Shown here: piece after piece, positions 1-64,000 of the stretch
How the letters are laid out: the number at the start of each line of letters is the position of its first letter
Position numbering within the stretch: the first letter of the stretch is position 1
Source of the DNA: Octopus vulgaris
Lineage: Eukaryota
Direction: 5' to 3'
Assembly (NCBI GenBank): GCA_951406725.2
Contig: OX597835.1
Location: 37,758,001-37,822,000, forward strand
Length of the DNA stretch: 64,000 nt
Made by a program: the position numbers and the translations under genes
Notes under the pieces: model-generated
What the model saw: the letters and a program-made list of their open reading frames with translations, nothing else
Database searches by the model: none
Told to the model about the DNA's origin: nothing

Positions 1-210
1 GCGTAGGAAGTCAGGGTGTTGTTGTTGCTTCACTCCAGCTCAACCATGATTGAATAAAACTCCTATAATCAAGCAAGCGCCAACACCTCCTTCACCACAT
101 TCTTGGAGGTATTGCTCAGAAAATGGTATCCAGTGCATTCTTTATGTTTCCAAGAAATTAGTCAGTACCTGTTGTTCTTTTTCAAGATAGAGATGATGGT
201 GTTCATTCCT

Positions 211-631
211 TCAGCGAGCTGGCAGAAACGTTAGCACACCGGGCAAAATGCTTAGCAGTATTTCATCTGCCACCACGTTCTGAGTTCAAATTCCACCGAG
301 GTCAACTTACTTTGCCTTTCATCTTTTCAGGGTTGATTAAATAAGTACCAGTTATGCACTGGGGTCGATATAATCGACTTAATCCATTTGTCTGTCTTTG
401 TTTGTCCCCTCTGTGTTTAGCCCCTTGTGGGTAGTAAAAGAAATAGGTATTTCGTCTGCCGTTACGTTCTGAGTTCAAATTCCACCAAGGTTGACTTAGC
501 CTTTCATCCTTTCGGGGTCGATTAAATAAGTACCAGTTACACACTGGGGTCAATATAATCGACTTAATCCGTTTGTCTGTCCTTGTTTGTCCCCTCTGTG
601 TTTAGCCCCTTGTGGGTAGTAAAGAAATAGG
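211..631 (+). mobile_element. tRNA-headed SINE with Nin/Deu-like core (family A), 3' half tandemly duplicated
   Basis: Head GCGAGCTGGCAGAAACGTTAGC...GAGTTCAAATTCC and core GCCTTTCATCCTTTCGGGGTCGATTAAATAAGTACCAG. Second half repeated from ~445. Flanked by near-identical GGTGTT(C/T)ATTCCT (TSD-like, ~198-210 and 630-642). Confidence 0.85.
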
Positions 632-1005
632 TGTTTATTCCTGCTATTCACTGAAGTCGGTAGCAGCTTTTAAGATCAAGAATTTTGTCAAGAAAGGCCG
701 GAATGGACACTACCTTAACTGACCAGCGTTATTATTCCTTTAACCATTTTGTACCAGTTGTTTTATGTTTTCGTTGCAGTTTTTTTTTCTTTCGTTTTTA
801 GCAACTTCGTAGAAAATATTCACAATTAAATCTGTATGTTTGGTAATAAATGACAACATTACCATGTAACAGAATGGAAGCCAAGAATAACAAAACAAGA
901 AATATAGAAACTTGAAATATAATAAAGTAAGAAAATGCAAACACTGAAGAATTCTTCTATGTCATTATTAATGTGCAACTTCAACTATTTTCAATTTCTC
1001 TGCAG

Positions 1006-1110
1006 GATCTTGTGCAGCTGCTTCTAGCAGAGTATCTTAGCAGTAACAGTTGCCATGAGAGACAAATGACTTGTAGTATTCTTTCCAAACTTCGCAGCCA
1101 GATGAAGAAG
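1006..1110 (+). CDS. Internal coding exon of an unidentified host gene (35 aa, phase 0/0; possibly helical HEAT/ARM-like repeat protein)
   Basis: Acceptor tttcaatttctctgcAG (AG at 1004-1005) and donor AAG|GTAAGG at 1111. The 105 bp read open: DLVQLLLAEYLSSNSCHERQMTCSILSKLRSQMKK. Non-repetitive sequence. The product guess is inference only. Confidence 0.7.
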
Positions 1111-1349
1111 GTAAGGTAGAAAGAGTCTCTAGGATACGTTCTATATTTATCACAGAACTGATTCTGTAAATAGTGAAGAGAGCAGGAAGTCGTCTTTGTT
1201 AGACTGTAACGTATATAGCCGACTATGGTGTTTGGTGTCGGATCTAAATTAAATTGAGTTTGTTGTGGTGTGTAGATGAGATGTCGGACTGGTTGATTGG
1301 AGAGATAGGGAGAGGGAGAGGCGGATGGATAGGGTGGGAAAATGCTTAA

Positions 1350-1516
1350 ATGGATATAGATAGATAAAGTATGTCAGTGTTGACTGGATATATGTGTGCG
1401 CGTATATATATATATAGATAGATAGATATACACATTATATATACAGAGAGAGTGAGAGAGAGAGAGAGAGAGAGATAGATAGGTAAATAAACAAACAGAC
1501 AGACAGACAGGCAGGC

Positions 1517-1586
<70 letters not shown>

Positions 1587-1925
1587 GGAGAGATAGATAG
1601 ATAGACAGCTAAATGAAAAGATAGATATATATATAGATAAAAAGATAGACAGACAGATAAATAGATAGGTACTGGATATAGATAATGTGTGTTTGTATTC
1701 CCTGGATAGATAGATACAATATGTAGACATTGACTAAGGAGATTGACAAAAGACAAACTGTGTGGTTGTTGACTGAATAAATAAGTTCAGTGTGTATATG
1801 TTGACTGGGTGCACAGTTCTAGGGGAATTCTTCTACAACAGTTTATCTGTGTATGCATGTATGTGTGTGTGTGTGTGTGTGTGTGGTTGTAGATGAATTG
1901 TTGTAGACAAATTCACAGGATACTT

Positions 1926-1963
<38 letters not shown>

Positions 1964-1965
1964 CA
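1350..1965. repeat. Compound microsatellites (GATA/GACA/GA/TG/CA)n
   Basis: Directly visible simple repeats. Confidence 0.95.
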
Positions 1966-2171
1966 GACTTCTTTCAGTTTCTGTCTATTAAATCCATTCA
2001 CAAGAGTTTGGTAGGCCCGAGGCTATAGTAGGCCATAGTATTGGAAAAACTGTTTTGGACCTGGGTTTACAGACCCATAACCAAATTTCATTCTTGTGCC
2101 AGTGGATGTAGATGTAGATTGGATAGATAGACGCATCAACATAACCATTATCATTTAACATCCATTTAACA

Positions 2172-5100
2172 TTATCGACAATGCCGTCCCCAGTCAAATT
2201 CCCTCACACCGCTTATTGTCACGTGTCCCTTGACCTCTCTCTCTAACTAACCCTATCTCTCTCTCGCTATGTTCCCCCCTTCCCATAACCATCATCGCCA
2301 TGGTCCTCTATGCCCCCCCACTCCCCAAAACCATCATCGCCATACATAAAAGAGCGATCGCATTTATCGTTAACCCCACTCGCTTCAAAATATCTAAAGA
2401 ATACGCACAGATCATGAATGGCTAAAAGTTAAGTGAATCGTTCAACCTCGCTACGACTACCTTCTTTCTTGCACTTATCCTTACTCTTTCTCTATTCTTC
2501 AATTTCCATCTCATTGTATTGTCCCTCATTCTTTCAGTATTCCCTCATTACCCTGTCTAGCTCAAACATTTTTTTCGTTTAGACTTGTCTCCAGGTTCAT
2601 AGCCACTCTGATTTTTCAATTTTTCGTTTAGTATTGTCTCCCGATTCATACTAACCCATTTGCTAGCTCACGATTAACAGAACCTCTTTACTCAGCTACG
2701 GTGTTATATTAGCTATCAATAATGATATTCCCTCTGATTTTTCTGATTTTCAAACCTATTTATCTAATGTTTATTTATCGACAATGCCGTCCCCAGTCAA
2801 ATTCCCTCACACCGCTTATTGTCACGTGTCCCTTGACCTCTCTCTCTAACTAACCCTATCTCTCTCTCGCTATGTTCCCCCCTTCCCATAACCATCATCG
2901 CCATGGTCCTCTATGCCCCCCCCCCACTCCCCAAAACCATCATCGCCATACATAAAAGAGCGATCGCATTTATCGTTAACCCCACTCGCTTCAAAATATC
3001 TAAAGAATACGCACAGATCATGAATGGCTAAAAGTTAAGTGAATCGTTCAACCTCGCTACGACTACCTTCTTTCTTGCACTTATCCTTACTCTTTCTCTA
3101 TTCTTCAATTTCCATCTCATTGTATTGTCCCTCATTCTTTCAGTATTCCCTCATTACCCTGTCTAGCTCAAACATTTTTTTTCGTTTAGACTTGTCTCCA
3201 GGTTCATAGCCACTCTGATTTTTCAATTTTTCGTTCAGTATTGTCTCCCGATTCATACTAACCCATTTGCTAGCTCACGATTAACAGAACCTCTTTACTC
3301 AGCTACGGTGTTATATTAGCTATCAATAATGATATTCCCTCTGATTTTTCTGATTTTCAAACCTATTTATCTAATGTTTATTTATCGACAATGCCGTCCC
3401 CAGTCAAATTCCCTCACACCGCTTATTGTCACGTGTCCCTTGACCTCTCTCTCTAACTAACCCTATCTCTCTCTCGCTATGTTCCCCCCTTCCCATAACC
3501 ATCATCGCCATGGTCCTCTATGCCCCCCCCACTCCCCAAAACCATCATCGCCATACATAAAAGAGCGATCGCATTTATCGTTAACCCCACTCGCTTCAAA
3601 ATATCTAAAGAATACGCACAGATCATGAATGGCTAAAAGTTAAGTGAATCGTTCAACCTCGCTACGACTACCTTCTTTCTTGCACTTATCCTTACTCTTT
3701 CTCTATTCTTCAATTTCCATCTCATTGTATTGTCCCTCATTCTTTCAGTATTCCCTCATTACCCTGTCTAGCTCAAACATTTTTTTCGTTTAGACTTGTC
3801 TCCAGGTTCATAGCCACTCTGATTTTTCAATTTTTCGTTTAGTATTGTCTCCCGATTCATACTAACCCATTTGCTAGCTCACGATTAACAGAACCTCTTT
3901 ACTCAGCTACGGTGTTATATTAGCTATCAATAATGATATTCCCTCTGATTTTTCTGATTTTCAAACCTATTTATCTAATGTTTATTTATCGACAATGCCG
4001 TCCCCAGTCAAATTCCCTCACACCGCTTATTGTCACGTGTCCCTTGACCTCTCTCTCTAACTAACCCTATCTCTCTCTCGCTATGTTCCCCCCCTTCCCA
4101 TAACCATCATCGCCATGGTCCTCTATGCCCCCCCCCACTCCCCAAAACCATCATCGCCATACATAAAAGAGCGATCGCATTTATCGTTAACCCCACTCGC
4201 TTCAAAATATCTAAAGAATACGCACAGATCATGAATGGCTAAAAGTTAAGTGAATCGTTCAACCTCGCTACGACTACCTTCTTTCTTGCACTTATCCTTA
4301 CTCTTTCTCTATTCTTCAATTTCCATCTCATTGTATTGTCCCTCATTCTTTCAGTATTCCCTCATTACCCTGTCTAGCTCAAACATTTTTTTTCGTTTAG
4401 ACTTGTCTCCAGGTTCATAGCCACTCTGATTTTTCAATTTTTCGTTCAGTATTGTCTCCCGATTCATACTAACCCATTTGCTAGCTCACGATTAACAGAA
4501 CCTCTTTACTCAGCTACGGTGTTATATTAGCTATCAATAATGATATTCCCTCTGATTTTTCTGATTTTCAAACCTATTTATCTAATGTTTATTTATCGAC
4601 AATGCCGTCCCCAGTCAAATTCCCTCACACCGCTTATTGTCACGTGTCCCTTGACCTCTCTCTCTAACTAACCCTATCTCTCTCTCGCTATGTTCCCCCC
4701 TTCCCATAACCATCATCGCCATGGTCCTCTATGCCCCCCACTCCCCAAAACCATCATCGCCATACATAAAAGAGCGATCGCATTTATCGTTAACCCCACT
4801 CGCTTCAAAATATCTAAAGTATACGCACAGATCATGAATGGCTAAAAGTTAAGTGAATCGTTCAACCTCGCTACGACTACCTTCTTTCTTGCACTTATCC
4901 TTACTCTTTCTCTATTCTTCAATTTCCATCTCATTGTATTGTCCCTCATTCTTTCAGTATTCCCTCATTACCCTGTCTAGCTCAAACATTTTTTTCGTTT
5001 AGACTTGTCTCCAGGTTCATAGCCACTCTGATTTTTCAATTTTTCGTTTAGTATTGTCTCCCGATTCATACTAACCCATTTGCTAGCTCACGATTAACAG

Positions 5101-8100
5101 AACCTCTTTACTCAGCTACGGTGTTATATTAGCTATCAATAATGATATTCCCTCTGATTTTTCTGATTTTCAAACCTATTTATCTAATGTTTATTTATCG
5201 ACAATGCCGTCCCCAGTCAAATTCCCTCACACCGCTTATTGTCACGTGTCCCTTGACCTCTCTCTCTAACTAACCCTATCTCTCTCTCGCTATGTTCCCC
5301 CCTTCCCATAACCATCATCGCCATGGTCCTCTATGCCCCCCCCCCACTCCCCAAAACCATCATCGCCATACATAAAAGAGCGATCGCATTTATCGTTAAC
5401 CCCACTCGCTTCAAAATATCTAAAGAATACGCACAGATCATGAATGGCTAAAAGTTAAGTGAATCGTTCAACCTCGCTACGACTACCTTCTTTCTTGCAC
5501 TTATCCTTACTCTTTCTCTATTCTTCAATTTCCATCTCATTGTATTGTCCCTCATTCTTTCAGTATTCCCTCATTACCCTGTCTAGCTCAAACATTTTTT
5601 TTCGTTTAGACTTGTCTCCAGGTTCATAGCCACTCTGATTTTTCAATTTTTCGTTCAGTATTGTCTCCCGATTCATACTAACCCATTTGCTAGCTCACGA
5701 TTAACAGAACCTCTTTACTCAGCTACGGTGTTATATTAGCTATCAATAATGATATTCCCTCTGATTTTTCTGATTTTCAAACCTATTTATCTAATGTTTA
5801 TTTATCGACAATGCCGTCCCCAGTCAAATTCCCTCACACCGCTTATTGTCACGTGTCCCTTGACCTCTCTCTCTAACTAACCCTATCTCTCTCTCGCTAT
5901 GTTCCCCCCCTTCCCATAACCATCATCGCCATGGTCCTCTATGCCCCCCCCCACTCCCCAAAACCATCATCGCCATACATAAAAGAGCGATCGCATTTAT
6001 CGTTAACCCCACTCGCTTCAAAATATCTAAAGTATACGCACAGATCATGAATGGCTAAAAGTTAAGTGAATCGTTCAACCTCGCTACGACTACCTTCTTT
6101 CTTGCACTTATCCTTACTCTTTCTCTATTCTTCAATTTCCATCTCATTGTATTGTCCCTCATTCTTTCAGTATTCCCTCATTACCCTGTCTAGCTCAAAC
6201 ATTTTTTTCGTTTAGACTTGTCTCCAGGTTCATAGCCACTCTGATTTTTCAATTTTTCGTTTAGTATTGTCTCCCGATTCATACTAACCCATTTGCTAGC
6301 TCACGATTAACAGAACCTCTTTACTCAGCTACGGTGTTATATTAGCTATCAATAATGATATTCCCTCTGATTTTTCTGATTTTCAAACCTATTTATCTAA
6401 TGTTTATTTATCGACAATGCCGTCCCCAGTCAAATTCCCTCACACCGCTTATTGTCACGTGTCCCTTGACCTCTCTCTCTAACTAACCCTATCTCTCTCT
6501 CGCTATGTTCCCCCCTTCCCATAACCATCATCGCCATGGTCCTCTATGCCCCCCCCACTCCCCAAAACCATCATCGCCATACATAAAAGAGCGATCGCAT
6601 TTATCGTTAACCCCACTCGCTTCAAAATATCTAAAGAATACGCACAGATCATGAATGGCTAAAAGTTAAGTGAATCGTTCAACCTCGCTACGACTACCTT
6701 CTTTCTTGCACTTATCCTTACTCTTTCTCTATTCTTCAATTTCCATCTCATTGTATTGTCCCTCATTCTTTCAGTATTCCCTCATTACCCTGTCTAGCTC
6801 AAACATTTTTTTTTTTTTTTTTCGTTTAGACTTGTCTCCAGGTTCATAGCCACTCTGATTTTTCAATTTTTCGTTTAGTATTGTCTCCCGATTCATACTA
6901 ACCCATTTGCTAGCTCACGATTAACAGAACCTCTTTACTCAGCTACGGTGTTATATTAGCTATCAATAATGATATTCCCTCTGATTTTTCTGATTTTCAA
7001 ACCTATTTATCTAATGTTTATTTATCGACAATGCCGTCCCCAGTCAAATTCCCTCACACCGCTTATTGTCACGTGTCCCTTGACCTCTCTCTCTAACTAA
7101 CCCTATCTCTCTCTCGCTATGTTCCCCCCTTCCCATAACCATCATCGCCATGGTCCTCTATGCCCCCCCCACTCCCCAAAACCATCATCGCCATACATAA
7201 AAGAGCGATCGCATTTATCGTTAACCCCACTCGCTTCAAAATATCTAAAGTATACGCACAGATCATGAATGGCTAAAAGTTAAGTGAATCGTTCAACCTC
7301 GCTACGACTACCTTCTTTCTTGCACTTATCCTTACTCTTTCTCTATTCTTCAATTTCCATCTCATTGTATTGTCCCTCATTCTTTCAGTATTCCCTCATT
7401 ACCCTGTCTAGCTCAAACATTTTTTTCGTTTAGACTTGTCTCCAGGTTCATAGCCACTCTGATTTTTCAATTTTTCGTTCAGTATTGTCTCCCGATTCAT
7501 ACTAACCCATTTGCTAGCTCACGATTAACAGAACCTCTTTACTCAGCTACGGTGTTATATTAGCTATCAATAATGATATTCCCTCTGATTTTTCTGATTT
7601 TCAAACCTATTTATCTAATGTTTATTTATCGACAATGCCGTCCCCAGTCAAATTCCCTCACACCGCTTATTGTCACGTGTCCCTTGACCTCTCTCTCTAA
7701 CTAACCCTATCTCTCTCTCGCTATGTTCCCCCCTTCCCATAACCATCATCGCCATGGTCCTCTATGCCCCCCCCACTCCCCAAAACCATCATCGCCATAC
7801 ATAAAAGAGCGATCGCATTTATCGTTAACCCCACTCGCTTCAAAATATCTAAAGAATACGCACAGATCATGAATGGCTAAAAGTTAAGTGAATCGTTCAA
7901 CCTCGCTACGACTACCTTCTTTCTTGCACTTATCCTTACTCTTTCTCTATTCTTCAATTTCCATCTCATTGTATTGTCCCTCATTCTTTCAGTATTCCCT
8001 CATTACCCTGTCTAGCTCAAACATTTTTTTCGTTTAGACTTGTCTCCAGGTTCATAGCCACTCTGATTTTTCAATTTTTCGTTTAGTATTGTCTCCCGAT

Positions 8101-11100
8101 TCATACTAACCCATTTGCTAGCTCACGATTAACAGAACCTCTTTACTCAGCTACGGTGTTATATTAGCTATCAATAATGATATTCCCTCTGATTTTTCTG
8201 ATTTTCAAACCTATTTATCTAATGTTTATTTATCGACAATGCCGTCCCCAGTCAAATTCCCTCACACCGCTTATTGTCACGTGTCCCTTGACCTCTCTCT
8301 CTAACTAACCCTATCTCTCTCTCGCTATGTTCCCCCCTTCCCATAACCATCATCGCCATGGTCCTCTATGCCCCCCCCACTCCCCAAAACCATCATCGCC
8401 ATACATAAAAGAGCGATCGCATTTATCGTTAACCCCACTCGCTTCAAAATATCTAAAGAATACGCACAGATCATGAATGGCTAAAAGTTAAGTGAATCGT
8501 TCAACCTCGCTACGACTACCTTCTTTCTTGCACTTATCCTTACTCTTTCTCTATTCTTCAATTTCCATCTCATTGTATTGTCCCTCATTCTTTCAGTATT
8601 CCCTCATTACCCTGTCTAGCTCAAACATTTTTTTTCGTTTAGACTTGTCTCCAGGTTCATAGCCACTCTGATTTTTCAATTTTTTTTTCGTTCAGTATTG
8701 TCTCCCGATTCATACTAACCCATTTGCTAGCTCACGATTAACAGAACCTCTTTACTCAGCTACGGTGTTATATTAGCTATCAATAATGATATTCCCTCTG
8801 ATTTTTCTGATTTTCAAACCTATTTATCTAATGTTTATTTATCGACAATGCCGTCCCCAGTCAAATTCCCTCACACCGCTTATTGTCACGTGTCCCTTGA
8901 CCTCTCTCTCTAACTAACCCTATCTCTCTCTCGCTATGTTCCCCCCCTTCCCATAACCATCATCGCCATGGTCCTCTATGCCCCCCCACTCCCCAAAACC
9001 ATCATCGCCATACATAAAAGAGCGATCGCATTTATCGTTAACCCCACTCGCTTCAAAATATCTAAAGTATACGCACAGATCATGAATGGCTAAAAGTTAA
9101 GTGAATCGTTCAACCTCGCTACGACTACCTTCTTTCTTGCACTTATCCTTACTCTTTCTCTATTCTTCAATTTCCATCTCATTGTATTGTCCCTCATTCT
9201 TTCAGTATTCCCTCATTACCCTGTCTAGCTCAAACATTTTTTTCGTTTAGACTTGTCTCCAGGTTCATAGCCACTCTGATTTTTCAATTTTTCGTTTAGT
9301 ATTGTCTCCCGATTCATACTAACCCATTTGCTAGCTCACGATTAACAGAACCTCTTTACTCAGCTACGGTGTTATATTAGCTATCAATAATGATATTCCC
9401 TCTGATTTTTCTGATTTTCAAACCTATTTATCTAATGTTTATTTATCGACAATGCCGTCCCCAGTCAAATTCCCTCACACCGCTTATTGTCACGTGTCCC
9501 TTGACCTCTCTCTCTAACTAACCCTATCTCTCTCTCGCTATGTTCCCCCCTTCCCATAACCATCATCGCCATGGTCCTCTATGCCCCCCCCCCACTCCCC
9601 AAAACCATCATCGCCATACATAAAAGAGCGATCGCATTTATCGTTAACCCCACTCGCTTCAAAATATCTAAAGTATACGCACAGATCATGAATGGCTAAA
9701 AGTTAAGTGAATCGTTCAACCTCGCTACGACTACCTTCTTTCTTGCACTTATCCTTACTCTTTCTCTATTCTTCAATTTCCATCTCATTGTATTGTCCCT
9801 CATTCTTTCAGTATTCCCTCATTACCCTGTCTAGCTCAAACATTTTTTTTCGTTTAGACTTGTCTCCAGGTTCATAGCCACTCTGATTTTTCAATTTTTC
9901 GTTCAGTATTGTCTCCCGATTCATACTAACCCATTTGCTAGCTCACGATTAACAGAACCTCTTTACTCAGCTACGGTGTTATATTAGCTATCAATAATGA
10001 TATTCCCTCTGATTTTTCTGATTTTCAAACCTATTTATCTAATGTTTATTTATCGACAATGCCGTCCCCAGTCAAATTCCCTCACACCGCTTATTGTCAC
10101 GTGTCCCTTGACCTCTCTCTCTAACTAACCCTATCTCTCTCTCGCTATGTTCCCCCCTTCCCATAACCATCATCGCCATGGTCCTCTATGCCCCCCCCCA
10201 CTCCCCAAAACCATCATCGCCATACATAAAAGAGCGATCGCATTTATCGTTAACCCCACTCGCTTCAAAATATCTAAAGTATACGCACAGATCATGAATG
10301 GCTAAAAGTTAAGTGAATCGTTCAACCTCGCTACGACTACCTTCTTTCTTGCACTTATCCTTACTCTTTCTCTATTCTTCAATTTCCATCTCATTGTATT
10401 GTCCCTCATTCTTTCAGTATTCCCTCATTACCCTGTCTAGCTCAAACATTTTTTTCGTTTAGACTTGTCTCCAGGTTCATAGCCACTCTGATTTTTCAAT
10501 TTTTCGTTTAGTATTGTCTCCCGATTCATACTAACCCATTTGCTAGCTCACGATTAACAGAACCTCTTTACTCAGCTACGGTGTTATATTAGCTATCAAT
10601 AATGATATTCCCTCTGATTTTTCTGATTTTCAAACCTATTTATCTAATGTTTATTTATCGACAATGCCGTCCCCAGTCAAATTCCCTCACACCGCTTATT
10701 GTCACGTGTCCCTTGACCTCTCTCTCTAACTAACCCTATCTCTCTCTCGCTATGTTCCCCCCCTTCCCATAACCATCATCGCCATGGTCCTCTATGCCCC
10801 CCCCCACTCCCCAAAACCATCATCGCCATACATAAAAGAGCGATCGCATTTATCGTTAACCCCACTCGCTTCAAAATATCTAAAGAATACGCACAGATCA
10901 TGAATGGCTAAAAGTTAAGTGAATCGTTCAACCTCGCTACGACTACCTTCTTTCTTGCACTTATCCTTACTCTTTCTCTATTCTTCAATTTCCATCTCAT
11001 TGTATTGTCCCTCATTCTTTCAGTATTCCCTCATTACCCTGTCTAGCTCAAACATTTTTTTCGTTTAGACTTGTCTCCAGGTTCATAGCCACTCTGATTT

Positions 11101-14100
11101 TTCAATTTTTCGTTTAGTATTGTCTCCCGATTCATACTAACCCATTTGCTAGCTCACGATTAACAGAACCTCTTTACTCAGCTACGGTGTTATATTAGCT
11201 ATCAATAATGATATTCCCTCTGATTTTTCTGATTTTCAAACCTATTTATCTAATGTTTATTTATCGACAATGCCGTCCCCAGTCAAATTCCCTCACACCG
11301 CTTATTGTCACGTGTCCCTTGACCTCTCTCTCTAACTAACCCTATCTCTCTCTCGCTATGTTCCCCCCCTTCCCATAACCATCATCGCCATGGTCCTCTA
11401 TCCCCCCCCCCCACTCCCCAAAACCATCATCGCCATACATAAAAGAGCGATCGCATTTATCGTTAACCCCACTCGCTTCAAAATATCTAAAGAATACGCA
11501 CAGATCATGAATGGCTAAAAGTTAAGTGAATCGTTCAACCTCGCTACGACTACCTTCTTTCTTGCACTTATCCTTACTCTTTCTCTATTCTTCAATTTCC
11601 ATCTCATTGTATTGTCCCTCATTCTTTCAGTATTCCCTCATTACCCTGTCTAGCTCAAACATTTTTTTCGTTTAGACTTGTCTCCAGGTTCATAGCCACT
11701 CTGATTTTTCAATTTTTCGTTCAGTATTGTCTCCCGATTCATACTAACCCATTTGCTAGCTCACGATTAACAGAACCTCTTTACTCAGCTACGGTGTTAT
11801 ATTAGCTATCAATAATGATATTCCCTCTGATTTTTCTGATTTTCAAACCTATTTATCTAATGTTTATTTATCGACAATGCCGTCCCCAGTCAAATTCCCT
11901 CACACCGCTTATTGTCACGTGTCCCTTGACCTCTCTCTCTAACTAACCCTATCTCTCTCTCGCTATGTTCCCCCCTTCCCATAACCATCATCGCCATGGT
12001 CCTCTATGCCCCCCCCCCACTCCCCAAAACCATCATCGCCATACATAAAAGAGCGATCGCATTTATCGTTAACCCCACTCGCTTCAAAATATCTAAAGTA
12101 TACGCACAGATCATGAATGGCTAAAAGTTAAGTGAATCGTTCAACCTCGCTACGACTACCTTCTTTCTTGCACTTATCCTTACTCTTTCTCTATTCTTCA
12201 ATTTCCATCTCATTGTATTGTCCCTCATTCTTTCAGTATTCCCTCATTACCCTGTCTAGCTCAAACATTTTTTTCGTTTAGACTTGTCTCCAGGTTCATA
12301 GCCACTCTGATTTTTCAATTTTTCGTTTAGTATTGTCTCCCGATTCATACTAACCCATTTGCTAGCTCACGATTAACAGAACCTCTTTACTCAGCTACGG
12401 TGTTATATTAGCTATCAATAATGATATTCCCTCTGATTTTTCTGATTTTCAAACCTATTTATCTAATGTTTATTTATCGACAATGCCGTCCCCAGTCAAA
12501 TTCCCTCACACCGCTTATTGTCACGTGTCCCTTGACCTCTCTCTCTAACTAACCCTATCTCTCTCTCGCTATGTTCCCCCCCTTCCCATAACCATCATCG
12601 CCATGGTCCTCTATGCCCCCCCACTCCCCAAAACCATCATCGCCATACATAAAAGAGCGATCGCATTTATCGTTAACCCCACTCGCTTCAAAATATCTAA
12701 AGAATACGCACAGATCATGAATGGCTAAAAGTTAAGTGAATCGTTCAACCTCGCTACGACTACCTTCTTTCTTGCACTTATCCTTACTCTTTCTCTATTC
12801 TTCAATTTCCATCTCATTGTATTGTCCCTCATTCTTTCAGTATTCCCTCATTACCCTGTCTAGCTCAAACATTTTTTTTTTTTTTTTTTTCGTTTAGACT
12901 TGTCTCCAGGTTCATAGCCACTCTGATTTTTCAATTTTTCGTTTAGTATTGTCTCCCGATTCATACTAACCCATTTGCTAGCTCACGATTAACAGAACCT
13001 CTTTACTCAGCTACGGTGTTATATTAGCTATCAATAATGATATTCCCTCTGATTTTTCTGATTTTCAAACCTATTTATCTAATGTTTATTTATCGACAAT
13101 GCCGTCCCCAGTCAAATTCCCTCACACCGCTTATTGTCACGTGTCCCTTGACCTCTCTCTCTAACTAACCCTATCTCTCTCTCGCTATGTTCCCCCCTTC
13201 CCATAACCATCATCGCCATGGTCCTCTATGCCCCCCCCCACTCCCCAAAACCATCATCGCCATACATAAAAGAGCGATCGCATTTATCGTTAACCCCACT
13301 CGCTTCAAAATATCTAAAGTATACGCACAGATCATGAATGGCTAAAAGTTAAGTGAATCGTTCAACCTCGCTACGACTACCTTCTTTCTTGCACTTATCC
13401 TTACTCTTTCTCTATTCTTCAATTTCCATCTCATTGTATTGTCCCTCATTCTTTCAGTATTCCCTCATTACCCTGTCTAGCTCAAACATTTTTTTTCGTT
13501 TAGACTTGTCTCCAGGTTCATAGCCACTCTGATTTTTCAATTTTTCGTTCAGTATTGTCTCCCGATTCATACTAACCCATTTGCTAGCTCACGATTAACA
13601 GAACCTCTTTACTCAGCTACGGTGTTATATTAGCTATCAATAATGATATTCCCTCTGATTTTTCTGATTTTCAAACCTATTTATCTAATGTTTATTTATC
13701 GACAATGCCGTCCCCAGTCAAATTCCCTCACACCGCTTATTGTCACGTGTCCCTTGACCTCTCTCTCTAACTAACCCTATCTCTCTCTCGCTATGTTCCC
13801 CCCTTCCCATAACCATCATCGCCATGGTCCTCTATGCCCCCCCCCACTCCCCAAAACCATCATCGCCATACATAAAAGAGCGATCGCATTTATCGTTAAC
13901 CCCACTCGCTTCAAAATATCTAAAGTATACGCACAGATCATGAATGGCTAAAAGTTAAGTGAATCGTTCAACCTCGCTACGACTACCTTCTTTCTTGCAC
14001 TTATCCTTACTCTTTCTCTATTCTTCAATTTCCATCTCATTGTATTGTCCCTCATTCTTTCAGTATTCCCTCATTACCCTGTCTAGCTCAAACATTTTTT

Positions 14101-17100
14101 TCGTTTAGACTTGTCTCCAGGTTCATAGCCACTCTGATTTTTCAATTTTTCGTTTAGTATTGTCTCCCGATTCATACTAACCCATTTGCTAGCTCACGAT
14201 TAACAGAACCTCTTTACTCAGCTACGGTGTTATATTAGCTATCAATAATGATATTCCCTCTGATTTTTCTGATTTTCAAACCTATTTATCTAATGTTTAT
14301 TTATCGACAATGCCGTCCCCAGTCAAATTCCCTCACACCGCTTATTGTCACGTGTCCCTTGACCTCTCTCTCTAACTAACCCTATCTCTCTCTCGCTATG
14401 TTCCCCCCTTCCCATAACCATCATCGCCATGGTCCTCTATGCCCCCCCCCCTCCCCAAAACCATCATCGCCATACATAAAAGAGCGATCGCATTTATCGT
14501 TAACCCCACTCGCTTCAAAATATCTAAAGAATACGCACAGATCATGAATGGCTAAAAGTTAAGTGAATCGTTCAACCTCGCTACGACTACCTTCTTTCTT
14601 GCACTTATCCTTACTCTTTCTCTATTCTTCAATTTCCATCTCATTGTATTGTCCCTCATTCTTTCAGTATTCCCTCATTACCCTGTCTAGCTCAAACATT
14701 TTTTTTCGTTTAGACTTGTCTCCAGGTTCATAGCCACTCTGATTTTTCAATTTTTCGTTCAGTATTGTCTCCCGATTCATACTAACCCATTTGCTAGCTC
14801 ACGATTAACAGAACCTCTTTACTCAGCTACGGTGTTATATTAGCTATCAATAATGATATTCCCTCTGATTTTTCTGATTTTCAAACCTATTTATCTAATG
14901 TTTATTTATCGACAATGCCGTCCCCAGTCAAATTCCCTCACACCGCTTATTGTCACGTGTCCCTTGACCTCTCTCTCTAACTAACCCTATCTCTCTCTCG
15001 CTATGTTCCCCCTTCCCATAACCATCATCGCCATGGTCCTCTATGCCCCCCCCACTCCCCAAAACCATCATCGCCATACATAAAAGAGCGATCGCATTTA
15101 TCGTTAACCCCACTCGCTTCAAAATATCTAAAGAATACGCACAGATCATGAATGGCTAAAAGTTAAGTGAATCGTTCAACCTCGCTACGACTACCTTCTT
15201 TCTTGCACTTATCCTTACTCTTTCTCTATTCTTCAATTTCCATCTCATTGTATTGTCCCTCATTCTTTCAGTATTCCCTCATTACCCTGTCTAGCTCAAA
15301 CATTTTTTTCGTTTAGACTTGTCTCCAGGTTCATAGCCACTCTGATTTTTCAATTTTTCGTTTAGTATTGTCTCCCGATTCATACTAACCCATTTGCTAG
15401 CTCACGATTAACAGAACCTCTTTACTCAGCTACGGTGTTATATTAGCTATCAATAATGATATTCCCTCTGATTTTTCTGATTTTCAAACCTATTTATCTA
15501 ATGTTTATTTATCGACAATGCCGTCCCCAGTCAAATTCCCTCACACCGCTTATTGTCACGTGTCCCTTGACCTCTCTCTCTAACTAACCCTATCTCTCTC
15601 TCGCTATGTTCCCCCCTTCCCATAACCATCATCGCCATGGTCCTCTATGCCCCCCCACTCCCCAAAACCATCATCGCCATACATAAAAGAGCGATCGCAT
15701 TTATCGTTAACCCCACTCGCTTCAAAATATCTAAAGAATACGCACAGATCATGAATGGCTAAAAGTTAAGTGAATCGTTCAACCTCGCTACGACTACCTT
15801 CTTTCTTGCACTTATCCTTACTCTTTCTCTATTCTTCAATTTCCATCTCATTGTATTGTCCCTCATTCTTTCAGTATTCCCTCATTACCCTGTCTAGCTC
15901 AAACATTTTTTTTCGTTTAGACTTGTCTCCAGGTTCATAGCCACTCTGATTTTTCAATTTTTCGTTCAGTATTGTCTCCCGATTCATACTAACCCATTTG
16001 CTAGCTCACGATTAACAGAACCTCTTTACTCAGCTACGGTGTTATATTAGCTATCAATAATGATATTCCCTCTGATTTTTCTGATTTTCAAACCTATTTA
16101 TCTAATGTTTATTTATCGACAATGCCGTCCCCAGTCAAATTCCCTCACACCGCTTATTGTCACGTGTCCCTTGACCTCTCTCTCTAACTAACCCTATCTC
16201 TCTCTCGCTATGTTCCCCCCTTCCCATAACCATCATCGCCATGGTCCTCTATGCCCCCCCCCACTCCCCAAAACCATCATCGCCATACATAAAAGAGCGA
16301 TCGCATTTATCGTTAACCCCACTCGCTTCAAAATATCTAAAGTATACGCACAGATCATGAATGGCTAAAAGTTAAGTGAATCGTTCAACCTCGCTACGAC
16401 TACCTTCTTTCTTGCACTTATCCTTACTCTTTCTCTATTCTTCAATTTCCATCTCATTGTATTGTCCCTCATTCTTTCAGTATTCCCTCATTACCCTGTC
16501 TAGCTCAAACATTTTTTTCGTTTAGACTTGTCTCCAGGTTCATAGCCACTCTGATTTTTCAATTTTTCGTTTAGTATTGTCTCCCGATTCATACTAACCC
16601 ATTTGCTAGCTCACGATTAACAGAACCTCTTTACTCAGCTACGGTGTTATATTAGCTATCAATAATGATATTCCCTCTGATTTTTCTGATTTTCAAACCT
16701 ATTTATCTAATGTTTATTTATCGACAATGCCGTCCCCAGTCAAATTCCCTCACACCGCTTATTGTCACGTGTCCCTTGACCTCTCTCTCTAACTAACCCT
16801 ATCTCTCTCTCGCTATGTTCCCCCCTTCCCATAACCATCATCGCCATGGTCCTCTATGCCCCCCCCCCCACTCCCCAAAACCATCATCGCCATACATAAA
16901 AGAGCGATCGCATTTATCGTTAACCCCACTCGCTTCAAAATATCTAAAGTATACGCACAGATCATGAATGGCTAAAAGTTAAGTGAATCGTTCAACCTCG
17001 CTACGACTACCTTCTTTCTTGCACTTATCCTTACTCTTTCTCTATTCTTCAATTTCCATCTCATTGTATTGTCCCTCATTCTTTCAGTATTCCCTCATTA

Positions 17101-20100
17101 CCCTGTCTAGCTCAAACATTTTTTTTCGTTTAGACTTGTCTCCAGGTTCATAGCCACTCTGATTTTTCAATTTTTCGTTCAGTATTGTCTCCCGATTCAT
17201 ACTAACCCATTTGCTAGCTCACGATTAACAGAACCTCTTTACTCAGCTACGGTGTTATATTAGCTATCAATAATGATATTCCCTCTGATTTTTCTGATTT
17301 TCAAACCTATTTATCTAATGTTTATTTATCGACAATGCCGTCCCCAGTCAAATTCCCTCACACCGCTTATTGTCACGTGTCCCTTGACCTCTCTCTCTAA
17401 CTAACCCTATCTCTCTCTCGCTATGTTCCCCCCCTTCCCATAACCATCATCGCCATGGTCCTCTATGCCCCCCCCACTCCCCAAAACCATCATCGCCATA
17501 CATAAAAGAGCGATCGCATTTATCGTTAACCCCACTCGCTTCAAAATATCTAAAGTATACGCACAGATCATGAATGGCTAAAAGTTAAGTGAATCGTTCA
17601 ACCTCGCTACGACTACCTTCTTTCTTGCACTTATCCTTACTCTTTCTCTATTCTTCAATTTCCATCTCATTGTATTGTCCCTCATTCTTTCAGTATTCCC
17701 TCATTACCCTGTCTAGCTCAAACATTTTTTTCGTTTAGACTTGTCTCCAGGTTCATAGCCACTCTGATTTTTCAATTTTTCGTTTAGTATTGTCTCCCGA
17801 TTCATACTAACCCATTTGCTAGCTCACGATTAACAGAACCTCTTTACTCAGCTACGGTGTTATATTAGCTATCAATAATGATATTCCCTCTGATTTTTCT
17901 GATTTTCAAACCTATTTATCTAATGTTTATTTATCGACAATGCCGTCCCCAGTCAAATTCCCTCACACCGCTTATTGTCACGTGTCCCTTGACCTCTCTC
18001 TCTAACTAACCCTATCTCTCTCTCGCTATGTTCCCCCCTTCCCATAACCATCATCGCCATGGTCCTCTATGCCCCCCCCCACTCCCCAAAACCATCATCG
18101 CCATACATAAAAGAGCGATCGCATTTATCGTTAACCCCACTCGCTTCAAAATATCTAAAGAATACGCACAGATCATGAATGGCTAAAAGTTAAGTGAATC
18201 GTTCAACCTCGCTACGACTACCTTCTTTCTTGCACTTATCCTTACTCTTTCTCTATTCTTCAATTTCCATCTCATTGTATTGTCCCTCATTCTTTCAGTA
18301 TTCCCTCATTACCCTGTCTAGCTCAAACATTTTTTTTCGTTTAGACTTGTCTCCAGGTTCATAGCCACTCTGATTTTTCAATTTTTCGTTCAGTATTGTC
18401 TCCCGATTCATACTAACCCATTTGCTAGCTCACGATTAACAGAACCTCTTTACTCAGCTACGGTGTTATATTAGCTATCAATAATGATATTCCCTCTGAT
18501 TTTTCTGATTTTCAAACCTATTTATCTAATGTTTATTTATCGACAATGCCGTCCCCAGTCAAATTCCCTCACACCGCTTATTGTCACGTGTCCCTTGACC
18601 TCTCTCTCTAACTAACCCTATCTCTCTCTCGCTATGTTCCCCCCTTCCCATAACCATCATCGCCATGGTCCTCTATGCCCCCCCCCCCACTCCCCAAAAC
18701 CATCATCGCCATACATAAAAGAGCGATCGCATTTATCGTTAACCCCACTCGCTTCAAAATATCTAAAGTATACGCACAGATCATGAATGGCTAAAAGTTA
18801 AGTGAATCGTTCAACCTCGCTACGACTACCTTCTTTCTTGCACTTATCCTTACTCTTTCTCTATTCTTCAATTTCCATCTCATTGTATTGTCCCTCATTC
18901 TTTCAGTATTCCCTCATTACCCTGTCTAGCTCAAACATTTTTTTCGTTTAGACTTGTCTCCAGGTTCATAGCCACTCTGATTTTTCAATTTTTCGTTTAG
19001 TATTGTCTCCCGATTCATACTAACCCATTTGCTAGCTCACGATTAACAGAACCTCTTTACTCAGCTACGGTGTTATATTAGCTATCAATAATGATATTCC
19101 CTCTGATTTTTCTGATTTTCAAACCTATTTATCTAATGTTTATTTATCGACAATGCCGTCCCCAGTCAAATTCCCTCACACCGCTTATTGTCACGTGTCC
19201 CTTGACCTCTCTCTCTAACTAACCCTATCTCTCTCTCGCTATGTTCCCCCTTCCCATAACCATCATCGCCATGGTCCTCTATGCCCCCCCCCCCACTCCC
19301 CAAAACCATCATCGCCATACATAAAAGAGCGATCGCATTTATCGTTAACCCCACTCGCTTCAAAATATCTAAAGAATACGCACAGATCATGAATGGCTAA
19401 AAGTTAAGTGAATCGTTCAACCTCGCTACGACTACCTTCTTTCTTGCACTTATCCTTACTCTTTCTCTATTCTTCAATTTCCATCTCATTGTATTGTCCC
19501 TCATTCTTTCAGTATTCCCTCATTACCCTGTCTAGCTCAAACATTTTTTTTTTTTTTTTTTTCGTTTAGACTTGTCTCCAGGTTCATAGCCACTCTGATT
19601 TTTCAATTTTTCGTTTAGTATTGTCTCCCGATTCATACTAACCCATTTGCTAGCTCACGATTAACAGAACCTCTTTACTCAGCTACGGTGTTATATTAGC
19701 TATCAATAATGATATTCCCTCTGATTTTTCTGATTTTCAAACCTATTTATCTAATGTTTATTTATCGACAATGCCGTCCCCAGTCAAATTCCCTCACACC
19801 GCTTATTGTCACGTGTCCCTTGACCTCTCTCTCTAACTAACCCTATCTCTCTCTCGCTATGTTCCCCCCTTCCCATAACCATCATCGCCATGGTCCTCTA
19901 TGCCCCCCCCCACTCCCCAAAACCATCATCGCCATACATAAAAGAGCGATCGCATTTATCGTTAACCCCACTCGCTTCAAAATATCTAAAGTATACGCAC
20001 AGATCATGAATGGCTAAAAGTTAAGTGAATCGTTCAACCTCGCTACGACTACCTTCTTTCTTGCACTTATCCTTACTCTTTCTCTATTCTTCAATTTCCA

Positions 20101-23100
20101 TCTCATTGTATTGTCCCTCATTCTTTCAGTATTCCCTCATTACCCTGTCTAGCTCAAACATTTTTTTTCGTTTAGACTTGTCTCCAGGTTCATAGCCACT
20201 CTGATTTTTCAATTTTTCGTTCAGTATTGTCTCCCGATTCATACTAACCCATTTGCTAGCTCACGATTAACAGAACCTCTTTACTCAGCTACGGTGTTAT
20301 ATTAGCTATCAATAATGATATTCCCTCTGATTTTTCTGATTTTCAAACCTATTTATCTAATGTTTATTTATCGACAATGCCGTCCCCAGTCAAATTCCCT
20401 CACACCGCTTATTGTCACGTGTCCCTTGACCTCTCTCTCTAACTAACCCTATCTCTCTCTCGCTATGTTCCCCCCTTCCCATAACCATCATCGCCATGGT
20501 CCTCTATGCCCCCCCCCACTCCCCAAAACCATCATCGCCATACATAAAAGAGCGATCGCATTTATCGTTAACCCCACTCGCTTCAAAATATCTAAAGAAT
20601 ACGCACAGATCATGAATGGCTAAAAGTTAAGTGAATCGTTCAACCTCGCTACGACTACCTTCTTTCTTGCACTTATCCTTACTCTTTCTCTATTCTTCAA
20701 TTTCCATCTCATTGTATTGTCCCTCATTCTTTCAGTATTCCCTCATTACCCTGTCTAGCTCAAACATTTTTTTCGTTTAGACTTGTCTCCAGGTTCATAG
20801 CCACTCTGATTTTTCAATTTTTCGTTTAGTATTGTCTCCCGATTCATACTAACCCATTTGCTAGCTCACGATTAACAGAACCTCTTTACTCAGCTACGGT
20901 GTTATATTAGCTATCAATAATGATATTCCCTCTGATTTTTCTGATTTTCAAACCTATTTATCTAATGTTTATTTATCGACAATGCCGTCCCCAGTCAAAT
21001 TCCCTCACACCGCTTATTGTCACGTGTCCCTTGACCTCTCTCTCTAACTAACCCTATCTCTCTCTCGCTATGTTCCCCCCTTCCCATAACCATCATCGCC
21101 ATGGTCCTCTATGCCCCCCCCCCCACTCCCCAAAACCATCATCGCCATACATAAAAGAGCGATCGCATTTATCGTTAACCCCACTCGCTTCAAAATATCT
21201 AAAGAATACGCACAGATCATGAATGGCTAAAAGTTAAGTGAATCGTTCAACCTCGCTACGACTACCTTCTTTCTTGCACTTATCCTTACTCTTTCTCTAT
21301 TCTTCAATTTCCATCTCATTGTATTGTCCCTCATTCTTTCAGTATTCCCTCATTACCCTGTCTAGCTCAAACATTTTTTTTCGTTTAGACTTGTCTCCAG
21401 GTTCATAGCCACTCTGATTTTTCAATTTTTCGTTCAGTATTGTCTCCCGATTCATACTAACCCATTTGCTAGCTCACGATTAACAGAACCTCTTTACTCA
21501 GCTACGGTGTTATATTAGCTATCAATAATGATATTCCCTCTGATTTTTCTGATTTTCAAACCTATTTATCTAATGTTTATTTATCGACAATGCCGTCCCC
21601 AGTCAAATTCCCTCACACCGCTTATTGTCACGTGTCCCTTGACCTCTCTCTCTAACTAACCCTATCTCTCTCTCGCTATGTTCCCCCCTTCCCATAACCA
21701 TCATCGCCATGGTCCTCTATGCCCCCCCCCCACTCCCCAAAACCATCATCGCCATACATAAAAGAGCGATCGCATTTATCGTTAACCCCACTCGCTTCAA
21801 AATATCTAAAGAATACGCACAGATCATGAATGGCTAAAAGTTAAGTGAATCGTTCAACCTCGCTACGACTACCTTCTTTCTTGCACTTATCCTTACTCTT
21901 TCTCTATTCTTCAATTTCCATCTCATTGTATTGTCCCTCATTCTTTCAGTATTCCCTCATTACCCTGTCTAGCTCAAACATTTTTTTCGTTTAGACTTGT
22001 CTCCAGGTTCATAGCCACTCTGATTTTTCAATTTTTCGTTTAGTATTGTCTCCCGATTCATACTAACCCATTTGCTAGCTCACGATTAACAGAACCTCTT
22101 TACTCAGCTACGGTGTTATATTAGCTATCAATAATGATATTCCCTCTGATTTTTCTGATTTTCAAACCTATTTATCTAATGTTTATTTATCGACAATGCC
22201 GTCCCCAGTCAAATTCCCTCACACCGCTTATTGTCACGTGTCCCTTGACCTCTCTCTCTAACTAACCCTATCTCTCTCTCGCTATGTTCCCCCCTTCCCA
22301 TAACCATCATCGCCATGGTCCTCTATGCCCCCCCCCACTCCCCAAAACCATCATCGCCATACATAAAGAGCGATCGCATTTATCGTTAACCCCACTCGCT
22401 TCAAAATATCTAAAGAATACGCACAGATCATGAATGGCTAAAAGTTAAGTGAATCGTTCAACCTCGCTACGACTACCTTCTTTCTTGCACTTATCCTTAC
22501 TCTTTCTCTATTCTTCAATTTCCATCTCATTGTATTGTCCCTCATTCTTTCAGTATTCCCTCATTACCCTGTCTAGCTCAAACATTTTTTTTTTCGTTTA
22601 GACTTGTCTCCAGGTTCATAGCCACTCTGATTTTTCAATTTTTCGTTTAGTATTGTCTCCCGATTCATACTAACCCATTTGCTAGCTCACGATTAACAGA
22701 ACCTCTTTACTCAGCTACGGTGTTATATTAGCTATCAATAATGATATTCCCTCTGATTTTTCTGATTTTCAAACCTATTTATCTAATGTTTATTTATCGA
22801 CAATGCCGTCCCCAGTCAAATTCCCTCACACCGCTTATTGTCACGTGTCCCTTGACCTCTCTCTCTAACTAACCCTATCTCTCTCTCGCTATGTTCCCCC
22901 CTTCCCATAACCATCATCGCCATGGTCCTCTATGCCCCCCCCACTCCCCAAAACCATCATCGCCATACATAAAAGAGCGATCGCATTTATCGTTAACCCC
23001 ACTCGCTTCAAAATATCTAAAGAATACGCACAGATCATGAATGGCTAAAAGTTAAGTGAATCGTTCAACCTCGCTACGACTACCTTCTTTCTTGCACTTA

Positions 23101-26100
23101 TCCTTACTCTTTCTCTATTCTTCAATTTCCATCTCATTGTATTGTCCCTCATTCTTTCAGTATTCCCTCATTACCCTGTCTAGCTCAAACATTTTTTTTC
23201 GTTTAGACTTGTCTCCAGGTTCATAGCCACTCTGATTTTTCAATTTTTCGTTTAGTATTGTCTCCCGATTCATACTAACCCATTTGCTAGCTCACGATTA
23301 ACAGAACCTCTTTACTCAGCTACGGTGTTATATTAGCTATCAATAATGATATTCCCTCTGATTTTTCTGATTTTCAAACCTATTTATCTAATGTTTATTT
23401 ATCGACAATGCCGTCCCCAGTCAAATTCCCTCACACCGCTTATTGTCACGTGTCCCTTGACCTCTCTCTCTAACTAACCCTATCTCTCTCTCGCTATGTT
23501 CCCCCCTTCCCATAACCATCATCGCCATGGTCCTCTATGCCCCCCCACTCCCCAAAACCATCATCGCCATACATAAAAGAGCGATCGCATTTATCGTTAA
23601 CCCCACTCGCTTCAAAATATCTAAAGAATACGCACAGATCATGAATGGCTAAAAGTTAAGTGAATCGTTCAACCTCGCTACGACTACCTTCTTTCTTGCA
23701 CTTATCCTTACTCTTTCTCTATTCTTCAATTTCCATCTCATTGTATTGTCCCTCATTCTTTCAGTATTCCCTCATTACCCTGTCTAGCTCAAACATTTTT
23801 TTCGTTTAGACTTGTCTCCAGGTTCATAGCCACTCTGATTTTTCAATTTTTCGTTTAGTATTGTCTCCCGATTCATACTAACCCATTTGCTAGCTCACGA
23901 TTAACAGAACCTCTTTACTCAGCTACGGTGTTATATTAGCTATCAATAATGATATTCCCTCTGATTTTTCTGATTTTCAAACCTATTTATCTAATGTTTA
24001 TTTATCGACAATGCCGTCCCCAGTCAAATTCCCTCACACCGCTTATTGTCACGTGTCCCTTGACCTCTCTCTCTAACTAACCCTATCTCTCTCTCGCTAT
24101 GTTCCCCCCTTCCCATAACCATCATCGCCATGGTCCTCTATGCCCCCCCCCACTCCCCAAAACCATCATCGCCATACATAAAAGAGCGATCGCATTTATC
24201 GTTAACCCCACTCGCTTCAAAATATCTAAAGAATACGCACAGATCATGAATGGCTAAAAGTTAAGTGAATCGTTCAACCTCGCTACGACTACCTTCTTTC
24301 TTGCACTTATCCTTACTCTTTCTCTATTCTTCAATTTCCATCTCATTGTATTGTCCCTCATTCTTTCAGTATTCCCTCATTACCCTGTCTAGCTCAAACA
24401 TTTTTTTTCGTTTAGACTTGTCTCCAGGTTCATAGCCACTCTGATTTTTCAATTTTTCGTTCAGTATTGTCTCCCGATTCATACTAACCCATTTGCTAGC
24501 TCACGATTAACAGAACCTCTTTACTCAGCTACGGTGTTATATTAGCTATCAATAATGATATTCCCTCTGATTTTTCTGATTTTCAAACCTATTTATCTAA
24601 TGTTTATTTATCGACAATGCCGTCCCCAGTCAAATTCCCTCACACCGCTTATTGTCACGTGTCCCTTGACCTCTCTCTCTAACTAACCCTATCTCTCTCT
24701 CGCTATGTTCCCCCCTTCCCATAACCATCATCGCCATGGTCCTCTATGCCCCCCCCACTCCCCAAAACCATCATCGCCATACATAAAAGAGCGATCGCAT
24801 TTATCGTTAACCCCACTCGCTTCAAAATATCTAAAGTATACGCACAGATCATGAATGGCTAAAAGTTAAGTGAATCGTTCAACCTCGCTACGACTACCTT
24901 CTTTCTTGCACTTATCCTTACTCTTTCTCTATTCTTCAATTTCCATCTCATTGTATTGTCCCTCATTCTTTCAGTATTCCCTCATTACCCTGTCTAGCTC
25001 AAACATTTTTTTTCGTTTAGACTTGTCTCCAGGTTCATAGCCACTCTGATTTTTCAATTTTTCGTTTAGTATTGTCTCCCGATTCATACTAACCCATTTG
25101 CTAGCTCACGATTAACAGAACCTCTTTACTCAGCTACGGTGTTATATTAGCTATCAATAATGATATTCCCTCTGATTTTTCTGATTTTCAAACCTATTTA
25201 TCTAATGTTTATTTATCGACAATGCCGTCCCCAGTCAAATTCCCTCACACCGCTTATTGTCACGTGTCCCTTGACCTCTCTCTCTAACTAACCCTATCTC
25301 TCTCTCGCTATGTTCCCCCCTTCCCATAACCATCATCGCCATGGTCCTCTATGCCCCCCCCACTCCCCAAAACCATCATCGCCATACATAAAAGAGCGAT
25401 CGCATTTATCGTTAACCCCACTCGCTTCAAAATATCTAAAGAATACGCACAGATCATGAATGGCTAAAAGTTAAGTGAATCGTTCAACCTCGCTACGACT
25501 ACCTTCTTTCTTGCACTTATCCTTACTCTTTCTCTATTCTTCAATTTCCATCTCATTGTATTGTCCCTCATTCTTTCAGTATTCCCTCATTACCCTGTCT
25601 AGCTCAAACATTTTTTTTTTTTTTTTCGTTTAGACTTGTCTCCAGGTTCATAGCCACTCTGATTTTTCAATTTTTCGTTTAGTATTGTCTCCCGATTCAT
25701 ACTAACCCATTTGCTAGCTCACGATTAACAGAACCTCTTTACTCAGCTACGGTGTTATATTAGCTATCAATAATGATATTCCCTCTGATTTTTCTGATTT
25801 TCAAACCTATTTATCTAATGTTTATTTATCGACAATGCCGTCCCCAGTCAAATTCCCTCACACCGCTTATTGTCACGTGTCCCTTGACCTCTCTCTCTAA
25901 CTAACCCTATCTCTCTCTCGCTATGTTCCCCCCTTCCCATAACCATCATCGCCATGGTCCTCTATGCCCCCCCCCACTCCCCAAAACCATCATCGCCATA
26001 CATAAAAGAGCGATCGCATTTATCGTTAACCCCACTCGCTTCAAAATATCTAAAGTATACGCACAGATCATGAATGGCTAAAAGTTAAGTGAATCGTTCA

Positions 26101-26966
26101 ACCTCGCTACGACTACCTTCTTTCTTGCACTTATCCTTACTCTTTCTCTATTCTTCAATTTCCATCTCATTGTATTGTCCCTCATTCTTTCAGTATTCCC
26201 TCATTACCCTGTCTAGCTCAAACATTTTTTTTCGTTTAGACTTGTCTCCAGGTTCATAGCCACTCTGATTTTTCAATTTTTCGTTCAGTATTGTCTCCCG
26301 ATTCATACTAACCCATTTGCTAGCTCACGATTAACAGAACCTCTTTACTCAGCTACGGTGTTATATTAGCTATCAATAATGATATTCCCTCTGATTTTTC
26401 TGATTTTCAAACCTATTTATCTAATGTTTATTTATCGACAATGCCGTCCCCAGTCAAATTCCCTCACACCGCTTATTGTCACGTGTCCCTTGACCTCTCT
26501 CTCTAACTAACCCTATCTCTCTCTCGCTATGTTCCCCCCTTCCCATAACCATCATCGCCATGGTCCTCTATGCCCCCCCCCCACTCCCCAAAACCATCAT
26601 CGCCATACATAAAAGAGCGATCGCATTTATCGTTAACCCCACTCGCTTCAAAATATCTAAAGTATACGCACAGATCATGAATGGCTAAAAGTTAAGTGAA
26701 TCGTTCAACCTCGCTACGACTACCTTCTTTCTTGCACTTATCCTTACTCTTTCTCTATTCTTCAATTTCCATCTCATTGTATTGTCCCTCATTCTTTCAG
26801 TATTCCCTCATTACCCTGTCTAGCTCAAACATTTTTTTCGTTTAGACTTGTCTCCAGGTTCATAGCCACTCTGATTTTTCAATTTTTCGTTTAGTATTGT
26901 CTCCCGATTCATACTAACCCATTTGCTAGCTCACGATTAACAGAACCTCTTTACTCAGCTACGGTG
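2172..26966 (+). repeat. Tandem array of 41 near-identical ~605 bp units attached to the 5' end of the RTE LINE
   Basis: Marker ATCGACAATGCCGTCCCC recurs at 2174, 2777, 3384, 3988 ... 25828, 26434. Units differ almost only in homopolymer lengths and two SNPs. The last unit ends at ...CAGCTACGGTG and runs into the unique LINE leader. Confidence 0.98.
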
Positions 26967-26968
26967 CA

Positions 26969-27081
26969 CCCGCCCTCCCACCCCCACCACGCATGCCGGA
27001 AGTTCCTATTCTCTTCCATTCCGGGGTTGCTTCCCATGAAGACTGCAAATGCTCTCACCATCCCTACCCCTCCCTACCCCT
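26969..27081 (-). promoter_or_regulatory. Two G-quadruplex-type motifs and a GC box in the LINE leader
   Basis: Plus strand CCCGCCCTCCCACCCCC (26969-26985) and CCCTACCCCTCCCTACCCC (27062-27080) each give four G-tracts with 1-2 nt loops on the minus strand. Function unproven. Confidence 0.45.
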
Positions 27082-27138
27082 AGTCTCGACCTATGTAAGG
27101 TAATGTTCATACAGTGCAAAATATGAAAGGCTAGCGTT

Positions 27139-30100
27139 ATGCAGGTTGTACTGAAGGCTACTTTACTACTTCATTTTTTGCACATGAATTCTGCCAAATG
27201 CGAGCTTTCTTTTCAGGTACACGAAGCTACTGTCCACCGTCCCAGGGTCTCTAGAGCCCATGCCTTCCACACCCTCAGGGTTGGCACCCTCAACGTTGGC
27301 ACTCTGAAAGGTAGGTCTGGTGAGATAGTCGAGATGCTTGAACGGAGATGTGTGGATATATGTTGCATGCAAGAAATAAGGTGGAGAGGAGGATCAGCTA
27401 GGTTCCTCACAGGCAAGGAACGCAGGTACAAGATTTTCTGGGCAGGGAATACTGACGGGGTTGGTGGCGTGGGTATACTTATCGCTGAGAAATGGGTAGA
27501 TAAAGTAATTGAGGTAATCAGAGTAAGTGACAGAATACTTAAGATTAGATTAGTGCTTCATCATAGTTTAGCAACCATTATATCAGCCTATGCTCCTCAG
27601 TCGGGGCTACCCGATGGACAGAAAGACCGATTCTATGACACTCTACTGCAGACTACCTCATTGACGAACGACAGAGACCTTATCTTTGTGGCTGGTGACT
27701 TCAATGGTCACGTTGGACGACATGCTGGGGGCTTCCATGGCGTACATGGAGGCTACGGCTATGGCTCCCGCAACGAGGAGGGAACCAGGCTGCTGGAGTT
27801 CTGCGATGCAAATAATCTTATGATTTGCAACACTAACTTCAGGAAACCTACCAGCCACCTAGTCACTTACCAATCGGGCCAACATACCAGCCAAATTGAC
27901 TACATCCTTACAAGGCAAAGGGAGAGATGGCTGCTTATAAATGCCAAAACCTTCCCAGGTGAAGAATGTACCCCACAACATAGACTGGTAGTTAGTGACT
28001 TTAGGATCAGGACTAGGAGGACAACCAGAAGACGACAAATATGGAGAAGAAGGATCTGGAAGCTTAAAGATCCCGCAAATGGACAGAGATTTAGGGACAT
28101 ATTACTTGAAGCCTCTGACGAAGTAGAAGGGGATAGAGCATCACAGGGGGTAGAAGACAGCTGGACGTTTCTAAGGGACAACCTGCTGAGAGCCACTGAC
28201 CAGATCTGTGGCTGGTGCAAAGTCCCCTCTCGACCTAGAATAACGTGGTGGTGGAACAATATTGTAGACAGGGCTATTAGAGAAAAGAGACAGGCTTGGA
28301 AGGTCTGGAAAAATGGGGGTAGCAGGGAATTGTATCAGACTGCCAAAAGAGAAGCTAGGAGACAGGTTTATTTAGCCAGAGGGGAAGCAGATAAGAAAAA
28401 ATTTGCCAATGTTCTGCGCCGTGAGGACCAAAGACTGGAGGTGTTTCGTGTTGCAAGACAGTGTGTGAGAGAGAATCGTGATGTGGTAGGAGAGAAGTGT
28501 GTTCGCATGGAAGATGGTTCACTTGCGCTAAATGAGGATGCAAAGAGAGAGGTTTGGAGATGCCACTATGAAAGGTTGCTGAATGAAGAAAATGAATGGG
28601 ATAAAGAGAGTCTGCCGAATGTTGACCCAACAGAGGGACCAGCTATCCGAGTTGATAGTTCTGTGGTAGCTAAGGCAATTAGAAGCATGAAGACAGGGAA
28701 AGCCCCAGGCCCATCAGGAATCACTGCAGAGATGCTCAAAATGTCTGGTAGTGTCGGCTATAGCCTAGTCACCCATATAGTTAATCAGGTGATACACAAA
28801 GGGGTCATACCCAATGACTGGTGTAGCAGTATAATAGTCAACTGCTACAAAGGTAAAGGTGATGCCCTAGATACAAACAACTACAGAGGTATCAAGCTGT
28901 TGGACCAGGTGATGAAGGTTACGGAGAGGGTCATAGCCCAACTAATTAGAGAGAGAGTTAGTTTAGATGAGATGCAGTTTGGGTTTGTGCCAGGGAAAAG
29001 TACTACTGATGCTATATTCCTGGTAAGGCAGCTGCAGGAGAAATACCTAGCCAAAGATAAGCCCCTGTACCTGGCTTTTGTTGACATGGAGAAAGCCTTC
29101 GACAGGGTCCCCCGATCCCTTATCTGGTGGGCAATGAGAAAACTAGGGATAGATGAATGGTTAGTGAGAGCTGTGCGGGCCATGTATAGGGACGCCGCTA
29201 GTAGGGTGAGGGTTGGAAATGAGTACAGTGAAGAATTCCGGGTAGAGGTAGGGGTCCACCAAGGCTCAGTACTCAGCCCCCTCCTATTTATCATAGTCCT
29301 CCAGGCAATAACGGAGGAATTCAAGACAGGATGCCCTTGGGAGCTCCTCTATGCTGATGACCTTGCTCTAATTGCTGAGTCGCTATCAGAACTGGAGGAG
29401 AAGTTTCAGGTGTGGAAACAAGGATTAGAATCGAAGGGCCTCAGAGTCAATCTAGCTAAAACCAAAGTCGTAATCAGTAGGAAGGTAGACAAATCACAAA
29501 CACCTTCAGGTAGATGGCCCTGCTCGATCTGTAGAAAAGGTGTAGGTAGAAACTCTATAAGATGCACCAAGTGTAAGCTATGGACACATAAGAGATGCAG
29601 CAATGTCAAAGGAAGGCTAACTAGGAAGATGGTTTTTGTATGTGGCAGATGCTCAGGAACAATAAACACTGAAAATGCTCTGAGACCAACTTCTGTCACT
29701 TTCCAGGGAGAAAAACTAGAAATAGTTGATAGTTTCCGTTACCTAGGTGACCAAGTCAGCAGCGGGGGCGGGTGTGCTGAAAGTGTAACTGCTAGAGTAA
29801 GAATAGCTTGGGCAAAGTTCAGAGAGCTCTTACCTCTGCTGGTGACAAAAGGCCTCTCGCACAGAGTGAAAGGCAGACTGTATGATGCGTGTGTACGAAC
29901 AGCCATGCTACATGGCAGTGAAACATGGGCCGTGACTGCTGAGGATATGCGTAAGCTCGCTAGAAATGAAGCCAGTATGCTCCGATGGATGTGTAATGCC
30001 AGTACTCACACTCGGCAGAGTGTAAGTACCTTGAGAGAAAAGCTGGACCTAAGAAGCATCAGTTGTGGTGTGCAAGAGAGACGTTTGCGCTGGTATGGTC

Positions 30101-30306
30101 ATGTGGCGAGAATGGATGAAGATAGTTGTGTGAAAAAGTGCCACACCCTAGCGGTTGAGGGAACCTGTGGAAGAGGCAGACCCAGGAAAACCTGGGACGA
30201 GGTGGTGAAGCACGACCTTCGAACTTTAGGTCTCACCGAGGAAATGACTAGAGACCGAGACCTCTGGAAGTGTGCTGTGCGCGAGAAGACCCGGCAGGAC
30301 AAGTGA
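27139..30306 (+). CDS. RTE ORF: APE endonuclease + reverse transcriptase with inserted PHD-type zinc finger (1055 aa)
   Basis: APE motifs TLNVGTL, CMQEIRW, AGDFNGH, SQIDYIL, QHRLV. RT motifs KAPGPSG, NYRGIKLL, QFGF, FVDMEKAFD, GVHQGSVLSPLLF, LYADD, FRYLG. C-terminal RLRWYGHVARM and RGRPRKTW. True start uncertain. Confidence 0.96.
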   Translation: MQVVLKATLLLHFLHMNSAKCELSFQVHEATVHRPRVSRAHAFHTLRVGTLNVGTLKGRSGEIVEMLERRCVDICCMQEIRWRGGSARFLTGKERRYKIFWAGNTDGVGGVGILIAEKWVDKVIEVIRVSDRILKIRLVLHHSLATIISAYAPQSGLPDGQKDRFYDTLLQTTSLTNDRDLIFVAGDFNGHVGRHAGGFHGVHGGYGYGSRNEEGTRLLEFCDANNLMICNTNFRKPTSHLVTYQSGQHTSQIDYILTRQRERWLLINAKTFPGEECTPQHRLVVSDFRIRTRRTTRRRQIWRRRIWKLKDPANGQRFRDILLEASDEVEGDRASQGVEDSWTFLRDNLLRATDQICGWCKVPSRPRITWWWNNIVDRAIREKRQAWKVWKNGGSRELYQTAKREARRQVYLARGEADKKKFANVLRREDQRLEVFRVARQCVRENRDVVGEKCVRMEDGSLALNEDAKREVWRCHYERLLNEENEWDKESLPNVDPTEGPAIRVDSSVVAKAIRSMKTGKAPGPSGITAEMLKMSGSVGYSLVTHIVNQVIHKGVIPNDWCSSIIVNCYKGKGDALDTNNYRGIKLLDQVMKVTERVIAQLIRERVSLDEMQFGFVPGKSTTDAIFLVRQLQEKYLAKDKPLYLAFVDMEKAFDRVPRSLIWWAMRKLGIDEWLVRAVRAMYRDAASRVRVGNEYSEEFRVEVGVHQGSVLSPLLFIIVLQAITEEFKTGCPWELLYADDLALIAESLSELEEKFQVWKQGLESKGLRVNLAKTKVVISRKVDKSQTPSGRWPCSICRKGVGRNSIRCTKCKLWTHKRCSNVKGRLTRKMVFVCGRCSGTINTENALRPTSVTFQGEKLEIVDSFRYLGDQVSSGGGCAESVTARVRIAWAKFRELLPLLVTKGLSHRVKGRLYDACVRTAMLHGSETWAVTAEDMRKLARNEASMLRWMCNASTHTRQSVSTLREKLDLRSISCGVQERRLRWYGHVARMDEDSCVKKCHTLAVEGTCGRGRPRKTWDEVVKHDLRTLGLTEEMTRDRDLWKCAVREKTRQDK

Positions 30307-30918
30307 GTCCACAACCCGTGGCCTTCTACATGGGATGGAGCCAGCCTACGTATGCATACCTTCCCTTCTTGGGACACAAAACTCTACTTGTGAAGACGTG
30401 TTGAGGCAAGTGAGGATCAGAATCGAAATCGATCAATGGAAATTGCGGATGTGCTACCAGTGCCGGTGGCATGTCGAAACTCTGCTTGTGAAGACCCATT
30501 GAGGCAAGTGAGGATCAGAATCGAAATCGATCAATGGAAATCGATCAATGGAAATTGCAGATGTGTTACCAGTGCCGGTGGCATGTAAGAGAACCTTCCG
30601 TTTCGCGACCGTTGCCAGCACCGCCCCGTTTCGTGTTCGTTGCCAGCCTCGCCTGGCCCTCGTGCCGGTGGCACATAAAAAACACCATACGTTCGTGGCC
30701 GTTTGCCAGCTCTGGCTGGCACCAGTGCGGGTGGCACGTAAAAAGCACCCACTACACTCACGGAGTGGTTGGCGTTAGGAAGGGCATCCAGCCGTAGAAA
30801 CACTGCCAGATTTGACTGGGCCTGATGAAGCCTTCTGGCTTCACGGACCCCAGCAGAACCGTCCAACCCATGCTAGCATGGAAAACGGACGCTAAATGAT
30901 GATGATGATGATGATGAT

Positions 30919-31045
30919 CCACTTTTGATACTGGCATGGGTTGGAGAATTTCAGAGGAGCTAGCTGACCAGAAGACTGCACCAGCCTCAACTCTCTGCTT
31001 TGGTGTATTTTCTACAGCTGGATACCCTTCCTAATGCCAACCACT
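30919..31045 (-). mobile_element. Older RTE 3'-end fragment interrupted by the array+LINE insertion (other part at ~2140-2164)
   Basis: Joining TCATTTAACATCC (2151-2163) to ACTTTTGATACTGGCATGGGTTGG (30921-) matches the intact antisense tail TCATTTAACGTCCGCTTTCCATGCTAGCATGGGTTGG at ~43823-43859. Confidence 0.8.
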
Positions 31046-31129
31046 ATCATCACCTGACATAAAGCCATCTCCTTCAATGCTGGTCTCTATTCATTTGAGG
31101 GTTTGGGCCTGCGGGTTACTCAGTGACCT

Positions 31130-31530
31130 CACCAGTGCTGTTGCTGCATAAAATGCACCCTGTCCAGTCTGTAAAGTGGTTGGCATGAGGAAAGGCATCC
31201 AGTCATAAAAACCATGTTAAAGTAGACCTTATGAATGCTGGTACCACATAAAAAGCACCCAGTCTGCTTTGTAAAGTGGTTACTGTTAGGAAGGATATCC
31301 AGTCATAAAAACATCATTGAAGAAGGCCTTGCCAGTGCTGGTGCCACATCAAAAGCACCCAGTCCATTCTGTAAAGTGGTTGGCATTAGGAAGGGCATCC
31401 AGTCATAGGAACCATACCAAACCAAACCAAATGGTTGAAGCTTAATGCAGGCTTGTAGCCTGCCAGCTCCTGTCAAAACTGTTCAACTCATGCCAGCATG
31501 GAAAGCAGATATTAAATGACGATCATCATT
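31130..31530 (+). mobile_element. Decayed RTE 3' UTR derivative with three ~105-110 bp internal repeats
   Basis: Three copies of GTGCTG..AAAGCACCCAGTC..TGTAAAGTGGTTGGCATTAGGAAGGGCATCCAG, ending in CATGCCAGCATGGAAAGC...GATCATCAT. Confidence 0.75.
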
Positions 31531-31533
31531 ATA

Positions 31534-31633
<100 letters not shown>

Positions 31634-32037
31634 GTATACACGTGCGAGTGTTTGTGTACATCTATATATATAAATGTATATGTAGTGATATGCATTTGTG
31701 AGTGTGTGTATATACGTCTATATATATTTCTAATTGTAAATATTTAATTTCCAGCGTTCATACAGTAATAAAATATGTCTTTGCCCATTCAACATATTCG
31801 TTGTCTCAATAATAAACAATGTCATGGTCACTTTGAGACACGGACACGATTGACTGATTCCTCTTCATTGATCAAATTCAAATTACATGAATATTTTATA
31901 CACACACACACACACACACACACATATGTACATTTGTATATCCATATATTGGCAAGATGCTGCTGTTGACAGGTTTAGCAATTGCTGTGCAGTGAAGTGT
32001 AACATGTTTGAACAAACACATACACACACACGCACAC

Positions 32038-32076
<39 letters not shown>

Positions 32077-32673
32077 CATACATGCATACATATATATATA
32101 TACACACACACATACACGCACATACATACATACATACATACAAACACATACATACATACGCACACACATATATACATACATGCATGTAAATACATAAGAA
32201 CACTCACATGCACAACACACAAATATACAAACATATACATACATATACACACACACTCACACGCACAAATACACAGCTATGATTGTATATATAAGTTATA
32301 CAATTTGCTATAAAACATTTCTTAGCACTTCTATATCTATACACATATATAGATATACATGTATAGGTGTAGGTCTGGCTGTGTTGTAAGTAGCTTGCTT
32401 ACCAACCACATTGCCCCGGTTTCAGTCCCACTGCTTGGCACCTTGGGCTAGTATTTTCTACTATAGCCTTAGGCTGACCAAAACCTTGTGAGTGGATTTG
32501 GTACATGGAAACTGAAAGAAGCCAGTCATATATATATATATATAACTTATAAAATAAGGTCAAGAGAAAAATTCTGATGCCAAATATGCCGAAAAAAAGA
32601 CAAAATTGTCAATAACCATTATAATTTATGTGTCTCGAAACATGCCGATAGAAATTTCTAAAAAATTCCGTTA

Positions 32674-32734
32674 TTACCGTATTGGTCCCAATTTCGGGGT
32701 TAATTCATAAGAATTTTCCCCTCGTCAGCGATTA
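32674..32734 (-). ncRNA. Type I hammerhead ribozyme (mirror copy)
   Basis: Reverse complement reads UAAUCG-CUGACGA-GGGG..CCCC-GAAA-UUGGGACCAA-UA-CGGU. Core intact, stem I shorter than in the plus copy. Confidence 0.75.
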
Positions 32735-32756
32735 ATACGTAAGACGTCTTATGTAT

Positions 32757-32817
32757 TAATCGCTGACGAGGGGAAAATAATGATGAATTAACCCCGAAAT
32801 TGGGACCAATACGGTTA
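32757..32817 (+). ncRNA. Type I hammerhead ribozyme
   Basis: Stem I UAAUCG/CGGUUA; core CUGACGA (32763-69); stem II GGGG/CCCC; GAAA (32796-99); stem III UUG-GGAC-CAA; cleavage triplet AUA with predicted cut after 32811. Confidence 0.82.
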
Positions 32818-33432
32818 TAACGGAATTTTTAGAAATTTCTATCGGTATGTTTCGAGATGCATAAATTATAATGGTTATTGACAATTTTGTCTTTTTTTCG
32901 GCATATTTGGCATCAGAATTTTTCTTTTGCCCTTATCTTGTAAATTATTTATAAATTTAACCTTTAAAGGTATTTTTTGATATGCTGGCCATTGATAAAA
33001 TTTTTTTCTTTTGAAAAAAATCTTATCCTACATTAATTATATATATATATATATGTGTGTGTGTGCGTGTGTATGTGTGTGGTTTGTGTTTGTCCCCCCA
33101 CCTTCACTTGACAACCAATGTTGGTGTGTTTACATCCCTGTAACTTAGCGATTTGGCAAAAGAAACCAATACAATTAGTATTAGGCTTACAAAGACTAAG
33201 TCCTGGGGTTGATATGTCCGACTAAAGCGGTGCTCCAGCATGGCTGCAGTCAAATGACTGAAACAAGTAAAACAATAAAAGAATATATATGTATATATTA
33301 TTATCATTTTTTTAATTATTATTATTATTGTTGTTGTTGTTGTTGTTATTACTATTATTATTATTATTTCTAAATCTCTCAATTACATATATAGTAATTT
33401 GAATTTCAAAAATTGCAGAAAAATTTGTCAGT

Positions 33433-33506
33433 GGGCAGTTTAGTTAAATGGTAAAGCACTTGACTGGTAATTGCAGAAATGTGAGTTTGAGTCATGGCTG
33501 GCCGCT
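33433..33506 (+). pseudogene. Degenerate tRNA-like sequence (pseudo-tRNA or SINE head)
   Basis: A-box-like TAGTTAAATGGTAAAGCA and B-box-like GAGTTTGAGTC at tRNA spacing. Stems pair poorly. Confidence 0.35.
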
Positions 33507-33662
33507 GACATATTTTTCTGTAATATAAGTATAATCTATCCTCTACATGCTGTTCAGCATTATTCTGCACATGAGAATAAATTATTTCCATATCAGTATA
33601 TTTCAATATATCTCAATGCTTTTGAAAAAGCAAACTTTGTTTAGATATATATTGTAATATAT

Positions 33663-34020
33663 ATATACATTCAAAAGAGATACCTAAGAATTCATTAAAA
33701 ACAGTCCCAATCATTACTATAATCCACGACAAGTCACTTTTAGGTCACTTGACCATTTAACGTCCTACTACTATCATACCACTCCCGCATTTTATTCTTC
33801 TTCTTTCTCTTCATCTTCTTTGTCTTCTTCTTCCTCTCCACCATCTCCTTCCTTACTTTACTGCTGCTGTTTAGAATAACACCTATGCAAATATTAAAAA
33901 CAATACATTCAAAAGAGATGTCTCAAGAATTAAATCACTATTACAATCCACAACAAGTCACTTTTATGGCACTTGACCCTTTAACATCTGTCTACTATCA
34001 TACTACTCCCACATTCTTGT
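33663..34020 (+). repeat. Diverged direct repeat of ~120-130 bp (about 33663-33795 and 33903-34020)
   Basis: ATACATTCAAAAGAGAT...AATCCAC.ACAAGTCACTTTTA...CACTTGACC...TACTATCATAC.ACTCCC appears twice. Confidence 0.75.
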
Positions 34021-34329
34021 TGTTGTTGTTGTTGTTGTTATTGTTGTTGTTGTTGTTCTTCTTCTTCGTCTCCTCCTCCTCTCTACCAAAAATTCTCAAG
34101 AACCTGGAACTCACAAGAGTAAACAAGAGAGACAGGCAGAAACAAGGAAACTGCCCCTTGTATTTGAATTCTATGCAAATATTCTTTTAAAAAACTTTTC
34201 ATTTAATTTTTCCAAAATTTAATTGTTTTCCATACTTAGAGTTGAAAAAGTCTCAATGATTGAAATCAGTACTAAAATGTTTTTCATGATAAAATCATTT
34301 TAGCATTTCCTATCTTGACTTCTTTTTTC

Positions 34330-34379
<50 letters not shown>

Positions 34380-35470
34380 TATATACACACATATGATGTA
34401 AGTGTGTGTCTTTGTGTCTGTGTTTGTCTTCCACCACCACTTGACAAATAGTGTTGATGAGTTTACATCCCTGTAACCTAGCAGTTCGGCAAAAGGGCTG
34501 ATAGAATAAATACCATGCATAAAACGAAAACATTAGTGTCAATTCATTTGACTAAAAATTCTTCGAGGCAGTGCCCCAGCATGGCCACAGCCCAATGACC
34601 GAAACTAATGAAAGATGGATGATAAAAGGTATCAACTGTTTTGGACATTAATGCTTGTGGTTATCATTTCCATAGCTTTTAGTATGTATGTGGCTATTTC
34701 GATACTCTATAGGAGTATTTATGATTGTTCCTTGTTCATCAACCAGGCAATAGAGAAATCAATGCAATATTTAATGATGTTGGGTATTCTGCAATCTTGT
34801 AACAATATTAGCAGCACATGTCACATGTGGAAGAAACCTTTTAAATGAAGATAAATAGATATGGTCCAATTTATGCTACAAATGTTTCTGTAGCATGGTA
34901 TTTTATTTGCACATAATGTATTACACATGATATGGTATTACATAATTTTCATTATTCTATAAGCACATTATAAGGCAATATGAACCATTGATAGACAAAA
35001 TCTGTCCACAAACCACTTCCTAAAATTATGATCTTTTGAAATTCTCTTATTTAGGGGCTGCTAGGAATTTGGTGTACATATTATTATTAAGGTGGTGAGC
35101 AAGTAGAATCGTTATCACTCCAGGCAAAATGCTTAGTCACATTTCTTTTGAGTTTACATTTCAGGTTTCACACTTATAGTAGTAAGGATTATTAGGACTT
35201 TGGTGGTCTGGGTAATCTTGGATCTGTGGCCTCAGTAGGAGGATTTCCTGTATCAGAAGGATGGCATCATTCTTTGTATATATTTGTATAATTTTATTTC
35301 ATTTCACCCACTTTTTTCCCCTTTCTTTTCTTTCCTTTTTTATGTAGTCCCCAATATACAAATGGTAGACTGTCCTTGTTAATGTCCCTTACATCTGATG
35401 CCCCTGTGGTAAATAAAAGATATCATCATCATCAGCAGCAGCAGCATTATTATTATGTTTATTATTATTA

Positions 35471-35661
35471 AGGCCATGAGCTGGCAGAATCATTAGCATG
35501 CTGGACAAGATGCTGAGTTCAAATTCTGTCAAGGTCAACTTACCCTTTCATCCTTTTGGGGTCAATAAATTAAGTACCAGTTACACACTTGGGTCGATGC
35601 AGTTGACTGGTCTCTTCCCCAAAAATTTCAGGCTTTGTGCCTATAACAGAAACGCTTATTA

Positions 35662-35725
<64 letters not shown>

Positions 35726-35940
35726 GGTGGAAAGCTGGCAAAATTGCTAGCATGCTGGGCAAAATGCTTTGCGGTATATTGCCTGTCTTTTCTTTCTGTG
35801 TTTAGATTCTGCCAAGGTTGACTTTACCTTTCATCCTTTCAGGGTCAATAAATTAAGTACCAGTGAAACACTGGGGTCAATGCAATTGACTAGTTTTTTC
35901 TCCTTCAAATTTCAGGCCTTGTGTCTATAGAACAAAGGAT
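35471..35940 (+). mobile_element. Two decayed family A SINEs separated by (ATT)n
   Basis: GAGCTGGCAGAATC head and CCTTTCATCCTTT..GGGTCAATAAATTAAGTACCAG core seen twice. Further copies at ~38851, 39708, 48487 and 49290. Confidence 0.8.
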
Positions 35941-35953
35941 TATTATTATTATA

Positions 35954-36021
<68 letters not shown>

Positions 36022-36035
36022 CATCATCATTATTA

Positions 36036-36591
36036 TTGAGTGAGAAAGCAGCACATGCCATCAAAGTGACACTGGAGTAAAATATACGAAGCCCAATATA
36101 CCCATCAAGACCACCTATCTGATAAGGGTACACCAGGCATATGCATCAGAACCATGTGTGCACGATGTGGTAATCTCACATTGAGATAAACAGTGCATGA
36201 CCTTACAGGTGGGACCCAGTTAGAATTTTCTTCTGGTCGAGTAACCCATCCGCTCAAAAGGTCCCTGAATAAGGATTGTTTAAGGAAGTTGAACGAACCA
36301 CCCATGTTTCCAGAGGTGAATTATTCAAACCCCAAAGAATCCCTCTCAACACATGGCTATGATGCACCCCCACTACTTCTGCTTGTGATTAGAGATGCAC
36401 ATATCGTCAGCCACTAAGGGACATGGTCAACTGGTTATGGTCAAACAACTGACAAGCAAATCTGTGGTATTGAGCAGAATATTTGCTGTAGACCATCTTT
36501 TATACCAAGAGAAAACACTGTACATGATAGCACTTCTAATCAGTTAAGATCAGAAGCCATGAGAGCCACTGCCTGGTACTGCACCAGGGCA
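36036..36591. mobile_element. ~550 bp non-coding interspersed element (family C) embedded in (ATT)n
   Basis: Same sequence TTGAGTGAGA.AGCA..CATGCCATCAAAGTGACACTGG...GAGAGCCACTGCCTGGTACTGCA recurs at 40883-41310, 47921-48462 and 48723-49258, always next to ATT/ATC repeats. Confidence 0.85.
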
Positions 36592-37009
36592 TATTATTAT
36601 TATTATTATTATCATCATCATCATCATCATTATTATTATGCTTTACTAAGAAGGAGGAAAGAAACTGGAAGAGGGCACTTTCCCATGCCTTGGGGATGAC
36701 AGAGTAATCCAGGATTTTTGTGTAGGATTTACCCTGGATAACTCTAAGTGGACTGCCCCACTACTGGGGATTCTATTTATTTATTTATTTGTTTACTTAT
36801 TAATTATTTATTTCTCTATTTTCTATTATATATCTTCTGTAAAATCCTTTTGTGTGTTTCTATCTCCCCTTCATCCATGTTAACTCCACATGTTTTTCTG
36901 TTTTTTGTAATTCTTGTTTCGTTGTGGGTTATTTTGTGTGCTGTAACTCATCCTTCGATATTGTCCTCCATGTCTTGGGCCCTTGTGGCCAATAAAAGAA
37001 ATCATTCTT

Positions 37010-37014
37010 CTTAT

Positions 37015-37050
<36 letters not shown>

Positions 37051-37052
37051 TA

Positions 37053-37088
<36 letters not shown>

Positions 37089-37198
37089 CATTATTATTAT
37101 TATCATTATTACTGTTATTATTATTATTGTTATTATTATTATTATTATTATTATCATTATTATTATTATTATCATTATTATTATTGTTATTATTATTA

Positions 37199-37235
<37 letters not shown>

Positions 37236-37252
37236 CATTATTATCATTATTA

Positions 37253-37298
<46 letters not shown>

Positions 37299-37500
37299 CA
37301 TTATTCTTTGTACCTCAGGTTTTGTTGGAACTCCTGGAGCCTTGTACGTGGAATCTTGCATCTGTAATATTATTATCATCATCATTATCATCATCATCAT
37401 CATCTTCATCATTATCATCATCATCATCGTTGTTGTTGTTGTTATTATTATTGTTGTTGTTGTTATTGTTATTATTATTGTTGTTATTATTATCATCATC

Positions 37501-37560
<60 letters not shown>

Positions 37561-38390
37561 GTTATCACTTGATGGAAACTTCGCTTGGCATGTACTCCAT
37601 TTCAGGATACACTGTGAAGTTTGTCTGACGTGATTATCTGATGCACAGTCTTTTGTGCAGCGATGCATCTAACACCAACATGCATCAAACTGAACTAGCA
37701 AGAAAATAGGCTACAGCTATCGGTGCTGTTGGAGCAACTGCTGCAGTTGTTGTTGTTGTTATTGTTGCTGTTGTTTTGTTGTTGTTTTTCTTGTTGTTGT
37801 TGTTGTTTTCGTTGTTGTTGTTCTTGTTGCTGCAGCCATTGTTGGCAATCTTCATTCTTAACATTGCTGCTTTTGATATTGCTGCCATTGTTCTTATTCA
37901 ACCCCGGGTCAACACCCGATCAAGAAGACTTTCGATCAAAGCCATTTCACCTGTGACCATCCCTAGCTTGTACCTATATGCAAACGGATTTAGGATCACG
38001 TTACTCAACATATCATCTCATAATTCAATTCTGTGGAATTGGGGGACGATTTGGCTGCTATTTCTAGCAGGTTGAGCAACCACATAAAAGATCCCTATTG
38101 TTATTGTCCCTACTGCAGTTTTCTTGCTTTGTTCTTACAATTGTTGTTGTTGTTGCTGTGCCTGTTCTTATTGCCACTTTTACTGTTGCTGTTATTGTTG
38201 TTGTCATTTATGTTGTTATTTTCTGTTGTTGCTATTGTTATTGTGGATTTGTTGTTGTTTTTATTGTGGATATGTTGTTGCTGTTGTTATTGATGTCGTT
38301 ATTGTTGTTCTTGCATGTTGCTATTTTTTAATCATGGTTTTATTATTGCTGGTATAGCTGTTGTTATTGATGATGATGATGATTATTATT
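37010..38390. repeat. Long degenerate trinucleotide tracts (ATT/ATC/GTT)n
   Basis: Directly visible; source of the poly-I, poly-L and poly-N ORFs. Confidence 0.92.
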
Positions 38391-38394
38391 TTTG

Positions 38395-38710
38395 GAAGTA
38401 TGCTGTGCGTGAGAAGACCCGGCAGGACAAGTGAGACCATAACCCGTGGCCTCTACCTGGGATGTAGCCAGTCCACTAATGCATGTAAAAAGCACCATCC
38501 GATCGTGACCGTTGCCAACCTCGTCTGGCACCTGTGTCGGTGGCACGTAAAAAGCACCCACTATACTCACGGAGTGGTTGGTATTAGGAAGGGCATCCAT
38601 CTGTAGAAGCACTGCCAGATCAGACTGGGCCTAGTGCAGCCTTCTGGCTTCCCAGACCCCAGTTGAACCGTCCAACCCATGCTAGCATGGAAAGCGGACA
38701 TTAAACGATG

Positions 38711-38712
<2 letters not shown>
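38395..38712 (+). mobile_element. 5'-truncated RTE 3' fragment
   Basis: GCTGTGCGTGAGAAGACCCGGCAGGACAAGTGAG matches the ORF end at 30273-30307; same terminal CCATGCTAGCATGGAAAGCGGAC. Confidence 0.9.
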
Positions 38713-38752
<40 letters not shown>

Positions 38753-39105
38753 TTATGAAAAATCTCAGCTTATTTTGCTGGGTATAATGGAAAGTGTCAG
38801 CTGTCCACAACCATATTACTTTTATTATTATTATTGTTATTATTATTATTAGAGCTAGTAGAATCATTAACACGCTTGGCAAAATGCTTAGCAGTAGTTT
38901 GTCTGCTGCTGCAATCTGAGTTCAAATTCCACCGAGGACAACTTTGCCTTTCATCCATTCTGGGTTGATAAATTAAGTACCAGTGAAACACTGTGATCAA
39001 TGTAACTGACTTCCCGACTCACCCAAAATTTCAGGCCTTGTGCCTTTAGAAGAAAGGATAATTATTATTATTATTATTATTATTACTATTATTATTATTA
39101 TTATT

Positions 39106-39648
39106 CAGTAGTTTTATTTTTATAGCGTGCTTTCACTTCACTACCGAGTGCAGCTCTGTGTGCCTTAGGTATGTGCTGTGATTTGCTGTGATGCTCTGAT
39201 GGTTACTGTATTGAAAGTGTTCTGCGTAGGATGTGGGCAGTGCCCAGTAGTGCAATTTTCTGTATGTTATATGTGTTTGTAAGTCCTGGTGTTTTTGTTA
39301 TGTATTTGTCTGAATATTTTTTTATCATGCCTAATGCACCTACTATGATAGGAATTGTTTCTGTTTTTAGATTCCACATTCTAGTTACCTCTATTTCCAG
39401 GTCTTTGTATTTTGAGAGTTTCTCCATTTCTTTTAGAGACATGTTGTCATCTGCTGGTATTGATACATCAATTAGAAAGCATTTTTTCCTTCATGATCTC
39501 TGACAACTATATCTGGTCTGTTGGCTTTAATTTCTCTATCTGTGTGTATTGGCATATCCCAGAGTATGGTAGCTTTCTCGTTTTCTGTGACCTTTTCTGG
39601 TGTGTGCCTATACCATCTTTTTTCTGTTGTTATTCCATAATGTTGGCA

Positions 39649-39650
<2 letters not shown>
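39106..39650 (-). mobile_element. R4/Dong-like non-LTR retrotransposon 3' fragment (restriction-like endonuclease) in a (TAA)n tract
   Basis: Translates to ILWDMPIHTDREIKANRPDIVV...FLIDVSIP...EKLSKYKDLEIEVTRMW...PIIVGALG...IQKIALLGTAHILRRTL, a PD-(D/E)xK RLE. (TAA)n on both sides, the known Dong target. Confidence 0.88.
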
Positions 39651-39708
<58 letters not shown>

Positions 39709-39943
39709 GGCAGTGAGCTGTCTGAATCATTAGCATGCCAGGCAAAATGCTTTGTGGCATTTGATCTGTCTTTTTGTTCTGAGTTCAAATTCCACTGAAG
39801 TCAGGTTTGCCTTTCACCTTTTTAGGGTTGATGAAATGAGTACCAGTTATATACTGAGGTCGATGTAATTGACTTGCCTCCTTCCTCAAAATTTCAGGTC
39901 TTGCGCCTGTAGTAGAAAGGGTTATTATTATTATTATTATTAT

Positions 39944-40130
39944 TCAGTAGTCTTATTTTTATCACATGCTTTCACTGTACTACTGAGCGCAGCTCTGTGT
40001 GCCTTGAGTATGTGTTGTGGTTTGTTGTGACACTCTTCTTTTCACTGTATTGAAAGTGCTTTACATACGCTGTGTGCAGTGTCTAGAAGTGCTAGTTTCT
40101 GTATGTTATATACACTTGTAAGTCCTGGCA
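39944..40130 (-). mobile_element. Second, shorter R4/Dong-like 3' end
   Basis: CAGTAGTCTTATTTTTAT...GCAGCTCTGTGTGCCTTG similar to 39106-39290. Confidence 0.75.
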
Positions 40131-40850
40131 TTGGTTGCGTGCAAGAGAGACGTTTACATTGGTATGATCATGTACTGCAGATGGACGAGGAGAGTTTTGT
40201 GAAGAAGTGCCACTCCCAAGCAGTCGAAAGAATCCGGGGGTAAAGGGAGACCCAGGGAGACATGGGATGAGGTGGTCAAGCAGGACCTTCAAACGTTGGG
40301 CCTCATAGAGGCAATGACAAAAGACCGAGACCTCTGGACGTATGCTGTGACTGAGAAGACCTGGCAGATAAAGTGAGTTCACAGCTGTAACCTACACCAG
40401 TGTTGCATAACCAGCCCATTCAAAGTACCTTGGATCGTAGGGTAACATGATGTGCTTCAGGAAACCTATTGAGTCAAGTACATCAATATCAAAATCAAAT
40501 CAAATGGAAATTGTAGTTGTGACCCCGTGCTGGTAGCATGTAAAAAGCACAATCCAAACGTGGCCGATGCCAGTGCCACTTTGACTGGCTTCCGTGCCAG
40601 TGACACGTAAAAAGGCACCATCCGATCATGGTCGATGCCAGCTCCTCTGGCCCCTGTGCTGGTGGCATGTAAAGAGCACCCGGTACACTCCTGGAGTGGT
40701 TGGCATTAGGAAGGGCATCCAGCTGTAGAAACACTGCGAGATGAGATTGGAGCCTGGTGTAGCCTCCTGGCTTCCCAGACCCCAGTCGAACTGTCCAACC
40801 CATGCCAGCATGGAAGATGGACGTTAAACGATGATGATGACGATCATCAT
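40131..40850 (+). mobile_element. Decayed RTE 3' fragment (ORF end + 3' UTR + GAT tail)
   Basis: GTGCAAGAGAGACGTTTACATTGGTATG... is homologous to 30070-30306; ends GGACGTTAAACGATGATGATG. Confidence 0.88.
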
Positions 40851-41309
40851 CATCATCATCACCATCATTATTTTTATTATTATTGAGTGAGAGAGCAACA
40901 CATGCCATCAAAGTGAATCTGAGGTACAAATATACGAAGCCTAGTATACCTGCCATGACTACCTGTCTGAGGTGGGTACACCAGGCACATGCATCAGAAC
41001 CAAATGTGTGTCACATGGTGACCTTATATCAAGACAAACAGTGCATGATCTTTCAGGTGGGGTCCAGTTAGAATTTTTTTCATGCCAAGTAGCCCATCCT
41101 GCTCAAATGGTCCCTGAATAATGAAAGAAACATCCATGTTTCTTGTGGTGAATTAGTTAAACCCCAAAGAATTCCTCATCATGCTATGATGCTCCCCCAC
41201 TACTTCTGCTCGTGATCAGAGATGCACATATCGTCAGCCACTAAAGGACATGGTTAACTGGTTAAAGTCAAGCAACTGACAAACAAATCTGTCGTACTGA
41301 GTAGAGTAT

Positions 41310-41541
41310 TATCATCATCATCACCACCACCACCACCATCATCATCATCATAATCATTACCACCACCACCACTACCACCACCATCATCACCACTACCACT
41401 GCTGCCACCACCACCACCGCTGCTGCCACCACTACCACCACCATTATCATCATCATCACCACCACCACTGCTGCCGCTACCAACACCACCACTACTACTA
41501 CCACCACCACTACCACCACCGCCACCACCATCATCATCATC

Positions 41542-41572
<31 letters not shown>

Positions 41573-42500
41573 CCACCACCACCACCACCACCATCATCAT
41601 AATCATTACCACCGCTGCCTCTGCCACCGCCATACCACCACCACCATCACCACCATCATCATCTTCATCATTATCATCACCACCACCACCACCACCACCA
41701 GCACCACCACCGCCACTACCACCACCACCACTACCACCACCACCACCGTCGTCGGCATCGTCTGAGTAGTCTTATTGTTATTGCGTGTGTCTCTACAGAA
41801 CGTAGCGCAGCTCTGTGTCGGTTGGGTACAATGCCGTGTGATTAATTTTTAATTAATCAATTAACACACCAATAGACATTTCATTTCTAGCTCAGTGAAG
41901 TCGATGAAAGTTACAAACTTTTGCATGTTGATGTTGTTGTTGTTGTCACCGTCGTCGTTGTTGTTGGTGTTGTTGTTGTTGTTGTTGGTGTTGGTTCTAA
42001 CTTGTTCAGATCAATGGCAAGGGAGTTAATTTGAAATTTTGCACTCTCTCTTCACAGTTGATCGTTCGAGAAATTTTATACATCTTTCTATATTATCATT
42101 GTCTGTGTGTGTGGGTGTATGTGTGTGTATGTATATGTGTGGATGTGTATGTCTGTGTGTATGTATATGTGTGTGTGTATGTGTATGTCTGTGTGTGTGT
42201 ATGTGTGTTCATTGCATCGTAATGCTAGCTACTGTCCTTGGTCATCATCATTATCATTATTATTGCCATCATTATCATCACAATTAGCATTATTTTCATC
42301 AACATCATGGTCACCATCATCGCCACCGCCGTCATCTTTTGTCGTCATCATCATCATCATAAAACTTTACCACCATCGTCATCATCATCATTATCATTGT
42401 CATTATCACTTGCAGAAGCACACTACCATTACCACCACCACCACCACCACCATCATCATCATCATAATCACCTGCAGAAGCACTACTACCACCATCACCG
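41310..42500. repeat. (CAC/CAT)n, (GTT)n and (TG)n low-complexity tracts
   Basis: Directly visible. Confidence 0.9.
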
Positions 42501-42871
42501 TCATTTCAATCTCCATGTTTCTATGCTCGCATAGGTCTGTCGAAACCTGTTCGGCCCTCTTTTGTTTTGTTTTGCTTCCTCCACTCACAGGTTTTTCCTT
42601 GTTGACAGTTGTCTCTTAATAATTTCTACACAGAATAATGACAGTACTTTCAATTAATTTTATTCAATGCATGATGGCTGTGAAATAAGGAGCTTGCTTC
42701 CCAACCACATGGTTCTAGGTTCAGTCCCATCACACAGCAACTTGGGTAAATGACTTTCTTCTAATATAGCCTTGAGCTGAGCAAAGACTTGTGAGTGAAT
42801 TTGGTAGACAGAAACTGAAAGAAGCCTGTTGTATATATATATATACATCATCATCATCAATACACATATAT

Positions 42872-43295
42872 ACTCTTTTACTCTTTTACTTGTTTCACTC
42901 ATTTGACAGTGGCCATGCTGGAGCACTGCCTGTAGTCGAGCAAATTGACCCCAGGACTTATTCTTTGTAAGCCGAATACTTATTCTATCGGTCTCTTTTG
43001 CCGAACTGCTAAGTTACGGGGACGTAAACACACCAGCATCAGTTGTCAAGCAATGCTGGGGGGAAGGGGGCCAAACACAGACACAAAAAACATATACACA
43101 CACATACATACATATATATATACATACATATATATGCTGGGCTTTTTGTAGTTTCCATTTACCAAATCCACTAACAAGGCTTTGGTCAGCCCAAGGCTAT
43201 AGTAGAAGACATTTGCCCAAGATGCCACGCAGTTGAACTGAACCTGGAACCATGTGGTTCGTAAGCAAGCTACTTACTACTCAGCTACTCCTGTG
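42872..43295 (-). mobile_element. Family B SINE, near full length
   Basis: Reverse complement of the family B consensus. Other copies at ~42675 (+), 51290-51735 (-), 51750-51900 (-), 55160-55563 (-), 59520-59735 (+) and 62130-62300 (+). Confidence 0.85.
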
Positions 43296-43322
43296 CCTAT
43301 CTATATACATCATCATCATCAA

Positions 43323-43366
<44 letters not shown>

Positions 43367-43369
43367 AAA

Positions 43370-43569
43370 TGTGACCCCGTGTGTATTGTTGGCGATTTTT
43401 TTCCCTCTGTCTTCTCTTCTCTGGATCTTTCCTTCTCCTATGTTTCCGATGAAGAGCTCCGCTCGAAACGTTAAACCCTCCTTCTTTCCTTCTTTCCTGA
43501 GCGTCCAATAATACTATATTTGTTCCACGTCCTTGTGTTGTTGTGTTTTTTGTGCTTTCTTGTTTGGAT

Positions 43570-43575
<6 letters not shown>
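43370..43575 (+). mobile_element. ~200 bp Penelope-like terminal repeat relic with a minimal hammerhead (43442-43476), in (TA)n
   Basis: GTTT-CCGATGA-A-GAGC-TCC-GCTC-GAAACGTT-AAAC. Homologous copy at 63640-63842. Confidence 0.65.
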
Positions 43576-43618
<43 letters not shown>

Positions 43619-43770
43619 ATATTTCGGAATGGTCATATTGCCAGTTTAGCCAATAAAAACACACGCACTATATATTTGGTGTTTTACATTAATCTTAATC
43701 TTATTTCGGCCAAAGTTCTTTCGTCACACACGGCTTCACATAAAAAATCTTGCACAACAAATATTTAAAC

Positions 43771-43805
<35 letters not shown>

Positions 43806-44118
43806 CATCATCATCATCATCATCATTTAACGTCCGCTTTCCATGCTAGCATGGGTTGGAAGGTTCAACTGGAGTCTGGGGAGCCCGAAGGCTGCACCAG
43901 GCCAGTCAGATCTGGCAGTGTTTCTACAGCTGGATGCCCTTCCTAATGCCAACCACTCCGAGAGTGTAGTGGGTGATTTTATGTGCCACCGACACAGGTG
44001 CCAGATGAGGCTGGTGAACGGCCATGCTCGGATGGTGTTTTTTATGTGCCACCGACACAAGTGCCAGACGAAGCTGGCAGACGGCCACGCTCGGATGGTG
44101 TTTTTATGTGCCACCGAC
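43806..44118 (-). mobile_element. RTE 3' UTR fragment with (CAT)n tail
   Basis: Reverse complement of 30600-30918, with three TGTGCCACCGACA modules. Confidence 0.9.
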
Positions 44119-44387
44119 ATATATATATAGTGACTGGTTAGAATATATATATATATATATTCCAACCAGTTACTATGATTGACCACTAACTCCACAAATT
44201 TTTTATTCTCTCTCTGTTTATTTCCTTGTGTCCCTTTCTATTGAAGAGCATAGGCTCGAAATATAAAGGAATTTCTCACCTTCCTGAGCATCAAACTAAT
44301 ACATCTGCTTGTTGTTTATACCCCTGTCTTCATCCTTTGCTTTTCTGTAAATTTCAACTCTCTCTCTCTATATATATAACACCATCA

Positions 44388-46830
44388 TCACCATCATTTA
44401 ATGTCCATTGTCCATGGTAGCATAGGTTGGACAGTTTGACCAGGGCTGGCAAGCTGGAAGGCTGCAACAGACTCCAGTCTGATTTGGCATGGTTCCTATG
44501 GCTGGATGCTCTTCCTCACACCAACCACTTCGAGAGTCTAATGGGTGCTTTTATGTGCCACCACATGGGTGCCATTTGTGTGACACTAGTATCTGCCACA
44601 ACTGCGATTTTGCTTGGCTTGATGGGTCTTCTTCTCAAGCACAACATAATGCCAAAGGTCTTGGTCAATCTTCTTTGCTTCTGTAAAGCCCAACTCTTGA
44701 AAGAAGCTTTTCATGTGCCACTGACATTCTCCACTTTGCCTCTGTGAGGCACAATGCTCGAAAGGGGGCATTTTACATGCCAGTAACATGACACCAGCAT
44801 TTGTCATGACTACGATTTCCCTTGACTTGACAGGCCTTCTCAAGCACAGCATATCACCACAGGTCTTGGTCACTAGTCATTGCCTCTGTGAGGCCCAAAG
44901 CTCAAAGATCATGCTTCACCACCTTGTGCCATGTCTTCCTGGGTCTACCTCTACCACAGGTTCCCTTCACAGTTACAGATTGGCACTTCTTTAGACAACT
45001 GTCCTCATCCATGCCCATCACATGACCATACCTGTTTCTTTATTACCCACAAGGGGCTAAACATAGAGGGGACAAACAAGGACGGACATAGGTATTAAGT
45101 CGATTACATTGACCCCAGTTCGTAAGTGGTACTTAATTTATTGACCCCGAAAGGATGAAAGGCAAAGTCGACCTTGGCGGAATTTGAACTCACAACGACA
45201 GACGAAACACCACTAAGCATTTCGCACAGTGTGCCAACGATTCTGCCAGCTCGCTACCTTAACCAGCTCGCCGCCTTATGCCAGCTCGGACCATACCAAC
45301 ACAGTCGTCTCCCTTGCACACCACATCTAATGCCCCTTATGCCCAGCTTTTCTTTCAAAATACTTACACTCTGTTGTACATGCACATCATCATCATCATC
45401 ATTGTTCGACCGTGGTCAAGACAATGGAATTTACCATGTTGCGCCAGACTTCACACTGTACATGCACACTGACATTGCACATCTAGCAAAGCATACTGGC
45501 TTCATTTCCTTCAAGCCTGCGCATGTCTTCGACTGTCACAGCCTATGTTTCACTGCATTGTGGCATAGCTGTTTGCACACAGGCATTATAAAATCTGCCT
45601 TTCATTCTGAGGGAGAGGCCCTTTGTTGTCAGCAGAGGTTGGAGCTCTCTGAACTTTGCCCAGTTTATTCTTATTCTGACAGCTCTGCTCTTGAGGGATC
45701 TACCCCAACTACTAGCTTGGTCACCTAGATAATGGAAGCTTTAGCTTACTCACCTGGCAGTTGATGGAGTCTATTTTTTGTACATTTTCGGTGTTTATTG
45801 TACCTGTGCATCTTCCACACACATAAGCCATTTTCCCTGTTAACCTTCCTCTGATATTACTGCACCACTTATATGTCCATAGCTGACACTAGGTACATCT
45901 TATGAGAGTTTCTACCTTATGTCGTTTCTACAGATCGAGCAGGGCCATCTACCTGAAGGGATTTTTGAATTGTCTGCTTTCCTACTTACTAAGACTTTGG
46001 TTTTTACTAGGTTAACTCTTAGGTCCTTCGATTTTAAACCTTGCTCCATATCTGAAACCTCTTCCCTAGTTCTGGTTGTGATTCAGATATAAGAGTGAGG
46101 TCATCAGCATAGACGGGCTCCCAGGTGCAGCTTGTCTTAAATTCCTCTGGTCCTTAGTGAACCCTTACTTGTACCTGAATTCTTCACTGTACTCATTGCC
46201 AACCCTCACTTTATTGGTAGCATCCCTGTACATTACTTGTACAGTTTCACCAACCACTCATCTATCACCAGTTTCCACCAGATAAGAGATTGGGGGACCC
46301 TATCAAAGGCTTTCTCCAAGTCAACAAAAGCCAAGTACAGAGATTTATCTTTAGCTATGTATTTCTCCTTACCAAAAATATAGCATCAGTGGTGCTTCTC
46401 TCTGGTAAAAAAAACAAACAAACCGCATCTCATCTAGACTAACTCTTTCCTTAATTAGTTGGGCTATGATCCTCTCCATAACTTTCATTACCTGATCCAA
46501 CAATTTGCTACCTCTGTAATTACTATCTAAGGCATCACCTTTACCTTTGTAGTAGTTGACTATGGTGCTGCTACACTAGTTGTTGGGTATGGCTCCTTGT
46601 GAACCACCTGATTTACAATATGGGTGACTTGACCAAAACACACACTGCCAGATATTTTAATTATCTCAGTAGTGATTCCTGATAAGCCGGGGGCTTTTCC
46701 TGTCTTTATATCTTTAATAGCTTTATCTACCAAGGTACCATCAATTCATATAAGTCGTCCCTCAATTGGGTCAACATTTGGCTGACTCTCCTCCTCACAT
46801 TCCTTCTCCACGTTCAGCAGTCTTTCATAA
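44388..46830 (-). pseudogene. Degraded RTE copy (RT, PHD insert, C-terminus, 3' UTR), interrupted by a family A SINE at ~45033-45258
   Basis: The minus strand retains KAPG (46685-46700), DLEKAFDRVP (46290-46325), YADD (46101-46112) and PSGRWPCSICR (45925-45960) amid stops and frameshifts. Confidence 0.9.
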
Positions 46831-46831
46831 T

Positions 46832-47062
46832 TATTTCTTTACTACCCACAAGGGGCTAAACACAGAGAGGACAAACAAGGACAGACAAATGGATTAAGTC
46901 GATTATATTGACCCCAGTGCATAACTGGTACTTATTTAATCGACTCCGAAAGGATGAAAGGCAAAGTTGACCTTGGCAGAATTCGAACTCAGAACGTAGT
47001 GGCAGACGAAATACTACTAAGCATTTCGCCTGGCGTGCTAATGTTTCTGCCAGCTCGCTGCC
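46832..47062 (-). mobile_element. Family A SINE, full length
   Basis: Reverse complement of the 211-449 element. Confidence 0.9.
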
Positions 47063-47455
47063 TTTCATGATGTCATCTCCAAGCCTCTTTCTTTGCAGAA
47101 TCATTAAATGCAAGTGTACCATCATCAATGCAGGTACATCTCCATAGCCTAGCAGTCCAGTTCAACAAAAGAGACTAATAAAATAAGTACCTGGCTTAAA
47201 CAAGAAATAAGTATCGGGATCTATTCATTTGTCTAAATCTTCTTCAAGGCTGTGCCCCAGTATGGCCGCAGTCTTGTGACTGAAATAAGTGAAAGACACA
47301 AGATAAAAGATCTCAAATTAGTTCTTAATTGTCGTCGTTTTGATGACCTCTTTTTAATGTCATATATAACTTAGTGTCATTCCATGTGTTTGTGTGTTTG
47401 CGTGCCTGTGTGTGTGAGATTGTGTGTGTGTGTGTGTGATTGTGTGTGTGTGTGT

Positions 47456-47572
<117 letters not shown>

Positions 47573-47577
47573 CATGT

Positions 47578-47750
47578 ATGCAGGTGGGCTGAAAAGCTCA
47601 TTGGTTGACTATGAAGGAGTGATGCTAGAGCTGTGAAGTCTTGTGTGCATTGATTTCAACCCTTCTTGTAGATAATTGTATTGTTTCTCCCCCAGATAAA
47701 TGATATCTGTCTGTTCAAAGATGACTTCAAATGTAGATTGTAGCAAATTC
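47578..47750 (+). mobile_element. Possible mariner-type MITE end
   Basis: TATGCAGGTGGGCTGAAAAGCTCA resembles a mariner TIR following TA; the partner TIR was not found. Confidence 0.35.
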
Positions 47751-48682
47751 TATTTTTGTATCTTTCACTATATTCTTATTGTTGTTTTTCCTTTTCATTG
47801 ATGTTAACCCTACCCTTTTTTGTGTGTTGTATTTTGTCTTTTTATGTAGTCCTCAATGTCTTAGGCTGTTGTGGCCTATAAAAGAAATCATTATCATCAT
47901 CATCATCATCATCATCATTATTGAGTGAGAGAGCAGTGCATGCCATCAAAGTGACACTGGGGTAAAATTTACGAAGTCGAGAATACCCATCATGATTACC
48001 TGTCTGATAAGGATACACTAGGCACAGGCATCACAACCACATTCGATTGACATGGTGATCTCATATCAAGATTAACAGCACATGATCTTGCAGGTGGGGC
48101 CCAGTTAGAATTTTCTACAAGTCAAGTAAGCTCATCCTGCTCAAAAGATCCCTGAATAAGGGTTGTTTAAGGAGGTTGAATGAAGGTGTTTCCAAAGATG
48201 AATTATCCAAACCTCTAAGAATCCCTCTCAACACATGGCTATGCTGTTCCCCATCACTACTTCTGCTCGTGATCAGAGATGCACATACCATCAGCCACTA
48301 AGGGACATGCTCAAATGGTTAAGGTCAAACAACTGACAAGCAAATTTGTGGTATTGAGCAGAATATTTGCTGTAGCTCATCTTTTATACCAAGACAAAAC
48401 AATGTTCATGATAGCACTTCCAATCAGAAGCCATGAGAGCCACTGCCTGGTACTGCATCAGAGCTATCCTCCTCATCATTATTATTAAGGTGGTGAGCTA
48501 GCAGAATCTTTAGCACACCAGGAAATATGTCTAGTGGCATTTTGTCCATTTTTCCTTTCTGTGTTGAAATACCCTTCATCTTTTCAGGGTCTATAAAATA
48601 AGTACCAGTCGAGTACTGGGGTTGATGTAATCGATTTGTGTCCTTCCACAAAATTTCAGGCCTTGTGCCAACAGTACAAAAG

Positions 48683-48724
<42 letters not shown>

Positions 48725-49441
48725 GAGTGGGAGAGCAGTTCATGCCATCAAAGTGACACTGGGGTAAAATATACGAAACCCAATATACCCATCATGACTA
48801 CCCGTCTGATAAAGGTACACCAGGCACATGCATCACAACCATATGTGCGCGACATGGTGATCTCATATCAAGATAAACAGCACATGACCTTGCAGGTGGG
48901 GCCCAGTTAGAATTTTCTTCAGGTTGAGTAGCCCATCCCGCTCAAACGGTCCCTGAATAAGGGTTGTTTAAGGATGTTGAAAGAACCACCCATGTTTCCA
49001 GAGGTGAACTATTCAAACCCTAAAGAATCCCTCTCAACACATGGCTATGATGCTCCCCCACTACTTCTGCTCATGATCAGAGATGCACATATCGTCAGCC
49101 ACTAAGGGACATGCTCAACTGATTAAGGTCAAACAACTGACAAGCAAATCTGTGGTATTGAGCAGAATATTTGCTGTAGCCCATCTTTTATACCAAGACA
49201 AAACAATGTACATGATAACACTTCCAATCAGTTAAGATCAGAAGCCATGAGAGCCACTATTATTATTATTATTATTATTATGATTACTATTTTGTCTGTC
49301 TTTACATTCTGAGTTTGAATTCTACTAAGGTCGACTTTGCCTTTCATCCTTTTGGAATCAATAAAATAAGTACCAGTTGAGTACTGGGGTCAATGTAAGC
49401 ACTCCCCCAAAATTTCAGGCCTTTGGCCTATAGTAGAAAGG

Positions 49442-49494
<53 letters not shown>

Positions 49495-49542
49495 TACTAC
49501 TACTACTACTATTATTATTATTATTATTATTACTACTATTAT

Positions 49543-49589
<47 letters not shown>

Positions 49590-49629
49590 TTATTATTACT
49601 ACTTTGATTATTAATATTATTATTATTAC

Positions 49630-49675
<46 letters not shown>

Positions 49676-49969
49676 ATTATTCAAAGTGAAAACTTCAGCA
49701 GCAACAACAATAAAGGTGGTTGTTGTCGTCGTTGTTGTTGTTGTTGTTATTTCGAATATATATTCTGAGTGAAAACTATTTTCTTGACCTGACCTTTTTT
49801 CTGTTGTCGATTAATCAGAGATGAAATAGTTTTAAATGGAATTTATTTTTAGTTTAACAAAATAACAAAGAAATAACAAAAAAGAAAAAAACACATTGAT
49901 GGTGACATTAACAATTTGTAAAGAGTTTGATGTTGAAAATGTTGTTGTTGTTGTTGAGGCCTAGGCCAG

Positions 49970-50475
49970 GCCTGATTGAGCAGACTTATGATTGTGTAGA
50001 CTTAAGACTGAGAAGACTTAGGACTGAGCAGACTTATGATCAAGCAGGCTTATGACTGAGCAAATTTATGATTGAGCAAACTTCTGACTGAGTGTACTTA
50101 TGATTCAGTGTACTAATGATTGAGCTGACTTATGATTGAACATACTTATGACTGGGCTGACTTATGATCAAGCAGGCTTATGACTGAGCAAATTTATGAT
50201 TGAGCAGACTTCTGACTGAGTGTACTTATGATTCAGTGTACTAATGATTGAGCTGACTTATGATTGAGCATACTTATGACTGAGCAGGCTTGTGATTGAG
50301 CTGACTTATGATCGATGTACTTATGATTGATATGACTAATGATTGAACAGACTGGTGATTGAGCTGACTTATGATCAAGCTGACTTATGACTGGGCAGAC
50401 TTCTGATTGAGCAGAGTTACAGCTATGCAGAATTACAACTGAGTAGACTTATGACCAAGGAGACTTATGATTAAG
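49970..50475 (+). repeat. 16-bp minisatellite (TTATGA[C/T]TGAGCAGAC) with a 128 bp (8-mer) higher-order duplication
   Basis: About 30 units. The variant string beginning CTTATGATCAAGCAGGC occurs at 50033 and again at 50161. Confidence 0.9.
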
Positions 50476-50689
50476 TTATTCCAGCCATGCTCATGTCATC
50501 ATTGTTGCTGTTCAACCCTGAATGAGCAACCCCCAATATAATCAAAATAATTCTGACCATGACCATCTCTCCTCTTTGCTATATCCAGGAGTACCTCGTT
50601 TAATGTTACCTTCCCTCTCTTAAGGTGGTACAGCGTGATTTGGCAGCTATTTCTAGCAAGTAGAACCATTAATATCCAAAACACTTTTC

Positions 50690-51140
50690 AGAAATATTGA
50701 ACTACCCCAGTATTTTACTGGTACTTTAAATTGTTTTAGACTTCTATTTTTCCTCCCTTAATATCCAGGATACTTTGTATCAATATTGAACTACCCCAGT
50801 ATTTTACTGGTATTTTAATTCATCATAGTCTTTACACCTTGAATGCTTTCTAGGAATATTAAATCTACCCCAGTAATTTACTGGTACTTTATTTCATCAT
50901 AATCTCCACATCTTGGATGCTTTGTAGGAATATCAAATCTACCCCCAATATTTTACTGGTACTTTGAATTATCTTAGTCTTTTATTATAATTCTATTATT
51001 ATCCAAGATGCTTTCAAGGAATATCAAATCTACCCCCAGTATTTTACTGGTACTTTGAATTATTTTAGTCTTCTATTATAATTCTATTATTATCCAAGAT
51101 GCTTTCTAGGAATTTGGAATCTACCCCCAGGATTTTATTT
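50690..51140 (+). repeat. Irregular tandem repeat (~75-90 bp) built on CTACCCCAGTATTTTACTGGTACTTT
   Basis: Motif at ~50702, 50791, 50865, 50939, 51030 and 51121. Resembles the antisense family A SINE core. Confidence 0.8.
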
Positions 51141-51524
51141 TGTTGATCACTACAGTGCCAAAAGACAAAGTTGACCTTCATAAGATTTTGACTCAGAACT
51201 TTAAGAACCATAAGTGCTGCTGGCATTTTGTGTGACGCACCACCAATTCTTACAAATATAGCTGAATTTTTTTTTTCAGTTTTTTTTTTTATTCTTTTAC
51301 TTGTTTCAGTTATTTGACTGTGGCCATACTGGAGCACCACCTTGAAGGGTTTTAGTCGAACAAATCATCCTCAGACTTAATTTTTTAAAGCCTAGTACTT
51401 ATTCTATTGGTCTGTTTTTGCTGAACCTCTAAGTTATGGGGATGTAATACACCAACAATGGTTGTCAAGTGTTGATGGGTCGGGGAACAAACAGAGACAC
51501 AAAGACACACACACATATAGATAT

Positions 51525-51579
<55 letters not shown>

Positions 51580-51929
51580 CAATGGGCTACTTTCAGTTTC
51601 TGTCTACTAAATCCATTCACAAAGCTTATAAAGGCCAAAGGTTATAATCGAAAACACATGTCCAAGGTGCCCTGCAGTAGGACTGAACCTGGAACCATGT
51701 GGCTAAGAAGCAAGCTTCTTACCACACAGCCATGCCCGAAAGAAGATGGGCTTCTTTTCAGTTTCCATCTACCAAATCCACTCACAAAGCTTTGTTCATT
51801 CCAAGGCTATAGTAGAAACACTTGCCCAAGGTGTCATGCAGTGGGACTGAACCCTGAACCATGTGATTGGGAAGCAAGCTACGTACCACGCAGCTACGCC
51901 TATTGTTGTTACTGATATTGTTGTTGCTG

Positions 51930-52291
51930 TTGTTGTTGAGCAAAGTGGTCTTCTGTTGTGGGAGAAGTCCGAAACGTGTTCCTTTGCTATTCGTAAGACC
52001 CGCAGAAGAGAAAGCAGGTCAACCCCTGACACCGAGAGCATTGACGGATGGATGAATGTGCATCCAGGCTCAGCAGTTGTGTAGGAAGTCGGGGACAAGA
52101 AACAAGAAGAAAGAGCGAGAGAATGTTGGAGCGAAAGAGTACAACAGGGGTCGCCACCATCCACTGCCGGAGCCTCGTGGAGCTTTAGGTGTTTTTGCTC
52201 AATAAACACACATAACACCTGGTCTGGGAATTGAAACCGCGATCCTCCGACCATGAGTCCGCTGCCCTAACCACTGGGCCATTGCACCTCC
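51930..52291 (-). mobile_element. tRNA-derived SINE (family D) with (CAA)n tail
   Basis: Minus strand head GAGGTGCAATGGCCCAGTGGTTAGGGCAGCGGAC...GGATCGCGGTTTCAATTCCC has A and B boxes; ends ...TTTGCTCAACAACAAC. Confidence 0.8.
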
Positions 52292-52569
52292 TGTTGTTGC
52301 TGTTGTTCTTTTGAATAGTTTTTTAACTTTTATTGACAAATTTATTTTGACAAATTAAACTTAAATGTTGAAGTGAATCGAACGGCTTTTGTGTGTTTCT
52401 TAAATGGCTTACAAACACCTTCCATGCTGCAGTTGTTTTCGTTTCAGCACATGATCTCAGATCAAGTCACTTGCTATGCAAGTACATCTCTGAAATTTAA
52501 CTTCTATTGTTTTCAATTTTGTTAAGATTGATGTTGTTACTTTCTTCCCACTCAGTCAAGTGCAAATGT

Positions 52570-52909
52570 TGCTGTTACCATTGTTGTTGTTGTTGATTTT
52601 GCTGTGATATTAAATGTTAATGTTATCAACAGTCTTGTTTTCCTTAATAATCACACGTGTTGTTTTGTTAATGTAGTCTCTGCTTTCAATATTGTTATTG
52701 TTGTTATTGTTGTTGTCGATGTTGATGTTGATGCTTTTCAAGTTGTTGTTGTTGTTGTTGTTATTATTGATTTCAATGTTGCTGCTGCCACTCTTGATAG
52801 TCTTACTGTTATCATCATCATCTTCATCACCACCACTGCCACCACCACTAACATCATTGTCGTCATTGTCATCGTCGCCACTGCCACAACCATCACCATC
52901 ATCACCATC

Positions 52910-52941
<32 letters not shown>

Positions 52942-52972
52942 CATCATAATCACCATCACCATCATCATCGTC

Positions 52973-53004
<32 letters not shown>

Positions 53005-53112
53005 CATCATCATCATAATCACCATCATAATCACCATCACCATCATCATCGTCATTCACCATCATCATCATCATCATCATCATCATCATAATAACCATCA
53101 CCATCATCATCG

Positions 53113-53156
<44 letters not shown>

Positions 53157-53350
53157 GTCATCATTATTATTATCATTGTTAATATTATTATTATTGTTAT
53201 TATTACTATTGCCGTTGTTGTTGTTGTTGCTGTTGTTGTTGTTGATAATGTTGATTTAACTGTTATTGTTATCAAAATTGTTTGTTTTCATCAAGACAGC
53301 TGTTGTGGTCGTTGTTGTTGTTGTTGTTGTTTTTGCTGTTGTTGTAATCG
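52570..53350. repeat. (GTT)n/(CAT)n low-complexity tract
   Basis: Directly visible. Confidence 0.92.
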
Positions 53351-53754
53351 TTAATGTTGCAAGTGTGTCTAATGTGTAGATTACCGACATTTGATATAAC
53401 CACCACACAAACACACACACTCACACACAAACACACACACATATATGCAAACACACACAAGAAACTGGCAACTAACTATACACTTCATCAACTCTGACAT
53501 CAACGAATACGCCATACAAGCGCACAGCATAATCCATCGCATTTCATCTGCGTAGATTACTGATATGAACATTCATCCATATACATATTTGCATATGATT
53601 ATATATATATATACATACACATATATATGCATATATATATATATATACACATACATACACATATATATGCATATATATATATATATACATATACATACAT
53701 ATATATATACAAGGGTATGTCTAAAGTTATATGTACTCTTGTGTCTGTAATTTA

Positions 53755-54038
53755 GTAATGCAAGCGAGCCCGGAGACGTTGCCGGGAAACCGAGGAAGAG
53801 TTCTCTCTTCTTCGTAAAGGACTGCGTCCGTGGAATCGGTTTGTCCGGAGATACGGATATGGTACCTGTAGAGCGCCACATCTCGGGTGGCGTCCAGTGC
53901 GCTCTCGGCGGCTCTGGAAAATATGCGTCCATAACGAATCGCAGCTCTCGAGTCGGTCCGTCCCGCCATCCGCAGCAGGTTTCCAAGGTGTACAGCCTCT
54001 CGTCGATAGCGCCAATGTAGGTAAGGGAAGTCGGCAAG
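53755..54038 (+). rRNA. Isolated 28S (LSU) rRNA fragment, pseudogene
   Basis: Collinear with eukaryotic LSU core: GGAAGAGTTCTCTCTTCTT, GGCGTCCAGTGCGCTCTCG, ATCCGCAGCAGGTTTCCAAGGTGTACAGCCTCT, CAATGTAGGTAAGGGAAGTCGGCAAG. GC-rich island in AT-rich flanks. Confidence 0.92.
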
Positions 54039-54419
54039 TAGTAAAACAGAAGCAGGTGTTGAACAATTACACCATTTATGTCCTTGCTTTTTGATGTGAT
54101 CCTTCCAGGAGTCTATAAGCTTGCCGATTCCATGGAGAAGAAGGTTTCTGACTGCTAGTGCAGCAGTCATTTATGCACCACTTCCTGTGTTCTTGAGCAA
54201 AACACTCCATTTCATGTTGCTCCAGTCCACTCAGCTGGCAAAAGCGATTAATTTTGAGATGGACCAGGGTACCATCCAGGTAGGGAACATATATGCCATG
54301 GAAACTGAGAAACTGGTGCCTATGAGTCAGTATGACCCAAGAAGGTAACTTTTCCTCTTTTACCATTTTCTGTGCTTCTTTATCAATAGCAAATTGTTGA
54401 CCTTGTTAAGGATGTTTAA

Positions 54420-55029
54420 CCCTTTAGTATTGCGTCCCCAAAGTCCATCCCCTCCTCACTGTGGTGGGGGACGCTGGCAATGGGTAGTGTCAGAGCTATG
54501 CCGTCGGGAACTTTGGTTCCTGGTAGGGCCACCCAAGGTGGATTGGTCTGACACCGAGTGGTATTAGGGCCACAACCCAGCAGACGGAGCTATGGTAAAA
54601 ATCCTTGGAGTGTCTGTTTCGACAACCGGTGGCTCTTCAGTCGTTCTGTCCCTGCATCTGTGGACAATCTGCGGCAAACAGGATGTCTGTACATGTGGGA
54701 TTGTTGGGGACCGCTTGTGAAATCCACATATTCCCACGAAACTTCTTCCATGAGTAGAAGAAGCTGACTCAACCCGCCCAGGGTGAATGTCACCACAAGT
54801 ACGAGTAAGTAAGTAGTATTCAGATTATTCTGTCAAATGTAATGCTTACATAACGAAATTGTTTTGAATTAATCAGACAAAGACATCGCAGCATTAAAAT
54901 TTTCAGGATGTAGTTGCTTATTCTTAGAATGACATTGTAGGATAAGTGTGCAAAGCCAGATCCGGCCAGTTTGAACATAGAACAGATAGAATATTTGGGC
55001 CGGATATGGCCGGTTTAAATGCTAATGGG
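54420..55029. mobile_element. piggyBac-like MITE (TTAA TSD, CCCTTTAG.ATT TIRs) hosting a nested retroelement
   Basis: TTAA|CCCTTTAGTATT at 54416-54431 and AATGCTAATGGG|TTAA at 55018-55033. Confidence 0.75.
54432..54813 (+). mobile_element. Short non-autonomous RTE-derived element (BovB/Expander-like 5' UTR + (AAGT)n tail) with 7-bp TSD
   Basis: GTGGTGGGGG...GAGCTATGCCGTCGGG...CCTGGTAGGGCCACCCAAGG resembles the conserved RTE/BovB leader. Tail AAGTACGAGTAAGTAAG. TSD TAGTATT at 54425-31 and 54814-20. Confidence 0.75.
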
Positions 55030-55599
55030 TTAAGCAATTCAAAGATGTGATAGTCAGAAGGGGTAATGGCTAGACTGTATGTAGGGTGCGGCCATCCACA
55101 TGTGGGCGTGCATCATTAAGCAACAGTAACACTTACTTTGACAAATAGATCTCAGTGTTTTCTTTCTCTTTTACTTGTTTCAGTCATTTGACTGCGGCCA
55201 TGCTGGAGCACTGCCTTTAGTCGAGCAACTCGACCCCGGGACTTATTCTTTGTAAGCCCAGTACTTATTCTATCGGTCTCTTTTGTCGAACCGCTAAGTG
55301 ACGGGGACGTAAACACACCAGCATCAGTTGTCAAGCAATGCTAGGGGGACAAACACAGACACATACACACACACATATATATATATATATACATATATAC
55401 AACAGGCTTCTTTCAGTTTCCTTCTACCAAATCCATTTACAAGGCTTTGGTCGGCCTGAGGCTATAGTAGAAGACACTTGCCCAAGGTGCCACACAGTGG
55501 GACTGAACCCAGAACCATGTGGTTGGCAGGCAAGCTACTTACCACACAGCAACTCCTGCGCCTGTGCAAATTACTGGTTTCAGTCTGTTGGTCAGCTAG

Positions 55600-55835
55600 T
55601 GATCACTAGTGACTGTAGACCCCCTTTTCCTGGTTACATTTCTATATAGGCTCTTTTGCATCTCCAAAAATGGCTGGCATCACTTTTCCTGCTGAAGGTT
55701 GAGTCTTGAATTCCTCTTTTGCTGGTGACTCCAAGTTTTTCCACTCCAAGCTCTGCCTCCTGGATTCTGGCTCAAAATGATGGGTTCAAATCTTGTTTCC
55801 TGTGATGGTTCTCTCCAAAATGATGTCTTGCAAAC
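55600..55835 (-). pseudogene. Mariner transposase relic, start of catalytic domain
   Basis: Minus strand: ILERTITGNKI*THHFEPESRRQSLEWKNLESPAKEEFKTQPSAGKVMPAIFGDAK, matching the mariner ITGDETW..EPESK.QS.EW..SAGKVM pattern. Confidence 0.85.
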
Positions 55836-55961
55836 AACTTGCACATGCAAGTGCTATTAGTCAAAAACTCCGCATACCAGAAACCAGCAAGTGTATGGGG
55901 TCATCAGGAGAGAATGCGTGCTTTTTCGGGGCCTACCTCTCGATGGCATCAATGTGCACGA

Positions 55962-56192
55962 GGCGGCGAGCTGGCAGAATCGTTAGCATGCCGGGCGAGA
56001 TGCTTAGCGGTATTTCGTCTGCCGTTATGTTGTGAGTTCAAATTCCGCCGAGGTCGACTTTGCCTTTCGTCCTTTCGGGGTCGATAAATTAAGTACCAGT
56101 TATGCACTGGGGTCGATGTAATCGACTTAATACCTATGTATGTCCTTGTTTGTCCCCTCTATGTTTAGTCCCTTGTGGGTAATAAAGAAATA
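55962..56192 (+). mobile_element. Family A SINE, young full-length copy
   Basis: GGCGGCGAGCTGGCAGAATCGTTAGC...TAAAGAAATA; GGCATCAATG repeated on both flanks. Confidence 0.9.
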
Positions 56193-56439
56193 GGCATCAA
56201 TGCACACTGCCCCCCCCCTTCACTGATATGAGACCCAGCTTGCTAGATCAGCTGGTTATCAAATAAAACTCAATATTCTTCTAGCCATTGCTCATCGTCT
56301 CTTTTTAACCAAATCCAGTGGCTAGCCTTCTCCACTGTAGATTGGATATCGGTCATGGTGGTATTGACTTTACGATGAGTTAGGCCTAATGATAACAACA
56401 GTCGTCTCACACTGTGTCCAACATCCATTGTTGTAACGG

Positions 56440-56745
56440 GGTCAAGTACATATTGACAGATCTCCACATAATTGCACTTATGGGCTTTGGTAGGCTCTCT
56501 TGGCACCCATCTCACACAGACTTCACTGAAGCAAAGCTTTCTGTGGATAGTTTTATATTCAGAACCATGACTAATTTGTGGAGAACATGCCACCTCTTTG
56601 ATGACCACTGGTCAGTTTGTCAGCACCATCTCTTGAGCTTGTTGAATCTTCACATCATTGGTGGAGGTTCCTGAGCACGCTGCACCTTCTTCAGGCTTCA
56701 GACTTGTGTGGCCAGTTTAAAACTTTCTAATCCACTCATACTTGC
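56440..56745 (-). pseudogene. Mariner transposase relic, HTH/linker region
   Basis: ISHGSEYKTIHRKLCFSEVCVRWVPREPT contains the mariner WVPxEL linker motif. Confidence 0.82.
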
Positions 56746-57179
56746 TTCCACATATATACACATACACACATATATACATACTTACAAAGTTAAATACAAA
56801 CATATTTATGTGCATTACAGCCCCCAAAATAAAATTTCTGGTGCTTAAAACAGATGTAAAAACAAAAATAAAGGGAAATATCTTGATATCACATGCAGTT
56901 TATTAACCACTCATTCAAAAGCAAGTACCTCCTGATTCCTATACCCAAAAAGAGAATTTATAGTAATTGCTATTTATATCAGCTACAATCTAGAACTTGT
57001 GGGCTAGACTAATTTGCATACAATGTATTTATTGGTGGCAAGATTAAATAATTAATAAATAATCATACACAACATTGCATATATTAGAAAACTTAATATA
57101 AACTTAAATTAGTTGAAGTATGACTCTTACATAATTGTCCTTTGATATGTGGTCAATGGACTGTGGAACAATGAGAGCA

Positions 57180-57505
57180 CTTGTGCTGGTGGCATGTGAA
57201 AAAATCCTTCGAGCGAGGTCATTGCCAGTGCTGCTGGACTGGCTCCTGTGCAGATGGCACATAAAAAACACCATTTGAGTGTGGCCATTGCCAGTACCGC
57301 CTGACTGGCCCTTGTGCCGGTGACATGTAAAAGCACCCACTACACTCTCGGAGTGGTTGGCGTTAGGAAGGACATTCAGCTGTAGAGACTCTGCCAGATC
57401 AAGATTGAAGCCTGGTGCAGCCATCTGGTTCACCAGTCCTCAGTCAAATCGTCCAACCCATGCTAGCATGGAAAGCGGATGTTAAACAATGATGATGATG
57501 ATGAT
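57180..57505 (+). mobile_element. RTE 3' UTR fragment with (GAT)n tail
   Basis: GTGCCGGTGACATGTAAAAGCACCCACTACACTC...CCATGCTAGCATGGAAAGCGG. Confidence 0.88.
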
Positions 57506-57711
57506 GAATATAGGATAACAGATGAGTTTTGTTGTTGATTTGGGTTTTAATGGTTATATCTGTTGACAGATAACATGCAGGGATAAAAGGTTTTAGACAG
57601 ACAGACGGATGGATGGATGGATAATGAGAAGAATAGACAGACAGACAGGTAGATAGATAGACAGATACCCAAAGATAGAGAGAGAGAGAGAGATAGATAG
57701 ATAGATAGATT

Positions 57712-57772
<61 letters not shown>

Positions 57773-58069
57773 ATAGATAGATGGACAGATATATGGGTGG
57801 ATAGATAGATGAAAAGATAGATTGGTAAGTAAATAGATAGATAGATAGATAGATATACAAACATCCCTGTCCTGCATGCAGTGAGTGCCCTTTGTTTGCA
57901 ATCTCCTATGAAAAAATGTTTGGAGAAGGAGAAAATATTACTTTGCTGGAGAACAGGTGAGGGATAATGACAGGAAGAGCATCCAGCTGCAGAGAGTCTG
58001 TTTGAATGAATCCCTTCCGACCCATGCCAACGTAAAAAAAAATAGATGTTAAAAAGAAGAAGATGATGG

Positions 58070-58100
<31 letters not shown>

Positions 58101-58202
58101 GATGAGGAGGAGGAGGAGGGCAACGACAAAAATGAAATACCATCATTTCCCTCAACATCATCTTCCTGCTTCTTCTTCTCCTCCTCCTCATCATCAGCAT
58201 TG

Positions 58203-58236
<34 letters not shown>

Positions 58237-58906
58237 CATCATCAGTCTAACATTTAGGTTTCAATTTTTGATTTATATCATATTTCCAAATAATTCTTAT
58301 TACAAAAAATTTTTTTTCTTGGCATTTGAGAAGCTTCAAAACCAAAGACGCACACTTGCATACGCATACAGTTGCATGCACACCACATACCTACATACCA
58401 CAAGCACAGACTGACAGCCCCCCTCCCACATATATATGTATTTATTTAAGAATGATTATGATGACGATGTTGATGACGATATTTGTGTATATGTTACATA
58501 TATTATAAATATATACATAATTTCATAATTACGTATATAATTGACGCAGATGGTTTTGTGGTTAAATGCCTAACTGACGGGTTGGATAGGTTTGGATTTT
58601 TTCAGAAAAAAAATCAACCAGCTAATTTGCACATCATAAATACAGTAGAAATAAGTGGAACAGTAAAAATACGCGAGGCTTTTCTCAAGTTTAAAATGTA
58701 GCGTTGTTTTTGTTATCTACATTCCAATGATGGAGCCTTGTACCTCTGTTAGAAACTAGCTCCTTCCTCGGAGGAAGTATTTTCATGATTAATAATGGAA
58801 GAGAACATACATACGAACATACATACATACATACATACATACATACATACATACATACATACATACATACTTACATACATAAATACATACACACATACAT
58901 ACGTAC

Positions 58907-59251
58907 TGTTGTAAAGCGTTCTTTTGCCACTGTTGTATCTGTCTTTTGATTACGGTTGTTGCTCTGACAGATATTCTTATATTCCCCCCCAAGTCGTCGA
59001 TAGGATGGTTCTATCTGGCACTGTACGACCCCAGTCGTACAGTGTTATTATCCTGAAAAGGTTGGAGCGTTATTATGTCCACTCAGTATCACAGTACAAT
59101 TACCATATCAGCAGAGATGCAACTATCAACACTGTCTACATGTACTCTCGACCTTCTGACCTTCCTTCTGTCAACCCACTACTCGTTTATTCGTAATGGC
59201 TGGTTACTACCACTTTTTCCCAGGTGGGGTGTACAGTTTCATTATACAACA
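58907..59251 (-). mobile_element. Probable solo LTR (345 bp)
   Basis: Inverted termini TGTTGTA...TACAACA; 5-bp flanks CGTAC/CATAC (one mismatch); AATAAA on the minus strand near 59186; internal hairpin at 59018-59045. Confidence 0.65.
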
Positions 59252-59299
59252 CATACATACATATTTTTTTCTTTTTTTTAATTGCCCACAGGGGACAAA

Positions 59300-59465
59300 A
59301 GTCTCGGTCACAAATCGTTTCCATGGTGAGGCCTAAAGTTCGAAGGTCGTGCTTCACCACTTCATCCCAGGTCTTCCTTGGTCTACCTTTCCACAGGTTC
59401 CCTCAACCACTAGGGTGTGGCACTTTTTCACACAGCTATCCTCATCCTCATCCATTCTGGCCACA
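59300..59465 (-). mobile_element. RTE ORF C-terminal fragment
   Basis: CCTAAAGTTCGAAGGTCGTGCTTCACCAC is the reverse complement of ~30202-30230. Confidence 0.85.
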
Positions 59466-60179
59466 TCATTGATGATGATGATATTTATAGGTATATATGT
59501 ATGTATAATCTAAATAGTCATGGCTGTGTGGTAATAAGCTTGCTTCCCAACCACATGATTCCAGGTTCAGTCCCACTGCGTGGAACTTTGGGTAAGTGTC
59601 TTCTCCTATGACGTAGGGCTGGGGCTGACCACAGCCTTGTGAGTGGATTTGGTAGATGGAAACTGAAAGAAGCCTGTTGTATATATATATACGTGTGTTT
59701 GTGCCTTTATGTTTCTGTTTGTCCCTCCCCCTATCACTCTTATGTTGGCAAATGATCTTTATTCTAGAGTACGGTTACCGAAGGTCTCTCGTTTATAGAT
59801 TTAGAAATAATAATTTTCTATTTATTAGATCAGTGACTGTGTGTCACTTTGAAAAGTATATATTTTGAACAAGAGTTTAGTAGTGCCATCTCTAGCTGAG
59901 CAGTTATGCTGTGCTGATGAAGAGAAATAACCCAGCAACCATTGGTACACAGATATTGCTTTGAGCTGAATGGAGATGCGAAACAACCTTGTTTGAAAAT
60001 ATAAGGACGCAGATAGTGTGTGGTATAGCCAGCTGGAGATGATGTTTCCCAGGGCTAAATAACAGTAACAATCGTCCTAATAAGAACTGCCACATTTTGT
60101 TAGCATATAATCTTTATTCTCGAGTACTGTTACTGAATGTTTCTCAGTTCAGAAATTTAGAAATAACAATTTTTTATTT

Positions 60180-61500
60180 ATTATATACATATGTATGCCT
60201 ATGTGTATATATATATATATATATAAATACTTGCATATGTGTGTGTGTGTCAGTATATGTGTGTGTATACATATATATATTTATATATATATGTATACAT
60301 AAATACATATGTGCATATATATATATATATATGTGTGTATATATATCTATATATATATACATATACATATATATATATACATATACACACATATATATAC
60401 ACACATGTATATACATATATATATATGTATATACACACACATGTATGTATATATACATATATACACATACACATTTATGTATGTATATATACATATATAT
60501 ATACACACACAAAATTTCTATTTAGTAAGTGACATGAATGACAAAGCAGATGATACGATAAAGTCTTGTGCGTTTGATGTGTGGTCCTCTGCAAAGAACA
60601 CACAAGTGACTCCACAGAATGTTACCAAATATGACAATTTTGCCGATGTGTAGTGGGGGAATGGAGGGAGGAGAAGTGGAGGGGAGGAATGATTGGAGTT
60701 AAATTTCAAGAATTCTTTTCCAGTTTTTCATAGATGTTGGCATATAAGAATTTCATGTTTTAAACATGTGTGTTTTGTGTGAGTAAGCATATGTGTGGGT
60801 GTGTGTGGTTTTATGCGTGTGTTTGTATGTGTTTAATGTGTGTGCATGCTTGTGTATTTATTTGTCTGTCTGTCTGTATGTATGTATGCCTCTTTTAGTC
60901 TTTAATTATAAATCTTTCACTGAGGTGGGAACTGGTTTCCAACAAAGATACAAGGCTTGTATGTATGTATGTATGTATGTATGTATGTATGTATGTATGT
61001 ATGTATGTATGTATGTATGTATGTATGTATGTGTATGTATGTATGTATGTATGTATGTATGTATGTATGTATGTATGTATGTATGTATGTATGTATGTAT
61101 GTATGTATGTATGTATGTACGCATGTGTGTATGAATGTATGCATGCATATAAGTATATCATTCATTTTAGATATATATATGTTTGTTTTTTTATGTATGT
61201 ATGTTTATATATGTTTATATGTATGTATGTTTTATGTGTGTGTGTGTGTGTATTTATATATGTATGTAAGCATGCATTTACGTATGTATCTGTGTGTGTA
61301 TGTATTTGTGTATAAATGTATGTATGTTTTATGCATGTGTTTGTGTATGTATTTATGTGTATTTGCATATTATGTTTGTATGTATATGTGTGTGTGTTCG
61401 TGTATGTTTGTGTATGTATTTAAGTGTATGTGTGTGTGTTCGTGTATGTATTTAAGTGTATGTGTGCATGTATGAATGTATGTATTTGTGTATTACATAT
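60180..61500. repeat. (TA/CA/TATG)n microsatellite fields
   Basis: Directly visible. Confidence 0.9.
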
Positions 61501-61505
61501 GTGTA

Positions 61506-62017
61506 CCGTAAATCCTCAAGTATAATCCACATTTTTTCCCCAAAATTTAAAGGTCAAAATCCCTAGTTCGTATTATATACGAGGTTAAAAATGAAAAATA
61601 TTTTCTAAGCAATGTCCGAGTCTCTATGTGCTGTCTGGCAATGTTTATTCAGACGCATTTTCTGATGTTGGGCATGAAAATGCCCTAAGCTAAGCCTGAA
61701 AGCAATGAAGTCATAAAAGAATCATCCATAACATGCAGTAAGCAACATTTATTAAACGTTATTACTGTTATTTCTTTATTTTCTGCAAACAAAATGCACA
61801 AAAATGCTACACGTTTGCATTATGTTATACATATAATAATAATAAAGGACATTACCATATATATTTTTACAAACCAAGGACGTTATATAGACCTTCTTGA
61901 CTCAAGTTAGATAAGGGGTGCATATTATACACAAGGTTTAGGTTTTTCAGAGGTACAGCCCCCTAGAAATCCCCTGCGTATTATACTCAAGGGCAGATTA
62001 TACTCGAGGATTTATGG
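61506..62017. mobile_element. Non-autonomous Tc1/mariner-superfamily (Tc2/pogo-like) DNA element with TIRs and TA TSD
   Basis: TA|CCGTAAATCCTCAAGTATAATC ... GATTATACTCGAGGATTTATGG|TA, with subterminal TTATACTC/TTATACAC repeats. Confidence 0.85.
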
Positions 62018-62528
62018 TATGTATGTATGTGAGTTTATGTGTTTGTATGTGTTTGTGTGTCTGTTCATATGTAAGTGTTAGAGTGTCTTTGTATATATGT
62101 GAGTTTGAGTGTGTGTGTTGTTGCATCACTGTCACTTCATAACTGATGGCTGGTGTGTTTATGTCCCTATAACTTAGCAGTTCGGCAAAATAGACCAATA
62201 GAGTATGTACTAGGCTTATGAAGAATAAGTCCTGGCGTCAATTTGTTCGACTAAAGGCAGTGCTCTAGCATGGCCATGGTCAAAATGACTGAAACAAGTG
62301 TACATTTGTGAGTGCATTTTTGTGCATATGTGTGCGTGTATCTCATATTTCACTTGTTTCAGTCATTAGACTATAGCTACACACACACATACATATTACA
62401 TGTATACACACAGATGCATACATACACATACATACATACACACACACACATATATATATATGCGTGTATGTATATATATGTATGTATGTATAAATATATA
62501 TATATATATACATACATATATATATATG

Positions 62529-62581
<53 letters not shown>

Positions 62582-63639
62582 ATATATATACACACACACT
62601 AATAACATGATGCCCATAGCAACCATCTTACCTTGATTTATATTAACAATTCTAAGTAAGCCTTATTTATCCATTAATGATTGTCTAAATTGGTAATAAT
62701 TCCTATATAAAATGAAGTTAGACATTATGGGAACCAATTTATGGCAGCAAAAGAGGAACAGAATCTCTGAAGGGATCTGAAACAACAAAGCAGAAACTAG
62801 CTTTTTTGTTTTTATTTTGTTTTATTTTTGCTTATTTTGTGATTTATTTGTTTTTTTTGTTTTGTTTGGTCATTAATTGCTTTTTTAAAGTGAATTAATT
62901 TGATGTAATTTTTACTGTATTTTTCTCTTTAATTCTTGATTTCAAAGGGTCCTTTTTTTTTTTAAGGGAAACTAGTAAGCAAGTAGAACACGGGCAAGGA
63001 GGGGAGAGAGGATGAGAAAAGGAGAGAACAAGAGAGGAGAGATAGGGAGATAGAGAGGGAGAGTGAAGGAGAGAGAGGTGGAGAGACAGATTGACAGACA
63101 GGCAGAGAAAGAAAGAGGAACAAAGAAAGATAGAAACAGAGAGATGAAGAGGGGAAGAGAGAGAGGAAGAGAAAAGATGAGTGAGAGAAAGAGAGATGGA
63201 TGGAGAGATGAACTGAAAAAGAAAAATAGAAACAGAGAAGTGAAGAGAGGAAGAGAGAGAGAGATAAAAGAAGAAATACTTCATAAGGAAGTGTACAGAC
63301 AGACATTTTGACTGCCTCTCTTTGGAGGACAAGTATATAAGTTCAAATCACTGCCACAACAGCAGTATGTTGTGACTCCACATTAGTCAGCAGAGTCAGT
63401 CAAGCAGAAGAGTCAACTGATCAATTTCAGGCAAAGTTTAATTTGAGTTAATGAAGAAAAACTGATGAACAATCATTCAACATGCTAGAAATACTAACCT
63501 AATCTCTTCTGTATCCTAATGCTGTCTTAGTTTAGAAAAGAACACTTTCATCTCATCATCGCAGTCCTTTACGGACAAAAAAAGTCACCAAATATATGTG
63601 TGTATATGTATATATATACGTATATATGTCTGAGTGTGT

Positions 63640-63841
63640 GTGTGACCACGTATATATCATTGGCGATTTTCTTTCTCCATTTTCCCTTCCTTGGACCTTT
63701 CCTTTTTCTATGTTTCTGATGAAGAGCTCTGCTCAAAACATTAAATCCTCCTTCTTTCTTTCCTTTCCTGAGTGTCCAATAACACTATATTTGTTCCACA
63801 TCCTCGCATTGTGTTTTCTCTTTGTTCATGTTTGGATTAAC

Positions 63842-63842
<1 letters not shown>
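63640..63842 (+). mobile_element. Penelope-like terminal repeat relic with degenerate minimal hammerhead (63712-63746)
   Basis: GTTT-CTGATGA-A-GAGC-TCT-GCTC-AAAACATT-AAAT; homologous to 43370-43575. Confidence 0.62.
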
Positions 63843-63889
<47 letters not shown>

Positions 63890-63891
<2 letters not shown>

Positions 63892-64000
63892 GTAATCCCT
63901 CACCATATCGCGGTTCACCTCACCTATCGCAATTTATTATTTGAGCATATGTCAATTCCTCTGTGGTATTGTGTTGCACTCATAATTGTGAAATCATGGG
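63890..64000 (+). mobile_element. Left end of a Tigger/pogo-like DNA element
   Basis: CAGTAATCCCTCACCATATCGCGGTTCAC resembles Tigger-type TIRs; truncated by the window edge. Confidence 0.5.

What the first reader, a model, noticed from the sequence alone, without database searches (positions are those of the whole stretch)
2172..26966. Higher-order structure inside the array: a dimer nested in a 10/11/10-unit superperiod
Seen: an expanded T run (16-19 T instead of 7-8) after CTCAAACA occurs only in units 8, 18, 29 and 39 (~6806, 12872, 19544, 25611). Each of these carries AAAGAATAC and is flanked by AAAGTATAC units, with a CGTTCAG unit next. Elsewhere units mostly alternate T7+CGTTTAGTA with T8+CGTTCAGTA. 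Inference: stepwise monomer to dimer to ~6 kb block duplication, i.e. a very young higher-order satellite. This favours expansion by unequal exchange over one rolling-circle RT event, and argues against a pure assembly artefact.
Basis: partly seen in the sequence, partly recalled or inferred. Interest (0 to 1): 0.7.

Follow-up and report, generated by a model that had tools for sequence, protein, structure and literature searches.

The report
Ordered promoter array of young retrotransposon
This 25-kb repeat is not a free-standing satellite but the front end of a very young jumping gene: 41 copies of a likely promoter unit whose variants form a near-duplicated 21-unit block, likely built by rapid local re-duplication after the gene landed, which would give a dated example of how higher-order repeats begin.

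Summary
The significant period is 21 units (15 of 20 match; family-wise p 0.004 against a neighbour-preserving null), not 10 or 11. The array is the 5' monomer region of an intact RTE-type LINE: 67 of 70 loci examined carry the same monomer directly in front of the same element, with 0.1 to 41 copies. Both point variants are private to this locus, occur in all four combinations, and appear to be present in one public short-read run at about the assembled number. Long arrays sit on elements with almost no private change, so they form fast. Best reading: a likely promoter array, as in rodent L1, expanded in place by DNA-level unequal exchange. Building by the reverse transcriptase, or two alleles stacked by the assembler, are not excluded. 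The scan noted this family before on other DNA of this genome (e1-8670260); the order inside the arrays and its timing are what is added here.

The parts
2160..2164 (+). Candidate target-site duplication, left copy (ATCCA), followed by 7 extra bases (2165-2171) that repeat upstream sequence
   Evidence: left and right flanks are two abutting halves of one older reverse-oriented repeat tail, overlapping by about 5 bases
2172..26966 (+). 41 tandem monomers of about 605 bp: the 5' array of the LINE; last unit ends at monomer position 530
2345..2378 (+). TATA-like box (2345-2352) and initiator-like site (A at 2378; monomer position 205), repeated in every monomer; predicted start site
   Evidence: 17 of 70 copies begin in the 60 bases after it, 2 in the 60 before; motifs named from recall, activity untested
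2174..14907 (+). First copy of the 21-unit block (units 1-21)
14908..26966 (+). Second copy of the 21-unit block (units 22-41); differs from the first in units 3, 4 versus 24, 25 and 12-14 versus 33-35
5197..7627 (+). Four-unit core 1 (units 6-9) with T17 at 6806-6822
11263..13697 (+). Four-unit core 2 (units 16-19) with T19 at 12872-12890
17933..20369 (+). Four-unit core 3 (units 27-30) with T19 at 19544-19562
24004..26433 (+). Four-unit core 4 (units 37-40) with T16 at 25611-25626
26967..27126 (+). Short unique leader (tether) between array and ORF; no room for an ORF1
27127..30306 (+). Single open frame of 1059 codons (stop to stop; first ATG 27139): endonuclease, reverse transcriptase, PHD-like finger
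30307..30918 (+). 3' UTR with short internal repeats and a (TGA)n tail at 30897-30918
30917..30921 (+). Candidate target-site duplication, right copy (ATCCA)

Best explanation
The 41 units are the tandem 5' monomers of a very young RTE-type LINE, likely its promoter, and their order likely records rapid expansion at this locus by unequal exchange between DNA copies. Shown: the monomer is the fixed 5' part of one LINE family, copy number varies from 0.1 to 41, the two substitutions are private to this locus, the order is non-random with a 21-unit top period. Inferred: each monomer holds a start site, so daughters lose monomers and the family must regrow them; a short founder array with a few differing monomers was duplicated as dimers, then as ~10-unit blocks with single-unit gains and losses, then once as a 21-unit block, with conversion or crossover inside monomers mixing the alleles. 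The order is likely a by-product, not a function.
For: All 70 loci examined end the array at monomer position 515-530 (66 at 530), and 67 have the same element at 95% or better directly behind it; 5' ends are ragged and 3' ends carry (TGA)n tails. Array plus LINE split one older repeat with a ~5-base overlap. The two alleles occur 17 and 15 times in the genome by exact pattern, all in this array (the 16th C unit has a longer T run). All four combinations occur in either phase. All 40 full units have one ATTTTTCA copy, while the nearest relatives (1 substitution in 3330 bases) mostly have two; two sister elements 1 substitution apart have arrays with mainly one and mainly three copies, so arrays turn over locally. 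6 of 52 junction-ascertained loci have 10 or more units where an exponential fitted to the 46 short ones predicts 0.005. 8 of 10 arrays of 6+ units have at most 1 private body substitution, against 11 of 51 shorter ones (p 0.0008). A second locus shows its own 7-unit block twice, with long T tied to a 32-base insertion (p 0.04). Run X6 has residual depth 497 and 602 at the two sites against 62.5 for a unique flank. Mouse L1 has a 50-monomer promoter ascribed to unequal crossing-over (PMC6454616, passages).
Against: No long read was seen, so order on one molecule is unproven. Zero private change in the body leaves very little time for 41 units and four derived changes to arise by ordinary recombination, unless this copy is a source element (it shares its one derived change with one short copy). 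A 24-base unit amplified 39 times in one sibling and short duplications at several 5' junctions point to a slippage-prone reverse transcriptase. All six lag-21 differences go to the family-majority allele in two tracts, which polishing could also do. The first clustering test of 5' ends was not significant (p 0.09 and 0.19); the best standardised window lay at the unit boundary, not at the predicted start. The monomer lacks the YY1 motif and is only 40% G+C. Clade RTE was not tested by a tree.
Confidence: 0.6

Rival explanations
1. The reverse transcriptase builds the array during insertion by repeatedly jumping back in register (on the RNA, or on its own cDNA during second-strand synthesis), so long, ordered arrays are born in one event.
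For: Long arrays sit on bodies with no private change; heavy-tailed length distribution; 24-base unit x39 in one sibling, stutter of the 8-base unit and of the T run across siblings, duplications at 5' junctions; 0 of 8 arrays of 10+ units start in the 100 bases after the predicted start site against 22 of 62 others, and 7 of 8 start near the unit boundary (post hoc, p 0.05 and 0.003). Expansion during second-strand priming is a published model for mouse monomers (PMC6454616, passages).
Against: Errors made while copying RNA cannot spread to 16-17 units unless the product is recopied; both alleles are absent from every other locus of the assembly; a 12.7 kb in-register repeat is far longer than the junction duplications seen; the same paper thinks the priming model unlikely for very long arrays.
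Confidence: 0.2
2. The units and alleles are real but the top-level 21-unit repeat is an assembly effect: two alleles of about 20 units were joined head to tail, or polishing reshuffled alleles.
For: Exactly one near-duplication spans the whole array; the residual depths in X6 fit 16-19 copies per diploid genome, which is the same for one 41-unit allele and for two ~20-unit alleles; homopolymer jitter shows consensus noise.
Against: The four-unit core recurs twice within each half, so order remains even then; another locus also ends in a twofold block; the flank contigs of X6 and X20 both stop at 2164, the end of the candidate duplication, in sequence unique in the assembly, a weak hint of a fork between empty and filled alleles rather than two filled ones.
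Confidence: 0.12
3. The array is a faithful copy of a long, already ordered donor array carried on a ~29 kb transcript; the donor is not in this assembly.
For: One insertion site holds array and LINE; several equally young copies have 6-24 units.
Against: No other locus has the alleles; sister copies differ array-wide; most copies end within two monomers; the array does not begin at the predicted start site.
Confidence: 0.07
4. A free-standing satellite into whose end a LINE happened to insert.
For: Size and homogeneity of the array.
Against: The monomer was not found as an array without the element: 67 of 70 loci have the same element at the same junction, no monomer follows the 3' tail, and monomer divergence tracks body divergence.
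Confidence: 0.01

Closest known systems
Mouse L1Md monomer promoters (A, Gf, Tf; PMC6454616, passages read) and rat L1 monomers (~650 bp; PMC5381506, passages read)
   Same: Tandem monomers at the 5' end, short tether, copy number varying between insertions, 5' ends stepping at a site inside the monomer, rare very long arrays (50 monomers in mouse, ascribed to unequal crossing-over).
   Different: Single-ORF element without ORF1, in an invertebrate; 605-bp, 40% G+C monomer without the YY1 motif; 6 of 52 copies have 10+ units (mean about 3 in mouse); arrays up to 25 kb with locus-private higher-order order; promoter activity untested.
Retrotransposon-derived satellites, e.g. Ogre-derived arrays of Lathyrus sativus (PMC7004042, abstract) and the cases tabulated in PMC9659126 (passages)
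   Same: Short arrays inside a dispersed retroelement that occasionally expand.
   Different: Non-LTR element, 5' side, still attached to an intact element; expansions are dispersed; no array without the element was found.
Higher-order repeats of primate alpha satellite (definition from the listing of PMC4431391; other details recalled)
   Same: A larger unit made of several monomers is itself repeated.
   Different: Monomers differ by under one substitution on average, the large unit occurs twice, no sign of centromeric role.
RTE-2_OV of Octopus vulgaris (PMC9115989, section 6 and passages)
   Same: Full-length single-ORF endonuclease-RT LINE with microsatellite 3' end.
   Different: 1109 aa with a C2H2 finger; three published primers mismatch this element at 5-7 positions; the word 'tandem' does not occur in that paper's main text.

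Membership tests
RTE-clade non-LTR retrotransposon | Single ORF with APE endonuclease and reverse transcriptase (feature recalled) | tested here: met
RTE-clade non-LTR retrotransposon | No ORF1 (feature recalled) | tested here: met
   160 bases between array and ORF; longest open stretch in monomers 64 codons
RTE-clade non-LTR retrotransposon | Microsatellite 3' tail, ragged 5' ends | tested here: met
   PMC9115989 section 6 calls microsatellites common in RTE
RTE-clade non-LTR retrotransposon | RT groups with named RTE elements in a tree | not tested
   one search gave 1253 relatives, none of the 120 listed named as RTE; no named reference was at hand
Rodent-L1-type monomer promoter | Tandem monomers at the 5' end, tether, variable number | tested here: met
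Rodent-L1-type monomer promoter | 5' ends of copies step up at a start site inside the monomer | tested here: inconclusive
Rodent-L1-type monomer promoter | Promoter activity of the monomer | not testable with these tools
   only contigs were available for the runs
Rodent-L1-type monomer promoter | G+C-rich CpG island with YY1 motif; L1 clade with ORF1 | tested here: not met
   40% G+C, 20 CpG against 19 expected, no GCCATCTT
Higher-order satellite repeat | Multi-monomer unit repeated in tandem | tested here: met
   21-unit block twice, four-unit core four times
Higher-order satellite repeat | Diverged monomers, many near-identical higher-order copies, array independent of a mobile element (features recalled) | tested here: not met
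RTE-2_OV | Sequence identity with the published element | tested here: not met
   primer mismatches 7, 7, 5; ORF length and finger type differ

The most novel reading that the evidence does not exclude
This LINE's reverse transcriptase regenerates its own promoter by repeated in-register jumps and can write a 25-kb array, complete with higher-order order, in a single insertion event; retrotransposition itself would then be a one-step source of satellite-like higher-order repeats, and the long-array copies the family's source elements.
Probability: 0.2. Interest if true: 0.78.

Novelty: new variant of a known kind. Interest (0 to 1): 0.5.

Why it matters
How monomer promoters of LINEs are lengthened is an open question (PMC6454616 calls the mechanism unclear), and so is how higher-order repeats start. 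Here each array is tied to a LINE body that serves as a clock and to one insertion site with an empty allele to compare. At least eight arrays of 10-41 units, several with private order, sit on bodies with almost no change, so both questions can be tested on long reads of a few animals. The periodic pattern itself is likely a by-product and modest on its own.

Tried and rejected
Rfam on 25800-27300: no match at E up to 1, so no known ribozyme at the 5' end. Lags 10 and 11 as true periods: not significant. C-run lengths as markers: no signal, dropped. Absence of the two alleles from runs X20, X19, X5 is not used: these are contigs that drop minor alleles, and other letters common in the young subfamily are missing there too. 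No RNA holder is on record; cover of the monomer in runs guessed to be RNA is not used as evidence of expression. Target-site duplications at most other loci are ambiguous because the sites are (TA)n repeats. First scan of 5' end clustering not significant. The second LINE as a monomer-specific parasite: rejected as exclusive, only 4 of 25 ends lie at the monomer site. Identity with RTE-2_OV: rejected. Nine of 70 bodies were left out of the tree and counts (not one hit of 3100+ bases at 97.5%+). Protein homolog search gave no clade name. Pfam found nothing in five other window ORFs. Literature searches showed no paper on 5' monomer arrays of an RTE element or on this family; Repbase/Dfam and the supplements of PMC13282606 (repeat library) were not seen and may hold it.

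Full report
Observation. The window holds 41 tandem units of about 605 bp from 2172 to 26966. Outside homopolymers only two positions vary: A/T (17 T) and T/C (16 C). T runs of 17, 19, 19 and 16 lie in units 8, 18, 29 and 39 at the coordinates given, each inside the same four-unit context; only 2 of 12,650 placements do as well. The period is not quite as named: under plain shuffling and under a shuffle that keeps neighbour frequencies the only robust lag is 21 (15 of 20 units; family-wise p 0.004), while lags 10 and 11 are not significant. Blocks 1 and 3, and 2 and 4, align without indels. So 10/11/10 is a 21-unit block present twice, itself made of two related ~10-unit blocks.

What the array is. 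Directly behind the last unit lie a 160-base leader, one open frame of 1059 codons with endonuclease, reverse transcriptase and a PHD-like finger, and a (TGA)n tail at 30897-30918. The two outer flanks are the abutting halves of one older reverse-oriented repeat, overlapping by about five bases, ATCCA, so array and LINE occupy one insertion site. A search of the own genome (2.8 Gb; an octopus by repeat style, which is my recall and inference, not a tool result) found the unit at many other places. I fetched all 52 loci with the exact array-LINE junction and 18 more. All 70 end the array at monomer position 515-530, 66 at 530; 67 have the same element at 95% or better behind it, one has an 85-87% relative, one is rearranged, one had no hit. 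They hold 262 of the 294 exact hits of a conserved 22-mer. 5' ends are ragged and targets are mostly (TA)n. The monomer is therefore the 5' part of the LINE, present in 0.1 to 41 copies; eight loci have ten or more.

Likely role. The layout matches rodent L1: tandem monomers, tether, variable number (PMC6454616 and PMC5381506, passages). This test was chosen after seeing the data; an unselected scan was not significant and a second cluster lies at the unit boundary. Promoter activity is untested. The monomer has no YY1 motif, 40% G+C, no long ORF and no Rfam match.

How the order arose. Both alleles occur only in this array in the whole assembly (17 and 15 exact hits). All four combinations exist whichever way the unit is phased, which needs exchange inside monomers or recurrent change. 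All 40 full units have one copy of an 8-base motif, whereas the nearest relatives, 1 substitution away in 3330 bases, mostly have two; two sister elements 1 substitution apart have mainly one and mainly three. Arrays thus turn over locally. Lengths are heavy-tailed: 6 of 52 have 10+ units, 0.005 expected from the 46 short ones. Among 61 bodies compared (9 of 70 left out), 8 of 10 with 6+ units have at most one private substitution against 11 of 51 others (p 0.0008; also within the 24 youngest, p 0.001). Long arrays are therefore either the newest insertions or the source copies; this copy shares its only derived change with one short copy, which fits either. Order is not unique to this locus: a 19-unit array alternates 594- and 635-base monomers, with long T tied to a 32-base insertion, and ends in a 7-unit block twice (p 0.04), while other long arrays are nearly uniform.

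Artefact. No long reads were available. In contigs of run X6, depth not accounted for by the majority letter is 497 and 602 at the two sites, against 62.5 for a unique flank contig: about 16 and 19 copies per diploid genome if the flank is on both homologues, close to 17 and 16. The residual is not listed by letter, and X6 may be the assembly's own sample, so this supports real alleles, not independent occurrence. It cannot tell one 41-unit allele from two stacked ~20-unit alleles; flank contigs of X6 and X20 both stop at 2164 in unique sequence, a weak hint of an empty allele. All six lag-21 differences go to the majority allele in two tracts, as conversion or polishing would give.

Verdict. 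Identity as a LINE 5' monomer array is near certain. I put DNA-level unequal exchange after insertion at 0.6, building by the reverse transcriptase at 0.2 (a 24-base unit x39 in a sibling, junction duplications, long arrays not starting at the predicted start), allele stacking at 0.12, a faithful 29-kb copy at 0.07. It is a new variant of the rodent L1 monomer design in an RTE-type element (clade not tested by tree; one search gave no name; not RTE-2_OV). Eight paper searches showed no description; repeat databases and supplements were not seen. Papers seen: PMC6454616, PMC5381506, PMC9659126, PMC7140322 passages; PMC9115989 section 6 and passages; PMC13282606 first third of the text; PMC7004042 abstract; PMC4431391 listing only. 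The scan had noted the family and the second LINE on other DNA; I reached the family reading before that look-up (notes).

Noticed in passing
L021:4281-9553 (G000:C9); also L111, L112, L124: A 5.27-kb two-ORF LINE (zinc knuckle; endonuclease, RT, zf-RVT; Tx1-like by recall) sits in the monomer at position 202-217 with a 16-base duplication at three independent loci, and its 3' end abuts the same site at a fourth; 4 of 25 exact 3' ends in the genome lie there, others at different repeated targets, nine in one tandem cluster.
   Followed up: partly
L024:5975-6865 (G000:C18): A 24-base unit of the leader, single in the other 69 loci, is amplified 39 times between array and ORF in a copy with no private body change.
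   Followed up: partly
G000:C29:30239013-30250562 (L056, L057): 19-unit array of the same family alternating 594- and 635-base monomers, with a 7-unit block twice.
   Followed up: partly
L063-L070, L034-L035, L028-L029, L021-L022: Further long arrays of 31, 24, 18, 14, 13 and 10 units, each with its own predominant monomer variant.
   Followed up: partly
5' junctions of L026, L052, L075, L077: Short tandem duplications (8-22 bases) of monomer sequence at the 5' end of the insertion.
   Followed up: no
window 49973-50472: 16-base minisatellite, about 31 copies, 72% matches, with a 128-base higher period.
   Followed up: no
window 53573-54170: G+C-richer stretch with overlapping open frames of 104-179 codons on both strands; no Pfam hit in the three scanned.
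   Followed up: partly
window 39203-39490 (-) and 56270-56611 (-): Short frames that look by eye like a LINE C-terminal nuclease fragment and a mariner-like transposase fragment (recall); no Pfam hit.
   Followed up: partly
window 258-636: Two tandem copies of a 185-base interspersed repeat, 89% alike.
   Followed up: no
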